Part shown: positions 1-64,000 of the stretch, piece by piece | Numbering within the stretch: position 1 is the first letter of the stretch | Layout: each line of letters opens with the position of its first letter | Origin: Ramazzottius varieornatus | Lineage: Eukaryota; Animalia; Tardigrada | Assembly (NCBI GenBank): GCA_001949185.1 | Contig: BDGG01000011.1 | Coordinates: 951,552 to 1,015,551 of the forward strand | Length of the DNA: 64,000 bases | Direction: 5' to 3' | Notes under the pieces: generated by a model | The model's database searches: none | What the model was told of the DNA's origin: nothing | What the model saw: the letters and a program-made list of their open reading frames with translations, nothing else | Translations under genes and position numbers: made by a program

Positions 1-1629
1 CCCGAACAGCACATGCCCCCTGAAATATGTCCTTTATTCTCGAAGAACTACGGCTCCGAACAGCTTCGACCCCCAACAGTCACGAACCCTATTAACTTCA
101 GCCCGATGGTCACTCTGCCCTAGAAGAATTTTCTCCGTAAACAAATTTGAAATTTCCGTGACAATCTGTTGTATTGTTTGGACTATGGACTTGCCCTCCT
201 GGCCCTTCCTGAGTAGTCCAACGATGAACCGGCGAAAGTGTTTCTCGAAGCTCGAACCGGGAGAGAGAACGTTTTCCCGAAGTGGGCTGCTGTTAAGCGA
301 AGCACTTCGTACTGAATAACTTGAGCGGCAAACCGTTGGTTCGATCAAATCGATGCATGTCATTTCTCACAGCATCATTCTCATTCGCGCTTTTCTTTCT
401 AGTTGTGGTCCTTTGATAACTATACAAAATTACCCTACCGGCTGACCTGATTATTTTCAGTTACATTTAGCTTTTATGCTGCAGAAGTCGAATTGTCTGT
501 CCCGGCCAACGAAAGTGGTGGCTCGGCTTTGGAGAACGCAGCTTTTGTTTCTGGTGCCAACAACAAACCGAGCTTGGTTTCGTTCGTCAAGTCATTCAAT
601 TGAGGCAATATGATGTTCATAAAGGATTCATAGAAGCAATCGTTAAAAATTTTTGACGGTGCAGTGATCAGGTGCTTCTCAGAAAACTTGTCTAGTGGGA
701 AGCGTTTCCGGGCAAGGTGGTCTTCGGTTCCGCGGTTCTTCGGGGTCGAAGTTGTTCGGGTTCGAGGCTGTTGGGGAAAGTGGTATTCGGGTCTGGCTTT
801 GATTTTTCGGGGCAAGAGTTCTTCGGGTTCGAGTATGTTGGGGGAAATTGTTATCAGGGTTCCAGGTACGGGGCCCAAGCCGTACCTCGCACTTCGTTAT
901 TTGCTGGTATTTCTGCAAAAGATCGTTACATGCGGTGTATGCATTGTCTGAACGTATCGACATGAACAATTGACTCACGGACATTTGATTTGTAAGAATT
1001 GAACTCACGAAGTTTGTCCGTGTCATTCATTGCACGCTGGAAAATGTACAGCTGTTTCGAAAGTTCCGCCAAAACTGATAGGATAGGTTGAGGTGGCCAG
1101 GCGCACGAGAACGAGTTCGAGCTGTTTTGGCTGTACCACGTCCCGCTCCTGTCGGGACACTGAAGAGGACGATTGGGACTGAAGACGCGATTACTTTGAG
1201 TACGGTACTGATCTTCGATGCCACAAGCCGTTTTTACATTAAAGAAACCTAATGTTTCTGTGGCTGAGCCTCCGCCAACCGTCGGCTTCCCAGTGAAGCT
1301 GAAAGTTTTGCGAGAGGAATCCGATGTGCTGATGTCGCACCAGCACAAACCATAAAAAACTCCAGACGGTTCTGATTTCCCCCGACGGGGAGGCGGAGTT
1401 AAATGAAACTTGGTTTTTGACTGGCCATCGTGCTGTTTCCGGCAGCCCGTTGAACTTCCATGAAATTTCGTTTTCGAAGCTTTCGTTTAGTCCGACATTT
1501 TGTTTATCTCCGCGATGTTGACTCAAAAATTGTCGCCTTTTCCATCATCAAAGATATCTAGCGACCTAGGAACGGAGTACCGAAGACAGAATCGAGGAAA
1601 TAGACTTACCCAGGACAGAATCGAGGAAC

Positions 1630-1668
1630 TAGACTTTCCCCGACAAAACTTTTGTCGGGGAAAGTCTA
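1630..1668. repeat. Perfect palindrome (19-bp arms, 1-nt spacer) preceded by a ~30-bp direct repeat
   Basis: TAGACTTTCCCCGACAAAA-C-TTTTGTCGGGGAAAGTCTA; GACAGAATCGAGGAA(A/C)TAGACTT occurs twice at ~1583-1637. Confidence 0.9.
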
Positions 1669-1911
1669 ATGTTCAGGTATTGTCTGGTGCATGGGCGGTT
1701 TGGGTTGCAGCTTTTTTGTGATCGAAAACCATGTATTTATCTTACTCGACAGGTTTTACTCACTTAGATGGCAGCACTCCCCACGCGAATCTCACCACTT
1801 ATCGTATTGAACTTTGGAAACCACACATTATTAACAATAAGTGTTGTAAACCATGTGTGCGGTTAGAACGAATAGCCTGAACGGTAATAAACTGACAAGC
1901 GTCGAAGAAGG

Positions 1912-4900
1912 TTACACCTGGTCACCGCGTTTCACTTTGAGCGCGATGATTTCTTTCTCTCTTTCTTTCTGCAGAAATTCCATTTGCTTCTCATAATCTG
2001 GGCGTTTACTCTGCTTCGCTTCCTCGATGCACTGATCGTAATAGTCAATCATGGAGAAACTGTCACTGTTCACAGCAATTCGGTTAAGCTTGTCGAAAGC
2101 ATCCTTCAGTTCTCTGACGTTTTCTGCCTGTTCCACTTCTAGGTTTCGGTACTGTTTTCGAAGATCATCCAAGTATGCACGAATCCGCTGCTTATTGGAG
2201 GAGAAAATATTGAATCGCTGTAGTATTTCCTGTAGCACCTTTAGTTGCTTCTTCTTCTGGTACACGTAAATATATGGTGTATTGGAATGACAAGTCCACT
2301 CGCACTTTTTTGGGCACGCGGTGCAGAATCCAGTTTGTCGATTCATTGCCGAACAATCTCTCTTGTCGTCGTCCTTTTCAATTGCGCAGGTAGCGTGACA
2401 GGTAAAGTTGCAAACGCGGCAGTTGGTTAGGAAACGACCAGGCCCACCGGGGTGCGGCTGTCGAACGACCTCTTCGCACTCGATTTCCACGGTGTGATTG
2501 CTGTTAGCTTTTACTTCACTATCAGCCTGATCCAACTGCCTCTCGTTTGCCCGAATGGTAGCCATTCTTTCCCGCACTTCTTCACTACGTTTCAAGATGG
2601 CGTCAAGCCGCACATGAATCCGTCTGCGCTCTTCCATGACTTCTCTGCTTAAGACAAGACTTTGCGGCGTTGTGTGAACTAGTCGAGTAAAGAAGGTTTC
2701 CATGCTGGTAGCGCCAATGTCCCAGTAGGAGCGCGTAAAGGGGTCAGCTTCGTTAGCGTTCGGTTCGTACAAAGCACAGTTGTTAAACTTGCAGGTACTG
2801 GCAAAGGTGATGCCGGTTTCCTGTTCCACCCCTTTAATCAGGGCTTCAGGTCTCTTCTGGTCTGCGAAGGTTAGCAAGAGGAACATATTGCCCATAATGT
2901 CTTTACCGAACACGGACATAATGGTGTGCAAGATGTATTTCTGGCCAGCATCCAGTCGAACACTGGAGCTTGGCATAACCAGCCCAACTGCATCGATTTG
3001 ATCGATAGCCTGAAAATAATATGACGAAAGAAAGTGTAACTTTAACTTTCAAGAATTTCGAGGCTCCCTTCAGATATCATAGTTCGTTGTGGGGCCCAAG
3101 CTGCTACCGCATGTTATGACTCACCAGAGTAAGGTCGCCGCATCCGAAGAAAGCTTTCAGCTGGTCCTGGATTTCAGCATCCCGCTGAACGCCTGCAGTG
3201 TCACCCATTCCAGGGGTATCGATGATTGTGAGAGAAAACGGATAGGGACAATCGGCTCGTTTGGGTATGTGGTAACTGGACACCCACTGCGTCATACTTT
3301 TGGTCTGTTTGCCGGGGTCGCTCTCACCTTCTTCCCGAATCAATTTAAAGCGCACAGGGTCATCGAACTTCACACCAAGCATGTAGTTGGCCAGACCGTT
3401 GATTAGGGTGGTCTTGCCGGCACCGGTCTTCCCCATTAACAAAACCACCTTTTCTTGCGCGGTTTCGTTTGGCGGCGCTTTCGGGCCCACGTAGTACTTT
3501 CTGATCTTCTTATGCGGATCGCATCCGAGCTGGGTGACCGGAAGTGCGTACAGGCTTGGCTTAGCTTTGTGCAGCAACTGACACCCTTCCATGACCAGGT
3601 TAATGTAGCGCACAGGTCTCAGTTTGGGCTGACCTGCGGATCCTTCACTGTCCGTAGGGAATGACCCTGGATTCTCCTTGTGTTTTGACCTGCCTTGCCC
3701 TGCGACGGTAAATGGCTCCAATGTGTGCAGCGACCTCAGTAGTTTAGCCCGACTGTTTCCGATCCAGCCAACCGTTACCACGCTAAAGTCGTAAGCCGTT
3801 GCCGGTGAAAGGTCGTTGACCTTAACGACATTGGATATCAATCTTCCGCCATACGGAATCCAATCGTTATCGGTCTGGCGAGGAGACTTGTTGGTCTCGC
3901 GGTATTGCACCATGTATTTTTCCCTGTCGGCACGTGGACCAACTACAAAGCGCTCCTTCCATCGTAGGCTGATACTGGTCGTGGTGGCATCCGTAACTTG
4001 AAAATCCTCGACCGGAAGAGGAAGGTCAAATGGCGACTTCCTGCCTTCAGCGTAGCAGAACGTTTCCACTACGTCACCTGATAACTCCGAAGACTGAACG
4101 ACAATGCACAGCACACTTTTGTTGGCGGTAGCGTAATCCCAGTACTCGTTCGCGATCCTCTCAACAGTCTCACATGCTGACGTTTTTGTCCACGTAAACC
4201 ACGTAGGTCTGGCGTTTCGCAGATCGAATGGGGCAGGCCTGCAAAGAAAATGTATATCAAGACGACCAAGATTCTGAGATGGCCATAATTCCGACCGGTT
4301 ATACTATGCTTATTTTTCTTTCTTTTTTGATACCACGCCGTCATACCCCGCGTTGAATTCTAAAGCTACAGTTACAGGGTGATCCCGATAAGTTGGACGG
4401 ATTTTGAGCTTGAATAAAAAATGAGCAGTGCTTTCACTTCTTCGAAAATTCGTTCCCAGATATGTCTAACTATTGAAAACATTGTGTAAAAATGTTGTCG
4501 AGGTTTTGTGGTCCAGAAGGAGCACAGCGCTAAAGACGTGAACTAGGTGGAAACCAAAAAGTTTTCCCGAAACCAACATGCAATGCACTTCTTGCTGGTT
4601 TGTTTGCGTGCAAAACGTTTTAGAACAGTTTCGCTGATGCTATTCTGTAGGAAAAACGTTCTTGATATAGCAGAAAAATATCACTTACGACTTCGTGCAC
4701 ACCGTTGGATTGGCGAGCGACAATATTGCTGCTGACTCAGGGGGTAAGCAAAAGTTTTCGCGTATTTTTTGAATTATTCTCCGTCGGCAGCGTGTAAGAA
4801 CCGTCCGTTTGTTTTTTAATAATTAGTCCAAACGTCCTTCTTTCGTAAAACAATTTTATGAGGAAACCTTGTAGTTTTGTGCGTCTGATACAAATAATCT

Positions 4901-7900
4901 AACTGAGGTTCCCACTTTTTACCCGTAAAATGACGATTTTTCATAGCTCTCAACAATTAAACAATCGTTGTTTTGTTGAAGAGAATTTGACAGAAATCAA
5001 AGATGAAGACGTGTTCTATCGAATGAGCTGACGTACGAAAAATTGGAGAGAGACGCGATTTTACTACGAATTTCCAAAATCCGTCCAACTTATCGGGATC
5101 ACCCTGTAGGTGGACACCAACGTACAGGGCGCTCGCACCAACTTGCCACCACCTGCCATTTCCTCGAGGAAAAATCAGATTACTTCTTTTCTGTCTGTCC
5201 TTCCACACTACTCATACAAGTTTTCAAGCTGTTTCGTTTGAACTAAATATGAGCCGCTTCATGATATTCATGATTTTGAACAGCAGCTCGAAGAATTTGA
5301 CTAGTGTAACTTCCGGTGGGCAAGACCTATCGTAACGACCCAAACTGTTGTCCACAGGACACCATGTTATAGTTTCGATCCGACATTTGCTATCAACAGG
5401 CCAAAAACTGTATTGGTTGTACGTGAAAATCAAAAAGATCCACGGGAATATCGAAATAACTCAGCGAACGAATTTCAATCAGCGAATTCGGCCATTTTGC
5501 CGGCAAACCTTGCTCTATGAAAAAATTCCAGCTTTTGACCCGATCGGTAGAATCGTCGTTTCGACCTCTTTCCGATTATCCCAGCTCGGGATCTCATTAT
5601 TTTCGGTCACAGTGCCGCATGACTTCAACGGAAAAGTAAAAAAATAATTTTTAGAAACGACCCCAAAAATTTCGAAAGTTGATGGACTTTTGGCTTCTCT
5701 CCTCCTCCAGCTTAATGTCGCGTACGACTCTTCCTGAAAAGATTTCGGGTCGGTTATTTTTTACGAGGTTGCACACAGGATGTCAAACCAGGGAAAATTA
5801 GTTTGAAAGTTGAGTAATGATCCAGCCGAGAAGGTTATGATTTTATGGGTGGTAGCAAGTTGGTGCGAGCGCCCTGTACTTGTTACCTTGCTGGAATTTG
5901 AAGGTTGGGGGTTGGAGCTTTGGTTACGGCCAGTCGCGAAAAGTCTCAAGCATGTTACCGGCAACCCTCAACCGGGGACCACAAAATAACCGATCGCACA
6001 AGATCGGTTATTTTGCGGTGCAATTCATTCACTCGCCAGGGATTTCGGAATCAAACCCGAACCGGCCATAATCTCGAGGACCCAAAATATAAGTGGGCAG
6101 CGGAAAGATGATTTCTGTTGACACGGCTCTATGCCATTACCAGAGAGAATCTCGGGTCATGGAGCTACTGTACAGCATCCACGAGGTGAGCAGGGCGGCA
6201 GAAACCCGTAAGGTATGAAAGCTTAAGAGAAGGAAGCACGTAGCGCTAATTAGACTGAGTGAACTTGCCCATTGTCTGCTTTTGATTATCAATAAGGAAA
6301 AATCATAGAGTTGATTGGCAGCATTGGTAGCTGCAAAAAAACCGTAAAGAAATCAGGCACTGACCACTCGATGAGCATTGGTTTCCGAAATTCGTCCTAA
6401 AAAATCGAGAAGGGAGGTTGCTGCTTCTACTATTCCTAATTCGGGGTTACCATTGAGAATCAAAAACAGATTTCAGAACATAGACCACACTACGCTGTTC
6501 TGTTCGGTGCTTCTGGTTAAGTCGCGATCGTTCCTTCCCTAAAAATCCGCCGTGATGTGTTGCAAAGAGACATTTTCGAATTTAACTTATGTGACGAATG
6601 TGGATATCGGCGGCCCAATTCGAATCCCAACGCTCTGTAGGCAAATTATTCAGGAAACGAGTTTGAAGTTTTGGCACCCCAACGACAAAGTTAAACTGCT
6701 GATGCAATCTAGGGTTGCAAACAGAGGGAGACGATGTTGGGGTTCATTTGGTCGTCTGTCCAGTGATTAGGTGGCTACGGCAGGAAAATCTGAAGGGGTT
6801 CGAAATTTTGACTGAAAATGTTTTGACGTCACATCGATGTCATGCAGCCTGAAGATGTGCTTGCACGTATTTTGCAACAAAACCCGCATGTGGGGGTTAT
6901 TGCAGCTGGTACCAACCCCTGGAATTCCAGAGAAATCTTAAAAGGGCGAACAGTTTTGTGAGACTTCTATCCTTGGCGAAGCGTGGCGGCTTCACCACAC
7001 GATGTCCCTGGATATAGCTCACAACTTCATGCCAAAAAATAGTTCGAACCCAAAAAAGTTGGGCTTCAAATTGGACCGCCGATACCCATGTGCTACAAAA
7101 TTACCGAGCAAGAAATGGTTAGACATTACCGCGGTATTTGCAGTGGTTGCTCAAATTTCAACAAAATTTTGAGAAATATAATACTAGTCAGGTGTGGGAG
7201 TTCTAGCTTTAGACCCGTTTCAAAATCTTACGGAAGGACATTTCGGCTAATGACAATCATTAAGCCATAGTTCGACCCTCAGCCTTCAAACTTACCGTCG
7301 TCGATATTCGGTATCGAAAACCCGGAGTTCGCAGTAGGTTTCGAAACACATTGAGCAGGATTTGTCTGACCGAATATGACCAAACATGGCCAAATACCTC
7401 CTCAGTTTTCAACGGATACAGGGTCCGCGTTACTACCGGACTGCTAACCAGTCATCCGTTGCTGATTCTGTACCTTCTCGATGAAAGAAGCTCGAGAGTT
7501 CGATGTTGAATCTAGTAATGACAGTCAGGTGGGAGCAGGACACCAGACTTAAATCACGCTGGCTGCTGTGCTATATATACGTACCTTCGCCCAGAGGGTC
7601 CTCTCATCGGCATGGCTTCGCGATTTTTTGCAGTTCGGTATACCCGGCTCAGAGTTTGGTTGTTTCTTGCGCATGGGTTGATTGCCAGACAGACGACTGG
7701 CTGGCCAGCATGGGCGTCCGAAAAGTTTTCCAGACGTTCTGGACCAGCTATGAACTCGTACTGGCCGAGCAGATCCATGACCGCAGACAATCGATCGTTT
7801 TCTTGCATTCGACACGCTATCCACTCGCTCAGACTTGGTTGGTTCTGCTCTAGAGTCTGATGCTGATCCATGATCGCATCCAGAAGCTTCGGGTGTACAT

Positions 7901-8909
7901 CTCCGCGTTGAATATCTGGCAATCGACTCGCTATCGCGTTCTGTAGTTCAGTCCTCTTGGACTCGTTCTGAGCTAACATTTCTTGCACCGCTCTGCGTAA
8001 GAGTGACAGCTTGAAGTTGACTGGGTGCTTCAGCAAGTCTTTCAGCCGCATAGTCATTTCATCGAAGAAGCACATTATATCGATTGCATTCTCGATCAAC
8101 TTAGGTCGTAAGGTAACCTCGGCTCGCCGAATCCTGGGATCAAGACTGCTCAGAGAGTCCAGCCAAACGGACTTTGGAATGGCCGCATGGTCAATTCGTT
8201 TTGAAACTGTTGCGCGTAAGTCTCGGCAGAACTCCATCGTTTCAAATACCGTGAAGTCGAGCGTCTGAGCATCCAGATCACTATGCACGGACACTCGAAC
8301 ATGTTGGGCAATATCGTTCAGCTGACCGAATTCTCTTTGTGGTTCCCGAATCATCTGAATAATGGTTTCCGCAAGGTTCACTAGCTGTCTTTCAGCATCC
8401 GCATATGTTCGACCAGAAGCAAGCGAGTAATCCAGTACCAAGAAGAAATCCAGCCCATGTCCAATCGCCGATATCACATGGGTCCCAATGTCGTTGGCGC
8501 AAAGCGCGTTTAGGCTGTCGATGTCCTCAAAGTGTTTTTTGGTGAGACGTTCCCATTTGAAGAGGAAAATACATCCCACCACCACTCGAACCTGGTTTTG
8601 CGAGGCACGCGAATTGTATAAGTAGGATCCTGATCCAGTTGGCTTTACGATCTTCAAAGCCAGTTGCAACATAAGGTCGTCGACTTGGTCGTTGTTTAGG
8701 ATGTTCAGCTTGGTTCGTAGTGAGTCGTTCCTGATGATGTTAACGATTGGGGAAGTGGGCGAAATATACTCCACTTCCGCAGGCAGAGCTTGAGGCTCAC
8801 TTGCATTTCTCACCCGCACGAAGCTCAGTCCAATCTCGTCGGTGCGAATATCATAGATATGGCCGAGCTTGAAAGGTCTCCCGAGGGCAGCAATGCGGCG
8901 GTCAAGCAT
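1912..8909 (-). CDS. Stonustoxin/verrucotoxin-like (SNTX/MACPF-type) N-terminal domain + FN3 + AIG1/septin-like P-loop GTPase + Cys/His-rich motif + coiled coil; coding exons 8909-7585, 4238-3125, 3009-1912 (~1178 aa)
   Basis: The N-terminal motifs AALGRPFKLGHIYDIRTD, GTHVISAIGHGLDFFLVLD and AAIPKSVWLDSL resemble stonustoxin motifs. FN3 pattern: ATTTSISLRW...YMVQYR...VNDLSPATAYDFSV. GTPase motifs: G1 GKTGAGKT, G2 SMT, G3 DTPG, G4-like TFAD. Splice sites AAG|GTACGT (7584) to TTGCAG| (4239) and CTG|GTGAGT (3124) to TTTCAG| (3010) join the three ORFs in frame (phases 2 and 0). Confidence 0.85.
4375..5106. mobile_element. Non-autonomous Tc1/mariner-type element (MITE) in intron 1 of the toxin-GTPase gene
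   Basis: TIR CAGGGTGATCCCGATAAGTTGGACGGATTTT at both ends, flanked by TA; no coding capacity. Confidence 0.9.
5125..5876. mobile_element. Second non-autonomous Tc1/mariner-type element, adjacent to the first
   Basis: TIR CAGGGCGCTCGCACCAACTTGC(C/T)ACCACC at both ends with TA flanks. Confidence 0.88.
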
Positions 8910-9043
8910 TCTGGGGATACGCGATGGGATTCGGTCTCAGCTTAAACGATGCGTCTCGCATAGGATCTGTAAAAACATGGAGGCGATCCTTTCTACGCTA
9001 CAGACTTATTGATAGTAACATGTCTAAGTTCCATCACACAACC

Positions 9044-9193
9044 ACAGTAATACTACTCACAAGTATGTTGCGTCACAGAGACATTTTCTAAGCGATCTGA
9101 TCCGACATCAGCGTTCACTCTACGCAACGCCACCGCATAGGTCGCTCACAAAAGGCCTCTGTGACGCGATACACTTGTGCGGCGTATTACTGT
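9044..9193. repeat. Short imperfect hairpin/MITE
   Basis: ACAGTAATAC...CACAAGT...GCGTCACAGAG is inverted as CTCTGTGACGC...ACTTGTG...GTATTACTGT. Confidence 0.75.
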
Positions 9194-9455
9194 ATCCGTA
9201 GAACCGTCTGTTTACGACGTTCTTGTCTAAAGGTTCTCGATGACGTTACGTTACGACCAGTAGCGAAAAGGATGGTACACATACCTGCACCCAGATAACC
9301 GAACATCCACATAAATATTGTCAACCACCGTCGCGGTATGGATTTTGTCACCTAAAGTACAACGAGTGTATTGCTGCCATAAAATCATACGGTAAGTAGC
9401 TTGAATCTTATTATCATGCCGGAAATGAGCGTGGAGCTGTGGAAGTCAATATAAC

Positions 9456-10026
9456 GACTAAGCTCTGTCTCATCTGCTGATGCCGAGTACTTTCGGCCTC
9501 CTGGTCACTTCACCGTGCATTCCCTGTGGATTTCTGTTCGACCATAGTTCTTGTATCACTTCTTGGGTCGACTTGGCCGTTCCAGAATGTTGCGATCGGC
9601 TCTTGATCATCCCGCTACCGGGGAAGGTCAGCTGATAGGATCTCTGATACCCGTTATGTACGATCCTGCCCTTACTCGTACGCGTAAATCAAGNNNNNNN
9701 NNNNNNNNNNNNNNNNNNNNNNNNNNNNNNNNNNNNNNNNNNNAGCTGATAGTTGATTGGCCGTACTGCCGCGTTTTCCCTACCCGAACTTGATTTACGC
9801 GTACGAGTAAGGGCAGGATCGTACATAACGGGTATCAGAGATCCTATCAGCTGACCTTCCCCGGTAGCGGGATGATCAAGAGCCGATCGCAACATTCTGG
9901 AACGGCCAAGCCGACCCAAGAAGTGATACAAGAACTATGGCCGAACAGAAATCCACAGGGAATGCACGGTGAAGTGACCAGGAGGCCGAAAGTACTCGGC
10001 ATCAGCAGATGAGACAAAGCTTAGTC
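9456..10026. repeat. Long inverted repeat (~238-bp arms) flanking an N gap
   Basis: 9456-9693 is the reverse complement of 9789-10026, with about 3 mismatches seen. This explains the identical ORF translations on opposite strands. Confidence 0.9.
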
Positions 10027-12164
10027 TCTTGTACAATGTCGGAAAGACTTCCGTGTACAATGTCGGAAGACATCAGATTTGACTGTGTCATTGCCCTAAC
10101 TTGTAAGGCAAGTACTGCATTAAAGCAATATTGTGCCACACATAACAATGAAATTTGATGTCGGGGGTGGAGAATATCTCCAACATCATACGATGAACAA
10201 AGGCGTAAAATATAGTTATTACCCTGTACCTATGCCATCCATCCGGTTTTTGAGAGCTGATTTGTTTGTTAGCCACCCATAGTCACCCCTGCAGATGCGC
10301 GATGAAATTCGATTCGATTGCATTAACTTAAGCGGCCACTGCAATACGGTGAACTCAACGTACAATTAAAACTCGACACCGGACGGATGGCATACGCTGT
10401 GTTGGAGATTCGACTTACCCCGTGAGGCGCACAGCAGCAGTAGGCTTCGTGAGCGAATCTCAACCAACTATGCGATACGTGTCCACTCCATAAATATACT
10501 CAACAGCGACTCATCGATGGCATGTTTCCGTTCCAGAAAACCGGAAAAGCACAAGAAACGAAAACCCTTGACCGCTGTCACGAAATTTCACTGCCAGAAT
10601 TATTCACGCAACAGGTTTCCAGTTTAGCGCAATAGCGATGACTGTGTAGGTTGACGGAGTCGAAAACACAACGCGCAGTATCCCCTGAGGCTACTTTAAC
10701 TGCGCCCTATATGCTTCAGGCTGAAGTTAATATCATACAGTGAGTTACTCATACCATTGTTGTCTCTGGAACGAAACAGAGCTGCTGATACCGAGTTCAA
10801 ACTGTCTTATCATCGTAAATCTTCGCTTCGTGAAACAGTATGTGAAGTGGACTTCAGCCCGCTGGCGGAACGAGCTGTGACTCTTGGACTCAGTAACTCA
10901 GCGACAAGTTGAGCAGAAGTATGGATGCTTGCGTCCTGATACTGCAATGTTACGGCGTCCGTCAAATTTCAAGCCGTGTTTTTCCGATACAGTGTATTTT
11001 AATGCATAATGCAAAATTCAATTCCGATATGGCCCGCCGTAGCCATGGACTTAACATGGGCGACCGGATTCAAACTGGTTGCGCTGTTGTATCGGAACAA
11101 CACTGGTTGCAAGACCTGCAACTGGAAAACATGAGTGGGTGAACATAGCAGGTCATCGTGGCCAGATTTCGACGTCAGTACGCAGTATGCACCTGAACAG
11201 CCTGTCCGGCTCAGTCAGACTCGCCCGTTGATGCTCACTGGCACCGGCATCTAAGGTCGGGATCACAACAGGGAGGGGAGCACTCTCGTACAGAGAAATT
11301 TCTGAGCCGCTGCCCAGATCCCTTCCTAGAGAAAATCTTGAGCGATCTTCCGACTTCGGAAATCGTTTTGCATGTTTTGATTGACAGGATTTGCTCTTGG
11401 TCATCCAGCCATCGGGGATATTTTTCTTGATTATCCGCACGCTACAGACCAACCCGCCCACCGTTGTCTTTGGACTCTGACGTCAGCAGGCAAAAAATGA
11501 AATCTGTTGCGTGCGTGAAATGTAAAAGGTACCGGCACAGACGATATTCTTATCGGCCTTCTGGCATCTGACCTTCCTGCTGCACGTTGGAAAACGATAG
11601 AGTCGAGACAACTTCTTTGTTGTCTTCTCCTATCACAGCTGGAAAGTATGAAGAGTCAGCCAGGAAAAAACTGGAGAGATAAGAGCTTCCATCAAACACA
11701 AGCAAAAACCGTCTCCTCAGTTTTCAAATGCACCACAGTATTCTACAATAGCGTGTACCGTAGTCTGACAAAACTAACAGGAAGCTGAGAGATGTCTCCC
11801 AGTTCTTCTCTGTATCCCGTGGATGTGAGGCATATTGCTCATTTATGGAAAGTGCTGGGTCAGTCGTTTTTTGGGTCGAATAAATATACTCTCACCACTC
11901 TGGCAATGACCTAGCTTTGCTTCCGTTTTAGTGTCTTTACCATGTCCCGCTTGATTACGAAATTCGTCCCACGCCCGTAATACTTTGTAGATTCAAAGAA
12001 AATAAGACTTTTGTTGCCTGCATTCACAGTGCTTCTCTACGAACATGACCGCTGTCCGTTAGCCGCGCATCTCCTTCGGGAACCTGAACTTCCTGACCCA
12101 CCTCGCCATCAGCTTGCTTCACGTCGGTAGACTCGGTCCCCAAGAAAAAAGAGTACCACCCAAA

Positions 12165-12285
12165 GTCTACTATTGACGTCGTTCATCGGGAGCGTCTGTG
12201 TACGCTTTTGCCGGCTTGGCAATGCTAAAAAGCCGGTAGAGCGTACACAGACGCCCCCGACGAATGACGTCAATAGTAGACTTTT
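12165..12285. repeat. Hairpin/MITE
   Basis: AAAGTCTACTATTGACGTC...GCGTCTGTGTACGCT is inverted as AGCGTACACAGACGC...GACGTCAATAGTAGACTTT. Confidence 0.8.
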
Positions 12286-12880
12286 CTTTTCATGGGTCGA
12301 ACCGGGAACTATCCTCAATGGAATGTCACAGGACTAATTAATTGTTATCAACAAGTAGTACTGTACATTTCGTCAGTGAGACGAGCGCTGTGCCGACGTG
12401 GAAGCTGAGGGAGACTTGATATTACGGTACTGCCAAGAAGGGCCACCAGTGTGGCACTTATGGATGGCGAAGTTGTTAAGCGGGACATCGAACCGGTCAA
12501 GCGTATTAACAAAACCCCGAAGGCGACGACGAGGCGGCTCTGGCTTCGAGATTGACGGCTTCAACCTGACCCTTTACGGAGGAGTGCTGAAGGATGAGTC
12601 CACATTACAACGAACTTTCGGTCCACATTTTCAGCGCTGGTGCCTGTAATGCTACGTATGTCTGAATGCCAACTGAAGTGATTTACACACGTAAATTTAC
12701 ATGAAAATTATCGTCATTAAACCAAAAGTTTCAGCTCAGTTTTACTTCCATCTTCCTCATTGCGCACTAAATATTGAATCGGCAAGGAACATGAAATGAA
12801 GAAGAGAAACTACCACACTTCCGCTCTAAGCTTTGATTATCATTAGGCAGATTGCGGAACTGCACCAGAAGTTATTACTC

Positions 12881-13081
12881 TAAACTACCGATCGAGTGGG
12901 ACAAGATCGGTCCGGGTCCGTGCGAAAAGACTAGCCGGAACTAGCAGAATCTGCTGTTATGTATAATGTCATATAGATCACCTGATTGGTATACACGTTT
13001 ACCAAATATTTCGCCCTACGATCCGGGGAGTCTGTTTGCACGGACCCGGATCTGAAACTGTCCCACTAGATCGGTAGTTTA
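12881..13081. mobile_element. ~200-bp MITE
   Basis: TAAACTACCGATC(G/T)AGTGGGACA...TCCGGGTCCGTGC is inverted at the right end. Confidence 0.75.
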
Positions 13082-13160
13082 AAGTATTCGTTGCTTGAAC
13101 CTATCGCAAGCAGCACCCCGCCTGTCTAGGGCCTGGATCAATTGTTTCGACAAAGTGCTA

Positions 13161-14445
13161 CAGGGTGTTCCCTATAAGTTGGAACGATTTTGAACGCGAA
13201 CCAAAAAATCGCTAATCAACCGATTTGATTGATTCTCAAATCAACTGATTGGCAATTTTGTGGGCTTTCTTTCTGTCATTTTGGTTTTCTCTCAAAGTTG
13301 AAGATGCCTTCTCCGATCTCTGAAGACCTCAGAGTCCGTATTTTGGCTCTGAGAAGACTGAATTACAGTTGTAGTATGACAGTGAAAGCTCTGGTGAAGG
13401 AAGGGTATAGCTTGGCGAAATCTACAGTGTCTAGAGTATGGAAGAGCGTTGGGATCGAAGCCTGCAAAAAATCACCGGCGAAGATTGAGAAGAGGAAACC
13501 TCGGACACCGGTTATTAGGACCCCTACCAAAATCCGGAAAATTGCCGACCTTTGCTCGAGCGACGATCCTATTCCGCAAAGATCGATAGCAGCCAGGGTA
13601 TTTGTCTCTCTTCATACGGTAACTACCATTGTCCATCAAGATCTAGGTGCGAAGGTGCGGAAAAAGACAAAAGTCCATTACCTGACCGAAAAAGCGAAGA
13701 AGCAAAGAAAAGATCGTGCCCGTCACTTCCATGAGCTCATTTCCAACAACCTCGAGTACATCCTGACGATGGATGAAGCTATACTACCGTCGGACTTCAA
13801 GAACGGCAAGACAGATTTTGTTTATTTGTCGAAAAAAAATGTAGAAGATGGTCGGGTTGTACCCCCCTCAGTAAGATCACCCGGCTTCCCCCTTCAACGT
13901 ATGTTTGCAGCTGGATTTTCGTACCGTGGACAGACTCGCCTCTACGCTATTCCCAGGAAAGCCAAGGTCAATGCCGATGTTTTCATCCAAATGGTCTTGC
14001 GGCCAATGTTCGATTTCGATGTGCCAAATTTGTACGGAACTGATGCGCACAAAGTCATCTTCCACATGGATTGCGCCCCTTCCCACACCGCCAAAAAGAC
14101 TGTCGCATGGCTCCGAAGCCGAGGAATCAAGTTCATAACGAAGCCAGAGTGGTTGGCGAATAGTCCAAACGTGTCTTCGATGGATTTCTTCACAAACGGC
14201 TACCTCAAGAAAAAACTTTCCCATCGAACGTATTCGACCGAAGCCGGCATGAACAAGGCTGCAAAAGACGAGTACAAGAAAATCCCTTTGGGGATGTTTA
14301 GAAATTCTCTCGATTCCTGGCCTGCTCGAGTTCTTGCTATTTACAAGGCCACGGGCTCGCAAGCCCCAAATTATTAGAATAAAATCACCGCTGGGTAAAT
14401 TTCTATTCGCGCTCAAAATCGTTCCAACTTATGGGGAACACCCTG
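13161..14445 (+). mobile_element. Complete Tc1/mariner superfamily transposon, DD37D (maT) type, 1285 bp
   Basis: TIR CAGGGTGTTCCC(T/C)ATAAGTTGGAACGATTTTGA at both ends, TA target-site duplication, single transposase ORF. Confidence 0.95.
13304..14377 (+). CDS. DD37D/maT transposase (357 aa, uninterrupted)
   Basis: N-terminal HTH-like region (MPSPISEDLRVRILALRR). Catalytic TMDE...HMD-x37-D, in SPNVSSMDFF. Confidence 0.92.
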   Translation: MPSPISEDLRVRILALRRLNYSCSMTVKALVKEGYSLAKSTVSRVWKSVGIEACKKSPAKIEKRKPRTPVIRTPTKIRKIADLCSSDDPIPQRSIAARVFVSLHTVTTIVHQDLGAKVRKKTKVHYLTEKAKKQRKDRARHFHELISNNLEYILTMDEAILPSDFKNGKTDFVYLSKKNVEDGRVVPPSVRSPGFPLQRMFAAGFSYRGQTRLYAIPRKAKVNADVFIQMVLRPMFDFDVPNLYGTDAHKVIFHMDCAPSHTAKKTVAWLRSRGIKFITKPEWLANSPNVSSMDFFTNGYLKKKLSHRTYSTEAGMNKAAKDEYKKIPLGMFRNSLDSWPARVLAIYKATGSQAPNY

Positions 14446-14510
14446 TAGTCATTCTCTGCCCGCTCGTTTTCTGACTTTGTCGTTTGCTTCCCCAAATTAA
14501 GTATTTTGCT

Positions 14511-15764
14511 TTACTCTTCATGAAACATGGCTGGAAGGTAGCCCAAAGGCCGCTCGAAGGTGTCGAAGCCAATTCTGAAAAGTGAGAACAATGGTCCAAT
14601 ATTGCATATCTGCTTAGCCGACATTGCTAAAAACAAGCTACTGCTACTGTACCATCGTTTGTCAGACAGTGCGTGCTAAGTTAAGAGCAGAGATAAGCTA
14701 CCTGTTAGCCTTCCACAAATCTTCGTGAGACTTCTGAGCTTCCGTCATGACCCAGGTCATGTGTAATACTGGATCCCCAGCCGCATTAGCCAGACCTGCT
14801 CACAAAGCGGATGAGCACGAATAAGTAAAAGTAATGAGAAATTTTAGGTGCAGTCCACTCGCTCGAAATCAGCACAATATCTTTCGGTTTCAGTTTGAGG
14901 CCTGCCAGACATTTACCACAGTGCCTGCCAAGCTAGAGGCGAAAATTACATAACACATGCATTACAACATGTTTTAAGCAGTGTAATCAAGTAATCAGGT
15001 GACAAGTTAATGACTGTGTGGGCATGGCGAGCAGTATCATTAATTTTGAATGATTTCGTGTTTTGAACTCGGGAAATTTGTACGGATTTCGAGCGAGGGG
15101 AGTATATATTCGATTTTGTACAGTTATGCTTTGGCTCTACAGAAGATTGCTGTGAACCCGTACATTGGCCGGTCCATGTTGTGATGCTCGATGGAGTCCA
15201 AAGTTCCACGGCTGACCTCGTCTTCTCTTTCTTGTTCCAGATCACGCGGAAAGTGATCAGTCCAGACTGGGTTGCTGTACCTCGCACCTCATTACTGACC
15301 GACATTTCTGTAAGAAAATTCTTCTTTATTAGGCAAAGCATACGTGTGAATAAGCGGTAATAGATTGTAATGAAAACAAGGCTTGGAAAACTGTACTAAC
15401 GTAATTTATCCGTGTCGTTACAGCCAGGTAGATGTACTCTAGTCTGGAACGATCCGCCGAACGCAATGGGGTATGCTGAGTTGGCAAGCCTTCTGAGAAT
15501 CAGCTTCGATTTATGTTGGTTATACCATGTTCCGTTCAAAAACGTGCAGACGGGCAGAAGATCACGAGTAAGATGACTGTTTGTTCGAGAATGATACTGA
15601 TGGATGTCATCATCGAGCTCGGTGTTACCGGAAGAACGTTTGACGAGGCCGGGATATCCGTCGCGGTCTCTCGAATGGTCATCTGGATCCCGCTCTGCAT
15701 ACAACGATCCGGTACAAAATATTGCGACGTAAAAAGCCGAGAAAAGGACCGCGGTCCAGTGCAT
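14511..15764 (-). CDS. Secreted avidin-family protein with N-terminal pro-region; exons 15764-15401, 15307-15164, 14795-14702, 14574-14511 (221 aa)
   Basis: Signal peptide MHWTAVLFSAFYVAIFCTGSLYA. The spliced product has avidin motifs CTFLNGTWYNQHKS, FGGSFQTRV, ITFRVIW, SITTWTGQC, VLHMTWVMT and DLWKANRIGFDTFER. All three introns are GT-AG and phase-consistent (666 nt total). Confidence 0.88.
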
Positions 15765-16651
15765 TATTATTATGCTGACAGAGCGCTGAATGACAAATGT
15801 ACACAAGGTTCTCGCAGGGGTCCCCAGCACTTGCTTTTTACCGATACCTCCAAAAGGAATCCACCAGTGTGCATTCATGTAGTACTGTTATTTGTTTCCT
15901 GCCACCTACTGTCTCGGTTGTGATTCATCTAGATCAAAGCTGGACAATTAGAGTTCGCATATCGAAGGCCACTTTCAGGTTCAAACTCCAGCTGCTGATG
16001 CCAACCTCCAAACTAACTTAGCTAGGAAGTGACAGCGGTCCTGCGGGTTCCTGTAGGGACATTCACCCTCGAAGCCTTGGTACTTCTGATCGACCCCGCC
16101 AGTGGATCTGAATGCATTGCGCCAACTTATCATTCTAGAAACAGCAATATTCATGTTGATGTTGATACATGTTGATACATGTGCATGTGTATGACCGCAC
16201 GCAAAGCTCAAAAATCTTCGGAGCCTATGCCGACGGTCGAATCACGCTTGAGCAAAAGATTAAATTTCGTTCGAGAAGATAAGCACAACAGACACGTACA
16301 TAAACTGAGAAAGTCAAGGTGGCGAACTTAAACTGCGCGTTTGGTTTGAGAAGTGAAGGTTCCATGCAGCTTCAGAACGCACAGAACTGAAATTATGTCT
16401 ACGGACGGTCATACGTGTGATCAAATCGATTCAATAGTCATTACACGGCAAGCGAAAATTCAAAACTAGAGCAAAGAATTCTCATAACAATGAGAGTCAC
16501 ACGGCGAAACGACATTCTGGCAAACTAGCTTCGTGGGTCTTCACAGTTATCCGCTTCAAAATTTAGTCTGACTTTTTCAATTGGTTGTTGGGTCGTGGAT
16601 TATTAACGTTCGGAGTAACTTCAACTTCCGCGTTGTATGGTTTCCTCGACC

Positions 16652-18440
16652 ATGGAAAAAACCTGGACTAGGATTATTCTGGCGGCTTCTCTCCATGGTA
16701 AGGCTTTCTTGCCGCCGAAGGTTCCGTCAATCTACCTTATAAAAGTTTACTGACAATACCGCCTTTGTTTGCAGCTCTTGTACTGGGTGCGCCCCTGAAA
16801 TCCAAAGATGTCACAGATGACACTAGCGATGAGTCCACAGCAGAAGCTCGAGGATACAATGCCAATCCACGCCAAAACTCGTACGGCAATCATGGCAATT
16901 CATATGGTGGAGGAGGCGGAGGTTACGGTGGCGTGAACGTGCCATCCTATCCAGGAGTGCCGGCTTCACCAGGTCTACCCTACTCCCCAGGTATACCACA
17001 GTCTCCGGGACTGCCTTACTCACCTGGTATACCTCACTCGCCCGGACTTCCATATTCACCGGGCATTCCAGCCTCTCCTGGACTACCTTATTCCCCAGGC
17101 TTGCCTCCGTCACCTGGGCTTCCATACTCGCCGGGTATCCCTGCCGCTCCCGGCTTGCCGTACGCACCTGGTTTGCCTCCGTCGCCCGGTCTGCCCTACA
17201 GCCCCGGACTTCCCCCAGCACCTGGATTACCCGGCGCACCAGGCCTCCCACCAGCGCCTGGCCTACCTTATGCTCCCGGCTTACCACCAGCACCAGGTAA
17301 CTGCAATACCCTTCTCACCCAAAAACGTTTAACGACGACTCTTAAAATAACTTAAAAAAGAACGTAATACAGTCCGCTCGATCGAAATCTGGTACCTATT
17401 TCTCCGATTTTGTTTTGAAGTCTGCTCTACATCGCCATACAGCACGACAAGCCAAGGCCGAAATTACATTAGACATAAATTACACCGTAGCTTTACTGGT
17501 GTGATCAAGTAATCAACCCGCATGTGGACCGGCTGTGTCGGTATGGCTCGCAGTATCGTTAATTTTGCACGATTTCTTTATTTTGAAATCGCAAAATCAG
17601 GTACTAGATTTCGAGCAACTGGACTGTAAAAAGTGTGACGAATTCTACTTTGCCCTCTGGTGTGAGGTAGATTAATCCTTCATAGGTCTTCCCGGTGCAC
17701 CCGGTCTTCCTCCTTCCCCTGGCCTTCCACCCGCACCTGGTCTTCCAGGAGCACCAGGCCTCCCTCCAGCACCAGGTCTTCCACCCGCACCCGGCCTGCC
17801 TGGCGCACCGGGTCTACCACCGGCACCAGGCTTTCCACCCGCACCCGGCCTGCCCGGAGTTCCCGGATTACCTCCTGCTCCTGGTCTGCCACCAGCGCCC
17901 GGACTACCCGGAGCACCTGGTCTTCCACCTGCCCCCGGGCTACCCGGAGCACCTGGTCTCCCACCTGCCCCCGGGCTACCCGGAGCACCCGGCCTACCAC
18001 CCGCTCCGGGCCTTCCTGGAGCTCCGGGCCTCCCACCGGCGCCAGGTCTTCCTTACGCACCAGGGCTACCACCTTCGCCAGGTCTGCCGTACTCCCCTGG
18101 CATTCCTGCCAGTCCCGGCTTGCCATATTCCCCAGGCATTCCAGCTTCGCCTGGACTACCTTATGCACCAGGCCTGCCACCTGTTGCATCTTATCCTGCT
18201 GTGCCAGTAAGTTCATTTCCATTTAACTGGCAGACGCAAGTGGAAGAATTTTGCAGCGTCCCTCAGTCTACAGGTACAAACATTGGGGCTCTACGCAGAA
18301 ATGACTTTGGTTTTTCTTCGTAGTCTGTACCATACGGACACTCGGGTAGCTCTTACGGATCGAAGAGCCATAGCTACGGCTCTGATAGTTCATCGAACAA
18401 CGGTTATGGTTCCTCTCAGAACGGCAGCTACCAAAGATAG
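16652..18440 (+). CDS. Secreted Pro/Gly-rich hexapeptide-repeat (PG[LI]Px[SA]) structural protein; exons 16652-16697, 16775-17296, 17686-18206, 18324-18440 (~401 aa)
   Basis: Signal peptide [22 protein letters not shown]. Roughly 45-50 hexapeptide repeats with varied synonymous codons, and Gly/Ser/Tyr-rich ends. Canonical, phase-consistent splice sites; an in-frame upstream ATG exists at 16637. Confidence 0.88.
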
Positions 18441-18782
18441 TATCATACTACGACGAACAATTTTTCAACCTGAGTTTCGGTATCCTGCGGAACGATTGAT
18501 TGCCTGTATCCTAATTTATCAAAGCGGTGTTGAACAGAAGGGATTGAAAAGTTGAAACGACAACTTAAAATTATCAGCGACTGTAAGAGTCCAAGCGAGC
18601 CACGAAGTTCGTCCGCGCAGCCACGCTGACGAACGCGGGTGAATAGTATGAATAGCCGAACATAACTAGGCTCGAATCGAAAGTAACAGACAACGAACTA
18701 ACTTAGCATACAAGATAAAATTCCGCTGTCTGCACCCAATCAGCGTTAACGGTCGACCATGTGCGAAGATATTTTCGACCAG

Positions 18783-21700
18783 CTACCAGCAAGTTTGTTC
18801 CACCAACTGCCGACGAATTTTCAGGCGCTCCGCCAACTCACCCATGAAATCCTTTTTGTGTGGTCGCGAATAGTTAGGCGCAGCTAAAATGAAGAAACGG
18901 TGTCCTGTAGCGCAATTACTACCCGCCGTAAAGTTTCCTTGAAAACACAGATCGACCTACCAGCTTTTGTGGGAGGTTCGTTTACTTCCAGGAAGGCAAT
19001 TCGCGACTTGACATTTCCCTTAAAGTGCGAAGCCAGCTCCGACGAGTCTTGGATGACTTCCTCATCTGTCGCAGCTGGAGTCGCAGCTGAAGTCGCTTTC
19101 TCCTCGCATTCCAGTGCAATTCGGAACAAGTTCTTCTCTGGTACGAACTGAGTTCGACGGTCAGGTAGCTTAGTCATTGCGCCTTTGGCCGCACTGACAG
19201 TGACGGTTGTTGGCTTTTTGTTGACCATACCACGCTGTCCGTTCGCATTCACCACGGTCTTGAGCGGTTGGCTCTTCACTACGGCTGGAGGCGGTGGTGG
19301 CGGCGGAATCGGACTAGTGTGTTGTGGAGGCGGAACGGTACTGTGCGCTGAAAAGGCCGATGACGATTTTGAAGCAGCGGACTGTGCTGACGCTTGGGAC
19401 GTTTGTGAAGCGACTGAAGTGGACTGCGAAGCTGGCTTATGTACAGCACATGGCGCTGGTTGCGGCTGACTGGCTTGATGAATATTCTCGGTAGATGCTC
19501 GGACTAATGGCTTATCAGCTTCTCGTTTCGTCGGTGTATGAACTGCTATCGGCTTGGCCAACATAGTAACTTGACTCGAAGCCGCTTCGTTGTCGTGAGA
19601 CTGTGATGGGACAACTAATGGTTTCTTGTCAGCTACCGGGGACAGTATAAGGCCAGGTTGGTTTTGGGCAGCTGACGCGCGTTCGAAGACTGGCGAAATT
19701 GTGGCTTGCGTTGTAACGATCTCTTTCGAGTTCTTCGGCTCGTCTTGTATGGAGAATTTCACCGTAGTGTGTCTTCGGTTGACTGGTGGAGAGTCTTCTG
19801 GCTCTGAGTTTGCTGCTGGTGGAGGTTTGATAAGCGGGATGGGTGACGGGATGTGATGTGGGCTGTTGCGAGAGTCGTTGGAGCTCAGGAAAGTACGGGT
19901 CTCGCCTTGGTCGTCATCGTTGTCGGGTAGGACCGTGATTTCGTCCGAGTTGGGGTCGTCGTGGCCGCGCTTGGAAATAACGCTCTTTGAGGTTGTGGCC
20001 AGAGGGCGCGGATGGGCGTTGGTCGAGCGGGGTGGGTCGTCTATGGGCGAGTGGGAGGAGTCGCGCGCGTGATCGTCATAGTCGATGGGCGGCTCTACGG
20101 ATACACTTTATCAGTATCGATAATGCCACAAGTATTCGTGAGAAATCAATACGTCGAGATTATTCCAGATTATTGCAAGCAATTTTTCCTCATTCTGATT
20201 TATCAACTCAAATTTTGAATAATTTTATTTCGACGATTTTTTTGGTGAATAAATGGCCACAATTTTTGGCCCGGATACAAATGGCAATAATTTTTGTGTT
20301 GCGGGAAAAATGCCTTCTAAAGCCGACAGTATGGGAAAAGAAATCGAAGAATTTCAATTTCTGAATGTGGACAACATGCATGTACGAGAACAGTGAAAAC
20401 ACCAAGAGAAGCTACTGTACCGTAGTGTGTTGAATACGGTGGCTGCTTGATTCCCAGCTTCTCCAGATCATTAGTAATGAAGCATTGTGCCAGTCCATCG
20501 GTCAGTTTAATGAAGTACTTGACAACATCGTTCAAGCATTTGAACTTGGGATGCTACAAAAGAGCAAAACACTGACATGGCCATCCTGAAGGGTGCGCAA
20601 AAGCGAGAAGGCACGATCGTCAAACGAGTGAGGCGTTGATGACGTGCGCCGCCACAGTCTTGCTTGGCCAACGTCACGCACGCATGACGTTGTCATGTAA
20701 TCGTTGCATGCCGAAGGTTACACCTGTCTAGGCTTGTCTCCACTCTTACCTTGCCTTCCATCTTGATTTCATAGTAGGTCTCTAGACTGTGCGACTTGGT
20801 GAAAGGGCCCACTTCGTAGTGAAAGATCTCCGTGTTGCGATTGAGAACGCTGCGGAACGACAGTGCGTAACTGTTGGGAAAAGTCGTGCTTCGCCGCATC
20901 AACAGGTTGCCGTACATGTGACCCAAGGTTAAGATCGCCTCAGCCATCTCCCGGGAAATATACTCGAAAAAGTAACTGCAACAAAAATCAGACGATATTT
21001 GCAAACTCGCATAGCCCGGATACAGACGCACCAAAGATCAATTTCTACAACGTCAAAAAATCTTGGATGAGAAGTTTCTGGTGTGGCGTAGAATGTAGAT
21101 ACAAGCTCAGAATTTTTGAAATTAATTTAACTAATATTGAAATTAATTAACTGCATCGAAAACTAGTTTCTCACTTTGACTTAGATCGCTAGAGATTGAA
21201 AACAACCGATACCTGGGAGCACCGCGCCCACCATCCTTGTAGAATTTGTGCCGGCTCGGCGCTTCCCTGTTGGGTATGGCCACTCCATACAGGCTCTTTG
21301 ATTTATGCATGGGTCCTCGCTGCTGCATGTTTTCCAGCTGCCGACTCTTCTGAGATGCCATTCGGCTCCTGTCGCCCACTCCCAGACGCCCGTCAGGGGA
21401 AAAGGCCGATGATCGGTGACCACTGCGTCTACGCTGTTCCATTTCCAACAGGCGTTCAATTTGCATAACTTGTCCAGGTAGCAAGAGGACGTTACACTCT
21501 GTTGGGCTTATTCCAGCGGCAACAGCCAGAATGTGGGCTTTCCACAAGTCCCTAATATCCGATGACTTGCACTATAAAACAAACCGACCACTCTAATGTG
21601 TCCGATTAACTTCAGACAAATTGGCCAGAAGAATATATCGGCGACTATTTGAACAGAAGACTGCTGTGAGTTTGTTGTCTGAAAGTTTGGCTAGTTGTGT

Positions 21701-22343
21701 CGTATTACCTTGAATTCATATTTGTGAACATGGCATGAAGTCTCCTCCTGCGTTGCCTGTGTCGTCTCATCTTCGGTGTCAGATGCGTGGCCCTGACCAT
21801 AAGCTGCCGTGGTGTGGATTTCAAACTTGACCATCCGCGATCGGTTGGGCGCTTTGATAGGAGCCTTTCCGGCGCCATTGGCAGTTGACGGAGTAGCGTT
21901 GCTGTGGAATGTGACACCGCGGTTCAGACGTATGGTGGCCTCTATCTGTGAAATATCCCAACGGAAATATTGTGATATCGAATCTGGCCGGCTGTGTTGT
22001 TGATATGAGATCTCAAGTTGAGGAGCTCAGGTTCGACAAGTGTTACACCGGTATGTCTGTTCAGTTGGTGTGGTACAGTACCTTTTCCAAGTGCTTCCGG
22101 TGGCGTATGGATAAATGACCGGGACGTAGTAGTCCTAAACAGCTTCTGTATTTCTGCCAAACAACAGCAGTGTTCATCAGGTAAGCTTCATACAAGCCCA
22201 GTGTGGCAGCGCCTACTCACTCCGTCGATTTTGAAGCTTAGTGGTCCATGAAAATACACATCAGGCTGTTCCAGTAAATTCCGATGTTTGATACCGGCTC
22301 GTGATATGGACATGTCATGTTGTTTCCTTCTTAGTATCCCCAT
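18783..22343 (-). CDS. STAP1/STAP2-like signal-transducing adaptor (PH + SH2 + long Pro-rich tail), multi-exon
   Basis: The PH C-terminus YEFK|CKSSDIRDLWKAHILAVA...LLLPGQVMQIERLLEMEQRRR matches the STAP LLPGQV motif. SH2: ISREMAEAIL...GNLLMRRS...YALSFR...HYEV...LNDVVKYFIKLTDG. The last exon ends FMGELAERLKIRRQLVEQTCW*. Some internal boundaries are approximate. Confidence 0.8.
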
Positions 22344-22836
22344 AGCGCTAAGCTAATTCCTCAAGCGTCCAAACACGGTACGTTCTACTGCTAGCCTTTT
22401 CAGATTACACCAAGCGATGCTGCGAGCGAAAAACAAATTCCTCGAGAAACTCCCAGAGGAGAATTTGATCAGTTTGATACATAGAGAGAAAGAGGAAAGA
22501 CGGAGAGTTGAGCCTCATCCGCTAGGCCTTTGGCGAACAACGCCTCGCTATTTCGTTCAACTGCAAGTGTAACACGAAGGGTCGTTGATGCCTGCAACAA
22601 TTAGATGCGCATTGCCACAGAAGCGGAAACATATCATTGAACAACATTTGCTTCTATTCTATGTATGGCAAAAGGCCTTGCTGACTCTTGACTGATCATG
22701 ACAGAAAGTTTGACCATTACAGTGTAATCAAGTCATTTGTGGAAATTCTAGAGGATACGTTAGAAGGTCGTTTGCCGCCGCGTTGGTTCTGGTTGTGGCG
22801 GCCCTTCGACTGATTGTTCTGTGAATGCAGCTGGGC

Positions 22837-25318
22837 CTAGTTTTTGACGCCACGAATTCGGCAGATTGCTTCATTCTTGTATATTGGCAGCAGTTTGTCG
22901 TCTGGTTGTTCACTGAGGACCTGGATCAATAGCTTTTCGTCCACCAACTTTTTGTCACAGAGCGTGGCCATGTAGTGCTGGAATGGATCGCAGAAGACGT
23001 GCTTGCCAGAAACCGATGTGAAATTCCATGCGCCTACATCTCCGCTTCTGATACTCCCGAACCGGTGTTCCCTCGTTCCATCTTTTATGCTTCCAAAAGT
23101 AAAAGTGGCGGTGTGGCCGAACACTTTCCATGAAAATTCCACCGCTTCCTTCCCGATTCCCTTACTGTAGATTGTAGCTAACTTTTTGCAGGCAAGTTCT
23201 GGATTATCGCCTAACTGCAAACGCCCAATTGTCACTTGCTGGTTGGTAGAGTGGCAGTCACGGGCTTTCGTGTCTATGAGACATCTCATGAAATAGGGAT
23301 GGGACAATTTTGCATCAGGCTTCGTGTCAGTCAGAAACGGATGCTCCGCTAGTAAGCCATAGTCCAACCGGTCGGCAGGGTCCACTTGCAATAAGCAGCC
23401 TAGGAGGCATTGAAGTTCCTTCGATGCCAGAGTAGAGGGCAAACTTGGAACTCGACTTTGAACATTAGACTGAAGTTGCTTCAAAACTTCCTTGCCCACC
23501 GTATTGGGCCCGTAATTCATGCCCCCAACTGCATCTGTCGGGTCCAAATCAGACAACTCTTTTCGACCACACAAACTGGCATACAGAATCATTCCGAGAC
23601 TCCATAAATCGGCTTTCTCGGTATACGAAGCCACATCTCTACCGTGTTTGTTGCCAACCCACTGCAGTACTTCTGGTGCCATGTATAAGAATGTTCCGCG
23701 AGCGTATGTGCTGATATTTTTCGTTTCTGAAAGTTTCTTACACGACCCGAAGTCGGCAATCTTTAGCACAATATCGGTGTACTTCAGTTCTTCGTTGTGC
23801 ATTTCACGCGCCTCACCACCTTTCGATACATAAAGAAGGATGTTAGCCGGCTTCAGGTCCCTGTGTACTATACCGACTGCGCGTAAAGTGCTGATTCCAT
23901 TTGCAATTTGCTGCGAGAAGCATTGCAGCTCACTTTCCGGACGTTTCCCCATTCCTGCAAAGAAGTAGTATGGCAGAGCAGAGCATCACCTGGGCTGCAG
24001 CAGTTCAGCGTACTTTGTAAATACTGCTCAAAGTCTCCTCCATTGCAATATTCCATCACGATGCGCAACCTACGTTCTGCAAACACCTGAAACGGTATAA
24101 CAATTATTAATACAACAGCGTGGAGGTACATGCAGGCCTGGTAAGCCGGGTTAATTCCAACCTCGTGGGTTTCAAAGACCTGTACCAGATTTGCGTTCCT
24201 CATGGGCGAAAGAATCTGAAACAGAGCCGCGCTCACAGTTAGGCAATCCATACACAAGATCGTTGATTGTTCATTATTGATTCAACAGTAGTCAGCCGTT
24301 AGACATTTCCGGTGCCATGAAACTTTACCCTTATAGCGCTCAGCTCTCGCTCAATAGTTTTATAGTTTTCGACGATCGAAGTATCCACGTGCTTTACCGC
24401 TACGAATTCCCCCGTCTAAACAATAAGAGACAGTCATGTTGTGGCCACGACAAATTCAAACTAGTAAGATTATGTTCAGCAATGAATTTCGAACAGTGAT
24501 TCATCACGGCAGGCACGCCGCAAACCGTTCTACTTGGTACATACTGTACACCGGCTCTCATAAGTATTCGGTCACCCCCATCTTTACCAGAAAATTCATA
24601 TCTTCCTTCCTATTTAGCCGACTCTTATACTCTTAACTGAATTACAGAGAAGAATGTTTTGTATTTCCACTCACGTGACTTGGGATTCATCTCAACAATA
24701 AATCAACTCGCAGCTATCGACTGGGAAACCCTCAAAACTGACTCGTTGCCGGCACTCCGCTGTGCCAGTGGTCCGTTTGATGACACAACATCCTATCCAC
24801 TATAAAATCCGACAAACANNNNNNNNNNNNNNNNNNNNNNNNNNNNNNNNNNNNNNNNNNNNNNNNNNCTTCCCAAACTTTTCGTGCGTAATGCCAAAAA
24901 CTTCTCACGTATTCTTATTTGAAAGGCCGATGTTTGCCGGATTTTAGAGTGAGTCGGATGTTGTGTCAACAAACGGACTGATGGCGCAGCGGAGTGCCGG
25001 CAACGAGTCAGTTTTGAGGGTTTCCCAGTCGATAGCTGCGAGTTGATTTATTGTTGAGATGAATCCCAAGTCACGTGAGTGGAAATACAAAACATTCTTC
25101 TCTGTAATTCAGTTAAAAGTATAAGAATCAGCTGAATACGAGAGAAAATATGAATTTTCTGGTAAAGATGGGGGTGACCGAATACTTATGAGAGCCAGTG
25201 TAAGTCTTACCTTTTCGTGACGATATAAAAAGACTATCCCACTGGATCCCCAACCTAAAGCATGTCGATTTTCTACCATCTTGAATTGTCCAGCTCGGAA
25301 ACTACCTGGAGAAACCAT
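22837..25318 (-). CDS. Ser/Thr protein kinase, Atg1/ULK-like, with a divergent C-terminal extension; 5 coding exons
   Basis: LGWGSSGIV (25318-25211), VAVK (~24415-24329), NLVQVFE, IVMEYCNGGD, HRDLKPANILL, IADFG, GTFLYMAPEV, KADLWSLG. Confidence 0.85.
24547..25202. mobile_element. Foldback/MITE with ~250-bp imperfect inverted arms around an N gap, in kinase intron 1
   Basis: TACACCGGCTCTCATAAGTATTCGGTCACCCCCATC... is inverted as ...GATGGGGGTGACCGAATACTTATGAGAGCCAGTGTA. The arms have several mismatches and TA ends. Confidence 0.8.
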
Positions 25319-25842
25319 TGCGGTATTTGAACGGCAGCAGGTGGGTTCTACTCGGTAAGCTAGGAAAATAACGGACTTGTCGAAGCAGCACAGATCGATG
25401 CCTGAACAGCCTTGCTACAAAGGTTGGGCAACATTGGCGGCAAAATAACTTTGGGTTTCACGGCGGTTGTTCACATTCAACCAAGCATGCGGCGAATATG
25501 AAGTTTGTTTAGACTATCTCTATAAGCCAGGCCTACGCCGAGTATGATAATGCTCAACGCACTGTATCTTCAGTTAATATTTGGGCTTGCCAGATGGATA
25601 ACGGTGTGGTTCTCTACCAAACCTTCCATAACCTATCGTCTACCATCGTAATTCGACAACTTTTGCGATGTACAACGCTTTGGAGGCAAACGCTTGTCCC
25701 TAATGAGGGATATGATTTTTTCAAGTGGATGTTCAGAAAACAGTTGCAAGTCATACTTCCGCACCTAATAGCACCTGCCGCAGGACACTTGCTACAGAAA
25801 ACTGAGATGCAACAAGGTAAAAGTTGGCAGGAACGCGGTCAT

Positions 25843-28800
25843 TTATATGTCCAGAACGAAAGCCACACCAGCGCGAACCCACTTTTCCGGGTCGCTGTCA
25901 CACGGGACGGAAAGATGAAAGGCAAGATCGGCGCGACTGGCTGTGCAAAACACCGGCACAGCCACAGTGTTTCCATTGACTGAAGCATCCCCACTAGCTC
26001 CCTAAGAGAAACATACACATCAAAATGCTTGTACACTTTTGGTTCCCTGAACACGTTATTGGCGATTCGACCTACCTGTGAAACCCAGGCCACATAACAT
26101 GCGGGAGCCGAAACGCTGCTGGGACTATCATACAGGCACTCCTTCAGCGTTGTGCCGTCAAAGAGTGCTCCTTCAAGCCGAAGGCCCACCAGGCTCACGG
26201 TATACGGAATACTCTTTATGGCGGTCAATGACCACTCATTACGAAACACCAGTTGCTCCAGCGGCTGGTTTGACGAGCTAGACAATACGTCAGACTTGAG
26301 CTGCGTCACCGACTTAGAAACCTATGGTGCTCGTCCATAAGCGGCAGGTACGTACCGAGCTGCAAGATGCCGCAGTATCCCAGTCATCGTCTGTGGGTGA
26401 AACATTCTACCCATCTCTACCCGCAATCCAGGCAGGCTCTTCTGGGCTTGAGAAACCATCGTCAAGCAATACGCCAACTTGTCGTCGATGGCTTTCAGAA
26501 ACGTGGCAGGATCCAGAGGACCAACTTCCCATACCGACAGCCATTTTGAAGGCGTCTACATGAAAATAACAGTCGTTAAACGGAACCCAAAATGCTACTG
26601 TATACTGTAATGCGCCTTGAACTTTCGCAAACTCATCACAGTTTGCGCAGCATTGTCGGGATGAAGACGCATACAGCACAGGCTTACTGTAACGTTAGTT
26701 CGCCAAGTTCCGGAAGCATTACAGTGTGTTTTAAAACAAACCAGGGTAACGGACCTCGCCCAGTTTCAGCTCACTGCTCGTATCCAAAGAATCGGCCCGA
26801 GTCGTTGTTGCCTCGTCCTTCGAATTAATAGCCGCGGTGACATCACCATGGGCAGCTTTGACGAAAATGGCGCCGAATGCAATTTCCTGTTGGAAAAACT
26901 CCACCAGAGAGTTCGAGGACTGTCGTTGGAGGGTATCTTCAGCGGCATAGCTTGCCCATTTCTAAAAGCCAAACATCTGAGACATGGAACTTGCAGCGCC
27001 GGTCCATAATAAACCCCGTTCAGGCCACATCGCTACCACCTTCTGAAAACCAGAGCTCTCTCCACCAAAATGTTTTCGCGTCGAACAAAGCATCCGTAGA
27101 TAGAAAAAACAATGGCCTATCATGATCAAGAACAAAATTCGGCAAATTGTATAAGGCACGGCCATATGACGAATTTTTGTTACAACGGAAGACCCTCGAA
27201 AAAGACGACAACGTTCGCAGATTTTCAGGCATTTTTCAAAAATCGTTTTCTTAATTTTGTCTGCTTTTGTCTGTTAACAGTTGAAACAAATAGGACATTA
27301 ACCAGGCTACCTGCGACATGCTTGATAGCTGAAATAAACCGTCCGAATCAGAAGTTATAATTTTTGACGTGGAAGGGGGTTTCCCGGAAAAAGGGCCAAA
27401 TTCCAAGTTCCAAATTTATTTTGTAAATTAGCTCGACTTTGTTGTCGTTGTTTTCGGTTTTATATGATGAAACAAATAGTTTTACACTTTTCAAATTGAA
27501 GTTGGAAGCTGCTGCTCAGAAATGGGGTATGTGAGGTAATTGTTTCTCCTTGGCACAGCGTCTTCCCTACCCGAAGTTAAAGTCTAGGTTTTTCGCGGGT
27601 TGTCTCTCACTGAACTGGAAGGCGCTATGATTTCATGGAATCAGCTTGAAACGCTGTATGAAACACCCTGAGAAACAAGGAGAGACTATCTTTGTTGATC
27701 TTCGGAAGCGCTATTTTTCAAGTGGCAGCGTTGTGGCCTGAACAAGCTGTAGAATTCTCCGTCAAATCATTCATTACTTTTAGCAGAACCGAAGCTATTT
27801 CGACCAGTCGATCAGTACCCCCGTTAACGGTACTCGCTTTCTCCACCGAAGCTCGTTGCAGCCCTTTCAAGTCTGTCATGACTCTGTTGCTGTCACTTTT
27901 CTGAAGCGCTCCATCAATATTCGCCGGTAAGCCCAATACTTCGGGTGCTTCACGTTCCGGCATTTGTTTGACGTACTCGATAAACGCCGCCAGCGAACTC
28001 ATCGATGGCATGCCACCTTGCCCGAACAGCCTTCCATCAATACTATGCCCAAAGAAGGCTTGAACATACGAGATCAGCACTCGCAGATCGACCTCCAGAT
28101 CCACTCGACCACCGTAGACGACGTCAGTCAGCAGCCCACGAATGTGCGTCTCGCTGCTAAAAGAACTCTGAGAGAACTTGGCTACGACTCGCATGGCACT
28201 TCGGAGGTCGCTGGCGTTAAACTCGTAGAACTTCGTCCAGCCTCGTGGGACGAAGTTGCGTCGTTCTTGAAGAACTGCGTGTACCCACAAGAGGAGGAGT
28301 TGGAAGCGCTGGCTTGACGGGCAACTGCTGATGGTTTGTCGAATACTCTCCGAGGACTCTTTCAACGTCAGTTGGAGATTGTGCTTTACAGCGGGTGGCG
28401 CTGCAAAAGATTGAACAGTGACACTATCGTCGGCAGGTTCCGTAAGACAGCGTGAGACAGAACACCAGTGTTTACCTTCATAAACGCATTTCAAGGTAGC
28501 TTCCAGTAGCGGGACAGGAACAGAGTCGGCAGACTCCGTTGTCATCCACAAGCGAAAAGTCTGCGCGGGCTGAATGCCGCGAACTGCCTTCGACAGACGC
28601 TGGAAGAATGTCGGTACCAGATGTAAGTTCTCCAAGCACAGCCAGGTACCGTTCTCCGCAGCCGACCGAATGGCAGTAACGGCTGACTCTACATCCCGCT
28701 GACCCATTGCAAACTACATCAACAAACCAACGGTGACATTCACCATCTGAATGTCTGCTGCCAGAATTCTGTCCTATTTTCCAGGAACATCTTACGCACC

Positions 28801-31800
28801 ATTTGGATAGATTTTCCAGGCGCCCGTTCCGTCGCCAGTTCCCTTAGATCAACCGACGGATCTGTTCCACCAGCTGTGACGATCAAGATCGGAGTCTGGG
28901 CGTTACTATCTTCTAACAAGCCTATCAGCGAAGTATCCACTGACAAATCAGCAAGCTTCAAACTCTTGGCCAAGAACAAGGACAGAGCGCTGATGAGCCT
29001 ATCCGGCCTCAGAACACTGACCACCAATGCTTGCTGGAAGGGAGTCAGTTTCAGGGTGGTAGGAAAGGCTGTCTCGCACTGTGGGTGTTTGATAAAGACT
29101 TTCCATACGCTTTCGTCGTTCAGCTGAAGGGCGGATCGGAGGTCGGGCACTGCTTGGAGAAGGTGGCCGAGACCAGCTTGCTGGTCGGGATCAAGCCAGG
29201 GGAAGGATGTGCTGGAAGGCTTTGAAATGGCTTTGCTGTTGAGAAAGAAAGACCACTCGCCTTCTGTCAACAGCTCCGGGCGGACCATTCGGACAAACTG
29301 CAGGAGGCTGGTCAAGCGGTCCCGTTTGAAGATTGACCGGCTCATGTGTGCGTACACATAATGGATGACCTAGAAAAATTCCAAACATCTCGGTAATGCT
29401 TGCTGTAAAAAGTGTCATCGATACATTACAATCCCCAAAATAAGTTTGTAAGTCTATTGGAACGTCAAGATAATTCGCTAGGGTGGTCTGAAACTTTTGA
29501 ATCGAAACAAGCCGAGGTACTAAAGCTCTCGAGTAGAACAATAGCATCTTATAACCAGGTACGGTTGTGTGTGGCAACTTGTCCTGGGGCCCTACTAGAT
29601 ACGGCGGAGTCATATTCTGATATCAGAATATCTAGCTCCGATCACTACCGTGTTTAGCGGCCAGGCCTTGTGGTCTTGGTCGTATCATGCGGCCTCGACT
29701 GTAGATATCGGTTCATATCCCCTCTGACGCCAAGAAACCTGGCCGAACCAGGGCAGAGGGACCGGTATCAAAAAGCCCGATGTTCCGAGGGTCTCCCTGA
29801 AAAGGGCTTTCAAGTTGATCAAAGAAAGAACTCTCAATTGCGGATGACTCTGACTTTCCAGTGCATACAATAAATACATGTTTATGGGTACTGTCAAATT
29901 ACAGTAGAAGGGTAAGTCATACGAAAATTCCGAAAGGTGCTTTTCTTAGCCTATTTTGTAGAGGATAAAAAGCTGCATCAGAATTTGGAATGCCGCAAAA
30001 GGCCGCACAGGGGAAATTCGGCAAAAAAAGACTGAAGTATGGGTGTCCCATGTTGAAACACCTGGGAGAAAACGGAAAAAGTCGATTCCTAAACAGTTGG
30101 AATAAATTCATGCTTTACCCTTCTAGATTGACAGTACCCATATATGTAAGTTCCTGCAAAGATACGTACAATATCGGACTTTCCTGATCATGGATCAATA
30201 ACAGGATGAGTAAAACTTGGATTTCCACCGCTGGCTGGAGTTTGTCTGAAAGTTCGGCCCGATCTACCTCACGCTTTTCGTTTCGATATTTCTTTTCTAT
30301 TGGGGATATTTTTACATCAATAGGACGGAATTAAAGAGTCAAATATGTACGACGGGCTGCTCAAGGCAGATATGGGCTCGGAGGATCAGAAGCGTGCTTT
30401 TGTTTCCGTCCTGCGCGACATGACGAAACATCGGTAGAGGCGGACATCGGCATGATACGGCCAACTCCTTGGCACCGCCAGCTCTGATATGTGCCATGGC
30501 TGGCAGCCACGGAATAGATCGGAGCTCTGACGGGCTGCTGTTTTGGACGATCAATCTGCGACGAAATTAGCTGCGCCAACTTACTCGCGATATCGCTGTT
30601 TACACGAGTTGCTGGCTTCAAAAGCCCGATGTTTCGAGGGCTCCCCGAAAGGGGTTTCAATAAATCAAGGAAAGAACTTCAGGTACTGTCAACCACTCTG
30701 CTGGCAAAATGGTTTCCAACCTAAAGTCATCCCTAAGCTCTGTTTCGAAAACGAGCGGACTCGCACCTGATAGAAAGCGACGGCGCAAAACTTTTGTAGT
30801 TGATTCTTGACATGGTCATCTTTGGCCAAGTTCTCCACGGCTTTCTGGTACAACTTCAGGAACATGGGCAGCCCGAACCTGTACAGCGGATTCAATTGGT
30901 GCAGATCGCGCAGGGCGAAGTAGACCGCACAACACTTGTTGGCCAAGATGGCGAAGACCGCTTGGTCCTTATCCAGCGTTTCTTTCACTATTCTACTCTC
31001 CTCCAAATTCTTCTCTATCACCAGCGACGAGCTCTTGGTCTTGTTCAGTGATTCTTGCAGTTCTACGTTCTCCAATATATTGCCCTGACTGTTGGCTAGT
31101 TCATTCAGCAACGAATCCTCCAAGGCAGTCAGTTTTATTTTCAAATCTTCTTGTGCTTTCAACAATTCTTTCCGTTGGCGCTCAACTTCCGGTAGTTTAC
31201 ACTCGATGACGATACTGAGAAGTTGATTGGCCAAACCGGCGCGTGTTGGAGTGAAACTGATGACGTTCAGAAGAGAAGCGGTTTGTGGATGGATTGGCAG
31301 GTTAGAGTTGCGCGTGGTGAGCAAAAGGCGGAACTGAGGATGAAAATCGAGGAGCTTCTCCCCAATTTCTGTTTGGAGACGCGCGCCTTGCTTAGCCATG
31401 TCACGGCGCAGCAGCGGAACGAGGACAGGATCGATCTTGTCGGCCACTTCGACTATCAGTGTCTTGCCGAAGCGAACGCTGTGCTCCAGGATAGACTGAA
31501 AGTTGGTGTCTTCTTGGTCGACCGTCTCAACCCTATAACGCTCAAAAAGCCTGCGGTAGGGTAACATTCACTACTTTATGTTAGTAGCAGTTTGACGTAC
31601 GTTGTAGATTTCAGGAATGTTTTCATCCAGTTAGTAATGGACGTTGCTGGATCGATGATCAATGGTGGAGCATCAGTGTACTGCAGGATGACAGCGTTCT
31701 CCATGGAGAGAGTATCGGCTGATAAACCGTCGGCTCGCCATTGCAGTCGGGTAGATTCGGTAGTCATCAGATTCACCAAATCAAAGGACTCCACTCTGCA

Positions 31801-34800
31801 ATACATCAAACTTATTGTGTGGTAACGACAGCACCAAGTACACTACAGTGAATTTAACCAAGCTTTATGTCGGACCAATTGGCCAATCTTTGGTTGACCT
31901 TCTGGTCAAATTCTTTGGCCAATGGTCAAATTAAAATGGCAGATTTTGACCAATGGTCAAAAATATTGCCCAAAAAGTCAACCAAAAATTGGCCAATCGG
32001 TCCGACCAAAGCTTGGTCAAATTCACTCTAAAGTAAACAGTCCGGACTTACTTGAAGCGCTCTGTCCAGCGGCCCATGACGGCTTTGCGCTCATCCTCGC
32101 TGCAAGCCGCCAGGTAGGTGATAAAACCGGCAGCCAACAAGGCGTTCAGCTGTAGCTGTTGTTCGCTCAACGACGTTTCCTTCAACTAGAAAACGAAAAC
32201 TAAGCGTTTACTACACATCCCATGGAAGTGATACACATGCCGCCTTGGTTGAAGTTGAACCTGGGTGGACCAGCGGGTGTATTCGTCTTCCAATTTCTCC
32301 ACCACCACTTGGGCCACTTTGAGCCGTTCACTCAAGCGGTTCAGTTCGATCTTCATCACTGCTGCTTCTTCCGTCAGCTGCTGGAAGCTGGCTTGCAGCA
32401 TGTCAATGCGGTCGCTGAGTTTGCCAATATGCAGGGACGCATTGGTCACCCTCTTGGCGTGACTGTCGATCGTACTGCAAAAATAATCCCAATCCGTATG
32501 TAAACTAAAATTAAAGCTGGTGCCTTTTCTTGAGCGTTATTGAATAAGATTATGTACACGCAGGACGAGAAATTATGGTAGAGGCCTTTTCGCTACGGCG
32601 GTACAGGAGCACGTACGTACGCGACCGATTCACAGTAACACATTTTTCGACACTTTTCTACGGTCGAATTGCCATTTCGCCGTTCTTTCCGCCTGCCCCA
32701 TAATTTTTACTGTACCATAATTTCTCGTCTTGCGTGTACCGCCGATGCTTAACACTAGTGACAAACCTGCGTACACGTCTCCATTGGTAGTATTTTTTCT
32801 ACGATAGGTCTGCTGAAAAGCACTCTACCTTTCCAGTTTGCGCTTTTCGGCTGCCAAAGGCGCGATCTTATCGTAGACCTCGGCGTACTTCACGCAGGCT
32901 TTCACCCAAGCTGCCAATGGCGCTGCCGCCACCGACCCTCGTTTCGCCGTCTCTTCTTCAAAGGATGTCTTGAATTTCTCCAAAACAGCTTGGGTTTGCC
33001 GTAAATTCTCCTTTGTGACTTTCTCCGCATCAAAGCGAATGATTTCGTCCTTGACAGTGGGAGTCAGAAATCTAGAAAGAAGTTGATTGTTCTGTAATGT
33101 TACTGACACACAGCTGGAAACCAAAGACGCGGATGGCTTACGCTCTCATGGCGGACCATGACGTGTCCTTGTTTCCGAATATCTTCAAGACACCCTCGAG
33201 GATATTGTGAATGACCGTAGGTGGCGCGCGAAGTGACTTGATTTCACTCAGGTCCGTTGTTTTGATTTTGTTCACTGCGGCTTTGGCGCCTTCCAGCATC
33301 GGTAGAACATCCTGCAGCTCCTGCGCAATATCTCGCTCCCGCACTAGCAGTTTCTCCCGTTCTTTCTCCAAATCTGCCTTCAGCATGGTCACTTCCTGCG
33401 AAAACGAAACATTTCCTTCACCCAAGTGTAGTATTGAAATGGCGAAGGCGGACAAGTGCCTTTTCCTGAATTGCGCACAGATCCAGCCAGTCATACCGCA
33501 AACACGCACCACTTGGACAAGCTCGAGGAGATCGTTTGTCCAAGTGGCGCATGCTGGCGGCCAACTACGCTGAAGATGTGCGCCACTTGGAAAAAGTCCA
33601 GTGTCAAGTTTCTACTCCGGGTTGCCCATCGTGGTTACCTCCTTCTGAGTGTTTGCTCCTGACATTCCCTCTCTGATTTCCTCCATAGCCCGCTTGGCTT
33701 CATCTTGCTTGCTGGCCAAAGCTTTGTGTTGATCGCCGACGGTGCGCTTGAGAACCATGACGTCACTTCGAGCCTTTGTCAGCTGGTCCAGCCCTGCGAA
33801 AAGCATACAACTTCCTCGGCTTGTCGAAACACGAAAGTACCACCTGGTGACGTTCAGAACAGACCGGCTTGGAGTCGTTGTGAGTGCCGGCTGGCTTTGG
33901 AAGTTAGGCCGGTCCGGACTGAGTGGAATGTCCGGAGAAACTGATAGAATTTAGCGGTCGATTGCATGGTTGGAGGGGACGTGGAATGGATGAACAGCAT
34001 ACTCTGCGCCAGTTGACTGGATAACGACTTTTTTGGTGTCTCCACTGACGTGGTGTCATCGGTTATGGGACTTCCTGCTACCACCACACCCTGCGGAATC
34101 TGTAAGTACGAGGTAAGTGTACGAGCTAAAAAATTCAAGTCAGTGGTCAGTGTGGACTTGCCGACTGTAGAATGCTTTCGGCCAAGTTGTCACTGGACAA
34201 GGTGTGGAACGTTGTGCAAAGCGAAGGTACTCTCTCACAAAGGGAAGTGAACCGATTTCCCGTGTTGTCCATTGTCAGGACACAATGAAAATTTTGTTTA
34301 ACACCTGAAAGATCATCTGCTCTTTGCGAAGTTTCATTCAAATCAAATGTTTCATCAGCTTTTCGGAGGGACATGTGATTTCCGATTGCATAATATTGAA
34401 TGGTCTTACGGTAGGAAAAAAAGTCAGCCGGTGATTTATCGAAATTCTCCTGTACCATTTGGTCGACCAGCAAGCCGTCAACTTTTTCCGTTTCCTCGTC
34501 CGAGTAGAGTCCAACGTACTCGCCACCCGACAGCAGACTGGTTACCATTTCCAAAAATATCGGCTGGACGATTTGCACGTCTTCCAGCAGTAAGACCACG
34601 TTCTCGTTTCTGACCACAACCATTTCCAAGACCTGTTCAGTAACAGTAAAACCGTTTCTACGAAATGCCAATTTAACGAGTACATTCATCAACTCACTCG
34701 TTTAAAGTCCGTCTGGAACTGTTTGACACCATAGCCCCTGCCCATCTTTAGTTTCATCAGCACCCCTTGTTCTAACTTGGCCGCAATAACTGCCACGGTT

Positions 34801-37800
34801 CGGCGTCCATACCCTGACGGTGCCGCTATCAAGACCGACCCACCAGGTTGACCCAGCCAATGCGCCACCCTGACGACGTCTTCCACCAGTACATCGTGGA
34901 CATACACCTCCATCACACAGTTCTCCCGGTTGAGCACCCTCACCGCTGTCTGGATATTGACCTTCATTTCTTCCATCGATGTCTTGACCAACTGCCGACC
35001 GAGCAGTGGTAGTGGCGCACCGTCAATGACACCTGTTACACCCGAAGCGAAGATGGTGTCGCGGTCGACACTGATCGAAGGGAAAGACTCCTTCAGAGCG
35101 GTACTCAAGATGCCGTCGAAGAGCGCTCGATCGGCTGATAGAGTGAGTTTGTCACGGAAGAGTCGGACGGCTTCGTTGCATAGGCTGGTTAGGAGGAGAG
35201 AACCGCTTTGGTCGGTGAGGTGGTAGCGGTGGAGCGAGGTGACCAGCGAAGTGAGGTCTGTCAGAGTGAAGATATGGAGGGGATTACACGCAGACGGGAA
35301 GCGTTGGCGGAGGTCGAGGAAAAGTGCAACAACCATTTGGCAAAGCTTTTCGACGTTGCTACTGCGTGACCATATTGGGTGATTTTTACACTGCGTCAGG
35401 ATGATGTTGGCGAAATGGGACGAAGCGATGCGTTGCAGCTCTTCGGTATCAGGGAAACTAAAACAGCCAATTCAATAAACAGATTGTAGAAAAAAACATT
35501 CGCACTAAAGAAAACGTTGCACACAATCAACTGGTCGAAATCAGCCAGTCAAAATCAGTATCAATAACACAGCCTAATGTACAGGAAACTGCGTCTCTCG
35601 AATTTTCTTCTAAGATGCGCGTACGTACCTGATGGAAGTGGGGCATACGGCAGCAATCAACCGGCTAGATACGACCTCTTCTTTACCGCCGCTCATGGTC
35701 ACCACCAGCTGGACACTTTCCAGTTGGACCCAGTCGCCGCCGCCGTCAAAGAAGCCACCCTGGTCCACCACTTGCCGGACGAACGCTTCCACTGGAGAAT
35801 GACCCCATTTGTCCCGTAGTACCACGTGCAAGTCTTTGACGACAACCACTAGCTTGTCCACATTTTTCGGCCGCAGGATTTTGCCTTGTGCCGTCGGAAT
35901 GGCCAGACAAGCTCGCTTAATCTGTCAATCAAGAAGTCGCTCTGGCTTCTCCAAATTTGTCATGTTCAACTTTTTCAAAATAGATTCTGTACCTTGCCGC
36001 TGATGATACTGGGGTTGGTCCCACTTGTACACTGTACCGTTATCGTGCTTCTGACTTGGCCGTACTCCAAGGCTGTTCTCAACACTGTCCCTTTACCACA
36101 GCCAACAGGTCCGGACAGCAACACGCTTTCCCCGTTCTTCAACCAGGCAGCGACCCTTCTGGCCGCAAGTTCTTGGGACGGTATGGCAAAGACCCCATCT
36201 AAGCCGTTCTTCTGCTCATCGTCGACCCTAACAGCTTTCAGCGTTTCACCTTCCGGGTCATACACTAAATTGGCAGGTTGGTGTGGGTCGGGTGCATCAT
36301 AGCCCGCTTTCTTTAAAATCTCACTAGCCAACTTTGTCGCATTGTCGGTCGAACCGGCAAGTGGACTCAGTGCTTGGATCGTTCGAGCAGCAAAGTCACT
36401 GCGGTTTGTAGCGTTGGAGAGCAGACGAAGAGCCACCTGAAGTATGGAAACTTCGGATATGGAAGTCAAGCTTGAAGAGGACCGCAGAGAGGCGGTACGA
36501 GAGACGGCGGGGAGAAGAATATCGTTGACATGGTCTTTGAGGAACAACTGAGCTTCGGCAGGCTGACGCAGAATCCATGCCTCAGCTACCGATCTACCGC
36601 TTACGTCTTGTACACTGCAATCACACAACCAGAACTCTTCAATGGCATTGGGACGACTGTAATGAGAATGCTCTACCTGAAGAATACCATGCCCATGCGG
36701 GAGACCGTTGCAGGTGATGCCGCCTTCAATTCGTCCGTTTCGAACAGCAGATTGACATTCGACGGCAACCGCAGCCGTTCCCCCGACGGCAACGTCAACA
36801 GTCTATTGTCATCCAAGACGGAATTCAACGACTCGATCCAGTTTGGATCGATGTCGCCATCCAAGACGATCCATGCCGCGCTCTGGTCAGCCTGCGCAAC
36901 TACCTCCCGGACACACGTTGTCAGAACACCGTCTGTCCATTCCCGGGTGGTCTCATCGACCGAACCAAGGAGCTGCAGTTTCGGCATGGCTGTCGGGTTG
37001 ATGATACGGAAGGTGACGGGTTGGTTGGCCGAGTTCAGCGCGGAGTGAAGGAGACGCCAAACAGATGTCTTGCCAGAAGTAGCGGGGCCCACAACGACCA
37101 CACCGATACGTTGCGCCAGCTGATCGCGTAATTCGAGCGCCTTTCGGGCCTAATCATTCAAAACTCGATTCAAACTCGATTCAAACTCAATTCAAAACTC
37201 GCCCGAATTACTGCGAATTCTGCTTCCATTTTTTTATTACTGCTTTCAGACGTTTCTCCTGGGAGAAAAAGTTACCTGAATGGGGTTTTCGATTAGGCCC
37301 AACGTTCCGAAGCTACTCTTCAAAGCCGCTTCCAACGGCACATCATCAGCGACTTCCTGCTTTGCCGAAGGAAAGCCGTCGTGCATCAGGTCCAGAAAGC
37401 GCTTTTGATCGCTCATGACCAACTTGGACAGCATATTGGATTTCACCGCCTGAACCACAGCGGAGGCTTCCTGGCCTTCGCTCGGCTGGTCGTCAATGCC
37501 TAAACTGGATTTCGAGGCGCTTTTCTGCGAAGCCAGTGATCGACCCGCCATTTGGATGGTGGATTTGATTGCACGTAGACCCCAGTCGTAGTGCTGTTGT
37601 TGGCTCAACAGCTGCCTGAAACAAAGCGTTAGATTTGTCAAACTGAAACCGAGACGGTAGAGGACATGAGGGAGCTCGGCAGACAAATTCTAACAAGTGA
37701 CGACCGTTTGCCGGCACAGCACTGAATCCGTGCGCCGGTTGGCAACTCGACAAGATCATTCTCCTCGCACGATCTGACGACTGTGCCCAACTGGCGCACG

Positions 37801-40800
37801 GTTGCGGTTTCATTGACTGAAAACCTGCGCCACTAGGAAGGACGCTCTCGTCGAGTTTGTTCGCCGTGCTTCCATTTCATACTTGGCAGAGGAGTAGACC
37901 ACCACCAGCTTCTTCCCCATGACACTAGCATGATGAAAGCCTTCAGCCAAGAACATGACTTCCGCGATGCGTTGGGCGTCCGGAACAGACATGGCAATAG
38001 GTCGAAAGAGCTGCTTCAGGTTGTCCGGAAGCTTCTGTCTGCCGCCGTACCCTTTAGAGGCTGGGTTTAAGGTCACGAAGATGCCTGCTTGGTGGCGATT
38101 AATATCGACCTTGCGGTCCAGCAGTTCCAGCTGTGTGGAGGGGTCCTTCAGTGCGGCCTGAATGGCCATGATCTGTGTGGAGATGGCCGACATGGTCAGT
38201 TCGTCCAGTCGGTTGAACTCGTCGAAGCAACCCCAAGCACCGCATTTCAGCAGCCCGATGAACATACGACCCATTGACGTCGGATCGATACCTTCGTCGC
38301 AGTTGAAGACCAACACCTAGAAGACCAAGAATTAGTCAAGTATGACAGAATAGTTTATGTACTGACTGCTTTTTTTTATTTTTAAGAAAACCTCTGTCGA
38401 GGAAACCGTCGGAACATCGGGTTTTTTTGGGACCGTTACTGGTACTACCGGAATTCCTGTCGAGCAATTGCTCTACTGTAATATGGCAGATTGCCCTGTA
38501 ATTTTTTTACGTTTTACATGCTTTTGACCACCGGCCTGCCATCTCCGAACATGGATGGCTGGCCAGTGGCGACTGATGCAGAATACGCCAGCAGACTTCA
38601 TACACAGCTCTTTGTGTTTTTTCCGTCATCTTCGTCAAAACTCTCAACATTCGCCCTCGTACTTCCGACCTACTGCGGTTCCGATGTCCGTTCGAAAACT
38701 GTGCCAAATTTAGTTTTGATTAAATTGATGTTGCAGAATCTGGCGGAAAATTTTTAGAATCAGTTCCTGCATACGGAACGAATTTCCACACACATGTTCT
38801 TCAGTTTCGGTTTTTCGTTGTTCTGCAGACCTTTTGCAGTTGTTTCGAGCTATCTTTATAGTTTGACGGATACTATCGAAGGCGCCCAAAACCTCAAATC
38901 GTAACGTTAGAATAAGAGAAATATCCTTAAACGACGATTTAAAGCGAACAAACGACAAACAAAGCCCTGGCTTCGGAACATGCCTGTCAAACATTTTCCA
39001 TAAGGAACAGCAAAAAGCATACCGTCAAACGGCTACAACCACACAACTTCGCCACTGCGCAAATTGCCAGCGGCAGTAACCGGTGGCCAGTGGACCTGCT
39101 TGTGCACAAGCTTCGGCCATAATTCCGTAGCTTCGCCATAATTCCGTTTGACATCATCCGTCAAACGCTTCTGTCGACAGAAGCGATGTTTTATCTCTAA
39201 GGATTCCCTACCCCCCAAAAAAACCTGATGTTCCGAAGGTTCCTTGCAAGAGGTCTTTAACAAATCAAAGACAGCTACAAAGAAGGCTTCCACCTCTCAA
39301 ATAAGAGGCACACGTACGACGAGAAAGTTTGTAGCAGTAAAAAGTTTGGAACAGGCGGAAAAGACGGCAAACTGAGGATACAACCGTAGAAAATTGTCAA
39401 AAAGTGCATTAGTTTGAATTGCGCACGTACGTACAAACTTCCGTTCCGCTGTTTCGGAATCGCCTGATCCCAACTTATTACTGCTCCAAACTTTCTCGTC
39501 GTACGTGTAGGGTACTCTATCAGGTATGAATCCTTTCACTGTACTGAGTATGTACCTGTCGGCCCAGATGAGCACCCAGCTCCTTAACAGACTCCGTCTT
39601 TCCCGTACCAGCAGGTCCGTACGGGTTACCGCCCAATCCCATCAGCATAGCCTGCGTCAGTGTCAGAAAGCATTTATCCGTCAGTGGCGTGTGCACAAGA
39701 CCAGTGAGGCAGCCATGGTACTCAAAGCTGTACTGGAACTCGGCGTCCACCATACGAACTGTCACAGCGCCGCTCACTTCGGCATAGTAGCGCAGCTGCT
39801 TCTGCCATAACCACTCTTCCGTGGTGGTGATGCCTTCTTGGATCAAACGATTAACTACGTCCATTCTGTGGATGTTGTCCAGAACAAGGCCTTGGATGGT
39901 GGTCAGACGGACAAGGTCGGCGATCGAGTGCTGAATACTTGTCAGTGAATCCAACTGCAATAAGAGAAATAGTAAAATCCGGAATTTCGTTGAAGTATTT
40001 AAAAAGTTCAGTCACACCCGCTTTTGGACGTCAGTTCGAACGGTTGCCAGTTCCTTCGCTTTAATCGCTTTCTCAGCCAACTCGGTGAACTTGATCCTCT
40101 CCGATAGTCGAAGAACTTGACTGGGGAACCGTCCTAAGGTTTCAATAGTGAAAGGGATTTTCAGGCAGTCTTTCAGAAGGCTCCTCAAGGATCGCTTGAG
40201 TTCTTGTGACAGCGACCCGAGCCAAATCTGTTTTCAGGGTACGATTTATACGGCAAGAACATCATTGAAAAAAAACTTTGTTATTGACAGTTCGACATGG
40301 CAAACCTCAACGGATCCCGCTGTGCTGACGGCAGACCTGAGCGGCAGTACTTCGCCTTCAGGTGAACGTACACTGACGATGCTCTTTCCGTCTTGTCCGA
40401 ACTCCACTGAGTGGACTCCAGAGAAAAGCTTCTTGAGGTGAGCTTGGAGAACTTTTGGATTTGATGCTTGGCCGAGAATCTCCAGCAGATCATCGTCGCC
40501 GATAAAGTAAAATCTAAATGGAACACAATAGTGAGATGTAACAAAAAAGACCATCCAGAAGTGTTTCCCATGGTTCCGTGCTCGTTTCATTGCTGCATGT
40601 TTTTATGATACGGTACTATTCTTGGTAAGGAGCACATGGACAGAATGCCGACTCTGAAGCAACCCGGAGCCATAGTGCCATTTTTCTATGATTCATCGTA
40701 ATATTCCTTGAGTGACTTGCCATCTTTAGGCATTGGTGCCAACAGTACCTTGGGAATGTGAGTCGGTTCGTCTCCAAGAATTCGTTCAGTGCTTTTTGAC

Positions 40801-43800
40801 AGCGTTGGAGCTGATCGAGAATGTTCGGCAAGAGGTTCTTCAAGGCCGGTCGCATCCATGTCAGTAATCTCGATTCTTTGGCAATTTCTTTCAGTACCCC
40901 TCGAAAGTCATTATTGGCTCGTTTGAACCGGCCTTCTTCGTTGGGTAGAGTATTCCGAGAGCAGATGGGCTCGAGATAGACCCACTTGCGCTGAATTTGG
41001 TGGAGGTTGTCCAGCAGGAAACTGAGGTCTACCAGCCGCTGCTCCCAGATGGCGATGCGATCGGCAAACTTACCGTAATGCTGAGAATCTTTAGTCGACT
41101 GCAACAACCGTTGCTTCTCTCCCACCTGCATTTACAGGTGCCAAAAGTAATCAATCAGATCGAAAAGGACAGTTTCAATCAATAATTCTACCGTGGTCAA
41201 AAGTTCGGCCCAGTCCTTGACGATTTGAATTTGCACGCCTGAAGAGTCACTGTAGTTCGTCAGATGGAAGCTTGCCGAAGCCGCCCAAATTTCCAGCTCG
41301 CGAAGAGCTTCTCTGATGGAGACTTCGGCTTGCGCTCTGGCTGCCAAGTCCTACAGAACACGGCCTCAAAATCAGTCACATCAACTATCGGGTAACTATT
41401 TTCCGGAAATTTTTGGCTTACTTTGATCGTGTTGCCTTCGCTGATGATTTTTTCACAAGCCCCAATCAGGTCCCCAAACGTCAGTTGTTCAACATTGGTG
41501 TTCCTCAAGCCCAGCCTTCCGAACAGTTCGCCCCAGTGTTCGTCGGAGAAGGCGTCACCTCTAGCAGCCTTCAGAACCGGCAATGCTGTGCGGAACCGTA
41601 CGATGTCCTGTTGAATGCGCAAGGTGAAGGCTGTGGGAGCAGCTGTCTGCATCTTGCCGCTCCAGTTCTTCAGGACTTCTTCAAAGCGGTAGAGCTTGTT
41701 GCGGAAGGTCAGCCAGTCTTCTTTACCCAGTTCGTCCACGTCTTGCGTGAAGTCTGTCACGTCCTTCCACGCTCGCTCGGTCCGCTCGAAATCGAGGATG
41801 ATGGCGTCGATGATGCGCGTGTTGGGTAATGGAAGATTCAGCTGCTTGCACTGCGCTCTGTCGTTAGGGAAGGAATCAACCCAAACGAGCTTCAGCGAAC
41901 GAATAGCATTTCGGAGCTCGAATAAGGAATTCGATACGAATGCTTCCCAAGTGGCGCACGTCTACATTGTGATTGGCTAATGGTTTACGCCACTTGGGAA
42001 ATTCGAAAAGATTGTCTCTTCGGGCGGCGCACCTCCTTACTTTAATCGGGTGTAACCGTGCGCCGCTTGGAAAAGCAATCTTGTCGCGTTTGTCTATCGA
42101 CTTCCCCAATTAAAGTTCGATATCAGAAAAATGCTTACACTAGCTGGGTCTTTTTGTCGATCAGTTTCTGCAAATCTTCACGCCTGCTCTGTACACTTTC
42201 CGCCACCTTCTTCGTTTCAGATACCGATAGGCCTTCCAAAAGATCTTCCGAAGGTCGCGCTTGCTTCCACCTGGCTTCGAACTTCTCCAGCTCAAGTTCA
42301 AAGCCCTTCAGGTCCTTCTCCACCCGTTCCTCCAGCGCAGCTGTCTGTAAATCCAGAGGTACTCGATAGTCAATCAAGCAACCAGGTCTCCCGCAGAGAT
42401 GGCAAACCGGAGCTTACCTGCTCTTTCATAACAGACTTGTGGTCCTCCAACATGGCGGACACGGCGTTCCACGACCTCAGCACACTGTCCGACTTGTCGG
42501 TTCCCCTACCTGTCACGCTTTTCAGCAGAGCGTTCTTTTCTTCGATACTAGCCAATCTTGGCTTCATCTGGGAAAAAGGAAAAGTTAGATGTATTCGACA
42601 GGCTGGCAAACAACACTGGAATGATCGCTGCTGGAGTGGCTCAGTTTACCTTGTTATTGATTGAAAATGTGCGCCACTTGAGACGACGATCATCCCGTGC
42701 CTGTTTGCCCGCCTCCCATCTTTAGCAATTTTGTTAAAATTTGTTTTATGTATAATTGAAAATGTGTTCAACATTTATCTTGAGTTTATTTTGAATTGGT
42801 TCTGAATATTATTTTGCTGGGTTCGCAGATCCTCACTTCTTCGCTTTCACGGACTAGTCGCAAGAACTCCAACGACAAATTCTGTAGTTCTTCGGTTGTA
42901 GAGGGTCTGGTCGACATGACCTTGTTAGAATCATTCACGAAGGAAGACACCGTCTGGACTTCGGTCAGCAACGACTGACGCAAGGCATTGCTCAGAGACT
43001 CGTACGTGTCCTGCAGTAATCCGTCGATGATATTCCGCAGCGCGCCCAGGTTGACCACAACGTTTTCCACCTTGATCTGCCTGAAAAAGCGCAAACGTTC
43101 GTCGACTCTTACAAAACCGAACCTGGGAGTACAAACAAAAGTCATCAGTTATCTTACAGCGGCAAATGTTCGATGGCTTTTCCCCGCTGCTTCAATGCCT
43201 TGAGTTCCACATCGAAATCTTGTGCCGTCTTCGCAGAAGAAAGGTCTTCGAACGACTTGATGTCAATCGACCCCATCGCAACATATTTCTGTAATAAAGA
43301 GAAATCATTCTAAAAAATAACATGTTTTGGTTTTGTTATTGCGGTTACTCTGTCAAAATCTGAAAACTATTGTCATTAAAATCTTCTGAAGTGTTTTTTG
43401 TATCCCGCAAATTGTTTTCAGTTATCTCGAACGAAATTATATTGCACAATTGACTTACTTTTTGGAAATGTTATTTTATTGAATTGGGATATGCTGACCT
43501 GGCTTTCATCGATGACACTTTCCAATCTTCTCATCAGTTCTTCAATGTTCTTTTCTGCGGTGACTATCTCAGTCTGACAACTCGCGACTACTTGCCGAAA
43601 TAGATCCCGTTTAGCGGTGACTTCGCTGAGCGGCTTGAGGGATGCCGGTACTTCGTACAGCTTTGTCAGTTCCGCGGTGAAGTTGTCGCGGATCTCATCC
43701 AAGCTCGGTCGGAACTGCAGAGTGCTATTGCGGTAGACCAAATCCACCTGCATTTCCGGTAAGTTCTCGCTGAGTTGGACCAGGCACTTCTTCATTTGTG

Positions 43801-46800
43801 ACTCTAAAGCCTTGCGGATTTGTTGGTCGATGTCCAACCGCCATGGAACCATATTCTCCGGAGGATACCGCTTCACAAACAACCCGTTCAGTGATAATGT
43901 AAAAAGTTCGGACGAAAGACAAGTACCTCAGTTTCAACAGCGACAGTCAGGACTATCTTATGAATCTCATTCAGCAACCGCCTCCATTCTGAAGTATTCT
44001 GTAACAGGCTAGTCTCCGACATCTGCGAGACCATCACCACGATCTTCTCGTGAAAATTCCTGAGTTTGCGATTTTCCTGCGTCAATCTAAGAAGCAAACC
44101 TTTTTTGGACACCTGATTCGGTGTATTCCATGAAAAATGTTTTGAAAAATGAACACAAATGGCGCTCCAACATAGAAAACAGAGTATGTGTGGATTGTTA
44201 TGGAGTTCTACCCCGGTTTCTGATCGAACACCCATCTGTTATACGATCACTTACGCTAACGTAGCTTCGTGAACTTCGCCGATATACGCCGTCACTTTTT
44301 TCGTGTCGGTCCACCGGATCCCTTCCTTGCCCCCACTGCGAATGATTCTTTCGAACCTCTTTGCCGACTCGATCATCATGGGTTTTTGGCAGTGGATCAT
44401 CTGCTGGTCGATGGTATTGTAGAAGTGCGCCACCTGCATCAGCACGATGCCGGACTCGTACAGTTTCTTAGCTTGTTCGCTCCGCTCTTTGATCTCTTCG
44501 GACGTGCGGAAGCCTATACTTTCCAGGTACCGTACTTCTCTGATCAGCAGGATCAGCCGTTCACTGAAGTTGACGGAGAGACGACCGCTAGGATGTTCAA
44601 TTTCCAGGAGCGGACTGGACAAGTCCAAACTGGAGAAATTAAACGTACCATTCACTTTTGATAAAAATTCAACTTTTAGATAATCTTTTGAAAAAATATG
44701 AAAATCGAATCGTGCGCGACAATCAAAAATTCTTGTCACAGTCAGCAAATAGGACCCAGGCAAAGAAACTCGACAAGATCGTTTTCCAACTGGCGCATAA
44801 TTCCGGCCAGTAACACTGGAAACGCGCGCCAGTTGAGCGAACAGTGTGACCGCGTCAACCAAATGACGCATGTTTTCAGCCAACACACTGGAACTGTGCG
44901 CTACTTGCAACTCGATGAGATCGATTAGCCAAGCGACGCACGTTTGCAGTGTAACGGGCTGTAGTCGTGCGCCACTTGAGATGACAAACATGTCGGGTTG
45001 TTATAGCGAGCTGCCCGAAGGGTTCACTGATTTTACTGCTTCAGATACCTGAATTCGTTCTTAGGTTGCTTCATTTTACGCAGTATGTCGTTGCACCATT
45101 CGTCGAACCGATCCCGACATCGGCTCTCCGTGGCTTCCGTCAACGCCCTCAGTCTCGAGTGGAAAGCTTCAAACTTTGGAACATCACCCATGCTTTCTTG
45201 CATGCCGGTATTCAGCTCGCGAAGCTGAAGTAGGATCTGCCGGGTCCAGATCATGTTGGACACTGTGGGCGAGTTATTTTCGTAGACTTCAGAACTGTCT
45301 CTGTCGAAGTCTTGCTCGTATCTGCCGACTAACTTCCCCACGTGACCCAACAACATCTCTCTGAACACGAAAACAACAGCATACACCTAGCGCCGAAAAG
45401 TATCCACAAAAACTCATCGTAACATTCGGTTACGTGCCAACCTTTCTGTCGCCAGTGCTTCCTTCACTTTCGTCCTTTTCAGCAAATTATTACGTTTCTG
45501 CAGTTCCGAAATCATCTGGATAATTCAGAGGCAAGTATCAACTTTTTTTGCAAGCGACTGTGTAGCGCGGAGCAATACACGCACGACGGAAGATTATGGG
45601 GCCAGTAAAAATTATGGGACCATGCGGAAAAGACGGCAAAACTGAAATTTAAACGTAGAAAAGTGTCCGAAAGTTTATTGCTCTGAATTGATCGCGTACG
45701 TACTTGCTTCCGTACCGCCGTAGCGAAATAGCATGGTGCCATAATATTTACTGGCCCCATAATATCCCGTCGTGCGTGTACAGAGCTAGCAAACCTGGCG
45801 GGAATCAGCAGTAGGATTGTAAAATTTCTTCTTGAGTCTCTCCGCGATGACGTCGTCGTACCGAGACATTTTCTGGTCGAAGTTTCGAAAGGCAGCTGTC
45901 CAGACCTCATCGCCACCCTTACCTACGTTCAGGTTATCAATTTTCATGAAGACTTCGGACGGGTGAGGTTTATCCAAAGTGCTGCCGAGAAGATCAGCGA
46001 CTTCTTCGACAGTTGCTTTGATCGTTCTAATCTGCAGAATACAAGCTAGTTTAGATTTTCTTGGTCCCAGTCTGATCTAGGAATGTTCTTGCCAGACCAT
46101 TTTCTAACCTGATCTAACCGCTGTCTCAATTTTTCGGTACTTTCTGCCTTGACGAGACCTGAAGTCCACCTGTTCCTCTCGTCTTCCGGCCATAATTCTT
46201 CTGTCAATGCCCGACAAACATCGGACCACTTATTACAGATGGCGAGGCAGTCTGTCAGGAACTCCTCGGCTTCCGAAGAGTCGGCCGTCCATATTTTATC
46301 CTTTTCGGCGGAACTTTGCAGAACGGAAACACACTGCTCATCTGGGAATACGAAAGAGTCTTAACGTCACCAGTTGGAATGAGCGATGATAGACTATTGA
46401 TAGGTTTAAGAAAATGGTCTCTAACAAGACTTCGGCTCCACGACATTTTAACAGACTCGATATAAAAGAGTTCTATACGAGACAAGCAGAACATTGGCGT
46501 ACCGAAAAGAGCGAAGATGCGGCGCGCTCGATCTTCCGTAAAGGCCGCCTTAATCAATGCGCGGTCTTTCCATAATTTGGACAACTGCACGTCGACATTC
46601 TCTAGAATTTCGGGAACATCCTTCAGGGCTGCCGATGCAATATCATTGTACGATTTAACAAGATCGCTAAGCGCCGAGAGTATCACGGACACACTCCGAT
46701 TCGTAGTGGAAGAAAGGTTCAGCCAATATCGATACTCTTCCTCCATATTCCTATTAAACCTCGAACACCTTCAGCAAGGTACTTTGCTCGTTTGTCGTGC

Positions 46801-47000
46801 TAAAGTTAGAAGTCCTCACAGATTCCAGACTGGAACTTGACCGTCGAACGGTTTGAAAAATTAATCGAAGGTGATCGCATACAGACGCGGGTGCTTTCGG
46901 AGAGCACCTGCAACAATAATCGATGGAAAGACGCGACTCTAACATACTCTACTGACTGAGCCTTCAGTTCATCCTTGTTCTCGATCAATATCGCACCTGC
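25843..47000 (-). CDS. DYNC2H1: Cytoplasmic dynein 2 heavy chain (retrograde IFT motor), many exons; 5' end unresolved (~46.7-47.8 kb)
   Basis: AAA1 [61 protein letters not shown]; AAA2 GPATSGKT; AAA3 GPVGCGKG; AAA4 PSGYGRR; stalk [12 protein letters not shown]-terminus [13 protein letters not shown] with stop at 25843-25845. The [18 protein letters not shown] and GRR variants are dynein-2 type. Confidence 0.93.
27012..27748. mobile_element. Degenerate TIR element in a DYNC2H1 intron
   Basis: GTTCAGGCCACATCGCTACCAC at the left end pairs with GTGGCAGCGTTGTGGCCTGAAC at the right end; AT-rich interior. Confidence 0.7.
30128..30691. mobile_element. TIR element (TTGACAGTACC ends); related segments at ~29.75-29.9 kb and ~38.4/39.2 kb
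   Basis: TTGACAGTACC...GGTACTGTCAA. The internal block TCAAAAGCCCGATGTT(T/C)CGAGGG is shared at ~29768 and ~30619. Confidence 0.6.
31846..32030. mobile_element. Palindromic MITE in a DYNC2H1 intron
   Basis: AGTGAATTT(A/G)ACCAAGCTTT...GTCGGACC...ATTGGCCAAT...TTGGTTGAC is inverted at the right end. Confidence 0.8.
32555..32739. mobile_element. MITE family with TACACGCA(C/G)GACGA terminal repeats; further copies at ~39310-39510, ~45575-45782 and ~47025-47471
   Basis: TIR GTACACGCAGGACGAGAAATTATGG pairs with CCATAATTTCTCGTCTTGCGTGTAC. The internal motifs GCGGAAA(A/G)ACGGC and TTTCGCTACGGCGG are shared among copies. Confidence 0.8.
37156..37201. repeat. Short tandem repeat (ATTCAAACTCG)-like, ~4 copies, at a 3' splice region
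   Basis: attcaaaactcg attcaaactcg attcaaactca attcaaaactcg. Confidence 0.8.
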
Positions 47001-47954
47001 GCAATCTACGAGGAGGAAAACGATGTACACACGCGACGAGATATTATGGGCCAGTAAAAATTACGGGCCAGGCCCTTTCGCTACGGCGGCACGGGCAGGT
47101 GATTCTTGCTACAAGTAAAAACCAACATCGAAGGCTGGACTGCTGTGCGTCCGTGCCGGATACTGGGCCGAAGAGCTAAAGCTTGTCATAATTATTATAG
47201 CAGTTAGATCTCCATTTTACCGGAACACGTACACCTTAAACAGTTCAAGCTAGTCCAAGGCTTCTCCGGGAGAAAGTCGACAGCAAGGTTCAAGCGTTAG
47301 AGTAAAACAGCTGATGGCCACTGTCCACGACAATTTTCTACGGTTGAATCTTACTGAGTTACGTTGTTTGTCCGATTTCTGTTTCTGACTTCCATACAAA
47401 TTGTAAATTTGCCGTCTTTTCCGCCTGGCCCCTAATTTTTACTGGCCCATAATATTTCGTCGTTCGTGTACTGTATAAGCTCGCAACCAAAATGGGACGT
47501 AAGCAACCAAACTCGTCCAGATCGTTCCAAGTGGCGAACACGTTTGGTCAACAGCACTGAGAACGTGCGCCATGTTGGCAATCAATATTTTTGAGTTTTC
47601 AAGTGGCGCACACTTACGAACAATAACGCCGCATTCGTGCGCCACATGGGAAACTATTCTGCCATCTTCCTTGATGAGCTCGGATTTATCGGCCCGAGAC
47701 GTAACTGCGAACTCGAAGAGTGGACATTCATCAGTTGACTGCCGATCTGATTAAACGAATAAACTACCATAAAACTGGGCTTCTTGTAGTCTGAATGTCC
47801 AGACTGGAAAAACTGGCTCAGATTCAGAAATGGATTACCGACAACTGATAACAGAGCGACGGGAAACACTTACCGTCAGCAAGCAGTCTACTTACAAAGA
47901 TATCTTTGGAAAATTAAACGAGAGATGCGGGAGAACGTCGGCGACGGAGAGGGA

Positions 47955-48601
47955 TCAAATATATTCGGTATGCCACAATCTGCAAGAATAAATTCAAGAC
48001 AAATTCCTGAACTGGGACGAAAACCTTCGTAACGGCTGTAAGTGAACAAGACTCACCCTTGAACATAATCATCATCGTGAAGATGAGTCTGGATCAACTG
48101 CATCACTTCAGCCGGAGGATTTCTGCCGAGACGTTGTGCTCGTTCCCAACGCTCTATTCTCGACTGTCCTACGGCAAAAAGCATTTAGCCTTCATGTTTG
48201 AATACAGGGAACAATTACCAGCACATCTTACCAGCACATGGTCCGAACGTGTAGTCCATATCAAATCGTTTGAGAAGCTTCAGATGGTCCGGCTTGTGCG
48301 GATCAACCGCTGGACGTGCTTCTGGAAAATGGGAAAGAAGAAACGGTATTTATCAGAATATTCCGAAATGTTTTATATGACGAGTATTGCTCTGCAAACC
48401 TTTGGGAACGGAAGACGCAGAGTCAGATTTCTTCACTCGCAGCTCCGATGAGCTGGTGGAGGGAGAGGCTTTCTTGGGACTGGTGAGCTTCTGCTGGATG
48501 GAAGATGTGCTGCCTTTCTTGTCGACAGTCTTCGTTCGCTTTCGCACTCCTAAAACATCCGTCGAACTCGTCCGCTTCTTGCTAGCAGTCTTCGGAGGCA
48601 T
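47955..48601 (-). CDS. POLD4: DNA polymerase delta subunit 4 (p12); exons 48601-48400, 48321-48232, 48168-48057, 47979-47955
   Basis: The spliced product contains LLKRFDMDYTFGPCAGQSRIERWERAQRLGRNPPAEVMQLI...GLWHTEYI*, the conserved p12 core. Splice phases are consistent. Confidence 0.88.
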
Positions 48602-48989
48602 CTTAGGGCACTAGTTATCCTAACAAACGATGGATGAGAAGATCACAGTCGACAGTTCGCCCGAAAAGTTGTGTGTGAGAGAGAGAAACGATCGTGAAAA
48701 ATCCACTCAATCCAAATTTGATCCAAATCCACTCATTTCCAAATATTCCGAAAACGCTGTAATAGCCGTGCATTGATTGAATGGAGACAGCGAAATATCT
48801 TGATTGGGTGGATTTGGGGCATTCGGTTTTGAATTTCCGAATTTCAACCTCGTTATCATAATATTTGGAATTTCTCTCGTCGCTCCTCCGCATCTTTCTT
48901 CGATCCAGGAACAGCGAACATTGAGTCTAATCCTCTGTTGTATTACAAGAAGGTTCCATCTGCCTAAAACGAAGCTCACGGGAGGAGGG
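48602..48989. promoter_or_regulatory. Putative bidirectional promoter between POLD4 and RBM42
   Basis: Divergent start codons only ~390 bp apart. Inferred from geometry; no motif assigned. Confidence 0.55.
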
Positions 48990-50302
48990 ATGGCTAGCAT
49001 GGAGGACGAGATGCGTCGCTTCGAGATGGAGTTAGCTGGTACGGCGCCTCTTCAGCCACCACCGCCAGGCCACGTCGTTGGCCCACAACATCCGGGCATC
49101 TTCCAGCCGACTCTTCAACATGGACCGACCATCGCTCAACAACCGATGCCCATGAGGTTCATTCCTCATCAGCTGATGCACCGTGGTCCCGTCCCGCGTC
49201 CACAACCCTACGTCGTTCACGCAGCGCCTCAACCAGCACAGTCTTCCTTCAATCCCTTCATGCCCATGATGCCTCCCATGTTTCCTCGGATGCCCTCGAT
49301 GCAGTCCAGCCAGCCTTCCACCTCAACGCAGAGGACGAATGTCCAGCAGAACACGCTACAAGTTAGCGCCAACAAGGCCATGTTGGACGCTCAGAAAGCT
49401 ATGGCCATGCAGGTAAAAATTTAATTGAAGTAATTTCGATAATATGACGTCACCCGCTGGTTTAGTTTGGCTTCACGTACATTAGTCGTACGGGAAGTGC
49501 TAAGTCAGCTCAATGACGTAACGATGTTCACAGCGTTAGTCAACTATCAATCAGGCTCGACAAGATTATTTTCTCATGTGGCACAGGCTTTCGGCCAATA
49601 ATATCAGCACTGTGCGCCACTTGGAAAACCATCCTGTGGAGTTCGTTTGCCAAGTGGAGCATGTTTTCACTGTTATTGTATGAGGGCGTGCGCCGCTTGG
49701 AAAGTGACATCGTTGAGTTCCCAAGTGTTGCACGCTTTTACCCTATAACACTGACAGTGTGCGCCACTTGGGAAAACGATTTCAGTCGAGTTTCTTTGCC
49801 GATTAAATGATTAAAATAATATTCTTGGTTTGTTTTCTAGGTGAAAGAGCCTCCGGTGATGGGACCTCAAGTCACACCCAAGACGATAGAAGAGAAAGAT
49901 CTGTCGAACAAAGCCAAGAAGAACATCAAGTACCTCAGGACTGCTGGCGGAGATGTCTGGGAAGACACCAGCCTGGCTGAGTTCGATCCGAACGACTATC
50001 GGATTTTCTGTGGTGATCTGGGTAACGAAGTCAACGACGAAGCCCTTGCCCGGGCATTCCGAAGATATCCCACTTTCCAGAAAGCCAAGGTGGTCAGGGA
50101 CAAGAAGTCGAACAAAAGTAAAGGCTACGGGTTCGTCAGTTTCAAGGACCCGGACGACTTCGTGAAGGCCATGAAGGAAATGAATGGGAAGTACGTGGGC
50201 AATCGACCTATCAAGCTAAGGAAAAGTGCGTGGAAGGAGCGGCAGTTGGATGTTGCGAAGAAACGCGTCAAAGAAAAGCAAAAACTGGGACTTCGAATTT
50301 AA
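48990..50302 (+). CDS. RBM42: RNA-binding protein 42; exons 48990-49412, 49841-50302 (294 aa)
   Basis: MEDEMRRFEMEL N-terminus, Pro-rich middle, and RRM RTAGGDVWEDTSLAEFDPNDYRIFCGDLGNEVND...KGYGFVSF...GKYVGNRPIKLRKS. Confidence 0.95.
49575..49785. repeat. GTGCGCCACTTGG(A/G)AAA / TTCCAAGTGGCGCAC alternating-orientation repeat family; also at ~33470-33600, 41945-42110, 42668, 44780-44985, 47520-47655 and 62600-62655
   Basis: The same ~15-bp motif recurs in head-to-head and tail-to-tail arrays, almost always inside introns. Confidence 0.8.
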
Positions 50303-50660
50303 CTGTTCTTTTTTTCCTCTTCTCGTTTCGTTCGATTTTTATTTTGTTGCTGTTTTCACTGAACATAAGCAACTTTTCCGCGACGAATATTCTTCGAGAT
50401 GCAAGTCAAGACTCGAAACCGAATTTTTACCGACAACAAAACACGAGAAGGCTGAAAACCGTAACGCACTAGATCGTTACCTTAAGTGACGCACTCTTCC
50501 AGCCAGGAACAATGAGGAGATGCGCCACTCGAGGACGACGATCTTGTACGCTTTGTTTGCCCATCCGCGATCAGAATTTTGAAGATCGTTGACAGAATAC
50601 AGCGTAGTAAAAGTAAAACGAGTAATTTCTAAACATCAGAATATACTGAACAATCTTCGG

Positions 50661-51919
50661 CTAGAATACAAGGTTTTCAGCCTTCTGAAGAGCCTTCAGA
50701 AGAGGGGCTAACGCTTCCGGCAGGGTTTTCCCCGAAGGACCCAAGAAGAGGTAATTACTAGCATCAGCTCCACCGGTCAGTTCCATGTTAAACTCCGCCA
50801 CGCTGACGCTCCTGGCTGCGACATGGGGGGCAAACATAGCAGCAGGGTAGACTACCGAAGAAGTACCAACCACCAGACACAGATCACAGCTACCGAGTTC
50901 TTGGTAGACTCTCTTGAGCACTTCCTCGTCGAGATTCTCGCCGAACCACACAACGTGCGGTCTGAGCAGTCCACCACAGCTCCCGCATCTCGGTAACTGC
51001 TCCTCAGGTATCTTTAGCTGCTCATTGTCCGCATCTGGCATCCTGTCATTCGAAGTTTATCAGCAAGAAGGATGTACTGTAAAAGGAATGAAAACGGAAT
51101 TTAGCTACCTCGCGTCTTTCAGTGCGTCGCAGATTGGAACTTGGAGATTCTCCTCCACTTTCCGACATTTCGTGCATTCTGTCTTGAACAGACTTCCATG
51201 GATCTCAATAACATTCTTCGAGCCTGCTCTCTGATGAAGGCCGTCGATATTCTGTGTGACGATCGTCAGCTTCTTCTCGTTGTTTTCCAAAACCGCTTCG
51301 GTTTCCGCCAATGCAACATGTCCCTGCCATCAAGAGAACGCAAATCAAGCAATAGCACGCAGTACATGAACCGCGCCATCCGTTCGATCCGGTTAGCATG
51401 ACGCTCATAGTCATATCAGCCTGCACACTTAGGACATCGCGCATGACGTCACAAAACAACTAAACGAAACCTGCACGAGTCAGCGACGCATGACGTATTG
51501 CATGAATTTCTTCCATGCTTTCTCTTTCAGTTGTTTCTCACAGGGTTCGGTTTGGTTTGGAGTACAGTGGCTCGTCGATATTCATAAAACGTCCATACGA
51601 GGGAAGGATCCCGGACGAATGCGCCGTAAGTCGCGAGCTCCGTGGCGGAATATTTGCCCCAAAATCCTCCCGCGCCGCGAAACGTCGGGATGCCACTCTC
51701 AGCACTGACGCCTGCCCCCGTCAGCACAACAATCCTTCTGGCTTTGATAAGCTCTGCCTGGAACGATTCCTGTTGCCGAACCCGATCCGTCGCCCAGGCA
51801 GACAGCAAACGCCGACGGTGCGAGAGATCGTTGTGCAGCGCCATCGATGTCAAGAGTGGCGGACGGTAGCCTGGCCCTGCGAACGTCCTTAGACTGGTCA
51901 CAAAAATGCGGAGCTTCAT
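50661..51919 (-). CDS. SIRT5: NAD-dependent deacylase sirtuin-5 (class III); exons 51919-51542, 51323-51109, 51042-50661
   Basis: [21 protein letters not shown] (class III YxxR), [16 protein letters not shown], CxxC...Cxx[22 protein letters not shown]. The Arg-rich N-terminus resembles a mitochondrial transit peptide. Confidence 0.93.
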
Positions 51920-53874
51920 AAGCTGAACAGATAACGAAACGGATGCAATATAGCGACCTGTCTGTTGAGGAGATTTGGTTGGGGATTTAAATGAGACTTT
52001 ACTGCACATCTAAACGCCTTCGTTGTCGAAGTTCGAATGCCTTTCTTTCAGGAGGAGCCATGCGGTTTCATTGGTGATAGCTATTGAGCTTAGGTTTTGT
52101 ATGTACGTACTTCCGTCTCGCACCGAGTATGGTGGCGGGAGAAGTGAGTGGAAGCTGTTGGCCGTCTTGGCAGAGACTACAGTCTTGAGTTTTGTGTGAG
52201 ATCGTGCGGCAGTAAAGTTCCTTCCCGTTTTTCCCCACGAATTCATCTGTCTTTCGTCTCTAACAAGGCTAAGTGCCTCCAAGGACCTTCGGCGATCTTC
52301 ACCTAGTCAGGTAGCACTGCTCCCGCGGACAGTAGGATAAAGTATCCAGGATTCGGCCAGTAGCATCTTCAAAAGGGACTAACGTCTTCGAGGACTTCTT
52401 CCTTTCTGTGGACCGAAGCGAGGTAAGTCGTAAGATTTACAGGTAGCTAGCGGTGTTAAGTACATGTGAGGCCTTTGCTTAATTTCTTGGAGTGCAGGAA
52501 GCTTTGTGGTGCGAGGTTACTGAGCATTTGTCCGACAGGAAGTGCATGGGGATATTAACGTGTGAGTTTGTGTAGGGGAAATTACAGCTTGACCGAGTTT
52601 GCCGAGTCCTTTCATTCTATAAATTCAGAGTGACGTCTGAATAAATATTCCTTGCTATGGGACGTAAAATTTTGTATCGAGGTGTTCATCGGGAGTTCTA
52701 CGGAGGCGACTGCCTTATATTTTGAGCCGATATTCTTGGGCATTTTGCCCTTTGTCGGTTTGTTTGCCCTTTGCAACAATTCAAGGGTGTGGTGTCACCA
52801 GAGTGGGGACAAAAGCACGGAAGAAATTAGGTGAAATCAAATTTAAAACTAGGAGTGCTAAATTGCTAATACGGAAGTCACGCACAATCAACGGATTTGA
52901 TTGCTCAGCTGGCTTCTGTCTTGTGCTGTTTAGCGCCGCAATTCTACTGTGACGTTGTTGCGGCTTTGGGCGTGGCAGCTTACTGTGCTATGCGCTACCA
53001 AACTTCTTCGCTCAATGGGCGAAATTAACATGGGCCGTAAAATCCCCATCGTTCCTCCTTTCGAAGCGCGTTGTAGCGACATGGGGTTCCCGCTAGCGAA
53101 GCGCAAACGGATAACACTGTCTAGGCGGTCTAGGTTCGGGTGACGGGTCGCTTTGCGGTGCGGCAAGGCTTTGTAAATTTTCGGAAATTGAGTTTTCCGA
53201 GTTAGAACTCTGAATGCGATGTTTGGCTTTTTCTGGGTATCTTTTCTTCGGTACGGTTCGTGGACAAAGTTTTATTCTGTCATCATTGTCTTTTCGATAA
53301 GCTACCACTGTACAGTTAATGTCCGAATCCTTTCTGTTCGCAACCTTGACGAGAGAAGTGCTGGAGGTGCTGGAAGATAAGTTCAGCAATCAGCACCGAG
53401 GCAGAAGCCATCTTTCACCACCGGAAGTCACAGGTTATTTCCACTCCCGATCCCGAAACTTACAGAGCTTGGCCCCTGAAAATGTTTAGCTGACCCGTGG
53501 CCTATAAGAAATCCCTGGGCCCCTGCGCTCCGACACCAGGTCGTTCGTCGTATGACGTCACCCGAAGGAGGAGGGGCAGGGACACACGAACATCGTTTAT
53601 TGAGCGAAGAAGTTTGGCGCCACCATGCGTACCGTGCGATTCGGACTTGTGGGCCTGGTTTTAGGTGTTCGGGCCACCACCGTACGGGGCTTTCGGGTAG
53701 TGATGTTGGCATATACCATTATTGTATTAAATTAATCAATGTTAGATGCTTTTCTTATCTAATATATTTTATTAACATTCATCAGATGGCTCCCACGAAA
53801 AATTTATTAAATTAACGTGACGCTCTGGAACGTTGGATGCCTGGGTATGCCGATGGAGGGCAACTGCAATTAGA

Positions 53875-54165
53875 TCGTATCAGAGTGAAACGATATAACG
53901 CCTAGTGTATTCACTGCAGTACAGGCCTCTGTACAGGCTCGTTGATACACTGGAGAAGTCCAATCCTACAATCAAGCGTAGAAAGACAAGACAGGGCGGA
54001 CTTTTCCTCTTGATCGTGAGTTAGCCCTTGATTGACTAGGGCCCACTTTTGTAACTTCAGTTCCGCCGTTGATTTTGGACATCTTTGATTGACTGGGGAA
54101 GTGTGCATCAACGCGCACTTTCAATGCAGTGAATACACTAGAGGCAATATCGTTTCACTCTGATC
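53875..54165. repeat. Foldback element with inverted arms
   Basis: ATCAGAGTGAAACGATAT...CTAGTGTATTCACTGCA pairs with TGCAGTGAATACACTAG...ATATCGTTTCACTCTGAT. Confidence 0.75.
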
Positions 54166-54184
54166 GTATGATCGCTCAGATTAA

Positions 54185-57100
54185 CACTCTGAACACGGGG
54201 GGTACAACTCGCTTTCGCACCGCACAGTAACCGAGTTGTGGAAAATTTCTCATCCAATTTATCTGGCCCATATTTTTGGTTTGCTTCAACCAACAGCATC
54301 TCTGCAGAACACATCTGGTAACCGATGGCTTACAGCTACGCATAAGTGAAAAACATTGAAAGAAGATCTATAGACAAATCGCGATTATAAAATAAATAGC
54401 GCTGCTACAGACTCACCACGTGCGGAAACAGTCCGAAAATAATTTGCAACATTCGTGGCATGTTGCGTCCAGAATAGAAATGTTTCGTGTCGTTGCAGTG
54501 ACTGTCCTGTGGTCAGCAGAAGAATCGGAAGTTTTTTGTATCGATTCATTACTTAGCACATCCTGTGACGTCACTGACGGGACGACTACTGGTGGCGCTG
54601 TCACTGCTACCAAATGAAAACTCCAAAACTTCACTCTTTGCGTTTCAGTGTGATACAGGTTGTTCTGCTTTCTTCAAGTAACTGTTCTTGATATCTGTTT
54701 CGGTTTACCGCTTGAGCATTAATTCAGTAGAAACATGTCAGCGAATCAGGAGTTGGCGACTGCGTTTGAGAATCAAGGGTATGTACAGTTTTATCTGTTT
54801 CTCACAACTGTAATTGAGTGAAGCGATCTTGTTCGTCAATATAACCTGCTTACAGGCTGATTCTTCCGCGAAACCTGGTACCGTTTATGGAAGAAGCCTC
54901 GCATGGAATGGAAGGCAGGGAAGCTCGTTTCGCTATCTACGCTGCTCTGAGCAGTCAGATACTGTGCATGGAGGTGAGGTGAAAGAAGGATCGGGACGAG
55001 GGCGAACTATTGTCAGTCTTCGTACGGTAGCTTCGATGGAATGGCGCATTTCCGGTTGATGTTTCTTGTTGATTGCTATTTTATTGTTATTATTGTCATG
55101 ATTTGTCTTGACAGATACAGTCTGGCTCAAAACGACAGTTATGTTCTGACCGGTAGTCTTCTATTACCATCACTCTGTACTACTGGATTAGAGTTCACTG
55201 GCATATAAAACGATGAAAACAAATCTACTCTTTGACAAGTGATCGAACTGCTCTGTTGTTGTGGTAAAAATTGGATTTACTGCAAGGATGCATCCTTCAT
55301 CATCGTTTAGACTTTTTCTGCCCGAATCATAGTATGGACGTTGATGAGGAGGACGGTGTAAGTTCGGAGACCAGAAGCTGTGTGTTAGACCTTCCGGAAT
55401 ACGATTCAGAACTGCTGGATGATGATGGCGACATACTGTATCAGCTGGGCGGAACTGGACCTCATCTGGAATGGTGCCGTCGAATGGGCTCGTTTTCCAA
55501 CGGACAGCGGAAAAGCTCGTTCAGTCAACCGGATGACAGGACCTGGAGGAGTGACTGCTCAAGCTCGATCCCAGATATAGAAAATTACGGATAGTTTAGG
55601 CCTGTTTTTCACTCCTTCCATAAGAGATATTATCATTCGATTCACGAACGAAGAGGGTGAACTGCAATACGGGAAACAGTGGGCCACGTTGGACGCTACG
55701 GAGCTCGACGTTTACCTTGGTATCTTACTGCTCCAAGGTGTCTATCATGATGGTACGGTACCTGTTTCGGAGTTGTGGAGTGAGAGTCACGGGAAGAAAA
55801 TGTACCAAGCATGTGTGCCTCGAGACAGGTTCGCGCAGGTTACCTGCAGTTTACGGTTGGACGACAAACGTACTCGTAATGAACGACTGAAGACAGACAA
55901 GATGGCTCACGTGAAAGAAGTTTTCGATTTGTGGTCGGACCGTCTAAGAAGCTGCTACTTTCCCTACCAACATGTGTGTCGACGAACAGTTATTCCCTTT
56001 CAAAGGACGTTGTGGCTTCAAACAGTACATCCCAACCAAACCTCGGAGTAAGTACGGCCTCAAGCTCTTCCTTCTTTGTTGCTGTCAAACTTCCTACCGC
56101 GGCAATATACAGCTTTATACGGGAAAACCCGTAGGAGGAAAGGCAGAGAAGAACCGGGGGCAACGAGTTGTACTGGATCTTGTGGAACACCTCGGCAGTA
56201 GTTCAGGCCGAAATGTAACAATAGACAACTTTTTCACTTCTCTGGCCTTAGGCGAAGCTCTTAAGAAAAACATATCTCTCATTGGGACCATGAGGAAGAA
56301 CAAGCCGGAAATCCCATCCGCCTTCTTGCCTAGCAAACTGCGCGAAGTTTTCTCCTCGCAGTTCGGTTACACCTCAGGCTTCACTCTTGTCTCGTACGTT
56401 CCGAAGAACGGCAAAGCGGTTATTCTCCTCAGCTCTATGCATCCCGACGCGTAAGTATTTCCATGACGTTGATACCTTTCGTCTGCTTGTCTTGTAGTGT
56501 ACAGGAATGTTTGTGTTTAGCCGTGACGTCATACGTACCACTGGCGAGCGTGAGTTTTGAGACTATCGCAAGCGACGTATGACGTCCGGTGAAGTACGCC
56601 GTTCTGGCTTACCTATTAGCCCTCAGAATATTGCTGTGTGACGTCACAGTTCATTTCCTGTTTTGGAGAAATAGACGAACTTTCCAAAGAAGAAAAACCG
56701 GAAATTGCCTGTATAACCGTACCAAAGCGGGAGTCGATACCTTGGATCAGCTAACGGGAAACTACAGTTGTCGTCGTAAAACATGCCGTTGGCCGATGGC
56801 GTTGTTTTACGACCTTCTGAACATCTCTGCCGTGAACGCGTACGTAATCTGGTGCGAAGTCAATCTGGAATGGAATCTCACATTACCAACGAGGCGTCGA
56901 ATTTTCCTTCAGGAGCTGAGCAAGCAGATGATGAAACAGCAGCTCCAGCGTAGAGCGACAGTGCCTAGTCTCCCCTTTCATATGAAGAAATTCATATTTT
57001 CGATGTTGCAGCAGAACGGAATTTCCATTCCTATCGTTCACACTCAAACTCATATTCCGTCAAAGAAATCTATCAGATGTCGGTATTGTCCAAGAAAATC

Positions 57101-57445
57101 TGAGCGACGGACAATCATAGTTTGTAACGTCTGTAACACTCATGTTTGTGCTAGACATAGAAATACAAAGCAAACCGTTCTCTGTTTAGATTGTAGCAAG
57201 AAGAAGTCCAAGTGAAGCGTGAATAATGGTAAATGAAATGATTTCAAATAAACTGGCTGAAGCTACACCCGGGTCATGTGGCGCCATATAACGGTAGTTC
57301 AGTACAGTATCGTTCGCTGCTTCATGTGGGTGCACGGTGATTGGCCGGTCTCCGCCTGTTTCATTTTGCAACCAGTTGAAAACGTGCGAAACTCAGTTGT
57401 ACCCTTCGTATTCTGCAGGTACGAAATTGCTTCGTGTTCAGAGTG
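54185..57445 (+). mobile_element. Full-length piggyBac transposon (3.26 kb), defective
   Basis: TTAA target-site duplication at 54181-54184 and 57446-57449. 13-bp TIR CACTCTGAACACG. Asymmetric sub-terminal inverted repeat GGGTACAACT...TTTCGCAC. Confidence 0.93.
55333..57215 (+). pseudogene. piggyBac transposase pseudogene (frameshifts, one intron)
   Basis: Acidic N-terminus, CVDEQLFPFKGRC...KP.KYGLK, VTIDNFFTS, YNRTKAGVDTLDQ, RWPMALF and a C-terminal Cys-rich domain, spread over different frames. Frameshifts near 55975 and ~56710. Confidence 0.9.
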
Positions 57446-58729
57446 TTAACAATCGAACTCTAGAAAGGGAACGGCGACTTGGAAGAGCTCGCGACACCGC
57501 GTTAAAGTGCTGAGCGACAACGGTGTCGCCGGTACACGTCGAGCTCGTTTGAGTATTCCTTTAGTGGCGAAATTTCTCTGATCGTTGATCAGTTGTTCTA
57601 TACGTCTTATTTCGTGCCCTAGAACGTACTGCATTCCCTCGATAGTTTTGCGAATTTCGTCATCTTGCCAGTAAATTACACCCGCACTGCTATCCCTGAT
57701 TATTCGATTGTCGCCCATCATTACACTTGACTGGGGAGCAGTCTTTGATTGAAGGTATAGATCCTTTCTGTTCCCCGCAGGATGATATCTACCACGACAC
57801 TCACGTGATAAACTACGCTGTCGTACAACGCTGGCCAGATACAACCACGGCAGATGCAACCATTCAACGAAAGGGATAGAAATGCAGCGTATACAATAGT
57901 TCTCCTCACGACAGGCCGCAAAACTCCGTTGATTGTATTGATCTTGAAAGTGGATTACGAAGTTTCGCTTTCAACATAAGCAGCTCTCGAGTAGCTTATC
58001 TTGAAAGCGAAAACGGATTATTCTCTGCACACTTGACTCAAAAATTCAAATTTTCATTTCTCAGCTGATCTCTGTCTGCGCAGTGCTTCATGTCGCGAGA
58101 TTCCGTTTCGCGTATGAGCTTCTTGATACCTATTAGTGTCGCGGATGTCGGAAGACAGAGACTAGCCAGAGAGAAAACCATGAATTTCAGCTAGTGATAT
58201 TCTTGTGTGCGATTATGGCATTTAATATAATAAAAATAAACATCCGCCGTCCACCGAAGTCTTAATAACTTGCAATTACTATAGTAAAGTCTCTGCCTGA
58301 ATTAATAAACTATCACTATAGTAGAACTCGTGTGGTTTTGGTATTAAGATATATTTCAATAACGGAGAGCTCAACAGTAGATCTTAGCACACGCTATTAG
58401 AGGCATCTGTGTCAGCAGAAGCCCTACTAAATATTTACTCGAAGAATCAAAAACGTTTAGAAACACACTGTTGGTTTGAAACTGTAGGTTTTGCTCGCGG
58501 CGGCGGTTCGGGACTCTCTTACAAGCTGGAGGACAAATGAGATATTTTGCCGTAAACAGTATCAGTGCCTGTACTACAGCTAGCACCGTGCACCTGCACT
58601 CTGCAACATGTCGGTTTAGTGTATCGCGCTAATGTGTAGGTGCCTGCTGTACGCGTATGCGTCTGCATTAGCCCTTCCGTGCTGGTGACTGGTGTGGTGG
58701 CATCATTATGATCCGGTGCCCTTCGTGAG

Positions 58730-58930
58730 GCGTGGTCGTACTATAGCTATACGTAAAGGCAGTCCCACAGTCTTTTCCGACATGGGGCGGGGCGCACACT
58801 GCGCACTAGGAGAAATCATGCGAGCACTATGGGAAACACGTGCTTGACGTGAGATGTGCTAGAACTCAGAGCGAGACTGTGCAGCCGGTATAGTGCGCTG
58901 CCTTTTCCTATAGCTATAGGTCGTCACCGC
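58730..58930. repeat. Imperfect hairpin element
   Basis: CTATAGCTATACGTAAAGGCAG pairs with CTGCCTTTTCCTATAGCTATAG. Confidence 0.6.
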
Positions 58931-59854
58931 ATAAGCAATAACCAGTGCACATGCATTAGAATTCAGCAAATCGACCGGTTCTTCGAATCAGCGGTAGTGT
59001 TACGGGTATTAAAATATATTTTGATACAGGTGGTAAACAGCTTAATAATAACAAATTTTGGACCCCAGTTTCAAACTATTAGAATGTTAATATCGGGTTT
59101 CGGTGTCCAGATCTGTTTACTAAATATTACTGAATATAGTAGATCCTGAAACCATCTAATACACTTTAATAAAATATTACTATATTTGAACATCACCAAT
59201 TTCAGCCTAGTCAGGAGGCAAAGTTTGCCTACAAACCTACCCAGCAAAACTCGTGCATTTCCGCTCCCGTTTCCGAGACTTTCGAAAAACGCAATTTTGT
59301 CTTACTCACGCCTAATTTCCGTTGATCAAGCAAACTCAAATTTTAAATCAACCGTTTGCGACATGAACAGCTCGTCGTGAGGAGGACTAATATCTATAGA
59401 CGAGGTCCACTGGTGTACTGATGAGACCGTACCGCGCCCAGTGAAGGGTGCTCTCGTGAAAACCATCACTTATCCTCCAGAATACTGAGGGAGGCCGCTA
59501 TACACCGTGGTTCTCGTTGGTTAAACCAATAGTACTGTATAATCAGTGCTTGTAATGTTTAGTCATAATGTGGTTCGCTAATCCCGCTTGGCTTCCGCTA
59601 TGGAGTAATCCGAAGATATCATGCGACATCGTCTTTACCGCAGAAGACAAGCTTCTCCTCAACTATCCCATTTATCTTCCGGTCTTCGGAGTAGCATTCT
59701 CTGACGCCAAAAAAGGTGTAGCATAGTTCTGTCGGGAAGGCGCAAAACCGACAACCATTTTCGTGTGACTTCAGTTGCTTCCTTCCTGGAGCAGAACTCA
59801 AGAAGTTCGGGTTTTGCTAAGAGCTCAACGATCTTGGCGAGACGTCTTTGAGCG

Positions 59855-62800
59855 ATGCTGGTAATCGTCCTGCTTATCCAGTATTTCGCGGCCAATGTTT
59901 CATCGATAAAGATAAAGATTCTTAGCGTGATTAACGGCGATAACCCACTATACGGTAAGGAAATACCTCTGATCCTAAGCTACTGTATGCTCTCCCGAAA
60001 TTCACGTACGTCACTGACTCTCAAATTATTGGGGTCTTACCATCTAGTTTTACACTCTGAATGGAGTGACGTACGTGAATTTCGGGAGAGTATACAGTAT
60101 CGGGAATTCTAGAGTTCTAAAGTGCAAATTTGCCAAAGACCAGTGGTCTTTGTGGCGACCGTTTTCTGTTTACGTAGTGCACAGCATGTGATATTTTGCT
60201 GGGGTGCTGGCAACCTCAGCGGCGTCTAATTTGTATGGTGAGCCGCGTGACTCAAAGGCCCTCAGTACTCTCACCGCGGGTGGATGCGCGGAGAAACTCC
60301 ATGCTCGGTAAAACACTTTTTCCGCACATCCGCCCGTTGACTATGACAAAAGTTTCACCGCGGGTATACGCGCGAATTAACTAATTTTTCCGCACATAAA
60401 TGCGCGGTTCAGTCGACTTTATCCTCGGGTGAATGCGCGGTGGATTAGTTAAACCGCACATGGATGCGGGGTCGATTAATTCTCCTCGCATCTACCCGCG
60501 GTGAAAGTACTGTGGACTGTTGAGTCGCGTGGCTCCCCATAAATCTGACTACTGTAAATATTCGCTGCGTCCGCGCAGTACGTACACGTACGTGACGATG
60601 GACCCCCGTAGGGAGTTATGTAATCCGTGGAACCCGACCGGGGCTGTACTTCACTTGTACGATGAGGTACTGCGCGGGCGCAGCGAATATTTACAGTACC
60701 TTTTTTATTGTCGTGAGATACCAATAGAAAAATTCAATTTCATCGGTACACACTGGATCTGCTGCTGTTACTACGACATTTATCCTTTTCAGGCTTTGTC
60801 GCTGCCGCGCCTGCCATTGAAGTTGCACACCGCGACATGGCACGACAATATCCTCACATTCTCAACAACCATACAGTCGCCCGGTATACTGTTCACTCCA
60901 GCGGAATGCCATCATGTCCCGATGCGGCGACCCTGATGTTGACGCTATCGCGCAATATTTCCGATATCCTTTATAACTCGGAAGCTGGTTTCTCTGTCAT
61001 TATTTCACCCGGTATTGGAAAGCTTTGCCGTATCCTTCCTGACGATGATTGCACTTTACGGTTTCCACAGTCAGACGAGCACCTCACTGCCGCACTGTAC
61101 TTACGAGGGAAGTTTGTCATCGCTCCAGTCTTTTTTCACAAACTGAAACTGCAGAAAGGTAGAGGAGAGTTATCTCTATCGATTGAGACAGACTAGGCTG
61201 GCAGAAGAAAATCCTGGAAGACATAGCAGGAAGCTATGTCTTCCAGGATCAATCAGACAGCGAATCAAACCAGCATACAATCAAACCACTTGACTGATGC
61301 CGAAATGAACTTCGCTGATGCTCATGTTCCGCCCAGATTTTGACGTCACGTCCGCTTTCTGCTATGTCTTCCAGAATTTTCTTTTGCCAGCTTAGTCTGC
61401 CTCTGTCGACAGAGAAAACTCGCCTCTACCTTTCTGCGGTTTCGATCTGTGAAATAAGACTGGAGCGATGGCAAAATCTCCTCTTTAGTGTTGTTTGTGC
61501 TTTTCAGGATGCAGTTTGGAAATGATTTCTCTAGGGGATTTTGCTAGAGGTAATGAGATGAAAGGAAATAGCAGCGAAGTGACACGACGTTTGCACGGCG
61601 TACTTGACATTTAAACTTTAACGCATTGTAATTTTCAGAATGGGATGTACCGCTGTTTTCAAGGTTCGTGTTATTGATGATGGACTGTTCGGTTCTGCGC
61701 ACAAACTCGACATCGATGAAGTCACGTGGTGAACTACGCGAATTAAGTACCAAAAACACAACAATCGTTAATTTTGTCCGAGGACAGAGTAGCTGGTCAT
61801 GTCAAATGTCTGATATTATTGAGATTTTAGTCGTGTGACTTGTCGACACCAAAATTGCCCGGAAACTGTTTGCTCACATACTCTCAACGTTCAATGACAA
61901 TAATATATCCGAGTATAGTGTCTCATCGGTGGGGTGGGGGTGGGGGTCGGGTGGGGTGATATGACACGTAACGAACTCTGCATTTTAGTTTGGGAAGCGA
62001 CCCGCTACTGACCAACAAGAAACGCTACCCAACAATTACCACCTTTCCAACACCCGATCTGCGGACCATCCCGCTATCTCTCGAGAGTTTTCTCCGGAGT
62101 TTCAGATGGACCACTGTGACGCTGCTTTGTGATTCCGTTACGCAGTATCCCGCTCTCAGTACTTTCTACAGTCAGGTGTGCAATACGGTGAAAATTCGAC
62201 TGGTGGCTCCCTCGGCGAATTTCCAAGTGTACAGTGCATCGTTTGACTCGAAAACCTTCCAAAGAATTGACTCTCTTCTAATGGACGCTCGACGTCGATC
62301 GCGAAGTAAGCCGCAATCGGCATATCGAATACTTCAAGCTTGATACATTATCCGAATTTGGCGTAACCACTTCGACCCTCCACAGTTTTGATTCTCTTTA
62401 CGCATCCAACAATCCTCCGTGAGATAATGGTGAGACAACGCAGCAGGTGTTACTTCTTTGTAGTATCCACGGACCGAACGTTGCGCATGTCAAAATGGAA
62501 ATTTTACAGGTTACCGCGTATAACCTCAACATGACAGATGGAACCTACGTGAGTCTCCACGTCGCTGTGCGGGAGTTCGGCAAACAAACTCAACAAGATC
62601 GTCGCCCAAGTGGCGCTTGTTTTGTCGTCGGCAAAAAGGATGCGCCAGTTGGGCAGGCAATCCTGTCGAATTTGTTAGCCCAGCTCCGTTTGAATATAGC
62701 ATGGATCCACTTTATTGCAGTACCTATAATGCCACTTGTTCGCGATCTAGGCGTACTTCAGTGTAAACCCACCGGAGGTGCCTACATTTGGAAACCTCAC

Positions 62801-63861
62801 CTGGCAGAAGTTTGACCAGAACGATACAGTCGCTTTCCATGCATACCATTCTTTGGCCGTCGTTAACAATCCTAACCCGAAGTGGGAACAGGTGCGAGAC
62901 ATCACCTCAGCCATGGCTGAAGTTTCCAAAGAAAGATGGAATTTGACTATGTCAGTTGCTCAGCAGGTAGGTGACGACAGCAGTCCTATCGGTGGTTCTC
63001 GATAAACCGACCTGTTCGCATTTATAGCATAACGATCTGGCGATATCTGTGTACGAAGCCTACCAGACCTTTGCTTTCGTACTGAACGAAAGTTTTGCCG
63101 AACTGGAAAACCTGACCGGTGTAGGCTTCGCTAAACGGTGCTGGAACCGAACGTTCGAGTCGCGAACCAGACCGGTCAACATCGATGCCCGCGGAAGCCG
63201 AATCAACAGTGTCATTTTTTCCCGCTTCAACAGTCCTAACGGCGTACGAACGGTACGATCCCGGAGTTTCAAGCTCAAGACTGTCGACTTGGACATGATA
63301 TAACTCCTACACTGTACAGTATACCATGTACTGTATTTTTCAGGAAACTTGGGTATATGATGCCATTTCGCATCAGCTGCAAACGATCTCACCGAGCTTA
63401 GCCAGTGCATGGACTGATAACAGAACTCGGCCATTAAACGAACCACTATGCGGCTTCGATGGAGACAGATGTCAGCACAGTCAACGTAAGAAACCATGCA
63501 TCGTATCTCATAGACGCCTGCTGAGACCTGATTTGTACGGTAGAGAGTCTTACGACAATTGTGGCATCAAGTGTTTCCTGCTTTGCTTTCCTCTGCATAC
63601 TGCTCTTGATCCTCGGGAAGACGCTTTTACGGTAAGATTTCGGATTTGGGAAGAAATACTGACGGCGAGTCGCCCTACTACACCAGCTTCAATCACGAAC
63701 AGCTGTGAGCACAAAAATGGGTATTTTGTAGGAACAATGCGAGATGGAGGGAAGACTGGATGACCTGGTGGATCATTTCAGAAAATTATTTTGGCGGCCT
63801 GAGACCGTTTAATCTGAAAGACTTGTCGACCCTCAGTCGATATCGCAACAGCGAAAGCTGA
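59855..63861 (+). CDS. Natriuretic-peptide-receptor-like (ANF receptor ligand-binding domain) single-pass membrane protein with a short cytoplasmic tail; ~12 exons
   Basis: Signal peptide MLVIVLLIQYFAANVSS. Extracellular motifs IISP|GCSLEMISLGDFAR|EWDVPLFS|SLGSDPLLTNKKRYPT, AYNLNMTDGTY, WNRTF and PLNEPLCGFDGDRC. TM exon IVASSVSCFAFLCILLLILG. Last exon 63732-63861 encodes ...WMTWWIISE...RNSES*. Confidence 0.8.
59981..60099. repeat. Hairpin MITE in intron 1 of the receptor gene
   Basis: TACTGTAT(G/A)CTCTCCCGAAATTCACGTACGTCACT is inverted at the right end. Confidence 0.85.
61105..61483. mobile_element. Foldback MITE with ~125-bp inverted arms in intron 2 of the receptor gene
   Basis: ATCGCTCCAGTCTT...GCAGAAAGGTAGAGG...CTGGAAGACATAGCAG pairs with CTGCTATGTCTTCCAG...CCTCTACCTTTCTGC...AAGACTGGAGCGAT. 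Confidence 0.85.
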
Positions 63862-64000
63862 TTCAAAAAAGTTGACACAACAAGCTTTCTCCCCAAACTC
63901 TTTTGTTTAGTCCTGGAGATTCCAAAGTGCAGCATGCCGAAGACGAGATGAAGGACAAAAAAATATGAAACAAACGCTAAAATTTCCGTGGCACATGCTG

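Follow-up and report, generated by a model that had tools for sequence, protein, structure and literature searches.

A spliced tardigrade gene joining a stonustoxin-type MACPF/CDC module to FN3 and a GTPase, a likely blunted member of a probably GTP-switched family

INTRODUCTION

The SNTX (stonustoxin) α and β chains (4WVM), found in a venomous host, are proteins of ~700 aa in which a MACPF/CDC domain is followed by FAT-like helical and thioredoxin-like domains and then by a C-terminal PRY-SPRY domain, and which are made without a signal peptide (PMC4202326). A β4 glycine (G208/G209) is necessary for SNTX pre-pore formation, according to a review (PMC8704401). An SNTX-like FN3/GTP-binding architecture was pointed out in reptiles in 2020 without a function (PMC7579844), and horizontal transfer of a ‘stonustoxin’ gene has been published (PMC12107551); the fusion architecture may also be described already in the primary SNTX paper (Ellisdon 2015) or in the supplement of PMC12107551.

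The nearest solved G domains to that of the tardigrade protein reported here are those of Toc33/Toc34 and GIMAP/AIG1, which share its G1–G4 motifs at 14–20% identity. To our knowledge, neither a Cys/His-tipped hairpin nor fusion to a MACPF domain is a feature of these proteins. GBP and IRG proteins, cytosolic immunity GTPases, have helical stalks and gather on the membranes of pathogens or vacuoles, and we know of none with a pore-forming domain; their likeness to the tardigrade protein is a functional analogy only, since they belong to another GTPase clade and are absent from the top structural matches listed. The triggers of MACPF/CDC pore formers known to us are lipids, pH, calcium, proteolysis or partner proteins, and our searches found no pore former of this superfamily that is switched by its own GTPase.

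Here we describe a gene of Ramazzottius varieornatus that lies in the window (the whole 64000-nt stretch of DNA analysed) and encodes a signal-peptide-less SNTX-type MACPF/CDC module, FN3, a Toc34/GIMAP-like GTPase and a Cys/His-tipped hairpin. We tentatively favour its being a likely blunted member of a probably GTP-switched, cytosolic membrane-attack family, and place this account a little short of an even chance.

RESULTS

Gene structure and transcript evidence

The gene is composed as follows, in window positions.

9285..9352, minus strand: 5′-UTR exon (RNA-like contigs, with further upstream sequence in three runs)
8967–9284, minus strand: 5′-UTR intron, skipped by contigs of the RNA-like runs
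7585..8966, minus strand: exon with the start codon at 8909, residues 1–442 (reading frame and RNA-like contigs)
4239..7584, minus strand: intron 1, 3346 nt, phase 2, containing dispersed repeats (GT..AG and RNA-like contigs)
3125..4238, minus strand: exon for residues 442–813 (reading frame and RNA-like contigs)
3010..3124, minus strand: intron 2, 115 nt, phase 0 (GT..AG and RNA-like contigs)
1912..3009, minus strand: last coding exon, residues 814–1178 and stop (reading frame and RNA-like contigs)

An earlier sequence-only reading had joined three open reading frames, spliced in frame, into one gene of ~1178 aa, and this proved correct: both junctions, 7585/4238 and 3125/3009, are spliced in contigs of all four RNA-like runs, which come from four studies and whose RNA nature is a guess by software, none being recorded as RNA. 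Each of these runs gave one contig of 3.8–4.1 kb lacking both coding introns and the 5′-UTR intron, and the 3′-UTR extends at least to 1723 in such contigs. The coding parts of the exons (8909–7585, 1325 nt; 4238–3125, 1114 nt; 3009–1912, 1098 nt) join into 1178 codons plus a stop with no internal stops, and all three exon products are 100% identical with the public R. varieornatus record RvY_15053 (1178 aa). As an unspliced control, contigs from two low-depth runs of unknown kind, both from one sample, span the exon borders with 0 differences. Two separate genes and read-through of an annotation artefact are each ruled out by the spliced contigs together with this control. Runs X21 and X23, in which only 157- and 192-nt pieces matched, are uninformative on expression.

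Ahead of the ATG, the same spliced exon has an in-frame TGA (8939–8937), which rules out the addition of an N-terminal signal peptide, and residues 1–30 contain no hydrophobic stretch (maximum 8-residue Kyte–Doolittle value 1.0). The protein therefore lacks a signal peptide, as had been read from the DNA and as is the case for stonustoxin. No second copy of the gene was found within the window by tblastn, and its neighbours there are of housekeeping type.

The N-terminal module is of the stonustoxin type

8130..8909, minus strand: MACPF/CDC-like domain, residues 1–260 (SNTX alignment, structure model and structural matches)
7764..8114, minus strand: SNTX helical (FAT-like) domain, residues 266–382 (Pfam PF21109, 31.4 bits, cut-off 27; model)
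4049..7757, minus strand: thioredoxin-like domain, residues ~385–505, interrupted by intron 1 (model, alignment with 4wvm_B)

The proposal that this region has an SNTX-type MACPF/CDC fold is supported by the predicted structure. The exon-1 model (pLDDT 86.7) has stonustoxin 4wvm_B as its top structural match (Z 20.9, rmsd 2.6 over 348 residues), the next match being at Z 12.6, with CDC-like proteins and MACPFs following, and residues 1–515 of the full-length model align with residues 4–504 of 4wvm_B (Z 21.3, rmsd 2.8 over 422 residues, 21% identity). The bent four-stranded sheet of the SNTX branch is present in the model (strands 55–59, 106–121, 144–162 and 205–210) with helical clusters between the strands, and the FAT-like helical and thioredoxin-like domains lie downstream of the MACPF domain as in that branch (PF21109; 4wvm_B alignment to residue 515). 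Among Pfam profiles, PF18078 did not match the thioredoxin-like region and MACPF_SNTX (PF24674) did not match exon 1 at E 0.1; two relatives barely pass PF24674, with 28.9 and 27.1 bits against a cut-off of 27.

FN3, GTPase and Cys/His hairpin

In place of PRY-SPRY, the 1178-aa tardigrade protein carries the following.

3725..4021, minus strand: fibronectin type III domain, residues ~515–613 (Pfam PF00041, E 7e-9; structural match)
2674..3457, minus strand: P-loop GTPase, residues 703–925, interrupted by intron 2 (G1 711–718, G2 Thr758, G3 782–785, G4 860–863, Arg831)
2506..2655, minus strand: first long helix, residues 932–981, predicted hairpin arm (model)
2287..2421, minus strand: Cys/His cluster, residues 1010–1054, 8 Cys and 2 His, putatively zinc-binding (conservation)
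2077..2232, minus strand: second long helix, residues 1073–1124, predicted return arm (model)

The domain order SNTX–FN3–GTPase–Cys/His–coiled coil, as first read, stood, with the SNTX part consisting of MACPF/CDC, helical (FAT) and thioredoxin-like domains, but the ‘long coiled coil’ has to be replaced by two helices flanking the Cys/His cluster.

The G1 motif, the switch-I Thr, the G3 DxxG and the G4 TxxD are all present in the tardigrade GTPase; G711, G716, D782–G785, T860 and D863 are invariant in 58/58 and T758 is kept in 57/58. Its nearest solved folds are Toc33 (Z 15.1) and GIMAP7 and GIMAP4 (Z 13.5 and 13.4), and Pfam AIG1 scores 37.5 bits against a cut-off of 27 with only profile positions 3–133 of 212 covered, the Septin profile remaining under its cut-off (23.3 bits against 26.2). 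The assignment of this domain to the AIG1/Toc34/septin group of GTPases is thus supported. Arg831, which follows strand 820–826 of the model, is retained in 56/58. In paraseptin GTPases, an arginine finger acts across the G-dimer (PMC11238149), and R831 is a candidate for such a trans-acting finger. A profile search with the GTPase matched septins and Toc33/34, the latter over the R831 region; a single-sequence search for an R831 counterpart gave chance matches only. A predicted complex of two G domains, GTP and Mg scored 0.53, compared with 0.39 for the control, and counts neither for nor against a dimer.

The eight Cys and two His residues of the cluster are invariant in 58/58, and we infer that they bind zinc. 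Within the full-length model, the structural matches of the Cys/hairpin module are generic helix hairpins (HP0958, Z 12.4), and for this reason we neither assign it to a known fold nor call its fold new.

The linker at residues 619–648 is modelled with pLDDT under 50 (pTM of the whole model 0.52) and is the least conserved region of the protein, with a mean top-residue share of 0.24 and 34% gaps. Gasdermin-style cleavage here might free the MACPF half from a GTPase half acting as an autoinhibitory sensor, in which case GTP would govern access and not ring assembly. The pTM value suggests that packing between the halves is not rigid, the linker itself being predicted as disordered, and many proteins consist of the GTPase half alone (87 of the best 213 matches have one G domain and no MACPF, some surely being fragments); however, no common cleavage motif was seen in this poorly conserved segment and a freed MACPF domain would still have a worn hairpin, and we regard such a mechanism as very improbable.

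The pore signature is worn in the tardigrade copy

8592..8723, minus strand: TMH1 region, residues 63–106, with Pro90 in the second strand (boundaries from SNTX alignment and model)
8295..8429, minus strand: TMH2 region, residues 161–205 (boundaries from SNTX alignment and model)
8280..8282, minus strand: Ser210, at the conserved β4 glycine position (SNTX-β G209; SNTX alignment)

Unlike stonustoxin, the copy in this non-venomous host has neither the β4 glycine, Ser210 being aligned to G209, nor alternation in TMH2. The glycine is present in 66/86 family rows and is replaced by Ser in 10/87. TMH1 partly retains its alternation (run 5 compared with a family median of 8, shuffle p 0.26; 6/68 relatives equally low), and TMH2 is without amphipathic alternation (run 2 compared with a median of 5.5, shuffle p 1.0; 5/68 equally low) and has charged residues on both faces. 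This count is a crude measure, TMH2 being failed by 47/68 relatives: alternation exceeds that of shuffles (p≤0.05) in TMH1 of 47/68 and TMH2 of 21/68 relatives, and in two helical control segments of 2/68 and 0/68. Glycine and both hairpins are retained in 49/86, and only 3/87 rows are as worn as the tardigrade copy on all three counts. The TMH2 run is under 5 in 18/20 non-Gly rows compared with 17/66 Gly rows, a link that is weak once phylogeny is considered (median p over nine independent pairs 0.031 with one cut-off, 0.25 with the other). Non-Gly copies do not form one subunit class, a possibility that we rejected because the tree holds 13 changes, at least nine of them forced by starred branches.

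Between the tardigrade copy and its closest relative (P0078), TMH2 has the lowest identity in the N-terminal module (38%, other parts 46–70%), the GTPase and Cys cluster being 85 and 83% identical; P0078 also has Ser at the β4 position, but its TMH2 run is 6 (p 0.04, five prolines). Conserved sites kept in the tardigrade copy number 25/47 in the MACPF core, 5/10 in TMH1, 6/15 in the helical domain and 12/36 in the hairpin-helix, and erosion in TMH1 does not exceed that around it (Fisher p 1.0). As the copy is also the most diverged of 86 members (end branch 1.5), some of the wear in the signature may reflect general divergence. The tree was a quick one with no mixture model, in which P0001 is on a long branch with its place unsure, and P0078 (without G domain) was omitted.

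It is nevertheless conceivable that the tardigrade copy actively forms pores under GTP gating and that its hairpins, though diverged, still enter the membrane, either unaided or with a second subunit in the manner of SNTX α/β. In favour of this are the confidently modelled three-domain SNTX module, the alternating Leu/Ile face in TMH1, the intact frame and spliced transcript, erosion that is not specific to TMH1 and the smallness of a Gly-to-Ser change that recurs in other rows. Against it stand the missing glycine, the short TMH2 run with charge on both faces, and the partner subunit, which was not found among the named matches, the sole other one from R. varieornatus being P0130, a 356-aa GTPase/Cys piece. 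We consider this activity unlikely. The term ‘membrane-attack effector’, proposed for this protein, therefore suits the family better than the tardigrade copy, in which the glycine and the TMH2 alternation are absent.

Range and architectures of the family

The same SNTX–FN3–GTPase fusion is present in 89 of the best 213 matches, and its named carriers span five phyla. The family has 1053 representatives at E≤1e-30, most of them matched through the GTPase half. Uncharacterized proteins of 1100–1300 aa from fish, sharks, echinoderms, crustaceans and a flatworm show the same architecture with the invariant GTPase and Cys/His residues, which agrees with the mention of such proteins in other animals in the sequence-only reading. 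We found no functional study of any fusion-family member in the literature; the architecture itself was already in print for the reptile proteins (PMC7579844). From all these relatives the tardigrade copy differs in being the most diverged of 86 and one of the few with all three pore marks worn. The idea that a GTPase had replaced PRY-SPRY probably has the polarity reversed; because the GTPase form spans five phyla, the GTPase-bearing family probably predates the PRY-SPRY venom form. A profile search from alignment A2 returned the query and one neogenin only and was uninformative.

Elsewhere, this GTPase module has other fusion partners, namely CARD, B-box, RING-B-box or PARP12-like CCCH fingers, and also FN3 arrays of varying length. 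The anchovy has four paralogues, taken as tandem because their contigs are of one length, and Caranx and Lates members are nested among clupeiform members in the tree, which matches the published ‘stonustoxin’ gene transfer (PMC12107551). The CARD/RING-B-box fusions, the variation in FN3 number, the tandem paralogues and the fish transfer fit host–pathogen conflict and make an immune role likely for the family.

These family-level features, which are not binding for the tardigrade copy, argue against its having a non-immune, septin/Toc34-like role in trafficking or in the remodelling of membranes, where the MACPF fold would serve as a structural scaffold. Astrotactin is an example of a non-lytic perforin-like protein. 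Such a role would accord with the single copy in the window and its housekeeping-type surroundings, full-length assembly in four separate studies, the strongly conserved GTPase and Cys cluster and the worn pore signature; we nonetheless judge it quite improbable.

DISCUSSION

Under the account that we favour, of a GTP-switched family with a blunted tardigrade member, FN3 and the hairpin would select the target membrane in PRY-SPRY's stead. GTP binding would produce a G-domain dimer, with Arg831 as the candidate trans-acting finger, and dimerization would gather MACPF domains into a ring, which could become a β-barrel pore in members with an intact β4 glycine and two amphipathic hairpins. The tardigrade copy would bind, pass through GTP cycles and form membrane assemblies that serve as a scaffold, coat or regulator, with its GTPase half doing the work; it would form no canonical barrel alone, since its glycine and second hairpin are not intact and its GTPase and Cys cluster are.

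A bolder proposal, which we hold to be somewhat unlikely, is that the ancestor of the stonefish toxin was a bilaterian-wide intracellular GTP-switched perforin, in which a paraseptin GTPase with a zinc-tipped hairpin would find the membrane of a pathogen or vacuole, dimerize there and nucleate a MACPF pore, with pore-dead copies (caps, initiators or scaffolds) having arisen repeatedly, the tardigrade one included. A family with its own dimerizing GTPase would unite GTPase coats and pores, the two main cell-autonomous defence strategies, in one chain, and the lack of a signal peptide in stonustoxin would be explained by descent from a cytosolic protein. The tardigrade copy has its main value as a natural comparison, combining the same putative switch with a worn pore. 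Family members, apparently unstudied and misleadingly annotated as venom subunits or septins, are also present in fish models.

Gene structure and domain anatomy

The gene for RvY_15053, which the sequence-only reading had spliced from three ORFs, is real and was correctly read; its coding exons in the spliced gene model are as follows.

8909-7585, minus strand: coding exon 1
4238-3125, minus strand: coding exon 2
3009-1912, minus strand: coding exon 3

Together these exons give 1178 codons and a stop, and both introns are GT..AG, in phase 2 and phase 0 respectively. Both coding introns and a 5'-UTR intron (8967-9284) were skipped by one contig in each of 4/4 runs (from 4 studies; their RNA nature is the class predicted by the tool), these spliced contigs showed zero letter differences from the window, and the public protein P0001 (hypothetical RvY_15053, R. 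varieornatus) is identical to the gene product. In two other runs, both from one sample and of unspecified type, contigs read through the same exon borders unspliced. An in-frame stop lies upstream of the ATG within the same spliced exon and the N-terminus is non-hydrophobic, which upholds the proposed lack of a signal peptide. Within intron 1, window 4300-7100 contains dispersed repeats, to which many contigs 85-95% alike map.

The expected SNTX/MACPF fold of the N-terminal region was borne out: residues 6-382 match stonustoxin beta in sequence (E 2.5e-15), and a model of exon 1 (pLDDT 86.7; alignment of 70 rows) gave the stonustoxin structure 4wvm_B as top structural match (Z 20.9, rmsd 2.6 over 348 residues); CDC-like proteins and MACPFs ranked next. 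In the full-length model (pLDDT 82.1, pTM 0.52; alignment of 58 rows) the 4wvm_B match reaches residue 515, taking in a thioredoxin-like domain, and these parts were also modelled.

Residues 515-613: FN3
Residues 619-648: disordered linker
Residues 703-925: G domain
After the G domain: helix 932-981, strand 986-998, the Cys/His cluster, strand 1059-1071, helix 1073-1124

Judging from the model, the C-terminal helices and strands would form a hairpin tipped by the Cys/His cluster, whose 8 Cys and 2 His are invariant (58/58 rows). The structures nearest to the G domain are Toc33 (Z 15.1), then GIMAP7 and GIMAP4 (Z 13.5 and 13.4 respectively); its G1, G3 and G4 residues are likewise invariant in 58/58 rows, with R831 in 56/58. 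As these motifs are intact, and by analogy with how paraseptins work (accessible part of PMC11238149), the domain may act as a GTP switch; release of the MACPF domain by cleavage is a very improbable alternative.

Family range and architectures

With phmmer, 3632 representatives passed E<=0.001, of which 1053 also passed E<=1e-30. Architectures were counted over the top 213 matches, and are no census: a full SNTX module with GTPase occurred in 89/213, a partial SNTX module in 8/213, one GTPase without SNTX module in 87/213 (some of these fragments), several GTPases in 27/213 and neither pattern in 2/213. Named members with the full architecture belong to teleosts, bowfin, sturgeon, bichir, a skate, a shark and a lizard among vertebrates, and to starfish, a sea cucumber, crayfish, shrimp, Daphnia and the flatworm Macrostomum among invertebrates, which with the tardigrade makes five phyla. 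Where the MACPF start was matched, the N-terminal extension was <=10 residues in 67/86 proteins and longer in 19/86, 5 of those 19 having a hydrophobic stretch. A second R. varieornatus member, P0130 (RvY_12042, outside the window; 356 aa, annotated without MACPF), is 52-54% identical to P0001 across the GTPase and Cys parts.

Scans of chosen sets (30 and 9 proteins) found the GTPase module also joined to CARD (Owenia), RING and B-box (Carassius) and PARP12-like CCCH finger (Darwinula) domains; across P0004-P0009, P0139, P0075 and P0003 it stands either in 2-4 tandem copies or in such fusions. Look-alike clusters in the ESM Atlas take in Ascomycota, Basidiomycota and Rotifera. Members from Caranx and Lates fall within a group of herring and anchovy ones (P0010, P0018, P0011; 9-row clade, SH-aLRT 100). 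By clade, not accession, this placement suggests that HOG0004450, the 'stonustoxin' gene described as horizontally transferred (accessible part of PMC12107551), is the GTPase-fused form and has its pore signature intact. The case for a possible immune role is built on the fusion partners, the tandem paralogs and this match to a published fish-to-fish transfer; a non-immune role at membranes is considered improbable.

Pore machinery

The candidate membrane-inserting hairpins, TMH1 and TMH2, were scored by a crude measure, the length of the longest stretch in which apolar residues alternate. Alternation beat shuffles in 47/68 relatives for TMH1 and 21/68 for TMH2, and in 2/68 and 0/68 for helical control segments. 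According to a review (PMC8704401, accessible part), SNTX G208/G209 are necessary for pre-pore formation, and in the available text of PMC4318580 equivalent glycines of pleurotolysin and of a CDC serve as a hinge. The beta-4 Gly is kept in 66/86 rows, and together with both hairpins in 49/86; TMH2 was weak in 18/20 non-Gly rows versus 17/66 Gly rows. Across the GTPase tree the Gly was lost repeatedly, with 13 changes of which at least 9 are forced, but in independent pairs its association with weak TMH2 reached a median p of only 0.031 with one cut-off and 0.25 with the second.

The tardigrade copy has Ser210 at this site, a TMH1 run of 5 and a TMH2 run of 2, and keeps 68/92 conserved sites in the GTPase and 17/17 in the Cys cluster versus 25/47 in the MACPF core (p 0.02). 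By three of the features tested it lies outside the lytic stonustoxins: PRY-SPRY, beta-4 Gly and TMH2 alternation are all absent from this copy. Tentatively, we favour a GTP-switched cytosolic membrane-attack family in which the tardigrade copy may be a blunted scaffold or regulator. Against blunting, this protein is the most diverged row, its TMH1 erosion is no greater than that of the MACPF core or hairpin helices, its closest relative has a TMH2 score of 6 and the alternation score is crude; an active pore formed by the tardigrade copy is rather unlikely.

Relation to published SNTX-like sequences

The SNTX-FN3-GTPase architecture is widespread and has been noted in print but, as far as we found, is unstudied. 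The single description in the freely accessible papers searched was PMC7579844, whose available text gives SNTX-like sequences of snake, other reptile and turtle with FN3 and an MMR_HSR1 GTP-binding domain, not SPRY, and infers no function for these reptile forms; no functional study of the architecture was found within the same scope. Bloodworm and turtle SNTX-like sequences without B30.2/SPRY appear in the accessible part of PMC4202326, and that of PMC10566576 mentions longer sntx-like genes, their domains undescribed. RvY_15053 had zero occurrences by name among the papers listed (30 of 35). Going by range, PRY-SPRY would be the later swap, since these partly available sources report SPRY forms from vertebrates and GTPase forms occur here in five phyla; this reverses the earlier proposal that a GTPase had replaced it. 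What makes the gene interesting is the question, at family level, whether a MACPF pore is switched by a GTPase, and this can now be tested directly.

Other contents of the window

13229-14377, plus strand: open frame of 382 aa that resembles a Tc1/mariner transposase, with HTH_32 (E 3e-4) as its only Pfam match
15396-15887, minus strand: ORF piece with no Pfam match at E 0.001, presumably avidin-like (by eye)
16702-18323, plus strand: two ORFs with short Pro/Gly-rich repeats, one with a Pfam Collagen match (E 1e-10)
22837-23985, minus strand: protein kinase ORF (Pfam Pkinase E 2e-29)
About 25800-46800, minus strand: multi-exon dynein heavy chain-like gene, with an AAA_5 match in one exon (E 1e-18)
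48804-52009: RRM protein gene (plus strand) and Sir2-family exon (minus strand)
55581-57215, plus strand: DDE_Tnp_1_7 transposase in three frame-shifted pieces, presumably piggyBac-like
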